Assembly: GCA_040260805.1 (NCBI GenBank)
Contig: JBDQPD010000004.1
Location: 6,219 to 70,218 of the forward strand
DNA length: 64,000 nucleotides
Source of the DNA: Myxococcota bacterium
GTDB taxonomy: Bacteria > Myxococcota > UBA4151
Direction: 5' to 3'
Below the pieces are notes generated by a model. That model saw only the letters and a list, made by a program, of their open reading frames with translations, searched no databases and had not been told where the DNA came from. The translations under genes were made by a program, and so were the position numbers. Numbering within the stretch: the first letter of the stretch is position 1; each line of letters starts with the position of its first letter. Positions 1 through 64,000 of the stretch are shown piece after piece.

Positions 1-1451
1 GTTCATCGCGGTCGACCATTTCATCGCTGTCGAGAATATGCAGGGTGCGACGTGTCTGCTGTTGCTTGGTTTTGTCGTTACTCAGCGCGTGGTCCAAATC
101 GCTCTCTTTGGTCGCCTCGCGCGGCGTGAGGTAAATCTCACCATCATCGATATACACCGACTCCAAAGCGATATCAGGAGCGATCCCCGTGCCTTGGATG
201 CTGATATCACCAGGCGTTAGGTATTGAGCGATGGTCAACTTGAGCGCCGACCCGTCCGTCTTAGAGCGTCGAGGACGATACGGAATAATCGTCTGCACTG
301 AGCCTTTACCGAAGCTCGGACTGCCGAGCAGCAAGCCCCGCCCGTGATTGCGCACGGCGCCAGCCACTATCTCCGAGGCCGAGGCAGAGCCGCCGGAGAT
401 CAGGACCAATAAGGGCAGATCAGTCAATGAGCCCGATGCATGAGCGTAACGACTTTCTCTGAGCTGTCCGGACAAGCCCACGGTGGTGACGATCACCCCT
501 TTATCGAGAAAGAGATCCGAGATCGCGACGGCTTGCTCGAGCAAGCCGCCTGGGTTGTCACGCAAGTCGAGCACTAAACCCTTTTTGGCGCCCGCCTGGC
601 GCAGCTGAGCCAGCGCGGCGACCGTGTCGTCGGTCGTTGTCTCTCGAAACGATTTGATCCGCAGATAGCCGATCCCATCACCCAGGTTATGAGACGTCAC
701 GCTGCGGACCTTAATGATCTCTCGGGTCAGCGTCTTTTGAAGGTTACCCTTAGTCCCTTTGCGGCGAAGGTGAACGGTTACATCACTGCCCGGCTCACCG
801 CGCAGTCGACTCACCGCTTCTTCAAGCGACATATTTTCAGTGGTCTCGTCGTTGATCTGGACGATCTGGTCACGCGCTTTGACGCCCGAACGGCTGGCCG
901 GTGTACCCGGAATCGGTGAGATCACCGTGAGCCAACCATCACGCTGAGAGATAACAATCCCCAAGCCACCAAAGGCGCCCTGAGTCGACATGCGCATCTC
1001 CTCATGCGCTTTGGCGCTGAACATCACCGAGTGCGGATCGAGCGTCTTGAGCATGCCGTTAACCGCTGCGAGTTCGACCTCGCCCGCGTCCACTCCGCTG
1101 GGCAAATTACGCGCAACAAAAGCGAGACCCTGGCGCAAGACCATATACATTTCCCAGATCGATTCGACCCGAGAGGTGTTTCCCGTCCACGCCTTATCGC
1201 CCATTCGAAGCGTCAAGGTTTTGGGTAAGCCGCGCTCGTCGACCAACAGATCGGGGATGACGTTTTCAACAGCCCGCAGTCCCTCTTTGAGCATCGTTTT
1301 GGGCTCAAAGCGGCTCGGGTCCACGTAGGCTTTAGTCAGCTCCAAAACGCTCCAGCTCAGCTGCTCGAGACGAAGCAAGCGGTCACTTCCAGCGCCCAAG
1401 CTAGGCTGCATGGCGCTGAGCACAAGGGGCAGAACAATGGTAACGATCATC
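1..1451 (-). CDS. Carboxyl-terminal processing protease (S41 family, Ctp/Prc-like), C-terminal part beyond window edge
   Basis: Minus-strand translation from ATG at 1451: MIVTIVLPLVLSA... contains PDZ region (GGLGIVISQRDGWLTVISPIPGTPA) and S41 catalytic motifs (LVLISGGSASASEIVAGAV; LGSPSFGKGSVQT). ORF runs off position 1. Confidence 0.85.
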
Positions 1452-1475
1452 TTCGCAAACAACACTTTATAACCT

Positions 1476-2078
1476 CTAGGCGTCCGAGCCGTTGAGTCGA
1501 GCTAATATAGCCGGCCAAACTGACCCGTCGACCACAGTTTCTATTTCTGCCTGTGCAAAGGCTTCAACCCATTGACAGGCGAACACAACAGCCTGTTCCG
1601 AAATCATCACATCCGCTCCCGCTAGAGCGGTCTCACCCAAGCTATCGATCCATGCCGCCAAGTCGATGGATAAGGCATCTGAAGGCGCTGAACTGACCCC
1701 CTTGAGCCGGGTCACGAGTGCGTCGGTCACCCCGTCGCTCTTAATCGGCTTGGGCGAGCTAACTTTGACGCTGAGTTGACCCGACTCACTGACCTCGCCA
1801 AGCGCTAAACCTAGAGCGATCGCGCTTCGTGACAGACTACCATTACTGAACCGATCATAAGCTCGCTGAGACGCCAACAGCTCAAACCATTGAGCCAAGG
1901 TCATCTCCGCTACGCGATCACGCCAAGCGTCGCTTTGAGCCCGAACCATAGGAACCAAAACCGAGCCCAAGGCGATCAAACCCTGGGCACGACCGAAAAG
2001 TTCTGCGGTTGATCGATGATGGCTCGAGCGACGCGCTACCTCCTGAAGCAAGGCAAACCGAGCGTTTACATTGGTCAC
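1476..2078 (-). CDS. Hypothetical protein (200 aa), downstream of aldolase/BMC-P genes
   Basis: ORF with GTG start preceded by GAGGGGAAA RBS; GC3-rich codon usage; no recognisable family. Confidence 0.5.
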   Translation of the reverse strand: MTNVNARFALLQEVARRSSHHRSTAELFGRAQGLIALGSVLVPMVRAQSDAWRDRVAEMTLAQWFELLASQRAYDRFSNGSLSRSAIALGLALGEVSESGQLSVKVSSPKPIKSDGVTDALVTRLKGVSSAPSDALSIDLAAWIDSLGETALAGADVMISEQAVVFACQWVEAFAQAEIETVVDGSVWPAILARLNGSDA

Positions 2079-2124
2079 GATCGTTTCCCCTCACGATGAG
2101 AAGCTAACAGGTGAGCGCTACCGT

Positions 2125-2775
2125 TCAAAGTTTCAATCCGGGTGCGCCCAAGCCAGCCTTGAGATGCTTCTGAGTTAGGGCAGATACGACTGAGGACTCT
2201 AGAGTCTTTACGCCGCCGAAGGGTAGGGCGTGCGCTGTGATCGTTGCCAAATGTTCCACCAACTCCATACGCGCCATCGCCATGGTCAAATCTGAACCCC
2301 AGGTGAGCACCCCGTGCTGGCCTAAAAGCGCTGCGTTGCTGTTGATCGCAGCTCGAGCCACGGCCTTGGTCAACCCAGCGGCTCCGGGCATCGAAAACGG
2401 CACCCAGCCGATTTCAGGACCTAAACTGACGATCGCCTCAGCCATAAAGCGAGGATCCAGTCGACGTTCGGCGCAAGCCATCGCCGTCGCAAAGGGAGGA
2501 TGAGCGTGAACGATCGCACGCATGTCAGGCCGAGCTTCAAATGCTGCTCGATGCAGCTGCCACTCACTAAAGACCCGGTGTCGCCCCTGGCGTACCGAGC
2601 CGTCCTCATCGATCACCAGCAGATCGACTGCGCGAACATCAGCCTTTCGAAAAGCGGTGGGCGTGACCAAAAAACCTTGCTTAGGCCGGCGCAACGAGAT
2701 GTTGCCGTCATGATTCGCCACCCAGCCTTTGGTGGCTAACTGCTGACAAGCCTCGATCAGCGCTGATGCGCTCAC
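2125..2775 (-). CDS. Class II aldolase/adducin family protein (fuculose-/ribulose-phosphate aldolase-like)
   Basis: N-terminal GNISLR...GFLVTP and metal-binding HAHPP motifs typical of class II aldolase fold; 4-nt ATGA overlap with upstream BMC-P gene. Confidence 0.8.
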
Positions 2776-3023
2776 TCGGCCCCCGTGACTTCGTCAACAA
2801 CGCCAACGATTACGGACCGAATGGGAGGTTCGCCGCCCAAGATCTGGCGCACGCCGCTGCCTTCACGCAAGACCAGAACCTGCTCTCCAACCCCTACCCC
2901 GATCGTGTCCACAGCCAGCACATCTTCTCCGGCTTCACTGCGAACCATCAGCAGGGGTTGCCCGTCATAGCCTGGGTGATGTTGATCGGCGACGACTGAA
3001 CCGAGGACTCTAGCCAGCAGCAT
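2772..3023 (-). CDS. BMC vertex protein, BMC-P (EutN/CcmL/PduN family)
   Basis: [14 protein letters not shown]...LLMV...[21 protein letters not shown]...[13 protein letters not shown] matches EutN/PduN consensus (M-x-A-R-V-G-x-V ... D-x-G-A-G-x-G-E-x-V-L ... D-A-x-I-G-I-V-D). Alternative upstream start at 3044. Confidence 0.75.
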
Positions 3024-3291
3024 GGTCCCCCCGATCGATATCATCCACGATACCTACGATGGCTAAATCGACCGGCACGAAGGTCGGCTCGCAAGCCAGC
3101 GCAGCTTCACGACTACCCACCAAGACAACACGCTGACCTAGGCTCGCCGAGCAGCTATCAACGGCCGCTTCAGGCACGCCATCCGGTGCCCCATCATGGT
3201 TCTCTTTTTGAACCAAGAGCAGACGCGCTCCAACCAGGTTCTCAACTTTACGCGTCGCAACGACGGTCCCGACTACTGTTCCAAATTGCAT
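3010..3291 (-). CDS. BMC vertex protein, BMC-P (EutN/CcmL/PduN family), second paralog
   Basis: [28 protein letters not shown]...[25 protein letters not shown]...[15 protein letters not shown]; internal ATG at 3291 chosen over longer ORF (3390). Confidence 0.8.
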
Positions 3292-3293
3292 AA

Positions 3294-5195
3294 TTATCTC
3301 TTCGGAAGTTTCCAAGGCACTTCGACCGGAACGATCTCTTTGCCAGGGAAGCTTGGAAAGCGCCAACGTCGCACTTTGCCTTGAATACAACGACTAACAT
3401 CCGCCCCTTTGTAGGCCTCGGTCATAATCTCTACGCTCGCTACTCGCCCACTCGGCTGAATACCAATCCGAGCCCTGAGCTCGCCGAACATCGACTGACC
3501 ACGCGTCATCGCCCGACTCACACAAGCGGTGATGCCGCGTTGCCCGCGACCAATCACCTTGGCGGCGGCTTTGACATCGAGCTGCGAGGCTCGGCCTGGT
3601 GGCGTCGACACCTCTGGCAAAGGCAGCCGCACGGTTCCCAAAGCGGACTGCAGCGCGGCCATCCGCTTGAGGTCCGCACCATTCACCTGCGCAGCTTTGC
3701 GGAGTCGTTCTTCTTCAGCTGCGGCAGGGTCTTGCTCGACCGCTACGCGAGGTGCCTTGGATCCTTTGGACCGCTTCGAGCGTGAACGGGCCTCTTTAGC
3801 CAGTTCTTGGGTCACCGCTTTGTCGGCAGCGACCAGCTTGTCTTTGATCACTTCGTCACGACACGCCCCCGTCAAGCATTCCAACATCGCTCGACCCTCA
3901 GCTGCGTTGATCGACTGACCACGGTGATAAGGTGCTACGCCTGGCTTGTCCGTGGTCTCGGAAAACTGCTCACGAGCTTTGATCAGCGCTTCAACGGGCA
4001 TCAACAAACTGAGCGCCTCTTGGGCGGTCTTGCTTCGAGCGAAGGCTTGGAATGTGGGGTGACCCGCAGGACAATCAAACCCGTCCGCGCCGGCAACCGG
4101 GCCAGCATCCGACTCGGCTTGAATCGCGGCGCAAGCGCTGAAGTTACCCCGACCTAAGCGCACCTCAACGCGACCATCTTTTAGCGCCATCATCTGCAGG
4201 GACCAACCTTTGACGATCACGAGGTCTTGATAGCTCAGATTTTCAATCACAGCGGCCGCCACAATGCTGCGCTCGCGCTGGTCGGCTCCTGCCTTCTCTC
4301 CGAGCTGCATCAGGCGAACATAGGAAGGCTGCCCTCGAGATGTGAAGGTCGCTTTCTTCATCCCTTTGGCGAAGGGGTTCGGAACCCAACCCTGGTTCAT
4401 CCCCACGCCAAGTCCAACCAGGCCCAAGAGGATCACGCCAAAGATAACTCGTCGCCGACGAGCGCCTTGCTGCAGACCACTTGCCAGCAGAAACAGCCGG
4501 GTCTCCTCACCGATGGAGGACAGGGACGGCTCATTGATGAACGGCGCCGCACTTTGGGACGCAACAGACTCTTCTGCGTGACCATCATCTTTGACCTCAC
4601 GGCCGACCCAAGCCGGCTCAGCCGCTGGGTCTGACGGCATGGTAGGCACGGGCTTATCCCGCTTGGCTTCGGGTTCAACAGGCTGAGCGACGACCGGCTC
4701 TTCTGCGGCTGGCTGCGGCGGTGCAGGCTGCTCAGGGTCAACAACCGGTTCGACCGGGAGGGTCGGCGCCCGACTCGGGAGCACCGCCTCTACCACCGAA
4801 GACACGCCTGTTTTATCCAGCAGAGTTGCCAGTTCGGGAACATCACGAAGGGGCAACCAACCGCTCATTCCCGATCGCCAGGCGTGATCCTTTGGACCAA
4901 ACTCAGAGCGCTCGAGTCGTTCTTTAATCTCGAGCGTGTTCATCGGTCCTTGGCGTTCACCATCTTTCGCAAGGAACCACTCTTGAGCATCGCCAGCCGG
5001 CACTTCACCGCTCTTCGAGAGCGCCGAACGCAGGTCCTCAGCCGACATGCTATCCAGCGCGCCGATGCTTCGCTCAGGGTCCCGAACGACCATCACCCCT
5101 TTGCATTGCCGACACCGAATTTTGAGCACACGACCGCGTATGGTCTCCTCGTCGAGACTGTACTTGGTCCCACAATGCTCACAGCGGAATTTCAT
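3294..5195 (-). CDS. MJ0042-type zinc-ribbon / DUF4339 / TM / AgmX-PglI C-terminal (TonB-C-like) domain protein
   Basis: MKFRCEHCGTKYSL...IRCRQCKGVM zinc ribbon; WFLAKDGERQGPM...WRSGMSGWLPL (DUF4339-like); Pro-rich linker; TM helix VIFGVILLGLVGLGVG; C-terminal GRVASVEIMTEAY...RWRFPSFPG typical of myxobacterial AgmX/PglI C-terminal domain. Confidence 0.7.
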   Translation of the reverse strand: MKFRCEHCGTKYSLDEETIRGRVLKIRCRQCKGVMVVRDPERSIGALDSMSAEDLRSALSKSGEVPAGDAQEWFLAKDGERQGPMNTLEIKERLERSEFGPKDHAWRSGMSGWLPLRDVPELATLLDKTGVSSVVEAVLPSRAPTLPVEPVVDPEQPAPPQPAAEEPVVAQPVEPEAKRDKPVPTMPSDPAAEPAWVGREVKDDGHAEESVASQSAAPFINEPSLSSIGEETRLFLLASGLQQGARRRRVIFGVILLGLVGLGVGMNQGWVPNPFAKGMKKATFTSRGQPSYVRLMQLGEKAGADQRERSIVAAAVIENLSYQDLVIVKGWSLQMMALKDGRVEVRLGRGNFSACAAIQAESDAGPVAGADGFDCPAGHPTFQAFARSKTAQEALSLLMPVEALIKAREQFSETTDKPGVAPYHRGQSINAAEGRAMLECLTGACRDEVIKDKLVAADKAVTQELAKEARSRSKRSKGSKAPRVAVEQDPAAAEEERLRKAAQVNGADLKRMAALQSALGTVRLPLPEVSTPPGRASQLDVKAAAKVIGRGQRGITACVSRAMTRGQSMFGELRARIGIQPSGRVASVEIMTEAYKGADVSRCIQGKVRRWRFPSFPGKEIVPVEVPWKLPKR

Positions 5196-5410
5196 TGCGC
5201 TCCATGGGCAGCCGATCGGCAAAGCCTGCCGAGAAAGCATGAACGTCTACGACGTCGCCCGAATCCTATAGTTTACTGCCGCCTCGGAAGAAACCCCCCG
5301 AATGATCGTCATCATTCCAGTAACACAGCAACGTGCTATGCGGTTGAAGTCGGCTGAAAAAGCGGTAAAGACGATAGCCGCGGATCAACACCTGAAAAGG
5401 AGCCAAAACG

Positions 5411-6469
5411 GTGACGCTTACCATCGCTTTGGCACGCACTATGCTGATTCAAGCAGGCCTGAGCTTTGGCTTGCTTTTCTTGACCGTGCTGATCTCACAA
5501 CTGGTTCGCCTCGGTCCGTTGTTGGTAGCGGCCCTTGAAGACCCTTTGGGGTTCAGCGTTTTGCTGATCGATATCCTCCCCCGAATTATCGTCATTGCGC
5601 TCCCCTTTAGTCTTCCGCTTGGGGCGTTCTTCGCGGTCGATCGGCTCGAGAAGCGGCAACTCAGTCAAATGTTGAGCGCGCTCGGAGCCGCGCCCAGGCG
5701 CACCTGGCTCCAAGCAGCCTTACTGCTTGGTATTTGGGTCGCTGCAGCGATCACTCCAATCGCCTGGCTCGCCGAAAGCCAGGCGGCTGAAGCCTTTCCC
5801 GTCCACGCGCTCAATCTGGCGCGGCAGTCGGTGATCGCTCGCGTCAGCCCAGGACAGGTGGCTCGACTCAACGATCGTCTCGCAGTCTACGCCGGGCGAA
5901 AACTCGAGAACGGTGAGTTCGAAAACGTGACCGTATTGAGTGGGCAAGATGTGCTCAGCGGAAAACGCGGCCGCTTGACCGGCGAGGGACTTCGGCTCGA
6001 GCTGGCGGTGCAACAAGCCGAGCTCTGGCGTCACACCTCAAACGGTTTACGAAGGGCTTCAGCGAACAACCTAAGAATTGCGCTGCCCGCCTCGGGCAAC
6101 ATCGCCAAACACCTAGGATTCTTTCACGCTCGAGAGGCGCTGGACCCCATCCAGCTGGCGGCGACTGCTGGTGTAGGGCGCGAGGCGCGCTTGAGACGTT
6201 ACACAGGCTGGCGTCGTATCTTGACTCCCCTAGTGGTGCTCTTACTTCCTGTTTTTGGCGTCGCCTGCGCGCTGATTTTACCGGCGTCGATGCGTTTGAT
6301 TGGTGGCGTTTTGATCACCGTCACCTTTATCGCGCTGTACGTGATGGGTGAGGCGATCGCTGCGGCCGGTGTGCCAGCTCTTGTGGTGGCGCTTGCGCCA
6401 GCCGTCATCGCGATTGGAATCACCGTGCTGACGCTGAGGCCCGAGCGGGCTGAGGAGCACAGCACATGA
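5411..6469 (+). CDS. lptF: LptF/LptG family LPS export permease (YjgP/YjgQ)
   Basis: GTG start with AAAGGAG RBS; multi-TM permease with LptF/G-like periplasmic domain; stop overlaps next gene start (ATGA). Confidence 0.75.
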   Translation: MTLTIALARTMLIQAGLSFGLLFLTVLISQLVRLGPLLVAALEDPLGFSVLLIDILPRIIVIALPFSLPLGAFFAVDRLEKRQLSQMLSALGAAPRRTWLQAALLLGIWVAAAITPIAWLAESQAAEAFPVHALNLARQSVIARVSPGQVARLNDRLAVYAGRKLENGEFENVTVLSGQDVLSGKRGRLTGEGLRLELAVQQAELWRHTSNGLRRASANNLRIALPASGNIAKHLGFFHAREALDPIQLAATAGVGREARLRRYTGWRRILTPLVVLLLPVFGVACALILPASMRLIGGVLITVTFIALYVMGEAIAAAGVPALVVALAPAVIAIGITVLTLRPERAEEHST

Positions 6470-7539
6470 GACGGCTGATCGGCGCATTATCCAGTCATCT
6501 CTACGGCGCCGTCGGGCTGTCAATCCTTGTCCTTATGACCGCCTGGCTGCTCGTCGACTTTGCCGAACTAAGTCGCCACTTTGGGCGCGCCGGTTGGGAC
6601 ACCGTGATCCCACTGTACACCATGCGAATGCCGGTTCTTCTGCATCGCTTGATGCCGCTTGCGCTCTTGATTGGCACGGCGCTAACCATCGGCGTTTGGG
6701 CCTCAGACCGACATTTGCAAAACGCCGCGGCGCTTGGGTTAAAGCCCTCCCACCTCCCCTTGCTTGCCGTCGCAATTTTGAGCCCTGTTGTCGCCATCTG
6801 GGGTTACGCAGGGACAGAACAAATTCCGCCACTTCACCGAGAAGAAAACCGTCTATTGTACGACAGTTATGGGATCGGTGGGCAGCATTACGGTAGCTTC
6901 CACAAACCGACAGGCTTGGTCGTCGAGAAGGACTGGTTGGTTCGGTTCAAGCCAGCAGGTCCGACGGTCATCAAAAACCTGGAAGCGGTGCGACTCAAAG
7001 ACGGCAAAGTACTCGAACGAGTCAGCGCCAAAGAAGCCAGCTTGCGCGTCAATGGCTGGATCGCCAATGACGTCATGTTGAGTCAGCGAAAGGGTAACGA
7101 GGTCGAGAGTCAGAATTTTGATACGACCCCACTTCCCTTCTTTAGGACCAGCTCATCGCTTGATTACGCGATCGGTTTTCCAGATGAGTTTCAGAGCGCT
7201 TACCTCCTGACCATGGCTGAGCGCGCAGCGACCGCAGGCAGTGATCCGCGCCCTTTTATCTTCGAGCGAGAGCGGCGAATTGCTCGAGTCATGCTCTTAC
7301 TTTTGATGCTCGCAGCGACCGCATTAATCTGTGCTCGAATCGGTCCGGGTGGAAGCTTTAATGTGATCATGGCTCGAGCCACGATGATGGCTGCCGCTTA
7401 CGAAGTCGCAACCTTCATAGGCGCCTCGCTAGCCCTGGTCCTTCCGCGCGGCAAAGAGTTTGCAGCGGCATGGATTCCCGTCGCTTTGGTGGTGGCGATT
7501 GCGCTGCGCGGCCTGCAACGTCTTGGACGGCTTCGCTGA
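6466..7539 (+). CDS. lptG: LptF/LptG family LPS export permease
   Basis: Paralogous YjgP/YjgQ architecture (3 TM, periplasmic beta-jellyroll, 3 TM); translationally coupled to lptF and to downstream kinase. Confidence 0.75.
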   Translation: MRRLIGALSSHLYGAVGLSILVLMTAWLLVDFAELSRHFGRAGWDTVIPLYTMRMPVLLHRLMPLALLIGTALTIGVWASDRHLQNAAALGLKPSHLPLLAVAILSPVVAIWGYAGTEQIPPLHREENRLLYDSYGIGGQHYGSFHKPTGLVVEKDWLVRFKPAGPTVIKNLEAVRLKDGKVLERVSAKEASLRVNGWIANDVMLSQRKGNEVESQNFDTTPLPFFRTSSSLDYAIGFPDEFQSAYLLTMAERAATAGSDPRPFIFERERRIARVMLLLLMLAATALICARIGPGGSFNVIMARATMMAAAYEVATFIGASLALVLPRGKEFAAAWIPVALVVAIALRGLQRLGRLR

Positions 7540-9368
7540 TGATTCGGCCGGGGCAACGAATCGACAACTTCCGCGTGATGGGGAAGTTAGCCAACGGGGG
7601 TATGGCAGCCGTTTATTTGGCTCGCGATATCCGAGACCGGCAGCGCTTGGTGGTGCTCAAAGTGATCCTGCCTCATCTGCGTAACAATCCCGACTATCAG
7701 GCGATGTTTGAGCGAGAAGCAGCGGTCGGTGCGTTGGTCCGGCACCCCAATGCGGTCACGGTGCATGGCTTGACCAGCTGGGACGGTCACGCCGTCTTGG
7801 TCATGGAGTTTCTTGACGGTCGCAACCTGATCCAGGTCATCAGCGCGGCGCGTCGACGACGCCAAGCGATCTCCTTTCCAGTGGTCGCCCTGATCATCGC
7901 CAAGGTCGCTCGTGCGATGGAGCTCGCCTGGAACGTGCCCGGACCTGATGGTGAGCCGGCGCGCATTATCCATCGCGACATCAGCCCCGAAAACGTCGTC
8001 CTGACCTATGACGGCGAGGTGAAATTGGTTGATTTCGGAATCGCCAAGCACAGCCATATCGAAGGCAACACGCTCGCCGGCCAACTCAAAGGCAAATACA
8101 GCTACATGAGCCCGGAACAAATCCGGGGTGAAGTCGCCGATCACAACGCAGATCAATACGCCCAATCCGTCTTGCTCTACATCCTGCTGACAGGCCGCAA
8201 ACCCTTCGTTGCGCCCAATGACGTGGATCTACTGCGCATGATCGTGAGCGACGATCCCGTTCCTCCGTCCCAGATTGACCCCACGGTCCCAGGAGCCCTT
8301 GAGGAAATTGCGCTGCGTGGACTTCGTAAAGCACCTGAAGCTCGGTTTAATGACCACGGCCACCTGGCAGCCAATATCGAGGATCGATACCTCGCAACGC
8401 ACAGCGCATCACACGCTGATGTACGCACGCTGATGTCCGAGCTCTTCCCTGCTGACTCGGACGCTGTACGGCGTCGCATTCAGATGCTGGTCGACGCCGA
8501 GCGGGAGGCGACCGTAACCGGCGTGTTTGCGGAGCTGCCCGAGCCCGAACCAGACCTGACAAGTCACGACGAAACGATGATCGAGATCGCCGCTCCTTCC
8601 ATGCCCACAGCGAATTTTCGTGCGCTAGCTGTAGATGACAACACCTTAGAGCCTGCGCTGGAAACATCGATCGAAGAGCCAACGATACTCTATGATCAAG
8701 ACGTCAAACCGGCTGAAAAGCGACCCCCGGTTGTAGCCGCTGCCCCTGCGCCAGCTGCCCTGCCCCCGCGCACCGTAGAGCACGACGTCGCGCTGCAGCC
8801 TCCCAGATTTCAACCCTTCAAGCCGATCGTCAAAGGTCGAGCCATTGCGCTGATCGGTCTCGCGCTAACGGCGATGGTTGCAGCGGGTTTAGCCACGGGC
8901 AAACTGGCCAACCAGCTTCGTGATGAGGGACCACAAGAACAGCTCGTGGGAACCATAGCGATCCGGTCAACAGGGGCCGATGAGCCAGCGAAGGTGCGCA
9001 TCAATGGCACTGAGATCGGGACCACACCGATCGAGGTCAAACATGCGACAGGAACCTTACGATTAATGTGCAGCTTCAAAAATCGCCGGGTCGTGGTTCG
9101 GCAACGAATCGATTTGGTCGCAGGTCGGCGCAGTCATGTCCTTTGCGAGCCCGGCCACGCCGATCTTCGAATTACCGGGCCGCGTGGGACGCGTGTCAGC
9201 ATCGACGGCAAAGCGGCGGTCGCTGTTCCGGTCAGTCTTGAGCGGACGATGGAAGGTCATTATGACTTGATTTGGTCTCGGCCCGGCCGCAAACGCACCG
9301 TCGAGCGATCCATTCGGCTCAAGCCGGATGAGAAGCGCGTCATTAAACACTGGAAGGATCTCAAATGA
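7539..9368 (+). CDS. Serine/threonine protein kinase with C-terminal TM segment and PEGA-like domain
   Basis: Hanks kinase motifs: GGMAAVYLARD, VVLKV (VAIK-like), HRDISPENVVL, DFGIAKH, SPEQ; C-terminal TM then VRINGTEIGTTPIEV (PEGA-like). Start at MIRPGQRID overlapping lptG stop. Confidence 0.85.
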   Translation: MIRPGQRIDNFRVMGKLANGGMAAVYLARDIRDRQRLVVLKVILPHLRNNPDYQAMFEREAAVGALVRHPNAVTVHGLTSWDGHAVLVMEFLDGRNLIQVISAARRRRQAISFPVVALIIAKVARAMELAWNVPGPDGEPARIIHRDISPENVVLTYDGEVKLVDFGIAKHSHIEGNTLAGQLKGKYSYMSPEQIRGEVADHNADQYAQSVLLYILLTGRKPFVAPNDVDLLRMIVSDDPVPPSQIDPTVPGALEEIALRGLRKAPEARFNDHGHLAANIEDRYLATHSASHADVRTLMSELFPADSDAVRRRIQMLVDAEREATVTGVFAELPEPEPDLTSHDETMIEIAAPSMPTANFRALAVDDNTLEPALETSIEEPTILYDQDVKPAEKRPPVVAAAPAPAALPPRTVEHDVALQPPRFQPFKPIVKGRAIALIGLALTAMVAAGLATGKLANQLRDEGPQEQLVGTIAIRSTGADEPAKVRINGTEIGTTPIEVKHATGTLRLMCSFKNRRVVVRQRIDLVAGRRSHVLCEPGHADLRITGPRGTRVSIDGKAAVAVPVSLERTMEGHYDLIWSRPGRKRTVERSIRLKPDEKRVIKHWKDLK

Positions 9369-10405
9369 GTCAGTGCATCCTTGCGGTCGAGACCAGCTGC
9401 GATGAAACCGCAGCAGCGGTGCTCAAAGATGGAGAAATCGTAGCCGAAGAGATTCATACCCAAACCGATCTTCACAGCTACTATGGTGGGGTCGTTCCGG
9501 AGCTCGCAAGCCGCGACCATGTGGCGCACGTCGGCGCAGTCTGCCAATCGGTCTTGCGCGGGCATGAGGACGATCTGGATGTGATCGCTGCGACCCGTGG
9601 TCCAGGTTTGATCGGCGGCTTGCTCGTCGGTCTGCAGTGGGCAAAAGCTTATGCCTTTGGGCGTGGACTTCCTTTTGTTGGAGTTCACCACCTAGCAGGC
9701 CATCTCGCTGCGCCTCGATTGGACCCTGAGTTTGACCTTGAACCGCCGATGGTGTGTTTGCTGATCAGCGGCGGGCATACCCAACTCTACGCCATCGAGG
9801 GCTGGGGTGCGGCGCGTTTGCTCGGCGGGACGCGCGATGATGCCGCCGGCGAGGTCTTTGACAAAGGCGCTCGATTGCTCGGTCTGGGGTACCCTGGCGG
9901 ACCCGCTGTGCAAAAAGCAGCATCAACTCACCAAGGACCAAACCACCGGCTCCCACGACCGATGCTCAAGCGTGGGCTGGAGATGAGTTTTAGTGGTCTC
10001 AAAACAGCGCTCCGGGATGAAGTTTTTCGTCGCGACGCCGAGGGGCAACTCACAGACCCAGTACGTCACGAACTGGCCTTCTCGTTGCAAGACGCCATCG
10101 TTGACGTTCTGGTCCATAAAGCGTGCGAGGCACTTCGCGAAACAGGCTACCAAAGACTGACAATCGGCGGCGGCGTCGCAGCCAACGGACCCTTGAGAGC
10201 CGCGCTGCTTGAGGCTTCAAAATTGCATGGCTTTGAGCTGTACCTGCCACCGAAAAAGTGGTGCACAGACAACGCAGCGATGATCGCTGCAGCAGCGGCC
10301 ATTCGCTACGAACAAAAGGGCGCTGATGGGTTTGAGCTTCCGGCGCGAGCGAGATGGCCATTGGTTGAAGAGTGGGACACAGCGCAGACGCGCCCGACTC
10401 CTTAG
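9365..10405 (+). CDS. tsaD: tRNA N6-adenosine threonylcarbamoyltransferase TsaD (Kae1/Gcp)
   Basis: MSQCILAVETSCDETAAAV...HHLAGHL...GGGVAANGPLR; ATGA overlap with kinase stop. Confidence 0.9.
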   Translation: MSQCILAVETSCDETAAAVLKDGEIVAEEIHTQTDLHSYYGGVVPELASRDHVAHVGAVCQSVLRGHEDDLDVIAATRGPGLIGGLLVGLQWAKAYAFGRGLPFVGVHHLAGHLAAPRLDPEFDLEPPMVCLLISGGHTQLYAIEGWGAARLLGGTRDDAAGEVFDKGARLLGLGYPGGPAVQKAASTHQGPNHRLPRPMLKRGLEMSFSGLKTALRDEVFRRDAEGQLTDPVRHELAFSLQDAIVDVLVHKACEALRETGYQRLTIGGGVAANGPLRAALLEASKLHGFELYLPPKKWCTDNAAMIAAAAAIRYEQKGADGFELPARARWPLVEEWDTAQTRPTP

Positions 10406-10409
10406 TCAA

Positions 10410-12617
10410 TCACTCGAGCTCTGCAAGCCAGCGTTCAACGGCGGCGTCCGGTCGACCGGCTACCGCCTTGTATTTCGCGAGCAGCGCGCGCGCCCTGCTC
10501 CTGGCACCCTCGTCGCCACTCTTAAAGCTTTGATACTCAATGAGCCCAAGAGTTTTGAGCGCAAACGCGTTGCTGCTGTCCGCGGCGATAGCCGATCGAA
10601 GGTCAGACTTCGCTTTATTGGGTGAGCCTGCGCTAAAGTAAGCTTCTCCGCGCTCGGATAAGGCGATCGAGCGCTCCGCTGGAGAGATCTTTTGTTTGAG
10701 GGCTATGCTGATTAATTCGACGGCGCCATCGAGGTTTCCGTCATCACGCAACATCCGTGCGCCCTGCATTTTTTTGGCGAAATCACCGCGCTGCAAACGA
10801 CTGCGGTTGGACCGACGCACCCGACGCACCCGACGACGCCGGCGACGACGACGCTTAGCTTTCTTTCGAGGTTGCGGCTTTTCTGCAATCGGCTGAGGTT
10901 CAAGTGGTCGGTTCGGGGCTGACTCACCAGGCAGCTCGTCACCGCCGGGTGTCTCTGGCAGTTCAACCGGCGGAAGCACCGCTTGAACAGGATTTTGGAA
11001 GCGCTTCGAATAGCTGTAGGTCGAATAGGCTCCCAATCCGAAGATCACGAAACCGATGGCAGCGGCACGTAAACGCTTGAGCAGCCTCTGAGATGAACTC
11101 TCATGATCTAGCGGTTCTTCACCCCCAGGCGCTGAGGTGATCTGATCGTCATGCCCGAAGGTCCCAGTCCCCATCGCCCGATAAGGATTCGTCGTTTGTT
11201 TCGATGACGACTTGGGTGCCTGATAAGGCGGTAAATCGGCATCGAAGGACCGATCCGTCGGGGGCATCTCATCGTCAACGTCATCATCGAGTATCGGAGG
11301 CAGGTCATCCGGTTCAGCGAACACATCTCCGTCATCAAGAACTGGCGGGGCTTCGAACTCCCCAGTCGCATCGACAACCGGAGGTTCGCTGCCGACCAAA
11401 AGCGGCTCAAGACCCGGCGGCGAATCAGCGATTGATTCCGGCGCTTTTGTCTTAAAGTAAGTCTGCGCAGCGCTCAGCGCATCCTCAATACCTAGGTCCA
11501 AATCAGGGAGCTGATCCCAGTCCCTGTCGACCTCTGACCAGCCTTCTTCCTTGAGCGATGCTCCGGGTAAGCCCGAAACGCCTTTGACCGCGAGCGACCA
11601 GGCGAAATCGTCCTCTAAGGATCCTTCTTTCGATGACTCAACAGGCTCGTTTTCAGACGGCTCTAAGGACGCATCAATCGCTAACCCGACCGCTCGCGAC
11701 GAGCCTCGGTTAGCGATGAGAATTCCATCTTCGATAAGGGACAAAGCCCCTTCAATCGCGCGTAAGCCGCCCATGTTCCAAAGTGATTTGATGTCGCGCT
11801 TGCCATCGACGAGGCGAAAGATCCAAGCGACGTCATCGCTCAAGACGTTGAGGCGATGCAGCAACCGCTCAGGGTCGGTATCGAGCACTCCCTGGGGCGC
11901 TCGAGTCATCATCTCAGCGGTGCGCAACTCAAGCGCATCAGCCTCAGCAATATAGGACGCAGACGAGCGCAAGCTCTCTCCTTGAGGCGCTTGTTGGCGA
12001 TCAAATCGGTAGCTACCCTCTCGAAGACTCAGCAAAACACACAGGGCTTCCGCGCCGGTTAGACCGCCGCAGACGACCAACCCCATCTCGCCACGTCGCA
12101 TGTGGATTTGACCCGGTGCTTCTGGTGCATCAATCACCATCACCCCACTAAACAGGCTCGATGCAGCTCGAGCGAGGTCGTGACGTAGAGAGCCTTTGGC
12201 GAGTGTTGAGCCCTGCGATAAACTGGACTGCTGAAAGTTCTCGATAATGGTTGAGATCTGACTCGCCGCTGCCGGAAACCGCAACGGGCGCTCGATGGCG
12301 TTGACGTCTTCACCGAGGTCTTCGGCCGCTTCGTCGACCAACACCATCACCGAGATACCTAGGCGATTCGCCGGCTCAATGATGTCGCTATCGAGATCGA
12401 GTTTCTCACTTTCTCTGCCGAGGTGATCGCCGACCACCAAAACACCGTGCACGCCATCGACTGACAACACGCCCTCGAGATCGACGAAGTGATTCGGCAC
12501 GGCCAGTTCGAAACCCGCCTGCCGCAAAGCAGAGTCGACGATACTGCGTTCTAGATCTGCAGGACCCACAAGGACCAGGCGCCAAATCGTACTCAACGCT
12601 GCTCCTCTCCTGCGCAT
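10410..12617 (-). CDS. DUF4388/receiver-like N-terminal domain protein with Arg-rich tract and C-terminal TPR-like region
   Basis: N-terminal CheY-like fold without clear phospho-Asp; DUF4388-like segment (GLVVCGGLTGAEALCVLLSLREGSYRFDRQ); acidic Pro-rich middle; KKAKRRRRRRRRVRRVRR tract; TPR-like C-terminus. Start uncertain (12617 vs 12719). Confidence 0.55.
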   Translation of the reverse strand: MRRRGAALSTIWRLVLVGPADLERSIVDSALRQAGFELAVPNHFVDLEGVLSVDGVHGVLVVGDHLGRESEKLDLDSDIIEPANRLGISVMVLVDEAAEDLGEDVNAIERPLRFPAAASQISTIIENFQQSSLSQGSTLAKGSLRHDLARAASSLFSGVMVIDAPEAPGQIHMRRGEMGLVVCGGLTGAEALCVLLSLREGSYRFDRQQAPQGESLRSSASYIAEADALELRTAEMMTRAPQGVLDTDPERLLHRLNVLSDDVAWIFRLVDGKRDIKSLWNMGGLRAIEGALSLIEDGILIANRGSSRAVGLAIDASLEPSENEPVESSKEGSLEDDFAWSLAVKGVSGLPGASLKEEGWSEVDRDWDQLPDLDLGIEDALSAAQTYFKTKAPESIADSPPGLEPLLVGSEPPVVDATGEFEAPPVLDDGDVFAEPDDLPPILDDDVDDEMPPTDRSFDADLPPYQAPKSSSKQTTNPYRAMGTGTFGHDDQITSAPGGEEPLDHESSSQRLLKRLRAAAIGFVIFGLGAYSTYSYSKRFQNPVQAVLPPVELPETPGGDELPGESAPNRPLEPQPIAEKPQPRKKAKRRRRRRRRVRRVRRSNRSRLQRGDFAKKMQGARMLRDDGNLDGAVELISIALKQKISPAERSIALSERGEAYFSAGSPNKAKSDLRSAIAADSSNAFALKTLGLIEYQSFKSGDEGARSRARALLAKYKAVAGRPDAAVERWLAELE

Positions 12618-12793
12618 GCAAAGCGTGCGCGCACCTCGCGCGCGGCCGATCCATGAACGACCGACATCGACACATTCTGATCCCTGATTCACAAGGAACC
12701 AAAAAATATGCAGGCGCAAAAATCAACGATCGGGCTTTGCAAAGATTATTTCCGAGGTTAAGCGCTCTTCACTACATTGCCGGAGGGCGCACC

Positions 12794-14053
12794 ATGGGGC
12801 CCTGGGACGATCCACTCTACAATACCACTCGAGAACTGATTGTTCGCACTGCAAAGCAGGTGGGTATTGATCCAAATATCGGTGTGCGGCTTGCGCAACC
12901 TGATCGCTCGATCATCGTCAGCATCCCTTTGCGGCGCGACAACGGCGACGTCGAAGTCTACACGGGCTATCGAGTTCAACACAACGACACCCGAGGCCCC
13001 TGCAAGGGCGGTATTCGATTCCATCCTCACGTCAACCTCGGCGAGGTGACTGCGTTGGCGACGCTGATGACCTTCAAATGCGCCGTGGTCGGCGTTCCTC
13101 TGGGTGGTGCGAAAGGCGGGATTTCGATCGATCCGACCGGGTTGAGTCGAGCCGAACTGCAGCGTCTGACGCGTCGTTACACCACCGAAATAATTAACTT
13201 TATCGGGCCGGGCAAAGACATCCCAGCGCCTGATATGGGAACGAACCCGCAGGTGATGGCGTGGATCATGGACACCTTCAGCATGACCAACGGGTATGCA
13301 GTTCCAGGCGTTGTGACCGGCAAACCGATCGAGCTCGGAGGAAGCCAGGGCCGTCTTCAGGCGACCGGGCGTGGTTTGGTCTACACCGTGGTCGACGCCG
13401 CTCAGCATGTCGGGCTTGATCTCAAGGGTGCTACCGCTGCGATTCAAGGCTTCGGTAACGTCGGTTACTGGGCGGCGCGGCGACTCGATCACCGCGGCAC
13501 GAAAATCGTGGCAGCCTCTGACGTCACGGGAGCGGTCTACAACCCCAAAGGGATCGACCTGAAATCTGCCTACGTTCACATGCAAAAGCATGGTGGTATC
13601 GCTGGCTTTCCGGGTGCTGAACCCATGGACGCCGACGAGCTGCTCACGCTTGACGTTGACGTACTGATCCCGGCTGCGCTCGGCGGTGTTATCGACGCCG
13701 AGGTCGCAAAGAAGCTGCGCTGTCGCATCCTAGCTGAAGGCGCGAACGGTCCGGTGACCTCGGAAGGCGATGAGGTCTTGCGTCAACGTCAAGACGAGAT
13801 CTTTGTCATCCCCGACCTCTTAGCCAACGCCGGCGGTGTGACCGTCTCATACTTTGAATGGGTCCAGGGAACGCAGAACTTCTTTTGGAGCGCCACCGAG
13901 GTCAACAAGCGACTGCAGACGATCATGGTCACGGCCTTCAAGCAGATCCTCAAAGTCCATAAGACCGAAGGCTTAGACATGCGCTCGGCGGCGATGGCGG
14001 TCGGCATGCGACGGGTGAGCGAAGCGATGCTGCTCCGCGGTCTGTTCCCGTAG
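12794..14053 (+). CDS. gdhA: NAD(P)-specific glutamate dehydrogenase (Glu/Leu/Phe/Val dehydrogenase family)
   Basis: GPCKGGIRFHP...FKCAVVGVPLGGAKGGI catalytic motif; Rossmann GFGNVGYWAA. Internal ATG 12794 preferred over 12653. Confidence 0.85.
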   Translation: MGPWDDPLYNTTRELIVRTAKQVGIDPNIGVRLAQPDRSIIVSIPLRRDNGDVEVYTGYRVQHNDTRGPCKGGIRFHPHVNLGEVTALATLMTFKCAVVGVPLGGAKGGISIDPTGLSRAELQRLTRRYTTEIINFIGPGKDIPAPDMGTNPQVMAWIMDTFSMTNGYAVPGVVTGKPIELGGSQGRLQATGRGLVYTVVDAAQHVGLDLKGATAAIQGFGNVGYWAARRLDHRGTKIVAASDVTGAVYNPKGIDLKSAYVHMQKHGGIAGFPGAEPMDADELLTLDVDVLIPAALGGVIDAEVAKKLRCRILAEGANGPVTSEGDEVLRQRQDEIFVIPDLLANAGGVTVSYFEWVQGTQNFFWSATEVNKRLQTIMVTAFKQILKVHKTEGLDMRSAAMAVGMRRVSEAMLLRGLFP

Positions 14054-14060
14054 CGGCTCT

Positions 14061-15131
14061 TTAGACCGCTCGATTAAGCGCCCAACTGAAGAGCTGGGGC
14101 TTACGGATAAAGACCGAAAAGACACGCTTACGCAGCGTCGGTCGCTGGTGCAGTTGCAAGAGCAGATGGGTGAGCCGCCGCTTGCTGCTCAGCGTCCGCC
14201 AGAGCGCCGCTTCCAAGCCGGCAACTCGACCACCAGCGATCCCACTCTCAAGGGTCTGAGCTAAAATCCGTGCCTGCGCAAAGCCAGCGCTGAGCCCTTC
14301 GCCGCTGATGCCATCAAAGAAGGCTAAGGCGTCACCTACAAAACAGCCACTATCAAACGTCGCTCGACTCGCCGACACCGCCATGCGGCCGATTCCACGA
14401 CCACTACTCGCAGTTTCAGCGCCATCAAAACGACCCTTGAGACCATCAAAATGGTCAAGCCAACGCCACAAACGATCTTTACCTTTCGGGACGTCAAAGC
14501 CCTCTCGCCAAAGTAGCGCTACGCCCAGCTCGTCTTCGGACACCGGGGTCAGGTAGGCTTCGCAGCCCATGCCCCAGTGGACCTCTACAAAGGCGCTCGG
14601 CGGGCGGATACGAAGGTGCTGCCTCCAACCTAAACGATCAACGTTCATTGGCGGTTTCCCGGTCATTCCAAGCTGTTCTCGGAGCACCGAACGCGGGCCG
14701 TCGGCGACCACGACAAACTCCGCCTCAACGTGACCAAGAGCGGTGTCCAAACGCCACCCTTGATCCGTCTTCTTCATCTCTGAAACGCCGCAATTGGCAT
14801 GCAGCTCGACCCCCGCATTGCAGGCATCGACGAGCGCTGAACTCAAGACGGTTCGACGCACGCCCAACGCAGGGTCCTCGCCAAAAACCCCCCGAAAGGA
14901 ACCCACACGAGCGTCATGGTATTCGATCCCGTGAAGCGGCATGCCCTTGGGGGTGACCCCCAGCGCCTGAAGATGCTTTAATCCGTCCGGTAAAATCCCC
15001 TCGCCGCACGCACGGTCTTGCGGCCAGTCCGCCCGCTCAAAGACGTGCACTTGTCGACCCACCTGACTCAAAGCTAAAGCGGCAGCGAGCCCCGCAGGCC
15101 CCCCACCGACCACTGCGATCTCGGTTTTCAT
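14061..15131 (-). CDS. FAD-dependent oxidoreductase (geranylgeranyl reductase/monooxygenase-like), FtpE-like
   Basis: IAVVGGGPAGLAAAL dinucleotide-binding motif; last gene of type III PKS operon; 4-nt overlap with FAAL gene. Confidence 0.75.
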   Translation of the reverse strand: MKTEIAVVGGGPAGLAAALALSQVGRQVHVFERADWPQDRACGEGILPDGLKHLQALGVTPKGMPLHGIEYHDARVGSFRGVFGEDPALGVRRTVLSSALVDACNAGVELHANCGVSEMKKTDQGWRLDTALGHVEAEFVVVADGPRSVLREQLGMTGKPPMNVDRLGWRQHLRIRPPSAFVEVHWGMGCEAYLTPVSEDELGVALLWREGFDVPKGKDRLWRWLDHFDGLKGRFDGAETASSGRGIGRMAVSASRATFDSGCFVGDALAFFDGISGEGLSAGFAQARILAQTLESGIAGGRVAGLEAALWRTLSSKRRLTHLLLQLHQRPTLRKRVFSVFIRKPQLFSWALNRAV

Positions 15132-16843
15132 CGGCGACGCATCAGCAGCTTACGCCGCCCATCAAAGGTCTCTGCCAGTAGCCTCAGAACGCCAACCTTT
15201 TGAGGGGCATTGAGCAGCTGATCGAGCCAACGCCGCCGCGCCTCTTGGCGCCGAATTTTTCCTGACGACGTGCGCGGCAAACTGCCAGCAGGGAGCACCT
15301 CGACAGCAGCCGGGTTGAGACCTGTGGCGCCGCGAACGGCTTGGCGCATCTGCACTAAGGTCTCCTCGCTCACCTCGCCATGAGCCTCGGCGAGTAAAAC
15401 CACCGCTTCGCCCTCATCAACAGTAATCGCAAAGGCGGCGCTGCAGCCTGCTCTCAAGCCAGCGATCTCATGAACGGCTTGCTCGATAACCGCTGGGTCA
15501 TGGTTTCGGCCGCGCAGGATGATCAGATCTTTGGCGCGACCGGTCAGATACAGCTCGCCTCGCCAAACGAAGCCTTCATCGCCGGTATCAAGCCAGCCAT
15601 CAGCCATGATCTCTTGAGTCGCTTTGGGGTCGTCCAAATAGCCCTGCATCACGCCAGGACCCTGGACCCACACACGACCGATCTGCCCCTCGCCAAGCGC
15701 TTTAGAGCCATCACAGATCTTGAGCTCATGTCCGGGAATTGGCTGCCCTAAGCTGACCCACTGATCACCAGAATCTAAAGGCTCAAATCGTCGTGTTTTC
15801 TCGACGCGCTCACGATCTCCAAAGACTCGACTAAAAGGCTTCTTCAGATCCGAGAATGTGACGGCAAGCGTCGCCTCAGCCAAGCCGTAAACAGGCGTCA
15901 GCGCTTGGCGCGGCAAGCCCACCTGCGCGAAGCGGTCGACGAAACGATCGAGAGTGGCAGGATGAACCGGCTCGGCGCCACACAATGCGACCATCCAACG
16001 ACTCAGGTCGAGCCCGCTCAAATCTTTGACGCGATCAGCGCACAATCCATAAGCAAAATTCGGAGCGACCGAGATGGTTGCCCCACTTTCGGAGAGCGCT
16101 TCAAGCCATAATCGAGGGCGCGCAATGAATCGCTCGGGCGGAAGTAAGGTCAGGGTACCCGGCGTAATCAAGGCAACGACCAAGGCGCCGATCAACCCCA
16201 TGTCGTGATACAAAGGAAGCCAGCTCACCCCCGAATGCTCACGGGGATCGCCAGGAAAAGTGCTCATGATCGCCTCAGCGTTAGCGATCATATTGTAATG
16301 GCTCAAAGCCACCGGCTTGGGATCACCGGTGGTCCCTGAACTAAACTGAATGCAGGCGAGATCATCGGGGATCGGTACCGCATCGAGTTGAGGGGGCTTC
16401 GAACCCAGTAGATCGCCAACTTTTAGCGCGCCAAGCGGGATCTCAGCGGCGGTCGTGGGATGCCCGACAAGGCCCAACAAGCGATGATCGGTCAACACCG
16501 CCTTCGCCGGAAGTCGGCGCAGCATCTGGGTCGTTCTTTGCTTCCACTCTGAGAGCAAACCTAAACGCACCGGAGGGTACAGCGCAGCAGGAATTGCGCC
16601 GGCAAAAAGGACCCCAAAGAAGGCGTCATAAAAGTCGATCGATGTCGGCAAAATGAGCGCCACTCGATCGCCCGGCACCACACCGCGAGCCTGCAGTGAA
16701 CCCGCGACCCGGCGCGCCCGCTCGAGGATGTCACGATAGGTGTACGAGACATGGGTCCCGGGTCGCTCTTGGAACCGTAGCTCGACATCTTGAAAACTCG
16801 CTGCACGACGCAGCGCATCGACTAAGGTCTCAGGCCTGTTCAT
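15128..16843 (-). CDS. Fatty acyl-AMP ligase (FAAL) / AMP-dependent synthetase, FtpD-like
   Basis: FSSGTTGDPKPV AMP-binding motif; FAAL-type architecture; adjacent ACP. Confidence 0.85.
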   Translation of the reverse strand: MNRPETLVDALRRAASFQDVELRFQERPGTHVSYTYRDILERARRVAGSLQARGVVPGDRVALILPTSIDFYDAFFGVLFAGAIPAALYPPVRLGLLSEWKQRTTQMLRRLPAKAVLTDHRLLGLVGHPTTAAEIPLGALKVGDLLGSKPPQLDAVPIPDDLACIQFSSGTTGDPKPVALSHYNMIANAEAIMSTFPGDPREHSGVSWLPLYHDMGLIGALVVALITPGTLTLLPPERFIARPRLWLEALSESGATISVAPNFAYGLCADRVKDLSGLDLSRWMVALCGAEPVHPATLDRFVDRFAQVGLPRQALTPVYGLAEATLAVTFSDLKKPFSRVFGDRERVEKTRRFEPLDSGDQWVSLGQPIPGHELKICDGSKALGEGQIGRVWVQGPGVMQGYLDDPKATQEIMADGWLDTGDEGFVWRGELYLTGRAKDLIILRGRNHDPAVIEQAVHEIAGLRAGCSAAFAITVDEGEAVVLLAEAHGEVSEETLVQMRQAVRGATGLNPAAVEVLPAGSLPRTSSGKIRRQEARRRWLDQLLNAPQKVGVLRLLAETFDGRRKLLMRRR

Positions 16844-17081
16844 GGCGTTCCTTTAAGCGCTGCTCAACCAAGTCGATCAGCTCACGAACGGTTTGCGGCG
16901 GCTGATCGGGGGGTTCTTCAAGGCACAGGTCGAAGTGATTTTCGGTCTCGAGCGCAAGGGTGAGTAAGCCCATCGAATCCAAGCCGAGATCTTCTTGCAG
17001 ACGAGCATCGAGCGTCACGTTGTCGGTCACACCGCAGTGTTCGGCTAAGATCGTACGCACCGCATCAAAACGTTCGCTCAT
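16830..17081 (-). CDS. Acyl carrier protein
   Basis: 83 aa with LGLDSM phosphopantetheine-attachment motif. Confidence 0.8.
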   Translation of the reverse strand: MSERFDAVRTILAEHCGVTDNVTLDARLQEDLGLDSMGLLTLALETENHFDLCLEEPPDQPPQTVRELIDLVEQRLKERHEQA

Positions 17082-17587
17082 CCGCCGAGTGCCTCCTCTT
17101 CGACCGAGATGCGATGACGCAGCAGCAGTCCATTAGCTACGGTAAAGAAGACCGCAGTAAACCAGCCACCAAAGACCAATGGCAGCGCAAAAATCTCAAG
17201 CACCACGCCCAGATAGTTGGGGTGTCGAATCCATGTAAAAGCACCGCTGGTCACCAGCGGCTCATTAGGTAGGACCAATACGCGCGCCGTCCAGCGCTCG
17301 CCCAGCGATCGCATGGCGAGTAATCGAAGCGTTTGCCCAACGATCACGAGCACAAGCATACCGACCGCTAAGAACGGGTTGGGTAGACCGTGGCCACCAA
17401 AGACGGCTTCGCCAGCGCAGGAGACCAACCACAAGGTGTGCAACGCGACCATCACCGGAAAATGACCGGCGCCAACCTCTTGAGCCCCCCGCGCGCGCAG
17501 AGCTTTTTCATGGCGCCGCGACCGAGCGGTTTCGGCTAAACGCTGGACCGCCACTAAACCGACAAGCGCAAGATAACACCCAAGCAT
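17078..17587 (-). CDS. Isoprenylcysteine carboxyl methyltransferase (ICMT) family membrane methyltransferase, FtpB/SrsB-like
   Basis: Multi-TM with RHPNYLG...E motif of ICMT/PEMT family; embedded in type III PKS operon. Confidence 0.8.
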   Translation of the reverse strand: MLGCYLALVGLVAVQRLAETARSRRHEKALRARGAQEVGAGHFPVMVALHTLWLVSCAGEAVFGGHGLPNPFLAVGMLVLVIVGQTLRLLAMRSLGERWTARVLVLPNEPLVTSGAFTWIRHPNYLGVVLEIFALPLVFGGWFTAVFFTVANGLLLRHRISVEEEALGG

Positions 17588-17590
17588 AAG

Positions 17591-18652
17591 CTACCTCGCC
17601 TCAAGCACGCAGAGCTCAGCACAAAAGGCGGGACCAAACGCAAAGAGTAACCCTTTTGAGCCCGACTCAAAGCCGGCCGATATCGCATCGGCGAGGACAA
17701 AGAGCACCGAGGTGCTGCTCATGTTGCCAAAGCGCGCAAGGCTGTCCCAACTCCGAGCAAAGTCGTCATCGGTAAGACCCAACGCCGCCGCAGCGCTTCG
17801 AAGCACCTTGGGTCCGCCGGGGTGCCCAACAAAGAAACTCAAATCGCTGCGCGTCAGACCATCTTGTTCCAAAATGGCGTCGAGCGCTCCAGGCATCTCA
17901 TGGGCGACCACCTCGGCGACCGTGGGGGCGAGCACGACCTTAAAGCCTGAGCTGACCACATCCCAGCCCATGATGCGCTCCGTCTCGGGGATAAAGTGTG
18001 ACCGGCTGGCGCGCACGGCGACCGGAGCTTTCGTGGCGAGGGGGTGCTCGTCACCGACCATCACCACAGCGGCTCCGCCATCTCCAAACAAGCCCGAAGC
18101 GACAATGTTGGCGACACTCAGATCTTCTTTTTGAAGGGTTAAACTGCACAGCTCAACCGAGACAAAGACGGCTGCCGCCTTAGGATGCCCTTTGAGAAAG
18201 TCAGAGACTCGGTTGATCCCAGCGGCGCCGGCTAAACAGCCCAAACCAAACAAAGGCATGCGCCGAGTCGTCTGGGCAAAGGGTAGCTGATTCATGAGAC
18301 GCGCATCAAGGCTCGGTACCGCCACCCCAGTGACCGTCGTGCTGGCGATCAAGTCCACCTGATCAGCGGGCAACCCCGCTTGATCCAGCGCCCCTTGCAC
18401 CGCTCGAGTAGCCAGCGGAACCGCAACCTCGATCCAGGCATCATTGTGGTCACCAAAGCCCTCGAGCGCGTCATAACGCTCAATCGGCAAGGCGAGGTGG
18501 CGACCACCGACTAAGACGTTGCGTTGAAACTTAGCGATGCGCTCAGGGTTGGCGTAACGCGTCCCCCATCGCTCCATGAGCGCTTCGATCAGCTGGTCTT
18601 GACCGTAAAAGTGATCGGGAAGGGCGGTCTGAACTGAGATGATATGAGGCAT
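17591..18652 (-). CDS. Type III polyketide synthase (chalcone/stilbene synthase family), FtpA-like
   Basis: 353 aa; active-site Cys context LFGLGCLAGAAG, C-terminal GHPGGPKVL and FGPAF motifs of CHS-like thiolase fold. Confidence 0.85.
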   Translation of the reverse strand: MPHIISVQTALPDHFYGQDQLIEALMERWGTRYANPERIAKFQRNVLVGGRHLALPIERYDALEGFGDHNDAWIEVAVPLATRAVQGALDQAGLPADQVDLIASTTVTGVAVPSLDARLMNQLPFAQTTRRMPLFGLGCLAGAAGINRVSDFLKGHPKAAAVFVSVELCSLTLQKEDLSVANIVASGLFGDGGAAVVMVGDEHPLATKAPVAVRASRSHFIPETERIMGWDVVSSGFKVVLAPTVAEVVAHEMPGALDAILEQDGLTRSDLSFFVGHPGGPKVLRSAAAALGLTDDDFARSWDSLARFGNMSSTSVLFVLADAISAGFESGSKGLLFAFGPAFCAELCVLEAR

Positions 18653-18686
18653 GATGGCGCGAGTCTGACCTTTGAAATATCCCCGG

Positions 18687-19832
18687 TCAATCGGTTCCGG
18701 TTTGAATCAGATACTTCTTCATGTTGCGACTGTAGACCTGTCGCCAATCCTGCTGATCACGAACTAGAAAGAGCGCTTCAAGATCAGGATCTGAATCCAC
18801 GAACTTCAGGCCCTTTTCATCGCCCATCACCATCAGCGCAGTGGCATAGGCATCTGCGGTGGCGCAGTCTTTGGCGATCACCGTTACACTAGCCAGTCGA
18901 TGGACTACCGGCTCACCATTACGCGGATCAACGATGTGCTGCACACGCCGGCCGTTCTCGATTCGAAACTGACGATAATCCCCGCTCGTCGCCATCGCCG
19001 AATCAGCGAGCTTGACGATCGCAGCAAAACGCTTGCCGGGCTCGACTCCATCGACCGGAGCATCGACGGCGAGCTTCCAGGCTCCGCCTTGGGCTCGCTC
19101 GCCCCAGGCGACCACTTCTCCACCAATTTCGACCATGCCGTGTTGAGCGCCGGCTGTTTTCAGGATTCCAGCGACACGGTCGACGGCATAGCCTTTGGCG
19201 ATTGCGCTGAGGTCCAAACGCATACCGGCGTCCGCTTTGATCAACTCGCCCGGTTTCCCCCAGCGCAGCTTGGTGTAGCCAACCAGCCTTCGAGCGGCGG
19301 TCAACTCCTCAGGCTTAGGCAGGGTTGTACGAGCTTTGGCACCAAAGCCCCATAAGCCGATCAGCGGACCCACCGTGGGGTCAAAGGCGCCTTGAGTGTG
19401 CTTGGCGATCTCGAAGCTTCGCTTGATCACCTCGATGCTTCGCTCACCCCAAACAAAGGGCTCGGCAGCGGCTTGGTTGAACGTTGAAATCGAGCTATCC
19501 TTTTGCCACGTCGACATGCCTTGATTGATCGCCTTGAACTCGGCTTTGACGGCCGCCAGCAGCTGAGTTTCATCCAGCCCTGCGCCGCGCGCCTTGGCGG
19601 ACCATGTCGTGCCAAAGACTCGCCCAGCAAGCTCGACACCCTGAACGCCTGTCGCTGGGCTGGGTTGAGGTGCTGCTTGAGCGGCAGGCTGAGCAGCGGG
19701 CTCGCTCTGGGTTGAGCATGCGCTGATCAGTAACGCCACGCCGAGGCAGGGTATCAAACGGTGATGAGGGCTAGTACAAAACCAGCGAACAGGCCTAAAA
19801 AGAGGTAGCATACATTTTCTCCCATCGTGCAC
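18687..19832 (-). CDS. apbE: FAD:protein FMN transferase ApbE (lipoprotein)
   Basis: Signal/lipobox LLISACS; ApbE family motifs (DLSAIAKGYAVD; HIVDPRNGEP). Confidence 0.8.
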   Translation of the reverse strand: MHDGRKCMLPLFRPVRWFCTSPHHRLIPCLGVALLISACSTQSEPAAQPAAQAAPQPSPATGVQGVELAGRVFGTTWSAKARGAGLDETQLLAAVKAEFKAINQGMSTWQKDSSISTFNQAAAEPFVWGERSIEVIKRSFEIAKHTQGAFDPTVGPLIGLWGFGAKARTTLPKPEELTAARRLVGYTKLRWGKPGELIKADAGMRLDLSAIAKGYAVDRVAGILKTAGAQHGMVEIGGEVVAWGERAQGGAWKLAVDAPVDGVEPGKRFAAIVKLADSAMATSGDYRQFRIENGRRVQHIVDPRNGEPVVHRLASVTVIAKDCATADAYATALMVMGDEKGLKFVDSDPDLEALFLVRDQQDWRQVYSRNMKKYLIQTGTD

Positions 19833-19858
19833 CGAGCACGCAAGCCAAGGACCCCATT

Positions 19859-22612
19859 GTGACCCTAAGAATCACTTTACTGATCGGACTTTTGGGTAGT
19901 GCCTGCAGCGAGCGATTGCCGCAAGCACCCGACGGCTGTGAAGGGGTTCAATGTGGCTGCCAAGAACACACGGACTGCCCCATTGAGACCCCTGAATGCT
20001 GGGCTGGGCTGTGCAGAGAGAGCGACTCTACCGAGGTCGCTTGGGCTCATCGCGACATCATCTTGCCCGCTTCGGCGGACGCACCGGATTCGGATCTGCA
20101 TGCCGTGGATTTGGCTCGAGCGATCGACCTATCGAAGGACTCGCTAATCGACGGTCTGTTGAGCGAACAACCGATAACTAACTGGAGATTGTACGCCAAC
20201 GACGACGGAGACCGACTCGCTGTCCATGTCGGCGGTTTGATCATGGTCCGGCCCGCCCTAAACAAGCCACGGATCTGGCAACCCACGTCGAGAAAACTGA
20301 CGAATAACGGACCCGGTGTTCATCCGGACCTGCGCGCGATCGCTGGCTACGAGTCGCTCAAACAAACTGTTCTAAGCGCCTCAAGAAACGGCCTGTTGGC
20401 GTCGAGCAGCCCCGTGCGGCTTTTGAACACGTCGGAACACCGAGTGATCCTTGGCAAACCCTTGCACCGAATGATCGTTGATCTGATGGGACCCGTCGTA
20501 CCAGGAAGACCGACTGGCTCGTTGTCGATCGCCTCGCTCTCGAAGCTGATGCAGCGAGGCCACGCGCTGCCCCATCCCCGAAGTCTAGGGCCTAGTTTTC
20601 CCAGCCGGACCCGGCCTGAGTTGATCATCGGTCGAAACTATCGATTTTCGCTCGAGGCCGCTGCGGACCTGCGCATCGAAGAGCTGCTCAAATTGTCCAA
20701 CGCCAGCGTCCAGGATCTGATGAGTTGTGACGAGCTACGCGCTGCACATATCACCATCTCGATAGACGGTGGTGCGCCGCAAAGCTGGAGCCGCCAGGAC
20801 GACCCGTTCATTCGCTCGCTCGAGGCCGGCGAGCACACATTGAGTTTACGCTACCCAAGTAAAGTCCAGAACTGTCCAAACCTTGAGAACAACTCGAGCC
20901 TCATGCGTTGGGCTCGACTCACCCTGAAGTCAGACCGAGAGATCGAGCTGATCTCCTGGTCACCCGTGACCCCTCTTCCCATCGACAACAACGCGCGCCC
21001 CGTGCTGTACCGCGAGGACGCGGGTTTGTTGAGAGATAAAGACGGCGACAACTGGCCTGATGCGAGCGATCTTTGTCCTCAAGATCCTGATCAACAAAGG
21101 GATGGCGACCAAAATGGAATTGGGGATGCATGCGATGGGTTTTATTCGGCTCGAGCCGAAGAAGATCAGCTCACTGCGGTCAACCGAAACGGTGATGAGC
21201 TCGGCACCCAGTCGCTCCCAAACTTCAATCCCCTCTTGAGCTTTCAAACGGCGCTGACCTCCCCTCAAACCGAGATCACCTATCCTGATTCTGATGAGAT
21301 CAACGCCAACGCGGTGACCGGCGCAGTCATTTTCCAGACCAGCTCGGATGAGGACGTTTATCAGTGGAACCCAGACCAAGAGCCCCAGGCGCTCGGAATT
21401 GTTCCCATCGTCCCTGGCAATACCCCAACACAGCTCATGCAAATCCAGTCGAACCAACGCTACGCTGCGATGCATTTTCGGTTGCTTGGGAGTCTGACCC
21501 AGCTCGACATTCAAACGATTGTCATGAAAAATACGATTGCGAACCATGAGGACTCGGACAAGCGGCAGGTCACGACGCGCTACGTGTACAGCGGCTGGGA
21601 GCCAGCGTTCGCGGTCGCCGACCCTAGCGAGCCGTTGTTGTTGGTCTCGGACCAAGAGATCGGACATGCAGCGTTCAGCGCCATGCGCGTCTTTCCGGCC
21701 GCGCTGATACGGTTCCCCAGCCTCTTGCTGGCGCCGGCGATGACCCAATGCCAAGCGGATAACGACTGTCTTGTGCGAGGAAGCCACCTCACAGAAAACG
21801 GCGTCGACATTGCACGCACATGCGTCAGAAACCGCTGCGTCAGCGACAGCACAAGCGGTCGCTGTGTTCGCGAAGCTCAGCCGACGAGTTCAACCCTGAA
21901 CGCTTGTCGTCCGGAACAAAGCGGCACCTGCATCACCGGTGATTGCGACGACAACAACGCGAGCTGCTCGGCTGGCTTGTGCTGGCGGCCAGCCAACAAC
22001 GAATGCGCTCAAGGCGAGACCTGCCTCCCGAGCAACCTCTCGCGCAGCACCGCTAGCTCCTATTTTATGGGACTCATGCCTCGAGGCGTCGCCGGGCTTT
22101 TTGAGGGCGGCTACTTTAGTCCATTGAGCTATGCGCTCGCTCGAGATCTCGGCCTCGCCCTAGCGGCAAAGCAACTCGGCGTGGTCCAAGCCTTACCGAT
22201 GGACCGTGAAGCGCCCGTTGCGCTCACCGCGTGCCCGAAAGAGTGGCTCGATGGCAGGCTGACCGCTTACTTTACCCAAGAAGAGCAACGCAGCTTACTG
22301 CGCAGGGTGCTCGACCCGAACGTACGCGCTCAGGACCTCTTTGAAATCGCCGAGGTCGACCAGGCTTGGGTGTTGCAACCCGGTGACGATCCGCCGAGCT
22401 CGATTTGTCGACCCATTCGTTCGACATGGCGCGGTTATTTCCCCTCACAGCTTGCCCCTCAAACAGCAGAGTTTGTGGACATCGACAAAGATGGGATTAA
22501 TGAATTTCGAGTCGGCTTTTCAGTCTTGGAGCGCTCGCCGAGCGCCGAGCCTGCGGTCTACCGCTGTTTCGACTTTAATGGTGATCACCAAGCGACCAAT
22601 TGCACCCCTTAG
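19859..22612 (+). CDS. Large secreted/lipoprotein with Cys-rich N-terminal module and thrombospondin type-3-like Ca-binding repeat; paralog of 24265..27324
   Basis: Signal LLIGLLGSACS; DKDGDNWPDASDLCPQDPDQQRDGDQNGIGDACD (TSP3-like); C-terminus ...FVDIDKDGINEFRVGFSV...YRCFDFNGDHQATNCTP shared with paralog. Confidence 0.7.
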   Translation: MTLRITLLIGLLGSACSERLPQAPDGCEGVQCGCQEHTDCPIETPECWAGLCRESDSTEVAWAHRDIILPASADAPDSDLHAVDLARAIDLSKDSLIDGLLSEQPITNWRLYANDDGDRLAVHVGGLIMVRPALNKPRIWQPTSRKLTNNGPGVHPDLRAIAGYESLKQTVLSASRNGLLASSSPVRLLNTSEHRVILGKPLHRMIVDLMGPVVPGRPTGSLSIASLSKLMQRGHALPHPRSLGPSFPSRTRPELIIGRNYRFSLEAAADLRIEELLKLSNASVQDLMSCDELRAAHITISIDGGAPQSWSRQDDPFIRSLEAGEHTLSLRYPSKVQNCPNLENNSSLMRWARLTLKSDREIELISWSPVTPLPIDNNARPVLYREDAGLLRDKDGDNWPDASDLCPQDPDQQRDGDQNGIGDACDGFYSARAEEDQLTAVNRNGDELGTQSLPNFNPLLSFQTALTSPQTEITYPDSDEINANAVTGAVIFQTSSDEDVYQWNPDQEPQALGIVPIVPGNTPTQLMQIQSNQRYAAMHFRLLGSLTQLDIQTIVMKNTIANHEDSDKRQVTTRYVYSGWEPAFAVADPSEPLLLVSDQEIGHAAFSAMRVFPAALIRFPSLLLAPAMTQCQADNDCLVRGSHLTENGVDIARTCVRNRCVSDSTSGRCVREAQPTSSTLNACRPEQSGTCITGDCDDNNASCSAGLCWRPANNECAQGETCLPSNLSRSTASSYFMGLMPRGVAGLFEGGYFSPLSYALARDLGLALAAKQLGVVQALPMDREAPVALTACPKEWLDGRLTAYFTQEEQRSLLRRVLDPNVRAQDLFEIAEVDQAWVLQPGDDPPSSICRPIRSTWRGYFPSQLAPQTAEFVDIDKDGINEFRVGFSVLERSPSAEPAVYRCFDFNGDHQATNCTP

Positions 22613-24165
22613 AGGTGATGACGGTCGGGTACCAGCACGCCGAGTTCAAGCAGTCCGGCAAACACCTCATCGTTCGGTGGCGTCTGGTTCATATCCTCTA
22701 ACCAATCGGCGCTGACTTCATCCAAGCTAAAGACCTGCACTTCATCAGTGCCATCGCGCACCACCAACACGCTGCTCGCTTGAGCGACTAAACCCCCGCC
22801 ATCGAGCGCCACCAAGAGATCAACTGGGGCACGCACCAATTCGTGCCCAGTGCCTAGCCGCCAGGATACATCAAGAGAAACAGGCACTAAACTCTTCGCC
22901 TCAAGGTCGGCTTTGGGTGGGTCAGCAAGCGCCGCTTCAAGACGCGCTAAACCCGCCAGGTCGGCTTGACCGGCACGCTCAAGAGTAGCGGCGAAGCGGC
23001 GCGCCAAATGCAAGCGCTCAAGCTGATCACCCGAGACAAAGCGGTCCACCCAATGCGCGCCACCTTGGGCTAAGGTCTGCGGCACGCAGGACTCCAGCCC
23101 ATCGCGAATTTGAAGACGACTCAGACCGTATTCGACCGTTAGCGGGTAGCCGCAGGCAAACACGCGACTCGGCTGAGGCAGAACCCATTCGTCATGAAGC
23201 GCCTCATAGACCGAGATCGCCTCTTCAACAGGGGCACCCGAAGCGAGCTGATCAACAACATCAAGCAGGGACTGGGCGACGTCACCTTCGGCTTCGGTCC
23301 AAATCATCAGCAAACGCCAAGCGAGGTCTTGAGCAACGCAGGTCGATGCATCGAGTACCGACTCGACATCACGACCCTCGAGCAAGTCTTGAGTCAACGC
23401 TTCGATCCGCTGAGAGAACGCATCGAGCGTTGAAGTCGTCGGCGGAAAGCGTTCCATCAACAGATGAAATGCTCGGCTGTTGAGTCGCGGTTGGTGCGAT
23501 GCAGCGTAAGCCAAACCATCGCTCGCTAAATCGAGCGTGGCGTAGCGTCTTGGATGCAGCCGCCCCGCCTCGATACTGAGCCGAACCCCTTCGAGTTGGG
23601 AACGTACAAAATCGTGCCCTCGCTCCCACCAAGAAGCGTCAAACTCAACCGGATCTCCAGCTGCTCGCTCGCAATCCGGACAGTAGGCGCCAAAAAGTGG
23701 TCCTTGTCCTCGATGCAAGGGACAACGTCTCAGGTCTGCTTCATCAAAAAAGTACCAAAGCGCCACCGGCAGAATTTCAGCCTGCCAGCCCGCTAGGGCA
23801 TGAAAGAACGGCGAGGCGCCGGGCGCCCAGGCAAACCCTTGAATGCCATGCATCCACTCGTGCGCAGTCCATTTGGCGCGATGACTCGGGTGGTAACTTC
23901 CGACCCACAGATCATGGCGGTAGCTTTGGTATTTCGACTCCGGGAGCTGCCCGTTGCTCCAGCCTTGGACTCGTCCAAGGTCCGCTCGGGCTTCAGGCAA
24001 CCAAGCGGCTGGTAGAGGCAGCGTCTCTCGATACTCAAAATGCGCCATCGGTAAGCCATATCGCTGCGCCTGCCGCTCAACCCAAGCGGCTGCTCGGCTT
24101 CGGCTCGACTCAGCGTTTGGTGGTTGCCAGTCCATAATCATGACCCCAGTAGCCCAAAGCTGCAT
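22609..24165 (-). CDS. Hypothetical protein with HExxH-like motif (HEWMH), flanked by paralogous giant lipoproteins
   Basis: 518-aa ORF, GC3-rich; AHEWMHGIQGF possible zincin motif; no confident family. Confidence 0.55.
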   Translation of the reverse strand: MQLWATGVMIMDWQPPNAESSRSRAAAWVERQAQRYGLPMAHFEYRETLPLPAAWLPEARADLGRVQGWSNGQLPESKYQSYRHDLWVGSYHPSHRAKWTAHEWMHGIQGFAWAPGASPFFHALAGWQAEILPVALWYFFDEADLRRCPLHRGQGPLFGAYCPDCERAAGDPVEFDASWWERGHDFVRSQLEGVRLSIEAGRLHPRRYATLDLASDGLAYAASHQPRLNSRAFHLLMERFPPTTSTLDAFSQRIEALTQDLLEGRDVESVLDASTCVAQDLAWRLLMIWTEAEGDVAQSLLDVVDQLASGAPVEEAISVYEALHDEWVLPQPSRVFACGYPLTVEYGLSRLQIRDGLESCVPQTLAQGGAHWVDRFVSGDQLERLHLARRFAATLERAGQADLAGLARLEAALADPPKADLEAKSLVPVSLDVSWRLGTGHELVRAPVDLLVALDGGGLVAQASSVLVVRDGTDEVQVFSLDEVSADWLEDMNQTPPNDEVFAGLLELGVLVPDRHHL

Positions 24166-24264
24166 ATCCTAGGCCGTCAAAACAGGAAATGCACGGTTTC
24201 GGTAGACAAGCGACGACCAAAACGTGAGCGGGTCATTAGGATGACTTCAAACGGCGCAAGCATC

Positions 24265-27200
24265 ATGAAAAGAGTTCTATTTTTAGTCGCTTTATCTGGC
24301 TGCGCCTCAGAGCTTCCGGCGCTCGAGACCTCCTCGGTTCGAGTCGCTCAATGCGCCCTCGATAGCGACTGCCCAGTCGATCGCCCTGCCTGCGTGACGG
24401 GGGTGTGTCAGCCCTGCGCAGATGCGCGACACTGCAGCGATCAAGCGCCGGTCTGTTCTGAAAACCAATGCATCGAGTGCTCGGCACATGATGACTGTCC
24501 AGACGGTAAGGCAATATGCCAAGCTCAGCGCTGTATTGACTGCTTAGAGGACCTCCATTGCGGCGATGAAACGCCAGTTTGCGTGGAACAGCAATGTGTC
24601 GACTGCCGATCCAACTCCGACTGCCCTCTCGATCGCGGCGTATGCTCTGACAATCGCTGTATTTTAGACCCCGATGGTCGCAGCGCTTGGGACCATATCG
24701 GAACCGTTCTCCCTGGAGCCACACGCGTACATGGTGTCGAACTCGGTCACGAACTGAATCTTCTTCACATGGAGCGGCTTAGAGGTCGCCAATGGACAGT
24801 CGGTGTGATCGAAGGTCAGACCCAACTCAACTGGGGGGTGCTTCAAGACGCTCAAGGCCGGCGAATAGCGCTCCACAACTCAGGGCTTATTGTCGTAGAG
24901 CCGGCGGAGACAGACCCCTCACTTTGGCTGCCTGAGTTTGAAGACGTTCGTGATCATGGGCCAGGGATTCGCCGAGACCGTCGCGGCGTCTTTGGGTACG
25001 ATCTGCTCCACGACCTCATCATCGACCTAGCGCACTTTGGACTCTTCGACAGCAACACCCCGGTCAAAGACCTTAACTCGAGCCGTCATCGCTTTATCAA
25101 TGGTTCCAATCGCTACATCTTAGTGGATGACATCCTCTACGGTAAAGCAGCGGGCTTGAATCGCGATCTGACTCAAACGGCGCTCGCGGACCTCAAGTCT
25201 CGCTATTGGCCTGAGCCGACCGTGACCTCAGGAAACACCTACCGAACCAGCTACGAACGCAACCTCAGCGTTAGGCTTAACGGACCGAGTCAGCTCAAAG
25301 TGACGACGATCCACCAGGAGCTCATCGCTGTCTACCCGGCCGAACTGCCCGACGACGCCGCCTTTTGCGAAGCCCAAATCAGCGTTCAAATCAACGGCAA
25401 CACCCCTCAGACCGAAACCGTCGAGTTGGCGGCCGGTGAGCACTCGATACAGCTGCTCGCTCGATCGTCTGACGCCGAGGACTGTCAAACTCAGCTCGGG
25501 CCGTTGACCTCTGCCAAACACCCGCCTTCGTGGTGGCGGTTGGTCATCGAGAGCGATGATGAAATTGAGCTGTTGGGCTGGGATTACGGTCCGATCACTC
25601 GAGCAAGCTTCAACCAGAATCATCGACCGACTAGCCTATCCTTGCTGGCGGGTGATCTGAGCGATCAAGACGGTGATCACTGGCCGGATGCCAGCGACTT
25701 GTGTCCAGAGATTAAAGACGAACAACTCGACGGCGATCAGGACGGTATCGGCAACCGGTGTGATGGTGTGATGAGTCTGGAGCGCGTGTCCGAAAACACG
25801 GTGGCTGCATGGAACCAAAATGATGAAGAATTGTTCCGGACCGAAGCGAGTGAGTATGCTGATATCTTTACCGCGTTGGTCGTTGAACCCAAACCGTTCG
25901 CGCACCTCGACGACATCAACGGTTTGGCATCCGAACAGGCACTGATTATCAAACCCAGCCGAGATCGCCCGGTACAAGTTTTTGATTCGAGCGGGGCGGT
26001 CATCTTTGAGGCGCTCGAAGGAGAGGGTATCAGACTGCAAGGGGTGTCCTCCGATGGTTTCAGGCTCGGATTAATGGGGTATTCGCAGACTCCAATCTCC
26101 CCGATGAGTGAAACGAGGACCCTGTTTTCAATCTCGAACATCGGGCTTGGATCCACTCGGAAAACGAGATCGTTTTTCATGCGCTCAAAGCGGGGTAAAT
26201 TTGTTTTGGTTCCGCGCAGCAGCGTCGCCTCACCGCTCCTCCGAGCCGAACTAAGCAGGCGTTTCATAAATGAACCGATGATGACGATCGCAACGACACA
26301 GAAAATGGTCCCTATTCACGTCTCTCGGCTGGCTCAGTCGCTACTCCCGGGTTTCAATGGGACCTGTACGTCCGACGCTCAATGCGTAGGCGGTTCGTGT
26401 GGTGAGTGGCGCTGTACGATCGGCGGTGTTTACGACCATTGCGAGGGCAGCGAAGAGACCATTAATAGCTTTTGCTACCCCAACTCGGATCGAGGGTACT
26501 GTATTGACCGCTCCGGTAGTTGGTACCGCCCGAGCTCATTTAGAGCCTGTGCTCATGAGCGCACCGCCTGCGAAACCTCAACAGAGTGCGCCGGAGGCGA
26601 CCTGTGCGTTATGGGGCGCTGCAAGTCGACGTGCACTGAATCAGAGGACTGCGCTCAAGACGAAGTCTGCATGGGGGCGATGGCGCCTATGCTTGGAGAG
26701 CTCGGAGTCTGCGCTTCCTCTGTTGCAGACCCAAACTGTGAAGCGTCAGAGCGATGCTATGCGGCGAGTGACGTCGCCTTCGATCTGTCCGGACAGATGT
26801 ATCTCAGGAGCCTTCAGATTCAGGGGAACACCGCGCCAAAGACGACGATTAACGCCTTGCTGATCATCAATCTACTTGAGAGCGCCATGCAAAACGGAGG
26901 CAGCGAGAATAGTTTTGGCGAATTTGGCTGGTGCCTACCGGAATTGACCGGGTCGAATCAAAACAGTCTCTCCGAGAGCCAGTCTCGAACCAAACTGCGT
27001 CAGATTTTCGACAACCAAACGCCTTGGAACGAACTGTTCACACTGGGTCAGTTCACAGGGTCGATTAACACCTACACAAACCTTTGGGGCTTCAACCACG
27101 CCTGGAGTCATCAGTGCGAGACCTTGTACTCGAAATGGCAGGCTACCTTTCCCGATAGCCTGATACCGCAAAGCATCGAAATGGTGGACATTGACGGCGA

Positions 27201-27324
27201 CGAGATCGAAGAATTCAGAGTAGGCTTCAGCATCAACCCAAACCAAGCTGGCGATGCGACGACGTCGACTTGGCGGTGTTATAATGTCTTCGGCGAGCAG
27301 CTCACCGGCAACTGCACACCCTAG
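24265..27324 (+). CDS. Large lipoprotein with Cys-rich tandem modules and TSP3-like repeat; paralog of 19859..22612
   Basis: MKRVLFLVALSGCAS lipobox; repeated C-x-D-x-D-C-P modules; DQDGDHWPDASDLCPEIKDEQLDGDQDGIGNRCDG; C-terminus MVDIDGDEIEEFRVGFSI...[17 protein letters not shown]. Confidence 0.7.
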   Translation: MKRVLFLVALSGCASELPALETSSVRVAQCALDSDCPVDRPACVTGVCQPCADARHCSDQAPVCSENQCIECSAHDDCPDGKAICQAQRCIDCLEDLHCGDETPVCVEQQCVDCRSNSDCPLDRGVCSDNRCILDPDGRSAWDHIGTVLPGATRVHGVELGHELNLLHMERLRGRQWTVGVIEGQTQLNWGVLQDAQGRRIALHNSGLIVVEPAETDPSLWLPEFEDVRDHGPGIRRDRRGVFGYDLLHDLIIDLAHFGLFDSNTPVKDLNSSRHRFINGSNRYILVDDILYGKAAGLNRDLTQTALADLKSRYWPEPTVTSGNTYRTSYERNLSVRLNGPSQLKVTTIHQELIAVYPAELPDDAAFCEAQISVQINGNTPQTETVELAAGEHSIQLLARSSDAEDCQTQLGPLTSAKHPPSWWRLVIESDDEIELLGWDYGPITRASFNQNHRPTSLSLLAGDLSDQDGDHWPDASDLCPEIKDEQLDGDQDGIGNRCDGVMSLERVSENTVAAWNQNDEELFRTEASEYADIFTALVVEPKPFAHLDDINGLASEQALIIKPSRDRPVQVFDSSGAVIFEALEGEGIRLQGVSSDGFRLGLMGYSQTPISPMSETRTLFSISNIGLGSTRKTRSFFMRSKRGKFVLVPRSSVASPLLRAELSRRFINEPMMTIATTQKMVPIHVSRLAQSLLPGFNGTCTSDAQCVGGSCGEWRCTIGGVYDHCEGSEETINSFCYPNSDRGYCIDRSGSWYRPSSFRACAHERTACETSTECAGGDLCVMGRCKSTCTESEDCAQDEVCMGAMAPMLGELGVCASSVADPNCEASERCYAASDVAFDLSGQMYLRSLQIQGNTAPKTTINALLIINLLESAMQNGGSENSFGEFGWCLPELTGSNQNSLSESQSRTKLRQIFDNQTPWNELFTLGQFTGSINTYTNLWGFNHAWSHQCETLYSKWQATFPDSLIPQSIEMVDIDGDEIEEFRVGFSINPNQAGDATTSTWRCYNVFGEQLTGNCTP

Positions 27325-29150
27325 GCTTTAGGGCTCGACTTCGCCGCAATCCGCCGCTCAAACTCTTTGAGGTGACGCTTGCGAATACGCAACGCAGTGG
27401 GTGTGACTTCCAGAAGTTCATCTTCATCGAGGAACTCAAGGCATTGCTCTAAGCTGTAATCAAGCGGTGGGGTCAGGATCACGTTCTCATCGCTGCCCGC
27501 AGCGCGCACGTTGGTGAGCTGTTTGCCCTTGAGTGGGTTGACCACGAGGTCGTTGTCTCGAATGTGAATGCCGATCACCATGCCCTCGTAGACTTCTTCA
27601 CCTGGGCCGACGAACATCGCGCCCCGGTTTTGCAAGTTGAACAGCGCGTAGGCGATCGCCTTGCCTGCGCCATTGGCGATCAAGACGCCACGGTGACGAC
27701 CGCCAAGCTGGGCGTCGACTTTGGGCTTATAGGCTTCAAAGACGCGGTGCATCAGCCCGGTGCCGCGGGTCATGGTCAGAAATTCGGTCTGAAAACCCAG
27801 CAAGCCGCGCGTGGGGATCGCATACACGACCCGCAAACGACCGGAGCCATCAGGGACCATATCCTGAAGCTCACCCTTGCGCAGCCCGAGGCTCTCCATA
27901 ACCGGACCTTGATAGTTCTCATCAAAATCACAGACCAGACGCTCCCAAGGCTCATTGACCACCCCATCGATGGTCTTGTTGATCACCTGAGGGCGCCCCA
28001 CAGCGAGCTCATAGCCTTCTCGGCGCATGGTCTCGATCAGCACCGCCAAATGCAGCTCACCGCGCCCACAGACGGTCCAGCGCTCCGCTTTGTCGGTGTC
28101 TTCTACCCGCAGCGCCACGTTATGCAGCAGCTCGGTGTCTAAGCGCTCACGAATCTGGCGCGAGGTGACAAACTTTCCATCACGCCCCGCCAGCGGCGAG
28201 GTGTTGATCTCAAAGCTCATATTGACCGTGGGTTGATCGACACGAAGCGCAGGCAGCGCCTCTTCTTGGCCGACCGCACAGATGGTATCCGAGATGCGTA
28301 AGGCGCCTAAGCCGGTGATCGAAACGATCGCGCCGGCGCTCGCCGAATCCACAGCGACCCGCTCAAGCCCGTGGTAATTTTGAACCTCAAGGACCTTGCC
28401 TTTACGCACCGAGCCGTCCGCGCCAACGATACTGACTTGCTGCCGAGGAGCGATGCTCCCGCGGTGGATACGTCCCACGCCAATGACGCCCGTGAAGCTG
28501 GTGTAGCCGAGCGACGAGACCTGCATCTGTAAGGGGCCATCGGTGTCGACTTTGGGCGCAGGCACGTGATCGATCAAGGCATCGAGCAAGGGCGTCATAT
28601 CCTCACCGAGCTCATCGATCTCTAAGCCCGCATATCCGTTCAAGGCTGAGGCGTAGATTGTCAGAAACTCGAGCTGGTCGTCAGTGGCGCCCAAACGATC
28701 AAATAATTCAAAAGTCTCATCGAGCACCTCGTGCGGACGAGCGCCCGGACGGTCGACCTTATTGATCACCACGATCGGCTTAAGCCCGAGGTCAAAAGCT
28801 TTGCGGGTCACAAAGCGAGTCTGCGGCATCGGGCCGTCGACCGCGTCGACCAAAAGCAGCACCGAATCGACCATACTCAAAACCCGCTCAACCTCACCCC
28901 CGAAGTCGGCGTGTCCAGGCGTATCGACGATGTTGATCTGATGATCTTTCCAGCGGATCGCCGTGTTTTTAGACAAAATGGTGATCCCGCGCTCGCGCTC
29001 GAGATCGTTCGAATCCATGATCCGCTCACCGTGATCTTTACGCACGTCGATGGTCCCCGACTGAGCGAGGAGCTTGTCGACCAAGGTGGTCTTACCATGG
29101 TCAACGTGAGCGATGATCGCCACGTTGCGAAGTTGGTTGTGAGGACTCAT
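27321..29150 (-). CDS. typA: Translational GTPase TypA/BipA
   Basis: [21 protein letters not shown]1 motif, DTPGHADF G3, EF-G-like domain order; start at MSPHNQLRN. Confidence 0.9.
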
Positions 29151-29221
29151 GACATCACCCCTTGGAAAGGAGGCGCCTCTAAACACGTTCCACGCCCGCT
29201 GTCATGCGCCAAGCGACGCAG

Positions 29222-29257
29222 GCAAAAAACGAAACAGGGGCGGTCACCCGCCCCTGC
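29222..29257 (-). terminator. Rho-independent terminator downstream of nqrF
   Basis: Perfect inverted repeat CAGGGGCGG-TCAC-CCGCCCCTG (29235-29256) followed on minus-strand RNA by UUUCGUUUUUU. Confidence 0.55.
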
Positions 29258-29282
29258 TTAAACATCCGATGATCAATAGCGC

Positions 29283-30509
29283 TTAGCCACCAAAGTCATC
29301 GAAGCGAATCATCTCATCATCGACGCCCATTTCGTCGAGCATCCTAAAGACCGCCTCGTTCATCATCGGCGGACCACAAAGGTAATACTCAATGTCTTCA
29401 GGCGCATCGTGCTTCATCAGATAGTTGTCCTGAAGGACTTGATGGATGAAGCCCTCATAGCCCTCCCAATCGTCCTCAGGCAGCGCGTTCGACAGCGCGA
29501 CGTGATATTTGAAGTTCGGGAAGTCGCTCTCAATGTCCTTGAACTGATCATCGTAGAACATCTCACGGCGAGACCGAGCACCATACCAGAAGCTGACCTT
29601 GCGGTCGGTCTTTTGCGTATGGAAGAGGTCAAAGAGGTGAGAGCGCATCGGCGCCATGCCCGCACCACCGCCGATGAAGCACATCTCACGCTGTGTCTTT
29701 TGCTGGAAGAACTCACCGTAGGGGCCTGAGACATACACCTCGTCGCCCGGCTTGAGATCAAAGATGTAACTTGAGGCGATCCCTGGGGGCACATCGTCCT
29801 TGCCTGGCGGCGGGGTGGCGATGCGCACATTGAGCATCACGATCTGCCCTTCAGCGGGATGATTCGCCATCGAGTAGGCTCGGAAGCAGTCCTCGTCGTT
29901 GTTGGCGGTGTACTTCCAAAGGTCCCACTTGTCCCAATCCTCGCGGTACTCGTCTTCGACATCAAAGCTCTTGTAGGAGAGCCCCGCGTACTCGGGGATA
30001 TCGATCTGGATGTAACCGCCGGCTTCGAACTCGAGCGTATCGCCGTCTTGGATCTCGAGAACGAGCTCTTTGATGAAGGTTGCGACGTTCTCATTCGAGC
30101 GCACTTTGCAGCGGAATTTTTTGATGCCAAAGATCTCGTCGGGGATCCCGATCTTCATGTCTTCTTTGACTTTGACCTGGCAGGCTAAGCGCCAGTTATC
30201 TTTGGCTTCTTTGCGATTGATATGGCCTGCTTCGGTCGGCAGTAAATCACCGCCGCCTTCGAAGATCTGGCACTTGCACATGGCGCAAGTTCCACCGCCA
30301 CCACACGCCGAAGGCAGGAAGATTTTCGAGGTCGCCATCGCGGTGAGCAGGTTCGTTCCCGGCGAGACCGGGATCGCGCCTGCAGAATCGCCATTGATCT
30401 CGATGCTCACTTCACCTTGCGCTACCAGCTTCTTCTCAGCTGCTAACAATCCACCTACAATGACCAATACCACCGAGGTAAAGGCAACGACTGCAATCAG
30501 AATTTCCAT
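29283..30509 (-). CDS. nqrF: Na+-translocating NADH:quinone oxidoreductase subunit F
   Basis: N-terminal TM, 2Fe-2S ferredoxin Cys cluster ([10 protein letters not shown]), FAD/NADH-binding domains. Confidence 0.9.
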
Positions 30510-30523
30510 GATCGCCGTCCTTT

Positions 30524-31138
30524 CTAAAGTTGAATGCCAGCGAAGGTCATAAAAGCCATCGCCATCAATCCGGTGAGCAACATCGTAATACCTAAGCCTC
30601 GCAGACCGTCAGGCACATGCGAGTAGCGCAACTTCTCGCGGATGGCAGCCATCGACACGATCGCAAGGAAGAACCCAGTCCCTGAACCCAAGCCAAAGAC
30701 AACCGATTGACCCAAGGTATAATCTCGCTCGGCCATAAACAAGGACGAGCCAAGAATCGCACAGTTCACAGCGATCAAAGGAAGGAAGATCCCCAAGGCG
30801 GTGTAGAGCGCCGGCGAGAACTTATCGATCGCCATCTCCACCAACTGCACCAGCGCCGCGATCACAGCGATGAAGGTGATAAAGGTCAAGAAGGTTAAGT
30901 CGACCTCAGCGAGCGCCGGACTGATCCGTTCGAGCGCGCCGTCATTGAGAATGTAGTTGTAGATGAACCAGTTGGTGGGCGTTGCGATCACCAACACAAA
31001 GATCACCGCAAAGCCTAGCCCGACCGCGGTCGAGACCTTCTTCGACACGGCGAGGAAGGAGCACATGCCAAGGAAGTAGGCGAGCAAGATGTTCTCGACA
31101 AACACCGACTTCACGAAAAGACTCAGATAAGCTTCCAT
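30524..31138 (-). CDS. nqrE: Na+-NQR subunit E
   Basis: 204-aa hexa-TM protein, [34 protein letters not shown] typical NqrE N-terminus. Confidence 0.9.
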
Positions 31139-31141
31139 GAT

Positions 31142-31789
31142 CTAAGCCTCCACATAACCGCTGTAGGTGCGTTGCGCCCAAATCAGCAGTCCCAAGATGA
31201 TAAAGGCTCCCGGCGCCAACACCATGATACCCATATTACTGTACCCGGCTTCGTAGAGTCCCTGCGGCACAATCTGCAGACCGAAGACCGTCCCCGAACC
31301 GAGCAGTTCTCTACAAAACGCAACGATCATCAAAATCGCTGCGTAGCCGATGCTGTTACCCACTCCATCCACGAACGAAGGCCAGGGCTTGTTCGCCATA
31401 GCGAACGCCTCAGCGCGACCCATGACGATGCAGTTGGTGATGATCAAGCCGACGAACACCGAGAGCTGTTTCGAGATGTCGAACAAGAACGCTTTAAGCA
31501 CTTGATCGACCACGATCACCAAGGTGGCGATCACCGAAAGCATGACCACGATCCGAATCTTAGCCGGGATCATGTTGCGCATCAGGGAGATGATGGTGTT
31601 GGACATCGACAGCACAAACAACACAGCGAGCGACAACACGAAGGCGGCGTTCATTTGCACGGTCACCGCCAGCGCTGAACAGATACCTAGAACCTGGATG
31701 GTAATCGGATTGTTCTCGGACAGTGGGTCTTTGAAGGCTTTCTTCTCGGCCTTACCAAAGAGCTCAAATCCTTTAGGGTTTTCGGTCAT
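31142..31789 (-). CDS. nqrD: Na+-NQR subunit D
   Basis: 215-aa membrane protein paralogous to NqrE ([17 protein letters not shown]). Confidence 0.9.
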
Positions 31790-31792
31790 GCC

Positions 31793-32527
31793 CTACCCTT
31801 TCTGCGCAGCGAAGAAGTCGCTGTAGTTGTCGGTGGCGCGACGAACCAACTCTTGAATCCCATCGCCGGTGATCGTCGCCCCGCTCATTCCATCAACGCA
31901 ATGCTGAACCCCACCAAACTTCTGGCAGTTCGGTGCACTCGCCTTGCCCTTAGCTACCCCAAAGACCGACTTGCCCGCCGCATTTTTGAGTTGTTTGCCC
32001 ACGAATTGCGAGGTGAACCATTCCTTCTCACATTCGCCACCCAAGCCGGCCGTTTCGCCGTGCTTGTAAAAGGTGATGCCTTTGACCGTGTTGAAGTCCT
32101 TTTTCAAAGCCAAGAAACCGTAAACCGTCGACCAAAGACCCTTACCTGCGATCGGAACAATGGTGACTTGCTCTGCACCCTTGCCCACCAGATAAACCGG
32201 GCGAAGATTCGACTCCTCATCCGACATTTTGTAGACATCGGCAGCCAGCTGAGCCCCGCTCAAATCAGAGACCGACTGTTCGACGTACTTACCGGCTTTC
32301 AGATCGACAACCTTTGCGACAACCTTCTCTTTGAAGGTGGCTAAAACCTGCTCTTTTTCGACCATCAAGCCCGCTGCAGCGAGCACGTTTTTCTTCTTAT
32401 CGATCTCGATGTTCTTCTCTTTGAGCGGGGCGAGCCCAATCGCTAGGCTCGAAATCGCCAAGGAGCAGACCAAACAGACGCCTGCGGCAAACCCTAGAAC
32501 GTATACGGTTCCGTGTCCTTTACGCAT
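31793..32527 (-). CDS. nqrC: Na+-NQR subunit C (FMN-binding)
   Basis: Single N-terminal TM, FMN-binding domain with SGATIT flavinylation motif. Confidence 0.85.
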   Translation of the reverse strand: MRKGHGTVYVLGFAAGVCLVCSLAISSLAIGLAPLKEKNIEIDKKKNVLAAAGLMVEKEQVLATFKEKVVAKVVDLKAGKYVEQSVSDLSGAQLAADVYKMSDEESNLRPVYLVGKGAEQVTIVPIAGKGLWSTVYGFLALKKDFNTVKGITFYKHGETAGLGGECEKEWFTSQFVGKQLKNAAGKSVFGVAKGKASAPNCQKFGGVQHCVDGMSGATITGDGIQELVRRATDNYSDFFAAQKG

Positions 32528-32535
32528 CGTTCCTC

Positions 32536-33825
32536 CTATGCCGAGGCTGCGGCTAAGCGCAGCTTGCGACGTTTGACGTTCGCCTGAACCACATAGTGGT
32601 CAACAAGCGGAGCAAACACATTCATGAACAGGATCGCCAGCATCATACCTTCTGGATAGGCTGGGTTGACGACGCGCACGAGCACCACCAAAACGCCGAT
32701 TAAGATACCGTAGATCCACTTCCCAGTATCGGTCACGCTCGCCGACACCGGATCGGTCGCCATAAACACGGCGCCAAACGCGAATCCGCCCATCACCAGA
32801 TGGTAGTGAGCAGGCAGATGGAACATCGGGTTGCTTCCAGGACCGGCTGCCATCCCAAGGACAAAGCCAGTCGCCAGGGTTCCGATCACGCAACCGACCA
32901 TGATGCGCCAGCTCGCCAGACCGATGAGCAACAAGAACGCCGCCCCAAGCAAGATGGTAAAGGTGCTGCCTTCGCCCATTGAGCCGGGGATCGTACCCCA
33001 GAACATCGAGGCAAAGTCATAGGTCACACCGCTGCCTGAAGAGAAGTTATTGAGCGCCTCTAAACCGCCGCCCGCCAGCTCACGAGCGTCGCTCGCCGCC
33101 GCAACCGCCAGCGGCGTGGCTCCCGAGTAACCGTCCACAGCAGCTGAGCCGCTAGGGATGATGCCTTGCGCAAAGCTCGGGACCCCATTGACTGCGCTCC
33201 ACACCCGCTTGCCGCCGTCGAGTTGGTCGCCCGAAATCGCTGCGGGATAGGTAAAGAATAAGAACGCTCGGGTGGTCAGCGCAGGGTTCAGAATGTTCAT
33301 CCCGACCCCACCAAAGACCTCTTTGCCAATGACCACACCAAAGCTGGTGCCGACGACGACCTGCCAAAGCGGAATCGTCGGTGGTAAGATCAAGGGAATG
33401 AGCATACCGGTCACGAGGAAGCCCTCGGAGACCTCTTCCTTGCGAATCGTCGCAAAGAGCACTTCCCACAATCCGCCGGTCGCAAAGGTTGCCGCGAGAA
33501 TAGGAAGGAAGTGAAAGGCGCCGCGCAGCACCGCATCAAAAAGGCTGTACTCGACGCCCTCTGCAGCGAGCGCCTGAGCGCCCGTGTTAAAGATCGCCCA
33601 AGCGATGCAAGGCACCAAGGCCACCACGACCGAGAACATCAGGCGCTTTGAGTCCAGCGCGTCTCGTACATGAGGGCCGGCTTTAGCGGATGCTGTCTTG
33701 CCCTGAGTAAACAGGATCGTGTCGTGCATGTCATAAAGGGTGTAGAGTCCTGGGACCTTGCCCAGCTTACCGCCCGGTTTGACCAGATCATGGACCTGAT
33801 CAAGTTGCTGACGAAGGAACTTCAC
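32536..33825 (-). CDS. nqrB: Na+-NQR subunit B
   Basis: 429-aa polytopic membrane protein, NqrB/RnfD family (SGAT flavinylation site YSGATPLA). Confidence 0.9.
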   Translation of the reverse strand: MKFLRQQLDQVHDLVKPGGKLGKVPGLYTLYDMHDTILFTQGKTASAKAGPHVRDALDSKRLMFSVVVALVPCIAWAIFNTGAQALAAEGVEYSLFDAVLRGAFHFLPILAATFATGGLWEVLFATIRKEEVSEGFLVTGMLIPLILPPTIPLWQVVVGTSFGVVIGKEVFGGVGMNILNPALTTRAFLFFTYPAAISGDQLDGGKRVWSAVNGVPSFAQGIIPSGSAAVDGYSGATPLAVAAASDARELAGGGLEALNNFSSGSGVTYDFASMFWGTIPGSMGEGSTFTILLGAAFLLLIGLASWRIMVGCVIGTLATGFVLGMAAGPGSNPMFHLPAHYHLVMGGFAFGAVFMATDPVSASVTDTGKWIYGILIGVLVVLVRVVNPAYPEGMMLAILFMNVFAPLVDHYVVQANVKRRKLRLAAASA

Positions 33826-35174
33826 GCTGTCTCCTTCTCATACTGCAGCCACCCTTGCTCAAGGATCTGCGAGTAGTTAATCTTTGAGGGGCAAACCACG
33901 GTACACAGAGCGGCTTCCTCGCGGCTCATCTCGAGGAGTCCGAGCGCGAGCATCTCTTCGATGTCTTCGCACAAAATCGCCTTCATCAAGAAGTTCGGCT
34001 CGATATCGCTCGGCACCACTCGGTTGTACGAACCGACAGGGATCAGCGCACGGGGTCCGCCGAATGTATCGGTGGTCATCTTCATCTTCTTCTTGGGCAG
34101 GAAACTGCTGAGGAAGAAGCGATGATTTGAGAACTTGTTACCGCCAGCTGCGAGCCAGCCCAGAAACTCACGCTCGCCGCCCTCGCGAAGGACCGACAAG
34201 GTGTGTCCGCCTGAAGCATAGAACCCATCGGCATCAAGCGTTCGTCCGGTCAAGACGCTGCCACCCACGATGCGCACGTTCTCGCCGGCTCCGCCGACAG
34301 CTTGGAGCAAATCAGCGATCGGCGAACCATTGGTCGCCTCGACGTACTGAGGGCTGCCGACCTCACCGACCACAGCGATGCGGCTGGTCGTTGGCATCAC
34401 GCCTGTGCGGAGCAAAGCGCCCATGTCCGCAACATCGATCGCTCGGCAAAACCAGACGCGTTGTTCATTGCCCGGCGGGCAGATGAAATTGATCTGAACC
34501 TCAGGGTCACCCGATGGGTGCGGCCCCGAAAACCGATGCGTCTGAACCCCGGTGATCCCCGAAAGCGCAGCGGGCATCCCCGACGCGCCGTGAGTCAAAT
34601 GCACCGTCGGTGCCAACTGACCCAGCGCAGCGAAGCCAGCACAGAGGTCTTCCTCTCGGCCCGCAAGCAGGACATTGGGGTCTGCGCAGTTCGGTCCCGT
34701 CTCGCTCGCAGCGACCAAAATCGCCTTGGGCGTGTGCTCAGGGTCAGCGATCCGCGCCAACGGTTTACTGCGCAGCATCAACCAAGCGCCGCCGCTCAAG
34801 AGGCGTTCTCTCACACCCTGAGCACCCAGCGACGCAATCGCCGAGTCATCGAGCGCTCCATGGTTCACGGATTCGCCAGCGGCGACTTCAACGACGACCG
34901 CTTGAATGCTGCGACGGAGCCCACGCCGGATCTCGACCACCTTACCCGCTGCGGGGCTGACGAACTTCATGTCCGGTCGGATCTTCGCGTGTCCCAGGGG
35001 GGATCCGGCTTGCACCGTATCACCCTCCTTGACCGCCAGTCGCATTTTGAATCCAGGGTAATCAGGTGGGGTCACCGCCACGTGCGTCGGCGTCGTCAAC
35101 GCTTGCACTTCAGAGCCCACAGCTCCGCCGGCAATGGGTAGATCCAACCCAGCTTTTAGGACGAAATCACTCAT
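33822..35174 (-). CDS. nqrA: Na+-NQR subunit A
   Basis: Soluble ~450-aa subunit starting MSDFVLKAGLDLPI; operon order nqrA-F; internal start chosen over 35249. Confidence 0.85.
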   Translation of the reverse strand: MSDFVLKAGLDLPIAGGAVGSEVQALTTPTHVAVTPPDYPGFKMRLAVKEGDTVQAGSPLGHAKIRPDMKFVSPAAGKVVEIRRGLRRSIQAVVVEVAAGESVNHGALDDSAIASLGAQGVRERLLSGGAWLMLRSKPLARIADPEHTPKAILVAASETGPNCADPNVLLAGREEDLCAGFAALGQLAPTVHLTHGASGMPAALSGITGVQTHRFSGPHPSGDPEVQINFICPPGNEQRVWFCRAIDVADMGALLRTGVMPTTSRIAVVGEVGSPQYVEATNGSPIADLLQAVGGAGENVRIVGGSVLTGRTLDADGFYASGGHTLSVLREGGEREFLGWLAAGGNKFSNHRFFLSSFLPKKKMKMTTDTFGGPRALIPVGSYNRVVPSDIEPNFLMKAILCEDIEEMLALGLLEMSREEAALCTVVCPSKINYSQILEQGWLQYEKETA

Positions 35175-35308
35175 GTCACTCCTAGAGGGGTATGGGTCCC
35201 CCTCGCACGCGCAGACGCGCACTCGACCGCGTGAGGCGGCGCCCCCCATTAGACAGCTTTTGTAGCGCGAACAAGGCCGTCGAAGCGTTTTCCCGAACGC
35301 TGCCGGGT

Positions 35309-36058
35309 TTAGTCGCCCTTAGTGAACCTGTTAAACAGATCAATCGGCACTGGGAACAAGGTGGTTGAGTTGTTCTCCGTAGCGATTTCACTCAGCGTTT
35401 GCAGATAACGCAACTGAATCGTCACGGGGTTTTGCGCCATCAGATCGGCGGCTTCGCGTAATTTCGTTGCGGCCTGCAGTTCACCATCAGCATGAATCAC
35501 TTTGGCGCGCCGTTCGCGCTCGGCCTCAGCCTGTTTCGCCATGGCTCGCTGCATCTCCTGCGGCAGATCGATCTGTTTAACCTCAACGTTGTTGACCTTG
35601 ACACCCCAAGGGTCGGTCTCGCGGTCCAGCACGTCTTGGATCGCCGTATTGATCGCCTTGCGCTCGGTCAGCAGGTAATCAAGTTCGTGCTGACCGCAAA
35701 TCGACCTCAGCGTGGTCTGAGCCAGCTGCGATGTTGCGTACAAAAAGTGCTCCACCTCAAGGATCGCCTTTCGGGACGAGACCACGTGGAAGTACACGAC
35801 CGCGTTGACTTTGACCGAGACGTTGTCACGGGTGATCACGTCTTGCGTCGGCACATCCATGGTCACCACGCGCAGGTCGACTTTGACCATGCGGTCGATG
35901 CCAAAGGGAATGATCAGGACCAAACCAGGTCCCTTGACGCCGTCAACACATTTACCCAGGCGGAACACGACACCACGCTCGTACTCGTTGAGGATACGAA
36001 CACCGCTCACCAAAGCGATGAGAATGATGCCTAGAAATAATAAAATGGGAACGGTCAT
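35309..36058 (-). CDS. SPFH/band-7 (stomatin-like) protein
   Basis: N-terminal [18 protein letters not shown]...VDLR SPFH domain. Confidence 0.85.
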
Positions 36059-37401
36059 CCGTCCTCCTTAGTAGGTTCTTCATCTTGTGGAACGACGCTG
36101 AGCGTAATTCCCTCAACCGACGTCACGCGAACGGTTGCCCCTTCGGTAATGTTCCGATCAGAGACAGCGCGCCACGTCGTGCCTCGCAGATCCAAACGTC
36201 CAGCTTCGTCGCCCACGATCGGCCAGACCAGCTCCCCGACCTCGCCGACCATTGCTTCTTTGCCCGTACTCGCCGGCGAGCGCATAGACCGCACCAGCAA
36301 ACTACCGATCACTGCAGCGAGCAGCGCAAACCCAAGCGCCCCGGACCAGATCAATAAGGGTTCTACCCTAAAATCCGATTCTGGGACGTCAAAGAGCAGA
36401 TACGATCCAATCACCAAACAGGCCATACCCACGCCCGTTAGGATGCCAAAGCTCGGAACGAACACCTCGGCCACCAAACAGACCGCCGCAGCAGCCATGA
36501 GCAGCGCACCGAGCCAATTGACGGGCATCACCTGTACGCCCAAGACAATCGCAATACACGTCGCCCCTACGACCCCCGGCACCATCAATCCAGGCGCTTT
36601 GAACTCGAGGAACAAACCGAACAATCCCACGAGCAGTAGAATGTACGCCAAGTTCGGGTTCGCCAGGAACTGGACCAGCTTTTGGCGAGCGCTCATCGCG
36701 TAGGGGATCACGACCACGGCTTCTGTGCTCAAGCTCGTTTGACGCTCAGGAAGCTTGACGACCCGCCCATGCAGCGAGCGGATCAAGACATCTTCGTTAC
36801 GAGCGATCAAATCGACCACGTTTTTCTCGAGCGCCTCTTGCTCGGGGATCGATGCAGACTCAGAGACCGCCTCGGCAGCCCAGTCTGCATTGCGTCCGCG
36901 CAGCTGAGCGATCGAGCGCGCCCAAGCGACGGTGTCGTTGGTCACCTTTTTGGCCATGTCCCCTTCGATATCCTTACCGAAAGCGGAGACCGGATGAGCG
37001 GCTCCAATGTTGGTCCCGGGCGCCATCGCTGCGATGTGAGCCGCCATCGTGATAAAGACACCTGCAGAGCCAGCTCGCGCTCCACTTTCACCCACCCACA
37101 CAACGATCGGAACGTCGCTGTTGAGAAATGCAGCGACGATCTCGCGTGTCGCCGACAGGAGCCCACCAGGGGTATCCAGTCGAATGATCAGGGCCTGAGC
37201 TTGTTTCTCACGCGCATGGTCAATGGCTTCAGCCAAAAACTCGGCGGCAACTTTGGTGATCCCACCCACTAAGGACACCGTGATCAATGGACCGGTACCC
37301 TGAGCCACAGGCAGCGCGGGCTTCTCTACAGGAGCCTTCGGCGGATCGACCGGCGGGGGACCGGCATCCAAAACAGTCGCGGCGAGCAAAATCATCAACA
37401 T
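36055..37401 (-). CDS. NfeD-family membrane-bound ClpP-class serine protease (stomatin operon partner)
   Basis: ClpP-like domain ([18 protein letters not shown]), multi-TM, C-terminal OB-fold; 4-nt overlap with stomatin gene. Start uncertain (37401/37395 vs 37524; long form would overlap divergent gene). Confidence 0.7.
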
Positions 37402-37480
37402 AAGCGGTATAGAACTCCAAAGTGACGGCTGAGCAAGTCCTCTTCTTGACCCCGTAGCCCAGCCCAGCGATGGCTGCACG

Positions 37481-38296
37481 GTGCTCCCCGAACAATTAAC
37501 CGCACTGCTGCCTTTGATCGACACCGTCTCACCGGTGTCTGGAGGCGATATTCATCGTGCTTTTCGGGTCGTACTTGCGAGCGGCAAAATTATCTTTGCT
37601 AAAACACACGACGACCCGCCATCGGCGATCTTTGAGTGCGAGGCTGATGGTTTGGGGCTCCTTAATCGAGCAGCGCCAGGATTGTGTCCCGAGGTCTTGG
37701 CGGTCTGCGACCAAGGCCTTGCCCTCGAGTGGCTAGAGCTCAAGCCGGGGAGGCGCGGCGCCGTCCTCGGTCGAGCGCTTGCGACCCTTCATCGCGTCCA
37801 AGCGCCAAGCTTTGGTGGTCAGCCTGACAACTACCTAGCGACCATCAAGCAAGCTCAGCCCGAGTGCTCGAGCTGGGCCGAACTCTACACCGAACATCGC
37901 TTGGCTCCCCTCCTGCACAACCTACCGAGGTCGCTAGCCCGAGCCCTCGAGAGCCTGCTGCCTAAGCTCGCCAGCTTGCTTGATTTACCCGACCCACCCA
38001 GCTGGCTACACGGTGATTTTTGGAGTGGAAATGCTGGCGAAACCACAGGTGGGAGAGCCTGCATATTTGATCCGGCAGTCTCAACCGGACACCGCGAGCA
38101 AGACCTTGCGATGACCCTTTTGTTCGGTGGCTTTAACGCTGATTTTTATCGCGCCTATGAAGAGGTTTATCCGCTAACCCATGGCTGGCGAGATCGCGTC
38201 AGTCTGCACCAAATCTATCCTTTACTCGTTCATGTCGTGCTGTTTGGAGATGCATACCATCACCAAGCACTCGACGCCGTAGAACGCTGGCTCTGA
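37481..38296 (+). CDS. Fructosamine kinase family protein (aminoglycoside phosphotransferase fold)
   Basis: VSGGDIHRAFRV..., WLHGDFWSGN catalytic loop typical of fructosamine-3-kinase family. Confidence 0.8.
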   Translation: MLPEQLTALLPLIDTVSPVSGGDIHRAFRVVLASGKIIFAKTHDDPPSAIFECEADGLGLLNRAAPGLCPEVLAVCDQGLALEWLELKPGRRGAVLGRALATLHRVQAPSFGGQPDNYLATIKQAQPECSSWAELYTEHRLAPLLHNLPRSLARALESLLPKLASLLDLPDPPSWLHGDFWSGNAGETTGGRACIFDPAVSTGHREQDLAMTLLFGGFNADFYRAYEEVYPLTHGWRDRVSLHQIYPLLVHVVLFGDAYHHQALDAVERWL

Positions 38297-38297
38297 C

Positions 38298-39626
38298 ATG
38301 CAAAGCGAGACCAAATTACCGGTTCCTTTCATCGTCGCCAGCATGGTGGCTGGAGCCATTCAACCGCTGATCGCATTGGTCGACACGTATTTTGCTGCGC
38401 AGTTGAGCACCCAAGACCTCGCGTGCCTTGCACTGGGCGGCGGCATCTCAAGTTCGGTTGGCTGGGTCAGTGGTCAGTTAATCGGTGGCTTTCCAGGGGT
38501 GCTCGGTCGGTTGAGCGGTCGCGGTGACGTCGAAGCGACTCGACGACTCAACGGCCAAGTCCTCGCCCTCGCTTTTGTCGTCGGTCTGATCGCCGCCGTA
38601 CCGACTGCTTTGCTCTTAGGTGAAGGCGTGATGCTGCTCACTCAGAGCGAAGCGACTGGCTCGGGGGCTCGGCACTACTTACAAATCCGGATGCTCGGCT
38701 TACCCTTTGAGATCTGTGGGTTTGTAATCTTTGGGATTTTGCGTGCCGGCTACCAAGCGGTGTGGACCCCTATTTTCGTGATGCTCACCGCGCTGGTTGC
38801 CAACGCCTCGCTGAACGCCTTGTTTGTTTACGGCTTTGGCTGGGGCTTGAGCGGCTTGGCGCTCGGCTCGTCGTTAGCCCCACTTGCCGCAGTCTTATGC
38901 GCCGCTGTGCCGATCACCCGCTGGCGCGGCTGGTCGCTGGGGCTTGGTATGAAGGCGGTGCGCCAGATGCGTCTGGATCCGATGACCAAACTCTCAGCGC
39001 GCCTAGGACGCGTCGCTCTATCTCGCGGGCTTCTGCTCAACGCCGTTTTGATCAGCAGCTCACTCGTCGCTGAGCGGTTTTCGACGAGCGAGCTCGCAGC
39101 CCATGGTTTAGCGATACAAATCTGGTTGTTGATCGCTTTTCTGCTCGATGGCTTCGCACACGCTGGATTAGCTTTTGGGAGTCGACTGCTCGGCGCTGGG
39201 CATTTTGAACGGGCGCGCAAGCTGGCGTGGCGCCTCGTCGTCACCAGCGCAGGGCTGGCCGCCCTGATCGCCGCTGGATTGTTCGCCCTCTGGACAGCAC
39301 TGCCATCGGGCTTCGGGTTGGATGGAGTCGCCGCTGCTGCTTTTGCGGCGGTGCTGCTTCCCATGTGCGTCCAGACCTTACCTGCAAGCGTTGCGTTCGT
39401 CGCAGATGGGATGCTCAAAGGCGCTGGAGACCTCGCCTTTTTGGCGCAGCAAATGGCCGTGGCTAGCCTGGTCGCTTTTCCCATCGGGCTGCTCGTTTTT
39501 GGCGACAACTTACGCGGCCTTTGGTGGGCGATGACAGCGTGGGTGAGCACGCGCGCCCTGCTGTGTGCGTGGCGCCTCAGAGGCACGTCTTGGATCCGGA
39601 TTGCCCGCAGTCAAATCGAGAATTAG
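38298..39626 (+). CDS. MATE family efflux transporter
   Basis: 442 aa, 12 predicted TM, two-repeat MATE topology. Confidence 0.8.
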   Translation: MQSETKLPVPFIVASMVAGAIQPLIALVDTYFAAQLSTQDLACLALGGGISSSVGWVSGQLIGGFPGVLGRLSGRGDVEATRRLNGQVLALAFVVGLIAAVPTALLLGEGVMLLTQSEATGSGARHYLQIRMLGLPFEICGFVIFGILRAGYQAVWTPIFVMLTALVANASLNALFVYGFGWGLSGLALGSSLAPLAAVLCAAVPITRWRGWSLGLGMKAVRQMRLDPMTKLSARLGRVALSRGLLLNAVLISSSLVAERFSTSELAAHGLAIQIWLLIAFLLDGFAHAGLAFGSRLLGAGHFERARKLAWRLVVTSAGLAALIAAGLFALWTALPSGFGLDGVAAAAFAAVLLPMCVQTLPASVAFVADGMLKGAGDLAFLAQQMAVASLVAFPIGLLVFGDNLRGLWWAMTAWVSTRALLCAWRLRGTSWIRIARSQIEN

Positions 39627-39703
39627 GAGAAATCCGGTTCCAAGCGCTTGACGTTTTGGAACGATAGACGTTGGGATCACAACGCTTAGAAAATGGAGCC
39701 CTC

Positions 39704-57233: not shown

Positions 57234-58519
57234 TCGATCATGCCTCCTTCCTGCCAGCGCTGTAACATATATAAAGCCCCTCCATCTACACGGCCATCGG
57301 CATCTTTTGGCATGGCGCCAGCTTGAACCAAAGCGAAGATCGAATCGTAACGCTGCGACCAAGCGGTGTGACCCGACAGATCAACGGCTTGGGATGAAGG
57401 CGTTGCGTTGTGGCAATGCTCGCAATTGGTTTGGTAATAGGGCTCAATATCGTCGCAGTAGGTAGGCGGCGGCTGACCGTCGCCGCCTAAACGCACAAGT
57501 CGTTCCGTCCCCACCAGCCAGACACGCCCGTCTGAGGTCGGATGGATCCTCAAGACCGAATTCAACCCGAGCGGCATGGGTAAGGTCTCGATCTGATCAC
57601 CAACCCACGAACTCAATGCGTCAGCGGTCGCAATCCATACACCGTCGCCAGCCGAAGTTGCGCTGAGCGTCCAGGCTCGGCTGACCGGCTCAGCGCCGTC
57701 TTCGGAAGCCAGCGCAGTGCGGCGCCAAATCCACTCCCCTTGCGAGTGTGGGACTCGAGCCTTGAGCGCTCCTCCCTCGAGGGCGAACAGCCGATCTGAG
57801 GCGACCGGTACCACATCACGAAGCAGCCCCTGACCCGACAAATCGTGTTGCATGACCCCTGCCTCAGTCGTCTTGAGCAAAAGAGACTGACCACTCACGG
57901 TGGTCACGCTGACGGTCTGATGTGAACCCGCAATCATTTGGTAGACACCCGGGATTTGAGCCAGCTGCCCAAGTTGGGTGCCATCAAAAGTCCACAAGCC
58001 CTCTTCCAGCGCAATCCAAACGCTGTCGCCGACTCTGACGATGGCACGCACCGCTCCCGTCGGGAGTTCATCGTTGACCGGCGAGGCTTTGAGCAGACCA
58101 TCGTACACACTTAGGCCGCTCGCCGAAGCCACCCAAACAAACTCGTCGGTGACGCTCAATCCATACACCGCCCCCTCGTCGACTTCAGGGATCTGCTCTC
58201 CATCATGAACCGAAACGAGCGCATCAGCTTGCAGTCGAAAAAGACCAGTGGGTCCGCCCACCAGGGTTCCTAGGTCTGGGTGATGTGCGACGTAGATGTG
58301 GCTAGAACCCACCCAATCGGAAGGAAGCGCAAAGGAACGCTCAGGCATGGCGAGCTCGCCGACGACGGTCGGCTGAACGAAGATCTCTGGCACCGGTGGA
58401 TCAGGCGCCGGGTCTTGCGCGCACGAAACGAACACTGAGACGATGATCAGATTAACTATTCGCACTTGGGTTCGAGCTCCATTGAAGGGTAGGTAACACC
58501 TAAGTGTTGTCGACTCCAA
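57218..58519 (-). CDS. Lipoprotein with beta-propeller-like body and C-terminal c-type cytochrome motif
   Basis: Signal/lipobox ...VSVFVSC; repeated ...W(V/I)A... strands; C-terminal NCEHCHN = CxxCH heme-binding motif. Confidence 0.55.
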   Translation of the reverse strand: MESTTLRCYLPFNGARTQVRIVNLIIVSVFVSCAQDPAPDPPVPEIFVQPTVVGELAMPERSFALPSDWVGSSHIYVAHHPDLGTLVGGPTGLFRLQADALVSVHDGEQIPEVDEGAVYGLSVTDEFVWVASASGLSVYDGLLKASPVNDELPTGAVRAIVRVGDSVWIALEEGLWTFDGTQLGQLAQIPGVYQMIAGSHQTVSVTTVSGQSLLLKTTEAGVMQHDLSGQGLLRDVVPVASDRLFALEGGALKARVPHSQGEWIWRRTALASEDGAEPVSRAWTLSATSAGDGVWIATADALSSWVGDQIETLPMPLGLNSVLRIHPTSDGRVWLVGTERLVRLGGDGQPPPTYCDDIEPYYQTNCEHCHNATPSSQAVDLSGHTAWSQRYDSIFALVQAGAMPKDADGRVDGGALYMLQRWQEGGMIECDTP

Positions 58520-58549
58520 ATGGTCCGTCTCACTCGTTAGGAGATTGCG

Positions 58550-59473
58550 TTGTTACGATTATTGATCATCGCACCCGTTGTGATCCTCAGCGCCTGTTCC
58601 GCTGAGCCGATCCAGCTCAAAGTCACCACCTACAACGTGCTCTGCTCTTTTTGCGGTGACGGTCACTTCGACGACAACCCTTATGATGATTGGGCGACTC
58701 GCCTGCCCTACCTCAAAGACCAGCTCGCCGCACACGACGCCGACCTGATCGGTCTTCAAGAGCTGCTCTACACGGCACCTAACCCTGAACAATCCATCGA
58801 CGATGAGGTCGAAGTTCTAGGTGGTCGTGGTCCGGTCTATGCCAGCATCTACTACGAGCGTGACCCCTCCGACTTTCGCTCGTCGATGGATTATCCAGAC
58901 GCCACGATTCTCTACAAAGTCGACCGCTTCGAGCTGACACGCAGCGGACATTTCTGGCTCAGCCCGACCCCGGACGAGGCGTTTAGCGCTGGGTTTGATC
59001 CGGACGGACAGCTCCCTCGCCTGCTGGTCTGGGCTGAGTTTAAGATCAAAGAGACCTCACAGAGCTTAGTTTTTGCGACCACGCATGTGGACAACAACAG
59101 ACCGAGCCAAGAGCTGAGCTCACCGCTCATTCGGTCACGACTCCAAGAGATTGCGGGCGAGCTCCCTGTGATCTTGGTGGGTGATTTCAACAGCGGTTTA
59201 GAGCACCCAGCCTACCTGGACCTCACCCAAGACACCGAATACCCTTTTGAGGACACCTACTCGCTCGCCACCGCGCCGATCGCGACCGGTGATGCCAACC
59301 TGATCGAGGCATATCCCTGGCAGCGACGGATCGATCATATCTTTGTTCAACCCAGCGAACGCTTCGAGGTGAAGGACTGGTCGATTGATCTGATGACCTA
59401 TGCCGAGGGCAGCCGAACACCTTCTGATCATCGGCCGGTGCATACAACCCTCGAACTTTTGACCGATGAGTAA
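58550..59473 (+). CDS. Endonuclease/exonuclease/phosphatase (EEP) family protein, secreted
   Basis: Signal LLIIAPVVILSAC; GLQE, D-N...GDFN, SDHRPV EEP catalytic motifs. Confidence 0.75.
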   Translation: MLRLLIIAPVVILSACSAEPIQLKVTTYNVLCSFCGDGHFDDNPYDDWATRLPYLKDQLAAHDADLIGLQELLYTAPNPEQSIDDEVEVLGGRGPVYASIYYERDPSDFRSSMDYPDATILYKVDRFELTRSGHFWLSPTPDEAFSAGFDPDGQLPRLLVWAEFKIKETSQSLVFATTHVDNNRPSQELSSPLIRSRLQEIAGELPVILVGDFNSGLEHPAYLDLTQDTEYPFEDTYSLATAPIATGDANLIEAYPWQRRIDHIFVQPSERFEVKDWSIDLMTYAEGSRTPSDHRPVHTTLELLTDE

Positions 59474-59805
59474 AATTCGAGTCTTGACCCATTTCAAGCC
59501 GTTGAATTGACTAATTTATACAGACTCCTCACCTGCCTATCATACTGTTTTTTCAAAAAACTCGCCCTATTAGTCAATAAAACCAACAAAAACATAATGA
59601 TAAACGGTTTCAATGCGCCGGCTGCGGTACTTTTGAAAACTCCCCGACATCGACCGCATCGCGTGACCTAAGACGCCGGGTCTAACCTAGTTTTTTGATG
59701 TTTTGCCTAATATTTAGGCACATTTTCAAGGTGCTGAATTCTTGGGGTTTTCTATTTTGTGATTTGAGCCCCACAAAGCGTCCAAAAAGGCCATATTGGC
59801 CGTCT
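59474..59805. other. AT-rich ORF-free intergenic region between convergent genes, containing short palindromes
   Basis: GC content markedly lower than flanks; palindromes GTTTTTTCAAAAAAC (59547-59561), GCCTAA-TAT-TTAGGC (59705-59719), GGCCA-TAT-TGGCC (~59783-59795). Confidence 0.4.
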
Positions 59806-60111
59806 CTAGGACTGCTCAACCCAATCCATATATGGGGCATAACTACCCGCCTCATCGAGCGCTAAACTGAGGACTTCAGGCAGATCATAAGGGTGCTGCT
59901 TGACCAGTACCTCTCGCAGTTCATCAGCTTTCGCCGAAGCGACTTTAATCATCAACAACGACTCCGGCTCTTCGCAAAGCTCGCCTTGCCAACGGTAGAC
60001 GCTGGTGACCGAGTCGTTCACGCTCACACAAGCGGCGCCTAAATCGGTGACCAAGAGCCGGGCGAACGCGTTCGCATCTGACCTTGGAATCGAACACAAC
60101 AGCAGCTTCAT
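59806..60111 (-). CDS. cutA: Divalent-cation tolerance protein CutA
   Basis: MKLLLCSIP...SVYRWQGE...E CutA1 fold motifs; start at MKLL. Confidence 0.8.
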   Translation of the reverse strand: MKLLLCSIPRSDANAFARLLVTDLGAACVSVNDSVTSVYRWQGELCEEPESLLMIKVASAKADELREVLVKQHPYDLPEVLSLALDEAGSYAPYMDWVEQS

Positions 60112-60177
60112 CGAGTTGGCTCCTTGGCTTTTGCTCGCCACCTTCTTAGCTTGCGGCTAGGTTTTTCGGGAGTCACT

Positions 60178-61662
60178 ATGAGCCTTTGGCAAGTTATCGG
60201 CTGTGTTGTAGCTGGACTGTGTGCGGTGATTATCGTCCATGACTTGGTCCAGAAAAAGAAGCCGATTCTGCACAATTTTCCGCTGATTGGGCATCTTCGC
60301 TACCTGCTGATCGAGATCGGTCCCGAGCTGCGGCAATACCTCGTCGCTCACAACCGTGAGGAGGCTCCCTTTAACCGGCTCGAGCGCGAATGGATCTACG
60401 CCTCAGCGGAGCGCGGCAACAACACTTTTGGCTTTGGTACGGACGACCAAGTGTACGGTATCGGGTATCCGGTCATCAAACATTCGGTCTTTCCGATTCC
60501 CGATCATCATGACGGCGACCCAAGCCATCCGATCGCAGGCACCAAAATCATGGGCTTGAAGAACAATCGAGCCAAACCCTACCAGCCCACCTCCATCATC
60601 AACATCTCGGCGATGAGTTTTGGCTCACTCGGAATGAACGCCATCTCCTCGTTGAATCAGGGCGCGCTCAAAGCCGGCTGCTATCACAACACCGGCGAGG
60701 GCGGCGTCTCGCCTTATCATCGAAGCGGAGCCGACCTGTGTTACCAGCTCGGAACCGGTTACTTCGGCAGCCGAACGCCCCAGGGCGAGTTCAGCATCGA
60801 GCGGTTCACCGATCTGATCGCCGAGGTGCCCCAGATTCGCATGGTCGAGATCAAACTCAGTCAAGGCGCTAAACCCGGCAAGGGCGGTATTTTACCCGGC
60901 GCTAAAGTCACCCCCGAGATCGCAAAGATCCGCGGAATACCGGTCGGTGAGGACTGTATGAGTCCAAACTTTCACCGTGAATTCCATAACGTCGATACGC
61001 TGATCGATTTCGTCGAGCGCCTCGCTGAAGCGAGCGGTCGCCCAGTCGGCGTCAAGTCGGCCATCGGACAGATGGAATTTTGGACCGAGCTGACCGATCG
61101 AATGGCGGCTCGAGGGTGCGGGCCCGATTTTATCGCTGTGGATGGTGGAGAAGGCGGGACAGGCGCAGCGCCGCTCACCTTTACCGACCACGTCGCCTTG
61201 CCCTTCAAGGTGGGGTTTAATCGAGTCTACCAGGAATTCCTGCGCCACAACCTGTGTGAAGATATAACCTTCATTGGATCGGGAAAGCTCGGCTTTCCGG
61301 ATCGTTGCATCGTCGGGTTTGCTATGGGTGTTGATTTGATCAATGTCGCTCGTGAGGCGATGTTGTCGATCGGTTGTATTCAGGCTCAAAAGTGTCACAC
61401 CGGCTTCTGCCCTGCGGGCGTCGCCACTCAAAATATGTGGCTTCAGCGGGGACTTGATCCAACGCTCGGGGCTGAACGCTTTCAGGGCTACGTGGAAGCC
61501 TTCCGCAAGGAGGTGGAGATGGTGAGCTGGGCTTGCGGCAAGCATCACCCCGGAGAGTTCACTGGGGACGACATCGAGGTCTCAACCGGAGTGAACACCT
61601 TTAGCACGCTGTCCAAGGTGCTTGGCTACCATAAACCCGCCTACATCCACCCGGAAGTATGA
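60178..61662 (+). CDS. FMN-binding glutamate synthase family protein (GltB domain-2-like)
   Basis: N-terminal TM; ISAMSFGSLG...GEGG...; GGEGGTGAAP and Cys cluster CHTGFCPAG (Fe-S) typical of glutamate synthase-related proteins. Confidence 0.85.
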   Translation: MSLWQVIGCVVAGLCAVIIVHDLVQKKKPILHNFPLIGHLRYLLIEIGPELRQYLVAHNREEAPFNRLEREWIYASAERGNNTFGFGTDDQVYGIGYPVIKHSVFPIPDHHDGDPSHPIAGTKIMGLKNNRAKPYQPTSIINISAMSFGSLGMNAISSLNQGALKAGCYHNTGEGGVSPYHRSGADLCYQLGTGYFGSRTPQGEFSIERFTDLIAEVPQIRMVEIKLSQGAKPGKGGILPGAKVTPEIAKIRGIPVGEDCMSPNFHREFHNVDTLIDFVERLAEASGRPVGVKSAIGQMEFWTELTDRMAARGCGPDFIAVDGGEGGTGAAPLTFTDHVALPFKVGFNRVYQEFLRHNLCEDITFIGSGKLGFPDRCIVGFAMGVDLINVAREAMLSIGCIQAQKCHTGFCPAGVATQNMWLQRGLDPTLGAERFQGYVEAFRKEVEMVSWACGKHHPGEFTGDDIEVSTGVNTFSTLSKVLGYHKPAYIHPEV

Positions 61663-62771
61663 TGAAAAGACGTGATTTCTTAAAGAAGGCTGGACTCGGC
61701 GGGGCGGCAACCGCTGCCATCGCGTGCTCTAGTTCAGTGCCCTCGGCATCAGGCTCAGCTCCCGCCACGAAGGGTAAGAAAATCAGATGGCGCCTCGCGT
61801 CGAGTTTCCCCCGCGCCCTCGACACGATCTTTGGCTGCGCTGAGGTGTTTTCCGACCGACTCAAAGCGATGACTGATGGTCAATTTGAGGTCCGTGTGCA
61901 TCCGGCTGGCGAGCTGGTCCCAGGGCTTCAGGTGATGGACGCTGTCCAGCAAGGAACCGCTCAAGTCGGACATACCTGCTCGTACTATTATACCGGTAAA
62001 AACCCCGCCCTAGCCTTTGACACCTGCGTTCCTTTTGGACTCAACGCACGGCAACAAACGGCCTGGCTACTCGAGGCGGGCGGCCTCAAGCTCATCCATG
62101 AGCTGTTCAGCGATTTTGGAATCATCACTTTTCCCGGCGGAAACACCGGCACCCAGATGGGTGGCTGGTTCAAAAAAGAGCTCGCCAGCGCAGCAGACCT
62201 GAAGGGCTTGAAGATGCGCATCCCTGGAATGGGCGGCAAGGTCATGGCTCGGCTTGGCGCCAACGTTCAAGTGATCGCTGGCGGTGAGATTTTCCCCGCG
62301 CTTGAGCGCGGCGCGATCGATGCGACGGAGTGGGTTGGGCCTTATGACGACGAAAAGCTCGGGTTTTATAAAGTCGCCAAGAACTACTACTATCCAGGCT
62401 GGTGGGAGCCAGGTCCCTCGCTGAGCTTTTATGTGAACAAGAAAGCCTGGGAGGGGTTGCCTGCAGACTATCAAGCAGCCTTTCAACAGGCCGCTTTAGC
62501 CAGCGGTATGACCATGCAAAACCGTTACGATGCGCTCAACCCGCCTGCGCTCAAACGGCTTTTAGCGCAAGGAGTCAACCTTCAGCCCTTCCCCGATGAT
62601 CTGATGGTCGCCGCGCAGCGAGAGTCGCAAGCGATGCTCGAAGAAGAAGCGGCGAAGAACGCCAGCTACAAAAGGGTTTACGATCATTGGAGAAGCTATC
62701 GCACGGAAGCCTTTGATTGGTTCGGCAAAGCAGAGCTTGCCTACGCCAACGCGGCGTTCGGCTCGAAATAA
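61659..62771 (+). CDS. dctP: TRAP transporter substrate-binding protein (DctP family) with Tat signal
   Basis: MMKRRDFLKKAGLGGAATAAIACS; DctP-family fold; ATGA overlap with upstream gene. Confidence 0.8.
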   Translation: MMKRRDFLKKAGLGGAATAAIACSSSVPSASGSAPATKGKKIRWRLASSFPRALDTIFGCAEVFSDRLKAMTDGQFEVRVHPAGELVPGLQVMDAVQQGTAQVGHTCSYYYTGKNPALAFDTCVPFGLNARQQTAWLLEAGGLKLIHELFSDFGIITFPGGNTGTQMGGWFKKELASAADLKGLKMRIPGMGGKVMARLGANVQVIAGGEIFPALERGAIDATEWVGPYDDEKLGFYKVAKNYYYPGWWEPGPSLSFYVNKKAWEGLPADYQAAFQQAALASGMTMQNRYDALNPPALKRLLAQGVNLQPFPDDLMVAAQRESQAMLEEEAAKNASYKRVYDHWRSYRTEAFDWFGKAELAYANAAFGSK

Positions 62772-62774
62772 CGC

Positions 62775-64000
62775 TCAGCCGGTGACCAAGCTTGGGAAGA
62801 TACAGACCAACGCTAAGGCCACCACCTGAATCGCAATGAACGGTAGCACGCCTCGATAAATTTGCCGCGTTTCGAGCTCTGGAGGCGCCACGCCGCGCAG
62901 GTAAAACAGGCTAAAGCCAAAGGGCGGCGTCAAGAAGCTGGTTTGAAGATTCATAGCGATCATCACCCCGAACCAGACCAAGTCGATATCGAGCGCCCGC
63001 GCTGCCGGAACCAATAGGGGCAAGATGATAAAGGCGATCTCAAAGAAGTCGATGAAAAAGCCTAAGATAAAGATCGTCAGATTAGCGACGATCAACATGC
63101 CGATCGTGCCGCCAGGTAATCCGGTCAGTAGATCCTCGATCAACAAGTCGCCGCCCAAGCCTCTAAAGATCAAGGCGAAGGCTGTTGAACCGACCAACAA
63201 GAACAAAACCATCGCGGTTAGGTGACTCGTCTCTTCTGCGGACTCCCGCAACGCCTTGAGGGTGAAGCGGCGGTTGAGTGCGGCTAGAACCATGGCGCCC
63301 ACCGCTCCGAGCGCGCCGGCCTCGGTCGGCGTGGCGACGCCGGCAAAGATCGAACCCAACACGATCAAAATCAAAGCCAGGGGAGGCACCAAAACCCACA
63401 GCACGCGGGCGAACAGCTCGGCGGTCGAACCCGGCAAAGCCTCGGGGGGTAAAGCCGGCGCAACATCGGGCTGACGCCAGGCGATAAAGATCACGTAAGC
63501 GACGTACATGCTGGCGAGCATCAAACCGGGCACCAGGGCGCCGACGAACAAGTCGCCAACGCTGATCCCCAGCTGGTCTGCCAGGACAACCAAGACCACG
63601 CTCGGCGGGATGATCTGCCCGAGCGTACCCGCCGCGGTGATGACCCCTGCGCTCAGCTCCTTGCTGGTCCCGTAACGCATCATCACCGGCAGCGAGATCA
63701 TGCCCATGGCGACGACTGAGGCGCCCACCACGCCCGTCGCTGCGGCGAGCAAAGCACCGACCAACACAACCGCGACCGGCAATCCCCCCCGAAACCGACC
63801 AAAGAGTTGCCCGATCGTGGTGAGCAAATCCTCCGCCAGCTTGGAGCGCTCAAGCATGGTGCCCATAAAGATAAAGAAAGGGACCGCGAGCAGGACATAA
63901 TTGCCCATAATGCCAAAGATTCGGGCGGGTAGTGCGTTGAGCAAAGCCCAGTCAAAGGCACCGACACCCACCCCAATTGCCGCAAACCCCAGGGCGCTAC
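62775..64000 (-). CDS. dctM: TRAP transporter large permease DctM (N-terminus beyond window edge)
   Basis: Polytopic membrane protein with DctM motifs (FGIMGNYVLLAVPFFIFMGTMLE); ORF continues past position 64000. Confidence 0.8.
   Translation of the reverse strand, partial: SALGFAAIGVGVGAFDWALLNALPARIFGIMGNYVLLAVPFFIFMGTMLERSKLAEDLLTTIGQLFGRFRGGLPVAVVLVGALLAAATGVVGASVVAMGMISLPVMMRYGTSKELSAGVITAAGTLGQIIPPSVVLVVLADQLGISVGDLFVGALVPGLMLASMYVAYVIFIAWRQPDVAPALPPEALPGSTAELFARVLWVLVPPLALILIVLGSIFAGVATPTEAGALGAVGAMVLAALNRRFTLKALRESAEETSHLTAMVLFLLVGSTAFALIFRGLGGDLLIEDLLTGLPGGTIGMLIVANLTIFILGFFIDFFEIAFIILPLLVPAARALDIDLVWFGVMIAMNLQTSFLTPPFGFSLFYLRGVAPPELETRQIYRGVLPFIAIQVVALALVCIFPSLVTG

Follow-up and report, generated by a model that had tools for sequence, protein, structure and literature searches.

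Three genes that overlap end to end lie on the minus strand near the beginning of the 64-kb stretch of Myxococcota DNA analyzed here (hereafter, the window). The first two encode paralogous bacterial microcompartment (BMC) proteins of the BMC-P type, a 93-aa protein that we call Pb (positions 3010-3291; PF03319, 82.2 bits) and an 83-aa protein that we call Pa (2772-3023; PF03319, 64.4 bits), and the third encodes a 216-aa class II (FucA/DrdA-like) metal-dependent aldolase (2125-2775; PF00596, 152.9 bits). The Pfam cut-offs for these families are 25 bits for PF03319 (EutN_CcmL) and 22.2 bits for PF00596 (Aldolase_II), and the PF03319 matches of Pb and Pa each span profile positions 1-83. A first-pass annotation of this DNA had described two adjacent EutN/CcmL/PduN-type ORFs and had considered that both might fall below the PF03319 threshold; both scores are well above it, and every protein string quoted in that annotation is present in the window ORFs. 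Reading of the DNA also confirmed the overlaps that it claimed, 14 nt between the two BMC-P genes and 4 nt between a BMC-P gene and the aldolase gene: the Pb stop codon (TAG) lies 14 nt inside Pa, which starts with ATG, and at the Pa/aldolase junction the 4-nt overlap reads GTGA, with the GTG start of the aldolase sharing the Pa stop. The Pb ATG is found 2 nt past the stop of an upstream 648-aa gene. Relatives of the window BMC-Ps in the PDB include the BMC-P of the Haliangium ochraceum (HO) microcompartment (5V74), EutN and CcmL, with E values of 1e-7 to 1e-11.

No other microcompartment gene accompanies the trio in the window. Searches of the 64 kb by tblastn and phmmer with BMC-H probes, which match related loci at 1e-44 to 1e-49, identified no BMC-H gene, nor did an HMM of 119 HO-type BMC-H sequences. 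When Tdp, Ts and AldDh sequences of bona fide HO main loci served as phmmer queries, only the two BMC-Ps were matched, and Pfam assigned the 49 larger window ORFs to housekeeping and unrelated genes, with no further microcompartment gene among them. The probes, HMM, phmmer and Pfam results thus bear out the earlier statement that BMC-H and BMC-T genes are missing from the window, and AldDh is likewise absent. We counted the absence of BMC-H, BMC-T and AldDh from these 64 kb, along with the missing encapsulation peptide (EP) described below, against the explanation that we favor.

The aldolase and its C-terminus

The AlphaFold model of the aldolase has a pLDDT of 96.1, and in Foldseek it superposes on FucA and DrdA with TM scores of 0.84-0.89 and an rmsd of ~1.9-2.1 Å over 202-205 aligned columns, the FucA chains in these alignments having 205-212 resolved residues. 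Escherichia coli FucA (PDB 1FUA) resembles the window aldolase in both fold and length (215 vs 216 aa), and the 5-deoxyribulose-1-phosphate aldolase DrdA of B. thuringiensis (PDB 6BTG) has the same fold and superposes equally well, although sequence identity to FucA and DrdA is only 25-30%. At the metal-binding positions of FucA, the window aldolase has E71, H90, H92 and H154, which line up with the E. coli motifs SSEW, VHNH and QHHG; in the family alignment the first three residues are invariant and H154 is nearly so. The zinc ligands of FucA at the aligned positions are Glu73, His92, His94 and His155. All NCBIfam equivalog models score the aldolase far below their cut-offs (best NF005302, 93.4 vs 264; TIGR01086, 79.4 vs 400), and the positions of FucA Tyr113 and Tyr209 are occupied by Phe and Ala, respectively. 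That no equivalog cut-off was reached is a further observation that we counted against our favored explanation.

The first-pass annotation had described a ~30-aa C-terminal extension on this aldolase and had suggested that it could be an EP. The Pfam PF00596 envelope covers aldolase residues 5-179, and the tail does lie outside it; this extension, however, is one beyond the Pfam boundary and not beyond the enzyme. Solved FucA structures align up to residue 205 of the 216 in the window aldolase, corresponding to residue 207 of the 215 in FucA, and across 45 homologs an AGL motif at residues 207-209 is strongly conserved, with A207 invariant and G208 and L209 each present in at least 90%. AlphaFold also places residues 187-216 confidently, including a helix at 194-206 with pLDDT values of 84-98. 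At the other end of the protein, the alignment begins at residue 4 (FucA residue 8), and no N-terminal extension is found.

The window aldolase stops 7 aa after the AGL motif, and all members of its clade stop 7-11 aa after it. Nearly two-thirds of the aldolase homologs (73 of 112) run at least 30 aa, and up to 100 aa, past AGL, and most of these 73 long tails consist of an Ala/Pro-rich linker followed by a terminal amphipathic helix, for example LAQIIRDELTKALQK and LGAIVREEIARALREH. These long homolog tails past AGL are the real EPs, situated 30-100 aa further downstream than the window tail. An EP HMM built from the 73 homolog tails recovers the independent aldolases of loci L015, L029, L018 and L008 at E <=0.003; run against every window ORF it produced no match, with a best E value of 0.11 to a spurious ORF. 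The aldolase therefore carries no EP, its tail being the conserved C-terminus of the fold, and the proposal of an EP in this tail is refuted by the conserved core, the negative EP HMM search and the more distal location of the real EPs. The closest relatives of the window aldolase (P0001-P0021, as well as the aldolase of locus L004) are all without an EP. Only about one-third of HO aldolases have a possible C-terminal EP (Sutter et al. 2021, Suppl. Data 2, PMC8217296), meaning that the window aldolase is in the commoner state, shared with about two-thirds of HO aldolases. As a practical correction, Pfam domain boundaries are unsuitable for calling EPs on class II aldolases.

Relatives of the trio and its genomic neighborhood

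A neighbor-joining tree of 73 BMC-P sequences contains three clades, corresponding to Pa, Pb and the pentamer gene that adjoins BMC-H. In both the tree and the alignment, the window BMC-Ps cluster with their Pa and Pb counterparts in complete main loci and not with the BMC-H-adjacent clade; the alignment shows that Pb carries its clade motif, and the Pa clade motif REG.GVRQIL..PIRS.IVG.VD is present in the window Pa. A 6-aa loop deletion in Pa is shared by the window and loci L001-L003, L043 and L044, with a shorter gap in the same loop in L004, and Pa is 82-83 aa long in the window, L043 and L044. These comparisons identify Pb and Pa as orthologs of the first and second genes, respectively, of the conserved HO-type BMC-P pair, the two specialized members of the HO BMC-P triplet.

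Selection on the block was gauged against the orthologs in L044 (MAG GCA_902574205.1), with synonymous sites saturated in every comparison. Amino acid identity and dN/dS are 86% and 0.042 for Pb, 84% and 0.032 for Pa, 72% and 0.062 for the aldolase, and 53% and 0.147 for a 200-aa neighbor encoded downstream of it. With the lowest dN/dS and the highest identity, the two BMC-P genes are under tighter constraint than the rest of the block and are not relics, and their ratios of ~0.03-0.04, read at saturated dS, indicate that both are under strong purifying selection. Homology and purifying selection together suggest that Pa and Pb would form pentamers capping the vertices of a shell.

A genome scan covering one genome per GTDB species identified 39 loci encoding relatives of the aldolase, and in ~30 of these the aldolase is preceded by Pb and Pa orthologs, with the order and orientation seen in the window. 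The trio occurs without a BMC-H gene within 10 kb in L004, L007, L008, L010, L012-L015, L017, L018, L027, L029, L030, L034, L038, L040 and L041, while in L021, L022, L025, L031, L036 and L037 the module lies inside main loci that include BMC-H, a third BMC-P and BMC-T. The trio genes directly adjoin one another in the satellites, as they do in L022, L025 and L039; a distance of 1.5-4 kb separates the aldolase from the BMC-P pair in L021, L031, L036 and L037, and in L021 the aldolase is upstream of the pair. Type I main loci from other organisms have the gene order Tdp-H-P-AldDh-Ts and are without Pa, Pb and the aldolase, which fits a split architecture of main locus plus satellite. The BMC-H of the related main loci is HO-like, with 86-100% identity to Myxococcota BMC-H clusters, and these loci also carry a CsoS1D-type Tdp and AldDh in HO order. 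A search for BMC-H homologs returned at least 7,989 matches at E <=1e-20, the best 120 of which are all at least 86% identical. The genome loci closest to the window trio come from Myxococcales/Myxococcota MAGs. Orthologs of the aldolase are also present in Bdellovibrionota, where they have no BMC genes beside them and adjoin the dcw cell-division cluster, a context that gives no hint of the substrate.

The genes flanking the trio in the window are transcribed from the same strand. Upstream, a gene on the minus strand (3294-5240) encodes a GltJ/AgmX-like membrane protein of 648 aa, in which Pfam and NCBIfam recognize an N-terminal MJ0042-type zinc ribbon, a GYF domain and an AgmX/PglI C-terminal domain; the NCBIfam model for the C-terminal domain (myxo_SS_tail) scores above its cut-off and the GltJ model scores below. 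A transmembrane segment is probable from the sequence, and the domain set is GltJ-like, as is typical of an envelope membrane protein. Downstream, a gene that starts 46 nt after the aldolase stop (1476-2078, minus strand) encodes an orphan protein of 200 aa that has no Pfam or NCBIfam match and only 4 homologs among 5.8 billion proteins. Its AlphaFold model, from a 4-sequence alignment, has a pLDDT of 37, too low to be usable; the protein has a short, amphipathic-looking N-terminal helix that is kept in L044, and as the identity and dN/dS values above indicate, it diverges faster than the trio genes. Next is a PDZ/S41 C-terminal-processing peptidase gene (2-1465, minus strand, running off the window start), assigned by PF03572 (167.7 bits) and PDZ domains.

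From the 648-aa gene through the S41 peptidase gene, the spacings are 2, -14, -4, 46 and ~10 nt, and scans of the region or window for promoters, terminators, repeats, Rfam families and tRNAs gave nothing above chance. This tight spacing and the lack of a convincing terminator suggest that the block is co-transcribed in this lineage. BMC genes are not typically found in such a context, here an apparent operon that also encodes a GltJ-like membrane protein and an S41 protease of periplasmic type, and this was likewise counted against the explanation that we favor.

Gene order, including the PDZ/S41 peptidase, is the same in L043 and L044, and the whole neighborhood is syntenic within the window's clade, with LptF, LptG, a Ser/Thr kinase and TsaD upstream and the PDZ/S41 peptidase and RecA downstream. 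The zinc-ribbon gene adjoins the trio only in this clade (L001-L004, L043, L044), as do detectable homologs of the 200-aa protein (L001-L003, L043 and L044), whose positional orthologs are confined to L043 and L044. Neither gene is found beside the trio in any of the other satellite loci examined, and no flanking family of those satellites is common to more than three loci. The zinc-ribbon/AgmX-C protein and the 200-aa protein had been put forward as possible unrecognized cargo or ancillary factors, an idea that did not hold up, as they adjoin the trio only where the entire housekeeping neighborhood is syntenic. By gene context, both are best described as lineage-only neighbors and not as general microcompartment genes, and co-transcription with the trio is no evidence of a microcompartment role.

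Comparison with known microcompartment types

The published catalog contains 41 HO loci, 30 of type I and 11 of type II (Sutter et al. 2021, Suppl. Data 2, PMC8217296), and in 24 of the 30 type I loci a pfam00596 aldolase is encoded on a satellite (Sutter et al. 2021, Nat Commun 12:3809, PMC8217296). The HO shell set consists of one BMC-H, a BMC-P triplet, two BMC-Tdp and one BMC-Ts (Sutter et al. 2021). The proposal that the window carries a BMC satellite, in which a class II aldolase accompanies two BMC-P genes, agrees well with the published description of the HO type I satellite (Sutter et al. 2021). Like that satellite, the window has two adjacent BMC-P genes followed by the aldolase on one strand, no BMC-H or BMC-T gene nearby and its closest genome loci in Myxococcota MAGs, and its aldolase is EP-less, as are ~2/3 of HO aldolases. 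Unlike the type I satellite, the window trio is set between a GltJ-like gene and the orphan and S41 protease genes in an apparent operon, and the Pa loop deletion of 6 aa in its clade (window, L043 and L044) is a further difference. The satellite is known here from 64 kb, and the main locus of this organism is one that we infer.

Type II HO main loci (L022, L025, L031, L036, L037) contain the same Pb-Pa-aldolase module and clade motifs as the window. In these loci, however, the module directly adjoins BMC-H, the third BMC-P, AldDh and BMC-T, whereas the window trio stands apart, and the type II aldolases of L022 and L025 carry a long linker and an amphipathic EP that the window aldolase lacks.

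Taken together, these likenesses make it quite probable that the trio is the satellite module of an HO-type "type I" microcompartment from an uncultured Myxococcota lineage. The main shell locus likely lies elsewhere in this organism, as the first-pass annotation had reasonably supposed, since Pa and Pb are strongly constrained and orthologous to pairs that complete loci contain. There it would supply BMC-Tdp, BMC-H, the third BMC-P, an AldDh with an N-terminal EP and BMC-Ts, in that order, and the Pb and Pa pentamers would occupy vertices of the icosahedral shell. As the metabolosome paradigm and the description of HO loci suggest, the aldolase would split a ketose-1-phosphate into DHAP and a short aldehyde such as lactaldehyde or acetaldehyde, which a shell-enclosed AldDh would turn into acyl-CoA; any entry of the EP-less aldolase into the shell, and the route it would take, is conjectural. 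The kind of trio seen here is already catalogued as the HO type I satellite, and the window offers one further ordinary example, adding one uncultured marine Myxococcota lineage to the ~40 catalogued HO-type loci and showing a satellite trio under strong constraint. For microcompartment structure and engineering the HO shell serves as the main model, while its native function is still described as enigmatic, and each new locus context or EP-less aldolase adds a little to the picture of what the signature enzyme does. Current understanding is unchanged by the window trio.

PVM and PVM-like BMCs, the fucose/rhamnose metabolosomes of Planctomycetes and Verrucomicrobia, share a PF00596 aldolase with the window trio as their signature enzyme, and the first-pass annotation had named both the PVM type and the Haliangium ochraceum type as known aldolase-containing systems; our results support the latter, while the PVM part is without support. 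A PF00596 aldolase is the signature enzyme in PVM, GRM5 and ACI loci alike, and BMC-P triplets occur in ACI and FRAG types as well as in HO (Sutter et al. 2021), so the trio could in principle derive from another aldolase BMC type (PVM, PVM-like, ACI or GRM5), but we regard such an origin as very improbable. All close relatives of the trio come from Myxococcota and allied MAGs, and the HO-like BMC-H, CsoS1D-type Tdp and AldDh of the related main loci stand in HO order. The ACI type occurs only in Acidobacteria, and its main locus includes an EP-bearing aldolase (Sutter et al. 2021), while PVM loci belong to another taxon and other relatives, their aldolase being encoded among the shell genes of a full main locus. 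No PVM-type main-locus genes (BMC-H, AldDh, PTAC) surround the aldolase in the window, and with relatives that are Myxococcota HO-type loci, a PVM-type assignment was rejected. Least credible of all, and scarcely worth entertaining on the present evidence, is the combined proposal that the aldolase is EP-targeted cargo and that the zinc-ribbon/AgmX-C and 200-aa proteins are BMC cargo or ancillary factors. It can draw on the position of the tail outside the PF00596 envelope, on flanking genes only 2 to 46 nt from the trio and on the amphipathic-looking helix that the 200-aa protein retains in L044, but the tail aligns to the FucA C-terminus, holds the AGL motif and is modeled confidently within the fold, and the real EPs of the 73 long-tailed homologs start past it and match no window ORF as an HMM. 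The flanking genes, moreover, stay beside the trio only within the wholly syntenic LptF/G, kinase and S41 protease neighborhood, and the zinc-ribbon protein has the domain set of a GltJ/AgmX-type membrane protein.

An orphan or repurposed module, whose shell main locus was lost or never present and whose BMC-P pair and EP-less aldolase would work shell-free, for example as a soluble complex, is also unlikely, though it accommodates several features of the locus. An EP is missing from the window aldolase and from every close relative (P0001-P0021, L004), the 64 kb contain no other BMC genes, the trio is packed in an operon with non-BMC envelope genes, and the Bdellovibrionota aldolase orthologs exist without any BMC genes. 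To our knowledge, however, BMC-P proteins have no shell-independent role, and Pa and Pb exceed the aldolase in conservation (84-86% vs 72%, with dN/dS of 0.03-0.04) and keep the clade motifs common to pairs in complete main loci. Satellites are by definition without BMC-H nearby, and the EP-less state is that of the majority of aldolases in bona fide HO loci (Sutter et al. 2021, Suppl. Data 2). A satellite of an HO type I microcompartment thus remains the explanation that we prefer for the window trio. A more specific departure from it, which we consider decidedly unlikely, concerns the marine clade comprising the window, GCA_902574205.1, the ERZ28548063 contig and EAC29: here the module might be shell-free with a shell-independent role for its BMC-Ps, or the orphan 200-aa protein might serve as an adaptor that replaces the EP and brings the aldolase into the shell. 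In the operon of this clade, an EP-less aldolase and two BMC-Ps are encoded alongside a GltJ-like envelope protein, an orphan restricted to the clade and an S41 protease.

Aldolase relatives and a possible chemistry of the satellite locus

The model of the class II aldolase encoded in the window at 2125-2775 (- strand) is as close to DrdA (PDB 6BTG/6BTD) as it is to FucA. DrdA is a 5-deoxyribulose-1-phosphate aldolase that acts in the salvage of a radical-SAM by-product, and the equal closeness of our model to both enzymes raises the idea that the aldolases of HO-type (Haliangium ochraceum-type) microcompartment loci may release acetaldehyde and DHAP.

Orthologs of this aldolase, at 39-44% identity, are also found in the Bdellovibrionota MAG loci L011, L016, L019, L023, L024, L026, and L028, at about position 10001 in most of them, and no BMC-P genes lie beside them. 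These orthologs end in a conserved C-terminal tail of the ALPPDPARPxWF type, and an rsmH-ftsL-ftsI-murE cell-division cluster is encoded directly downstream.

Variation among related satellite and main loci

Three stand-alone satellite loci carry a very large ORF upstream of the BMC-P gene Pb: L010 (224-9379; ~3050 aa), where it ends 7 nt before Pb, L008 (89-517), where it ends 57 nt before Pb, and L030 (88-7176), where it ends ~2.2 kb upstream. This ORF is a lineage-specific neighbor, different from that of the window. One type I HO main locus, L045, has an extra 208-aa gene (10068-10694) between the aldehyde dehydrogenase and BMC-Ts genes, the product of which has a weak guanylate-cyclase domain match as its sole hit. 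Within the window's own clade, the GltJ-like and 200-aa genes flanking the trio each appear to be broken across two or three frames in L043 (7121-9478 and 10662-11298), a 685-kb long-read contig from ERZ28548063; these breaks are probably assembly frameshifts, not pseudogenes.

Other gene clusters and domain proteins in the window

A compact cluster at 14061-18652 (- strand) resembles those for lipids of the alkylresorcinol/alkylpyrone type. It comprises genes for an FAD-dependent oxidoreductase, an acyl-activating enzyme of the AMP-binding family, an ICMT-family methyltransferase, and a type III polyketide synthase. Six genes at 29283-35249 (- strand), nqrA to nqrF-like, form an operon that matches a Na+-translocating NADH:quinone reductase, with an ApbE flavin transferase gene ~10 kb away (18687-19832, - strand).

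At 46731-48817 (- strand) lie three tandem paralogous genes, and the product of each contains a full-length AIM24 domain (PF01987, 188-202 bits). A 915-aa protein (39671-42418, + strand) has seven metal-binding motifs of the MopE type as well as two scavenger-receptor cysteine-rich (SRCR) domains, which are probably uncommon in bacteria. Four large ORFs of 518-1066 aa (10410-12719, -; 19859-22612, +; 22609-24165, -; 24124-27324, +) have no Pfam match at E <= 0.001. An FlhB/YscU-family export-gate gene (PF01312, 385 bits) stands alone at 44781-45857 (- strand): none of the neighboring genes belongs to a flagellar or type III secretion system.

Follow-up and report, generated by a model that had tools for sequence, protein, structure and literature searches.

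Two paralogous lipoproteins of an orphan family lie antisense in the nqr–apbE gene row of a marine myxobacterium-like organism, beside a predicted HExxH metalloprotein

Introduction

Bacterial surface proteins of the PF02412 (TSP_3) family carry arrays of 5–20 TSP3 units, with the signature D-x-D-x-D-G...D-x-x-D...C-P...D-x-D-x-D-G-x-G-D-x-C-D and a cysteine pair. TraA, the polymorphic outer-membrane-exchange receptor of Myxococcus (NF033759), has tandem Cys-rich repeats, a PA14-like variable domain, a MYXO-CTERM tag and a partner, TraB. Gluzincins combine an HExxH motif with a downstream glutamate. NGO1945, finally, is a DUF2063 + RRE partner protein of MNIO enzymes (PMC12452194).

Here we describe a locus in an uncultured marine myxobacterium-like organism that encodes two lipoproteins, A and B, and a protein, MID, between them. 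A and B share the PF02412 signature and its cysteine pair, but each has one unit where the PF02412 proteins have arrays, and about 95% of their length, outside that unit, is unrelated to any TSP3 protein. B resembles TraA weakly through its tandem Cys-rich repeats (E 6.8e-5; the NF033759 match covers the Cys repeats alone, reaching 21.6 bits where the cut-off is 750), and the lipoprotein family resembles it in its cell-envelope location and its strong allelic divergence between close strains. The PA14-like domain was not detected in A or B, TraB has no counterpart here, and the MYXO-CTERM tag is absent; instead, both have an N-terminal lipid anchor and an NCTP end with no hydrophobic tag. In its C-terminal half MID shows the two-domain architecture of NGO1945, HvfC and BufC, but it is twice as long, with an extra N-terminal HExxH/CHCC domain, and its sequence matches to these proteins are all under curated cut-offs. 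Like gluzincins, MID has an HExxH motif on a helix and a glutamate further on, both invariant, the latter 24 residues away where the next helix starts; it differs from them in matching no peptidase family or structure, in an additional C-x2-H-x10-C-x2-C site and, in the model, in having little beta-sheet ahead of the motif helix.

Results

The locus was analyzed within a window, the whole 64,000-nucleotide stretch of DNA, whose features are collected in Table 1. From 14 to 37.5 kb the PKS cluster, apbE, MID, typA, nqrF-A and Band7/NfeD are all on the minus strand. The three reading frames of the initial annotation exist, with MID opposite to A and B, but MID had been presented there as an antisense gene flanked by duplicates; because the whole surrounding array is minus-strand, it is A and B that are antisense. 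The genes nqrABCDEF, typA, MID, apbE and the type III PKS cluster form one co-directional row, into which two members of a small family restricted to this lineage appear to have been placed on the opposite strand. By these ORF coordinates apbE and A diverge across a gap of 27 bp, and the stops of B and typA overlap by 4 nt. Neither the Rfam nor the tRNA scan gave a match in the window, and promoter and terminator scans did not rise above shuffled sequence. We rejected the idea that A or B had recently been acquired horizontally, since their GC, GC3 and codon usage are like those of the neighboring genes. Our overall reading, which we hold with evenly balanced confidence, is that A and B are exported envelope binders set antisense in the nqr–apbE row and that MID is unconnected to them.

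Table 1. Positions of genes, motifs and the variable segment in the window.
Feature	Position	Strand	Remarks
apbE	18687–19832	-	flavin transferase; Pfam ApbE E 4e-88; lipoprotein-type N-terminus
Lipoprotein A	19859–22612	+	917 aa, ORF call
TSP3-like unit of A, DKDGDNWPDASDLCPQDPDQQRDGDQNGIGDACDG	21035–21139	+	Pfam TSP_3 20.6 bits, E 3.7e-4
C-terminal loop of A, VDIDKDGINEF	22475–22507	+	DxDxDG type; within the family's best-conserved region
MID	22609–24165	-	518 aa, signal peptide absent
C148/H151/C162/C165 site	23671–23724	-	invariant, 28/28
Candidate third ligand E130	23776–23778	-	invariant, 28/28
HEWMH (H102, E103, H106)	23848–23862	-	residues 102–106; invariant in 28/28 homologs
9-bp direct repeat, GGCTCGACT	24102–24110 and 27332–27340	+	coincides with the cassette breakpoints
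Strain-variable cassette	24112–27338		typA stop to about 18 codons into MID; blastn breakpoints
Lipoprotein B	24265–27324	+	1019 aa with the MKRV start; 1027 aa if begun further upstream at MTSNG
Cys units of B	24352–24660	+	residues 30–132; five tandem 21-aa C-x5-C-x6-C-x4-C
TSP3-like unit of B	25663–25767	+	Pfam TSP_3 19.1 bits, E 1e-3
C-terminal loop of B, VDIDGDEIEEF	27184–27216	+	sequence reading
typA/bipA	27321–29186	-	translational GTPase, convergent with B; Pfam families in syntenic loci L006 and L088

The two lipoproteins are paralogs, as had been proposed, and can be aligned over their full length (26% identity, E 5e-74). Lipoboxes were judged by eye as a signal peptide ending in [LVI][ASTVI][GAS]C (Lgt/LspA substrates). 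B begins with MKRVLFLVALSGC and has a canonical LSGC lipobox (ALSGC), A begins with MTLRITLLIGLLGSAC and has GSAC (LLGSAC), less canonical at position -3, and homologs P0115 and P0119 have a lipobox as well; both A and B thus have the hallmarks of bacterial lipoproteins. A contains 27 cysteines and B 47, each total leaving an even number (26 and 46) once the lipobox Cys is set aside, which together with the lipoboxes we take as the export and disulfide logic of the two proteins. The Cys-rich N-terminal modules described before are there in both, as a single C-x5-C-x6-C-x4-C module in A, which has a further Cys-rich region at residues 631–722, and as five such modules in B; these have diverged too far for a DNA-level tandem-repeat search, which found none. 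The common C-terminal domain also stands: both proteins end in RC(F/Y)..G....NCTP with a VDIDxDxIxEF loop ahead of it, and D874, E882 and R884 (A numbering) are conserved in this domain across the family. In P0119 the region equivalent to the loop gives a weak FG-GAP_3 match (E 0.01). Against a strain that is ∼96% identical, dN/dS was 0.22 for A, which is under purifying selection.

A TSP3-like repeat had been reported in both proteins. The calcium-binding motif is indeed found in each, as D(K/Q)DGDxWPDASDLCP...DGDQxGIGxxCDG at residues 393–427 of A and 467–501 of B, with the acidic DxDxDG/DxxD motif and Cys pair (DKDGDNWPDASDLCP...DGDQNGIGDACDG), but it occurs as a single unit, so that "repeat" was an overstatement; we found no tandem array in A or B. 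Whole-protein scans of A and B against PF02412 gave no match, and the isolated segments score below the gathering cut-off of 25 bits. The motif is kept in seven to eight of eight family members, and through this segment alone the family profile reaches bona fide multi-repeat TSP_3 proteins (100–360 bits against TSP_3). Because of the sub-cut-off scores, and because the profile matches run only through that segment, we read it as one TSP3-like unit and not as an array.

How small the family is became apparent in an exhaustive HMM search, which was needed because a word-indexed search, with A and with an A/P0115/B alignment, returned solely A itself and P0115. Among 1.84 billion representative proteins the family has ∼15–20 members; only 14 matches fell below 1e-30, and every other match was confined to the TSP3 segment. 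Pfam and NCBIfam gave no family above threshold for A, B or MID, in agreement with the initial annotation, which had assigned none; the C-terminal half of MID proved to be DUF2063/RRE-like (see below). A and B belong to an orphan lipoprotein family without a curated family.

The AF2 model of A (mean pLDDT 62) is poor over about half of its length and well modeled in an alpha/beta domain (∼30–210), for which Foldseek/PDB detected no structural match, and in a CBM-like beta-sandwich (∼257–370). The only Foldseek matches were weak ones, to CBM and GOLD domains and to the CE2 beta-sandwich (E 7e-3 to 0.1), and none of them was to an enzyme fold. One could nevertheless picture A and B as secreted enzymes, perhaps acting on carbohydrates or as hydrolases, in which a CBM-like module accompanies a catalytic domain diverged past recognition: a segment of ∼120 residues in A is like the beta-sandwich of CE2 esterases and CBM35/CBM6 (Foldseek, weak; prob up to 0.98, in the same E range), and residues 430–760, in the poorly modeled half, may hide a cryptic catalytic domain. 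As neither protein matches a catalytic domain in Pfam, NCBIfam or the PDB, and as the family-conserved residues are mainly Cys, Gly, Pro, Trp, Asp and Arg and reveal no recognizable catalytic motif, we regard this as very unlikely. We instead expect A and B to be Sec/Lol-exported and lipid-anchored in the envelope, and to be built from disulfide-knotted Cys modules, the alpha/beta domain, the CBM-like sandwich, the TSP3-like unit and the DxDxDG C-terminal domain. Judged by sequence and model, a Ca-stabilized, non-enzymatic role in binding, adhesion or scaffolding at the cell envelope is most likely; the proteins show no catalytic signature and may be surface-exposed or periplasmic.

The recurring neighbor of the lipoprotein family is apbE, found next to it in four lineages besides that of the window (L005, L007, L090/L091 and L092), always within or beside an nqr locus and with divergent spacers of 18–101 bp. 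The family seems to occupy two positions: in the older, the gene abuts apbE divergently (A and the distant members P0119 and P0122), and in the second it lies in the typA–MID interval (B). ApbE acts outside the cytoplasm, and the ApbE encoded here itself has a lipoprotein-type N-terminus, so A-type lipoproteins might be extracytoplasmic partners of ApbE/Na+-NQR in flavin or metal supply or pump assembly, expressed from a shared divergent promoter. The persistence of the pair in L090 and L092, where ApbE is merely 47–49% identical and the lipoprotein 24–28% (NqrF 78% in L090), speaks for such a partnership. On the other hand, L006 (NqrF 88%, TypA 86%) has nqr, typA, MID and apbE but no family member, B- and C-type copies are not adjacent to apbE, and the genes between nqrF and apbE vary in every lineage, so that the adjacency may be merely an inherited position. 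The flavinylation motif Dxx[ST]GA[ST] is also absent from A, B, C, P0115, P0119, P0122, P0123 and P0124, the nearest match being SGAS in P0119, which lacks the upstream Asp. We consider the partnership rather unlikely, although the apbE adjacency could point to a respiratory or flavin-related role instead of adhesion.

The second position differs between strains. Comparison by blastn aligned L088 4–8121 with window positions 35455–27339 and L088 11393–12239 with 24111–23265, leaving a slot that contains B on the plus strand in the window and a paralog, C, on the other strand in L088 and L007. C is 30–31% identical to B, and the flanks of strains with B and with C in the slot are ∼95% identical. 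B-type slots are present in the window and L093 (TypA 81% identical, lipoprotein 36%), C-type slots in L007, L088 and L089, and the slot is empty in L006, where MID directly follows typA and a lipoprotein is on neither side. The slot alleles B, C and P0124-like have 30–54% mutual identity, the last few codons of typA differ between B-type and C-type alleles, and the C gene of L088 has an in-frame premature stop. A DNA-pattern scan of metagenomes for more typA-junction alleles found one contig, of C type. The second family position behaves as a replaceable cassette among near-identical strains. The 9-bp direct repeat at the breakpoints was considered as an att site or target-site duplication and downgraded, since the 9-mer is found five times on the plus strand of the window; it may be chance or microhomology.

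MID has at least 113 homologs, in Myxococcota and Holophagae, the latter including isolates (all other organisms concerned are uncultured), and its best relatives in the genome collection are 43–46% identical. With a dN/dS of 0.10 against the ∼96% identical strain, MID is under purifying selection. The previously noted HEWMH motif is invariant in a set of 28 homologs of 35–62% identity. E130, 24 residues past H106 and at the junction of helices 119–129 and 131–144 in sequence and AF2 model (pLDDT 92), is a candidate for the third zinc ligand that the initial annotation had left to be found. The predicted layout is an HExxH/Glu plus Cys-His-Cys-Cys domain (∼1–210) followed by a DUF2063-like helical and an RRE-like winged-helix part (∼210–518). 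For the N-terminal domain, profile searches and Foldseek gave no zincin match in sequence or structure, and PDB sequence-profile searches with this domain and with the whole MID profile gave nothing meaningful. The modeled C-terminal half has a DUF2063 + RRE-type fold, with a Foldseek match to 3dee (NGO1945) at E 1.2e-4, prob 1.0 and TM 0.52 on the target over 202 columns. NGO1945_C matches occur in 12 of the 28 members and HvfC matches in 8. MID itself falls short of the curated thresholds (PF22106, 18.2 against 27 bits; NF050145, 13 against 142 bits), and the E values of the top-scoring member of its family are 2.6e-4 and 1.4e-6, respectively.

Sequence and model predict that MID is a metalloprotein of the cytoplasm, in whose N-terminal domain HExxH and E130 are the most likely ligands of a catalytic metal, and C148/H151/C162/C165 those of a structural zinc. 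The DUF2063 + RRE architecture of its C-terminal half is that of the peptide-binding MNIO partners, and by this domain analogy MID may be a metalloenzyme that works alone and is directed at peptides or proteins. Neither an MNIO (DUF692) gene nor a Cys-rich precursor is beside MID in the window, where the neighbors are typA, B, A and apbE, and at L001, L003 and L006 none of the called genes around the MID homolog belongs to the MNIO family. A different reading, to which we give a minor but real share of our confidence, is that MID is a non-proteolytic HExxH metalloprotein, for example an Fe/alphaKG-HExxH hydroxylase, or a metal-sensing or regulatory protein, binding a partner through its DUF2063/RRE half. 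The missing zincin fold match would suit this reading, and NGO1945 was reportedly first put forward as a transcription factor. The HExxH motif also serves the alphaKG-HExxH hydroxylases of RiPP pathways (cited in PMC12452194). Yet MID matched none of the alphaKG-HExxH hydroxylase families in NCBIfam, Pfam models or solved structures, and its invariant Glu 24 residues past the motif would agree with a gluzincin pattern. The peptide- or protein-directed metalloenzyme stays our preferred reading.

The initial annotation had treated A, MID and B as a unit. Such a module, in which MID as a zincin would process, mature or regulate the flanking lipoproteins, has in its favor the conserved HExxH and the A–MID–B adjacency in the window, L005 and L007. 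The phylogenetic profile largely refutes it, and we consider it extremely unlikely: in none of 80 other genomes was an A/B/C-like gene found within 10 kb of the MID homolog, these 80 genomes lack the lipoproteins, P0119 and P0122 are found without MID, and near relatives in which the slot of B has another gene or none keep MID. Moreover, A and B are exported but MID lacks a signal peptide, and the three genes lie in separate transcription units that converge or diverge. Nor is any neighbor family widely common to MID homologs, the most frequent, an M16-like peptidase, accompanying at most 11 of 83 loci. The A–MID–B trio is a neighborhood accident and not a system.

Discussion

An appealing three-gene system has been replaced by three separate observations: an apbE-linked lipoprotein family, a cassette and the MID family. 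The recurrence of apbE as a neighbor, the strain variability at the B position and the DUF2063/RRE half of MID had not been part of the initial annotation.

At apbE in the Na+-NQR locus, the lipoprotein family may be an unrecognized envelope accessory, or its place there may be inherited. The swap of a large envelope protein between ∼95% identical strains is the pattern of recognition or antigenic loci. Going further, one may speculate that the typA–MID slot is a polymorphic envelope-receptor cassette, whose alleles are swapped when the conserved flanks recombine and are maintained by frequency-dependent selection, and, separately, that MID founds a new class of RRE-guided single-chain HExxH metalloenzymes; we regard this proposal as quite unlikely. 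If true, it would mean a strain-specific recognition system (for kin, prey or phage) that is analogous to TraA and made of unrelated domains.

To our knowledge, the DUF2063-RRE module has so far been known solely as a peptide-binding partner of MNIO RiPP enzymes. The MID family of Myxococcota and Holophagae, seemingly uncharacterized, joins this module to a conserved HExxH/Glu/CHCC domain and offers a starting point in the search for a new peptide-directed metalloenzyme.

Gene Order Around the Lipoprotein Genes

Between ~14 and 37.5 kb of the window all genes lie on the minus strand except those encoding the paralogous lipoproteins A and B. The minus-strand row consists of genes for an FAD oxidoreductase, an acyl-AMP ligase, an ACP, an ICMT-like methyltransferase and a type III PKS, then apbE and the gene for the 518-aa HExxH protein (MID), followed by typA, nqrF-E-D-C-B-A, Band7 and NfeD (partly from syntenic annotations). 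The three ORFs were found where the initial annotation had placed them, but its description of MID as the antisense gene is reversed: MID keeps the local orientation, and the antisense insertions are A and B. At their stop codons A and B overlap their convergent neighbors, MID and typA respectively, by 4 nt. The longest ORF for B has its start at a TTG (24124); with an alternative ATG the product is 1027 aa. The five-gene cluster directly downstream of apbE is conserved and syntenic in L007, a close strain, and in the related locus L005, and resembles a lipid cluster of the alkylresorcinol or alkylpyrone type.

Features of the window (positions of the forward strand)
Feature	Position	Strand	Description
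769-aa ORF	10410-12719	-	acidic Pro/Asp-rich middle
Five-gene cluster	14061-18652	-	FAD-dependent oxidoreductase, fatty-acyl-AMP ligase, ACP, ICMT/PEMT-like methyltransferase, type III polyketide synthase
A	19859-22612	+	917 aa ORF
MID	22609-24165	-	518 aa ORF
B	24265-27324	+	1019 aa from MKRV
Direct repeat, first copy	24102-24110		9 bp, cassette breakpoint
Direct repeat, second copy	27332-27340		9 bp, cassette breakpoint
915-aa ORF	39671-42418	+	MopE-type motifs, SRCR domains
FlhB/YscU-family gene	44781-45857	-	export apparatus
Small ORFs	45861-48817	-	run after the FlhB/YscU-family gene
820-aa protein	49816-52278	+	DUF4215 units

A, MID and B are real genes. Compared with L007, which is ~96% identical, dN/dS was 0.22 for A and 0.10 for MID, with values of 0.02–0.18 for adjacent housekeeping genes. 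As A and B resemble the neighboring genes in GC, GC3 and codon usage, we ruled out that they are recent foreign DNA.

Anatomy of A and B

The paralogy of A and B was borne out by an alignment over their full lengths (26% identity, E 5e-74). Both N-termini carry lipoprotein-type signal peptides, ending in LLGSAC in A and ALSGC in B. Beyond the lipobox Cys there are 26 Cys in A and 46 in B; an even number is expected of a fully disulfide-bonded exported protein. The Cys-rich modules that had been described are 21-residue C-x5-C-x6-C-x4-C units, of which B has five in tandem (residues 30–132) and A has one. The shared C-terminal domain, likewise recovered, contains a VDIDxDxIxEF loop and ends in RC(Y/F)..G....NCTP. 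It is the best conserved part of the A/B-type lipoproteins, in which Cys, Gly, Pro, Trp, Asp and Arg predominate among the family-wide conserved residues.

The claim of a thrombospondin type-3 repeat held in part. The motif is present, but as exactly one unit per protein (residues 393–427 in A, 467–501 in B), and the isolated segments score 20.6 and 19.1 bits, respectively, against Pfam TSP_3, under the 25-bit cut-off. A profile of the A/B family does recover hundreds of genuine multi-repeat TSP_3 proteins, solely via this segment. A and B thus share the Ca-binding motif of TSP3 proteins and differ from them in having a single, sub-threshold unit. Their likeness to TraA is limited to Cys-rich repeats and allelic divergence, and they fail its model, domain and sorting-tag criteria.

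The initial annotation could assign no family to A or B, and Pfam and NCBIfam give none either. When 1.84 billion cluster representatives were searched exhaustively with an HMM, only 14 proteins fell below 1e-30. Most are metagenomic fragments; the two full-length members, both divergent, are P0119 (868 aa) and P0122 (834 aa). Literature searches returned no description of this family or of the MID family. The AlphaFold model of A has a mean pLDDT of 62 and is confident for an alpha/beta domain (~30–210) and a beta-sandwich (~257–370). With Foldseek we saw no enzyme fold in A, only weak matches of ~120 residues to the CE2 esterase beta-sandwich, CBM35/CBM6 and GOLD domains. Judged by their domain content alone, A and B would be non-enzymatic, Ca-stabilized, disulfide-rich envelope proteins with a binding or scaffold role.

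MID Occurs Independently of the Lipoproteins

In a word-indexed database, 113 homologs of MID were found at E ≤ 1e-3. A scan of one genome per species located 80 loci, carried by Myxococcota (including Bradymonadia, Polyangiales and Nannocystaceae bins) and by the Holophagae isolates Sulfidibacter corallicola and Acanthopleuribacter pedis. The trio of A, MID and B that the initial annotation had proposed to profile phylogenetically did not recur, as none of the 80 loci has an A/B-like gene within 10 kb of the MID homolog. In the syntenic contig L006, nqrDEF is followed by typA and, after a gap of 13 bp, by MID (identities of 61% for MID, 86% for TypA and 88% for NqrF). No A/B family member is present, and the end of the contig carries what may be a fragment of apbE. 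In addition, A and B are exported and MID has no signal peptide. These observations refute the trio as one functional unit.

No neighboring gene family is common to more than 11 of 83 MID loci. In those 11, an M16-like (pitrilysin-type) peptidase gene lies ~0.5 kb downstream on the same strand, in eight of them followed by a second related gene. Other loci have an SDR gene divergently upstream and a GNAT gene downstream; these genes, like the M16-like ones, were identified by eye from sequence. In one distant relative, two proteins of ~500 aa with DUF4215/PPC matches come after MID.

The typA–MID Slot Is a Strain-Variable Cassette

The sequence between typA and MID is a strain-variable cassette. 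The close strain L088 is ~95% identical to the window in nucleotide sequence on either side of it: L088 4–8121 corresponds to window 35455–27339, a stretch that starts ahead of nqrA (Band_7 end) and runs up to where typA ends, and L088 11393–12239 to window 24111–23265, covering MID from about codon 18 on. The 3.2–3.3 kb between these flanks do not align, and the swap also alters the last typA codons and the first ~18 MID codons. The slot is occupied by B on the plus strand in the window, and in L088, L007 and L089 by a further paralog, C (~1040 aa, six Cys modules, 30–31% identity to B), which is opposite to B in orientation and co-directional with typA and MID. B-type contigs are present in several other assemblies. 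The more distant L093 (TypA 81%) has a family member that is 36% identical to both B and C, in the convergent B-type arrangement with the same 4-nt typA overlap.

A 9-bp direct repeat, GGCTCGACT, is found at both breakpoints. As this 9-mer occurs five times on the plus strand of the 64-kb window (and once on the minus strand; ~0.5 expected), its position may reflect microhomology or chance.

The C gene of L088 (8222–11338) has an in-frame TAG (ETVA*IVPV) where L007 has Gln, and is called as two ORFs of 386 and 445 aa. The stop may mark a pseudogene, a variant within the population or an error of assembly.

Divergent Pairing With apbE

In the window an A-type gene lies divergent to apbE at a distance of 27 bp according to the ORF coordinates. 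L007 and L005 have the pair as well; in L005 the A homolog is 45% and ApbE 60% identical. The most distant full-length family members, P0119 (L090/L091, Tara Oceans) and P0122 (L092), likewise have a divergent apbE next to them, within the nqr locus or adjoining it. Their spacers are 18–101 bp, despite identities of 47–49% for ApbE and 78% for NqrF, and the other flank of the lipoprotein gene is occupied by different genes in each lineage. This recurrence makes a functional link of the lipoprotein to ApbE/Na+-NQR a serious rival reading. We nevertheless consider it rather unlikely, because a motif scan found no ApbE flavinylation motif in the lipoprotein family and L006 lacks any family gene. 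The main reading is a binding or scaffold role in the envelope.

The interval between nqrF and apbE seems to be of variable content across relatives. It holds typA/bipA and MID in the lineage of the window (27321–35249, minus strand; L006, L088), and a Peripla_BP_2 gene with two unknown genes in L090.

Putative Metal Site and Domains of MID

The HEWMH motif reported for MID was confirmed at residues 102–106. Among 28 homologs (35–62% identity) the invariant residues include W99, H102, E103, H106, E130, C148, H151, C162, C165, D212, D216 and R227. In the confident AlphaFold model (pLDDT 92, pTM 0.90) helix 98–109 bears the HExxH, and E130 lies 24 residues past H106, where the following two helices meet, a gluzincin-like spacing. 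The residues of the C-x2-H-x10-C-x2-C motif are located in the loop after these helices, where they look like a structural zinc site.

The sole significant structural match from Foldseek was NGO1945 (3dee; E 1.2e-4, prob 1.0, 202 columns). In RiPP pathways this protein, composed of DUF2063 and RRE, is the partner of multinuclear non-haem iron oxidases (PMC12452194). Weak matches to Pfam NGO1945_C were found in 12 of the 28 members (best E 2.6e-4) and to NCBIfam HvfC in eight (best E 1.4e-6). For the N-terminal ~210 residues neither sequence profiles nor Foldseek gave a PDB match. MID shares its C-terminal architecture with DUF2063-RRE proteins, but is without their genomic partners and has an added, new N-terminal domain. 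We infer that MID is a cytoplasmic metalloprotein that joins a catalytic-type HExxH/Glu domain to a DUF2063-RRE module for peptide binding. Its substrate would be a peptide or protein encoded elsewhere, and the chemistry may be that of a peptidase or another.

Other Genes of the Window

This genome encodes large Cys-rich secreted proteins of several unrelated families. The 915-aa ORF has numerous putative Cu-binding motifs of the MopE type (PF11617, E 1e-36) and SRCR scavenger-receptor Cys-rich domains (PF00530, E 6e-32), which appear to be uncommon in bacteria, and the 820-aa protein is full of DUF4215 (myxobacterial Cys-rich repeat) units (E 1e-71). The 769-aa ORF, with no Pfam family, has a striking KKAKRRRRRRRRVRRVRRSNR tract and, by prediction, a TM-like segment. 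The FlhB/YscU-family gene (E 4e-115) and the small ORFs after it are possibly an export cluster of the flagellar or type III secretion kind.

The functions proposed for the three proteins are putative. Their anatomy is solid, A and B being Cys-rich, Ca-motif envelope lipoproteins and MID a DUF2063-RRE fusion.
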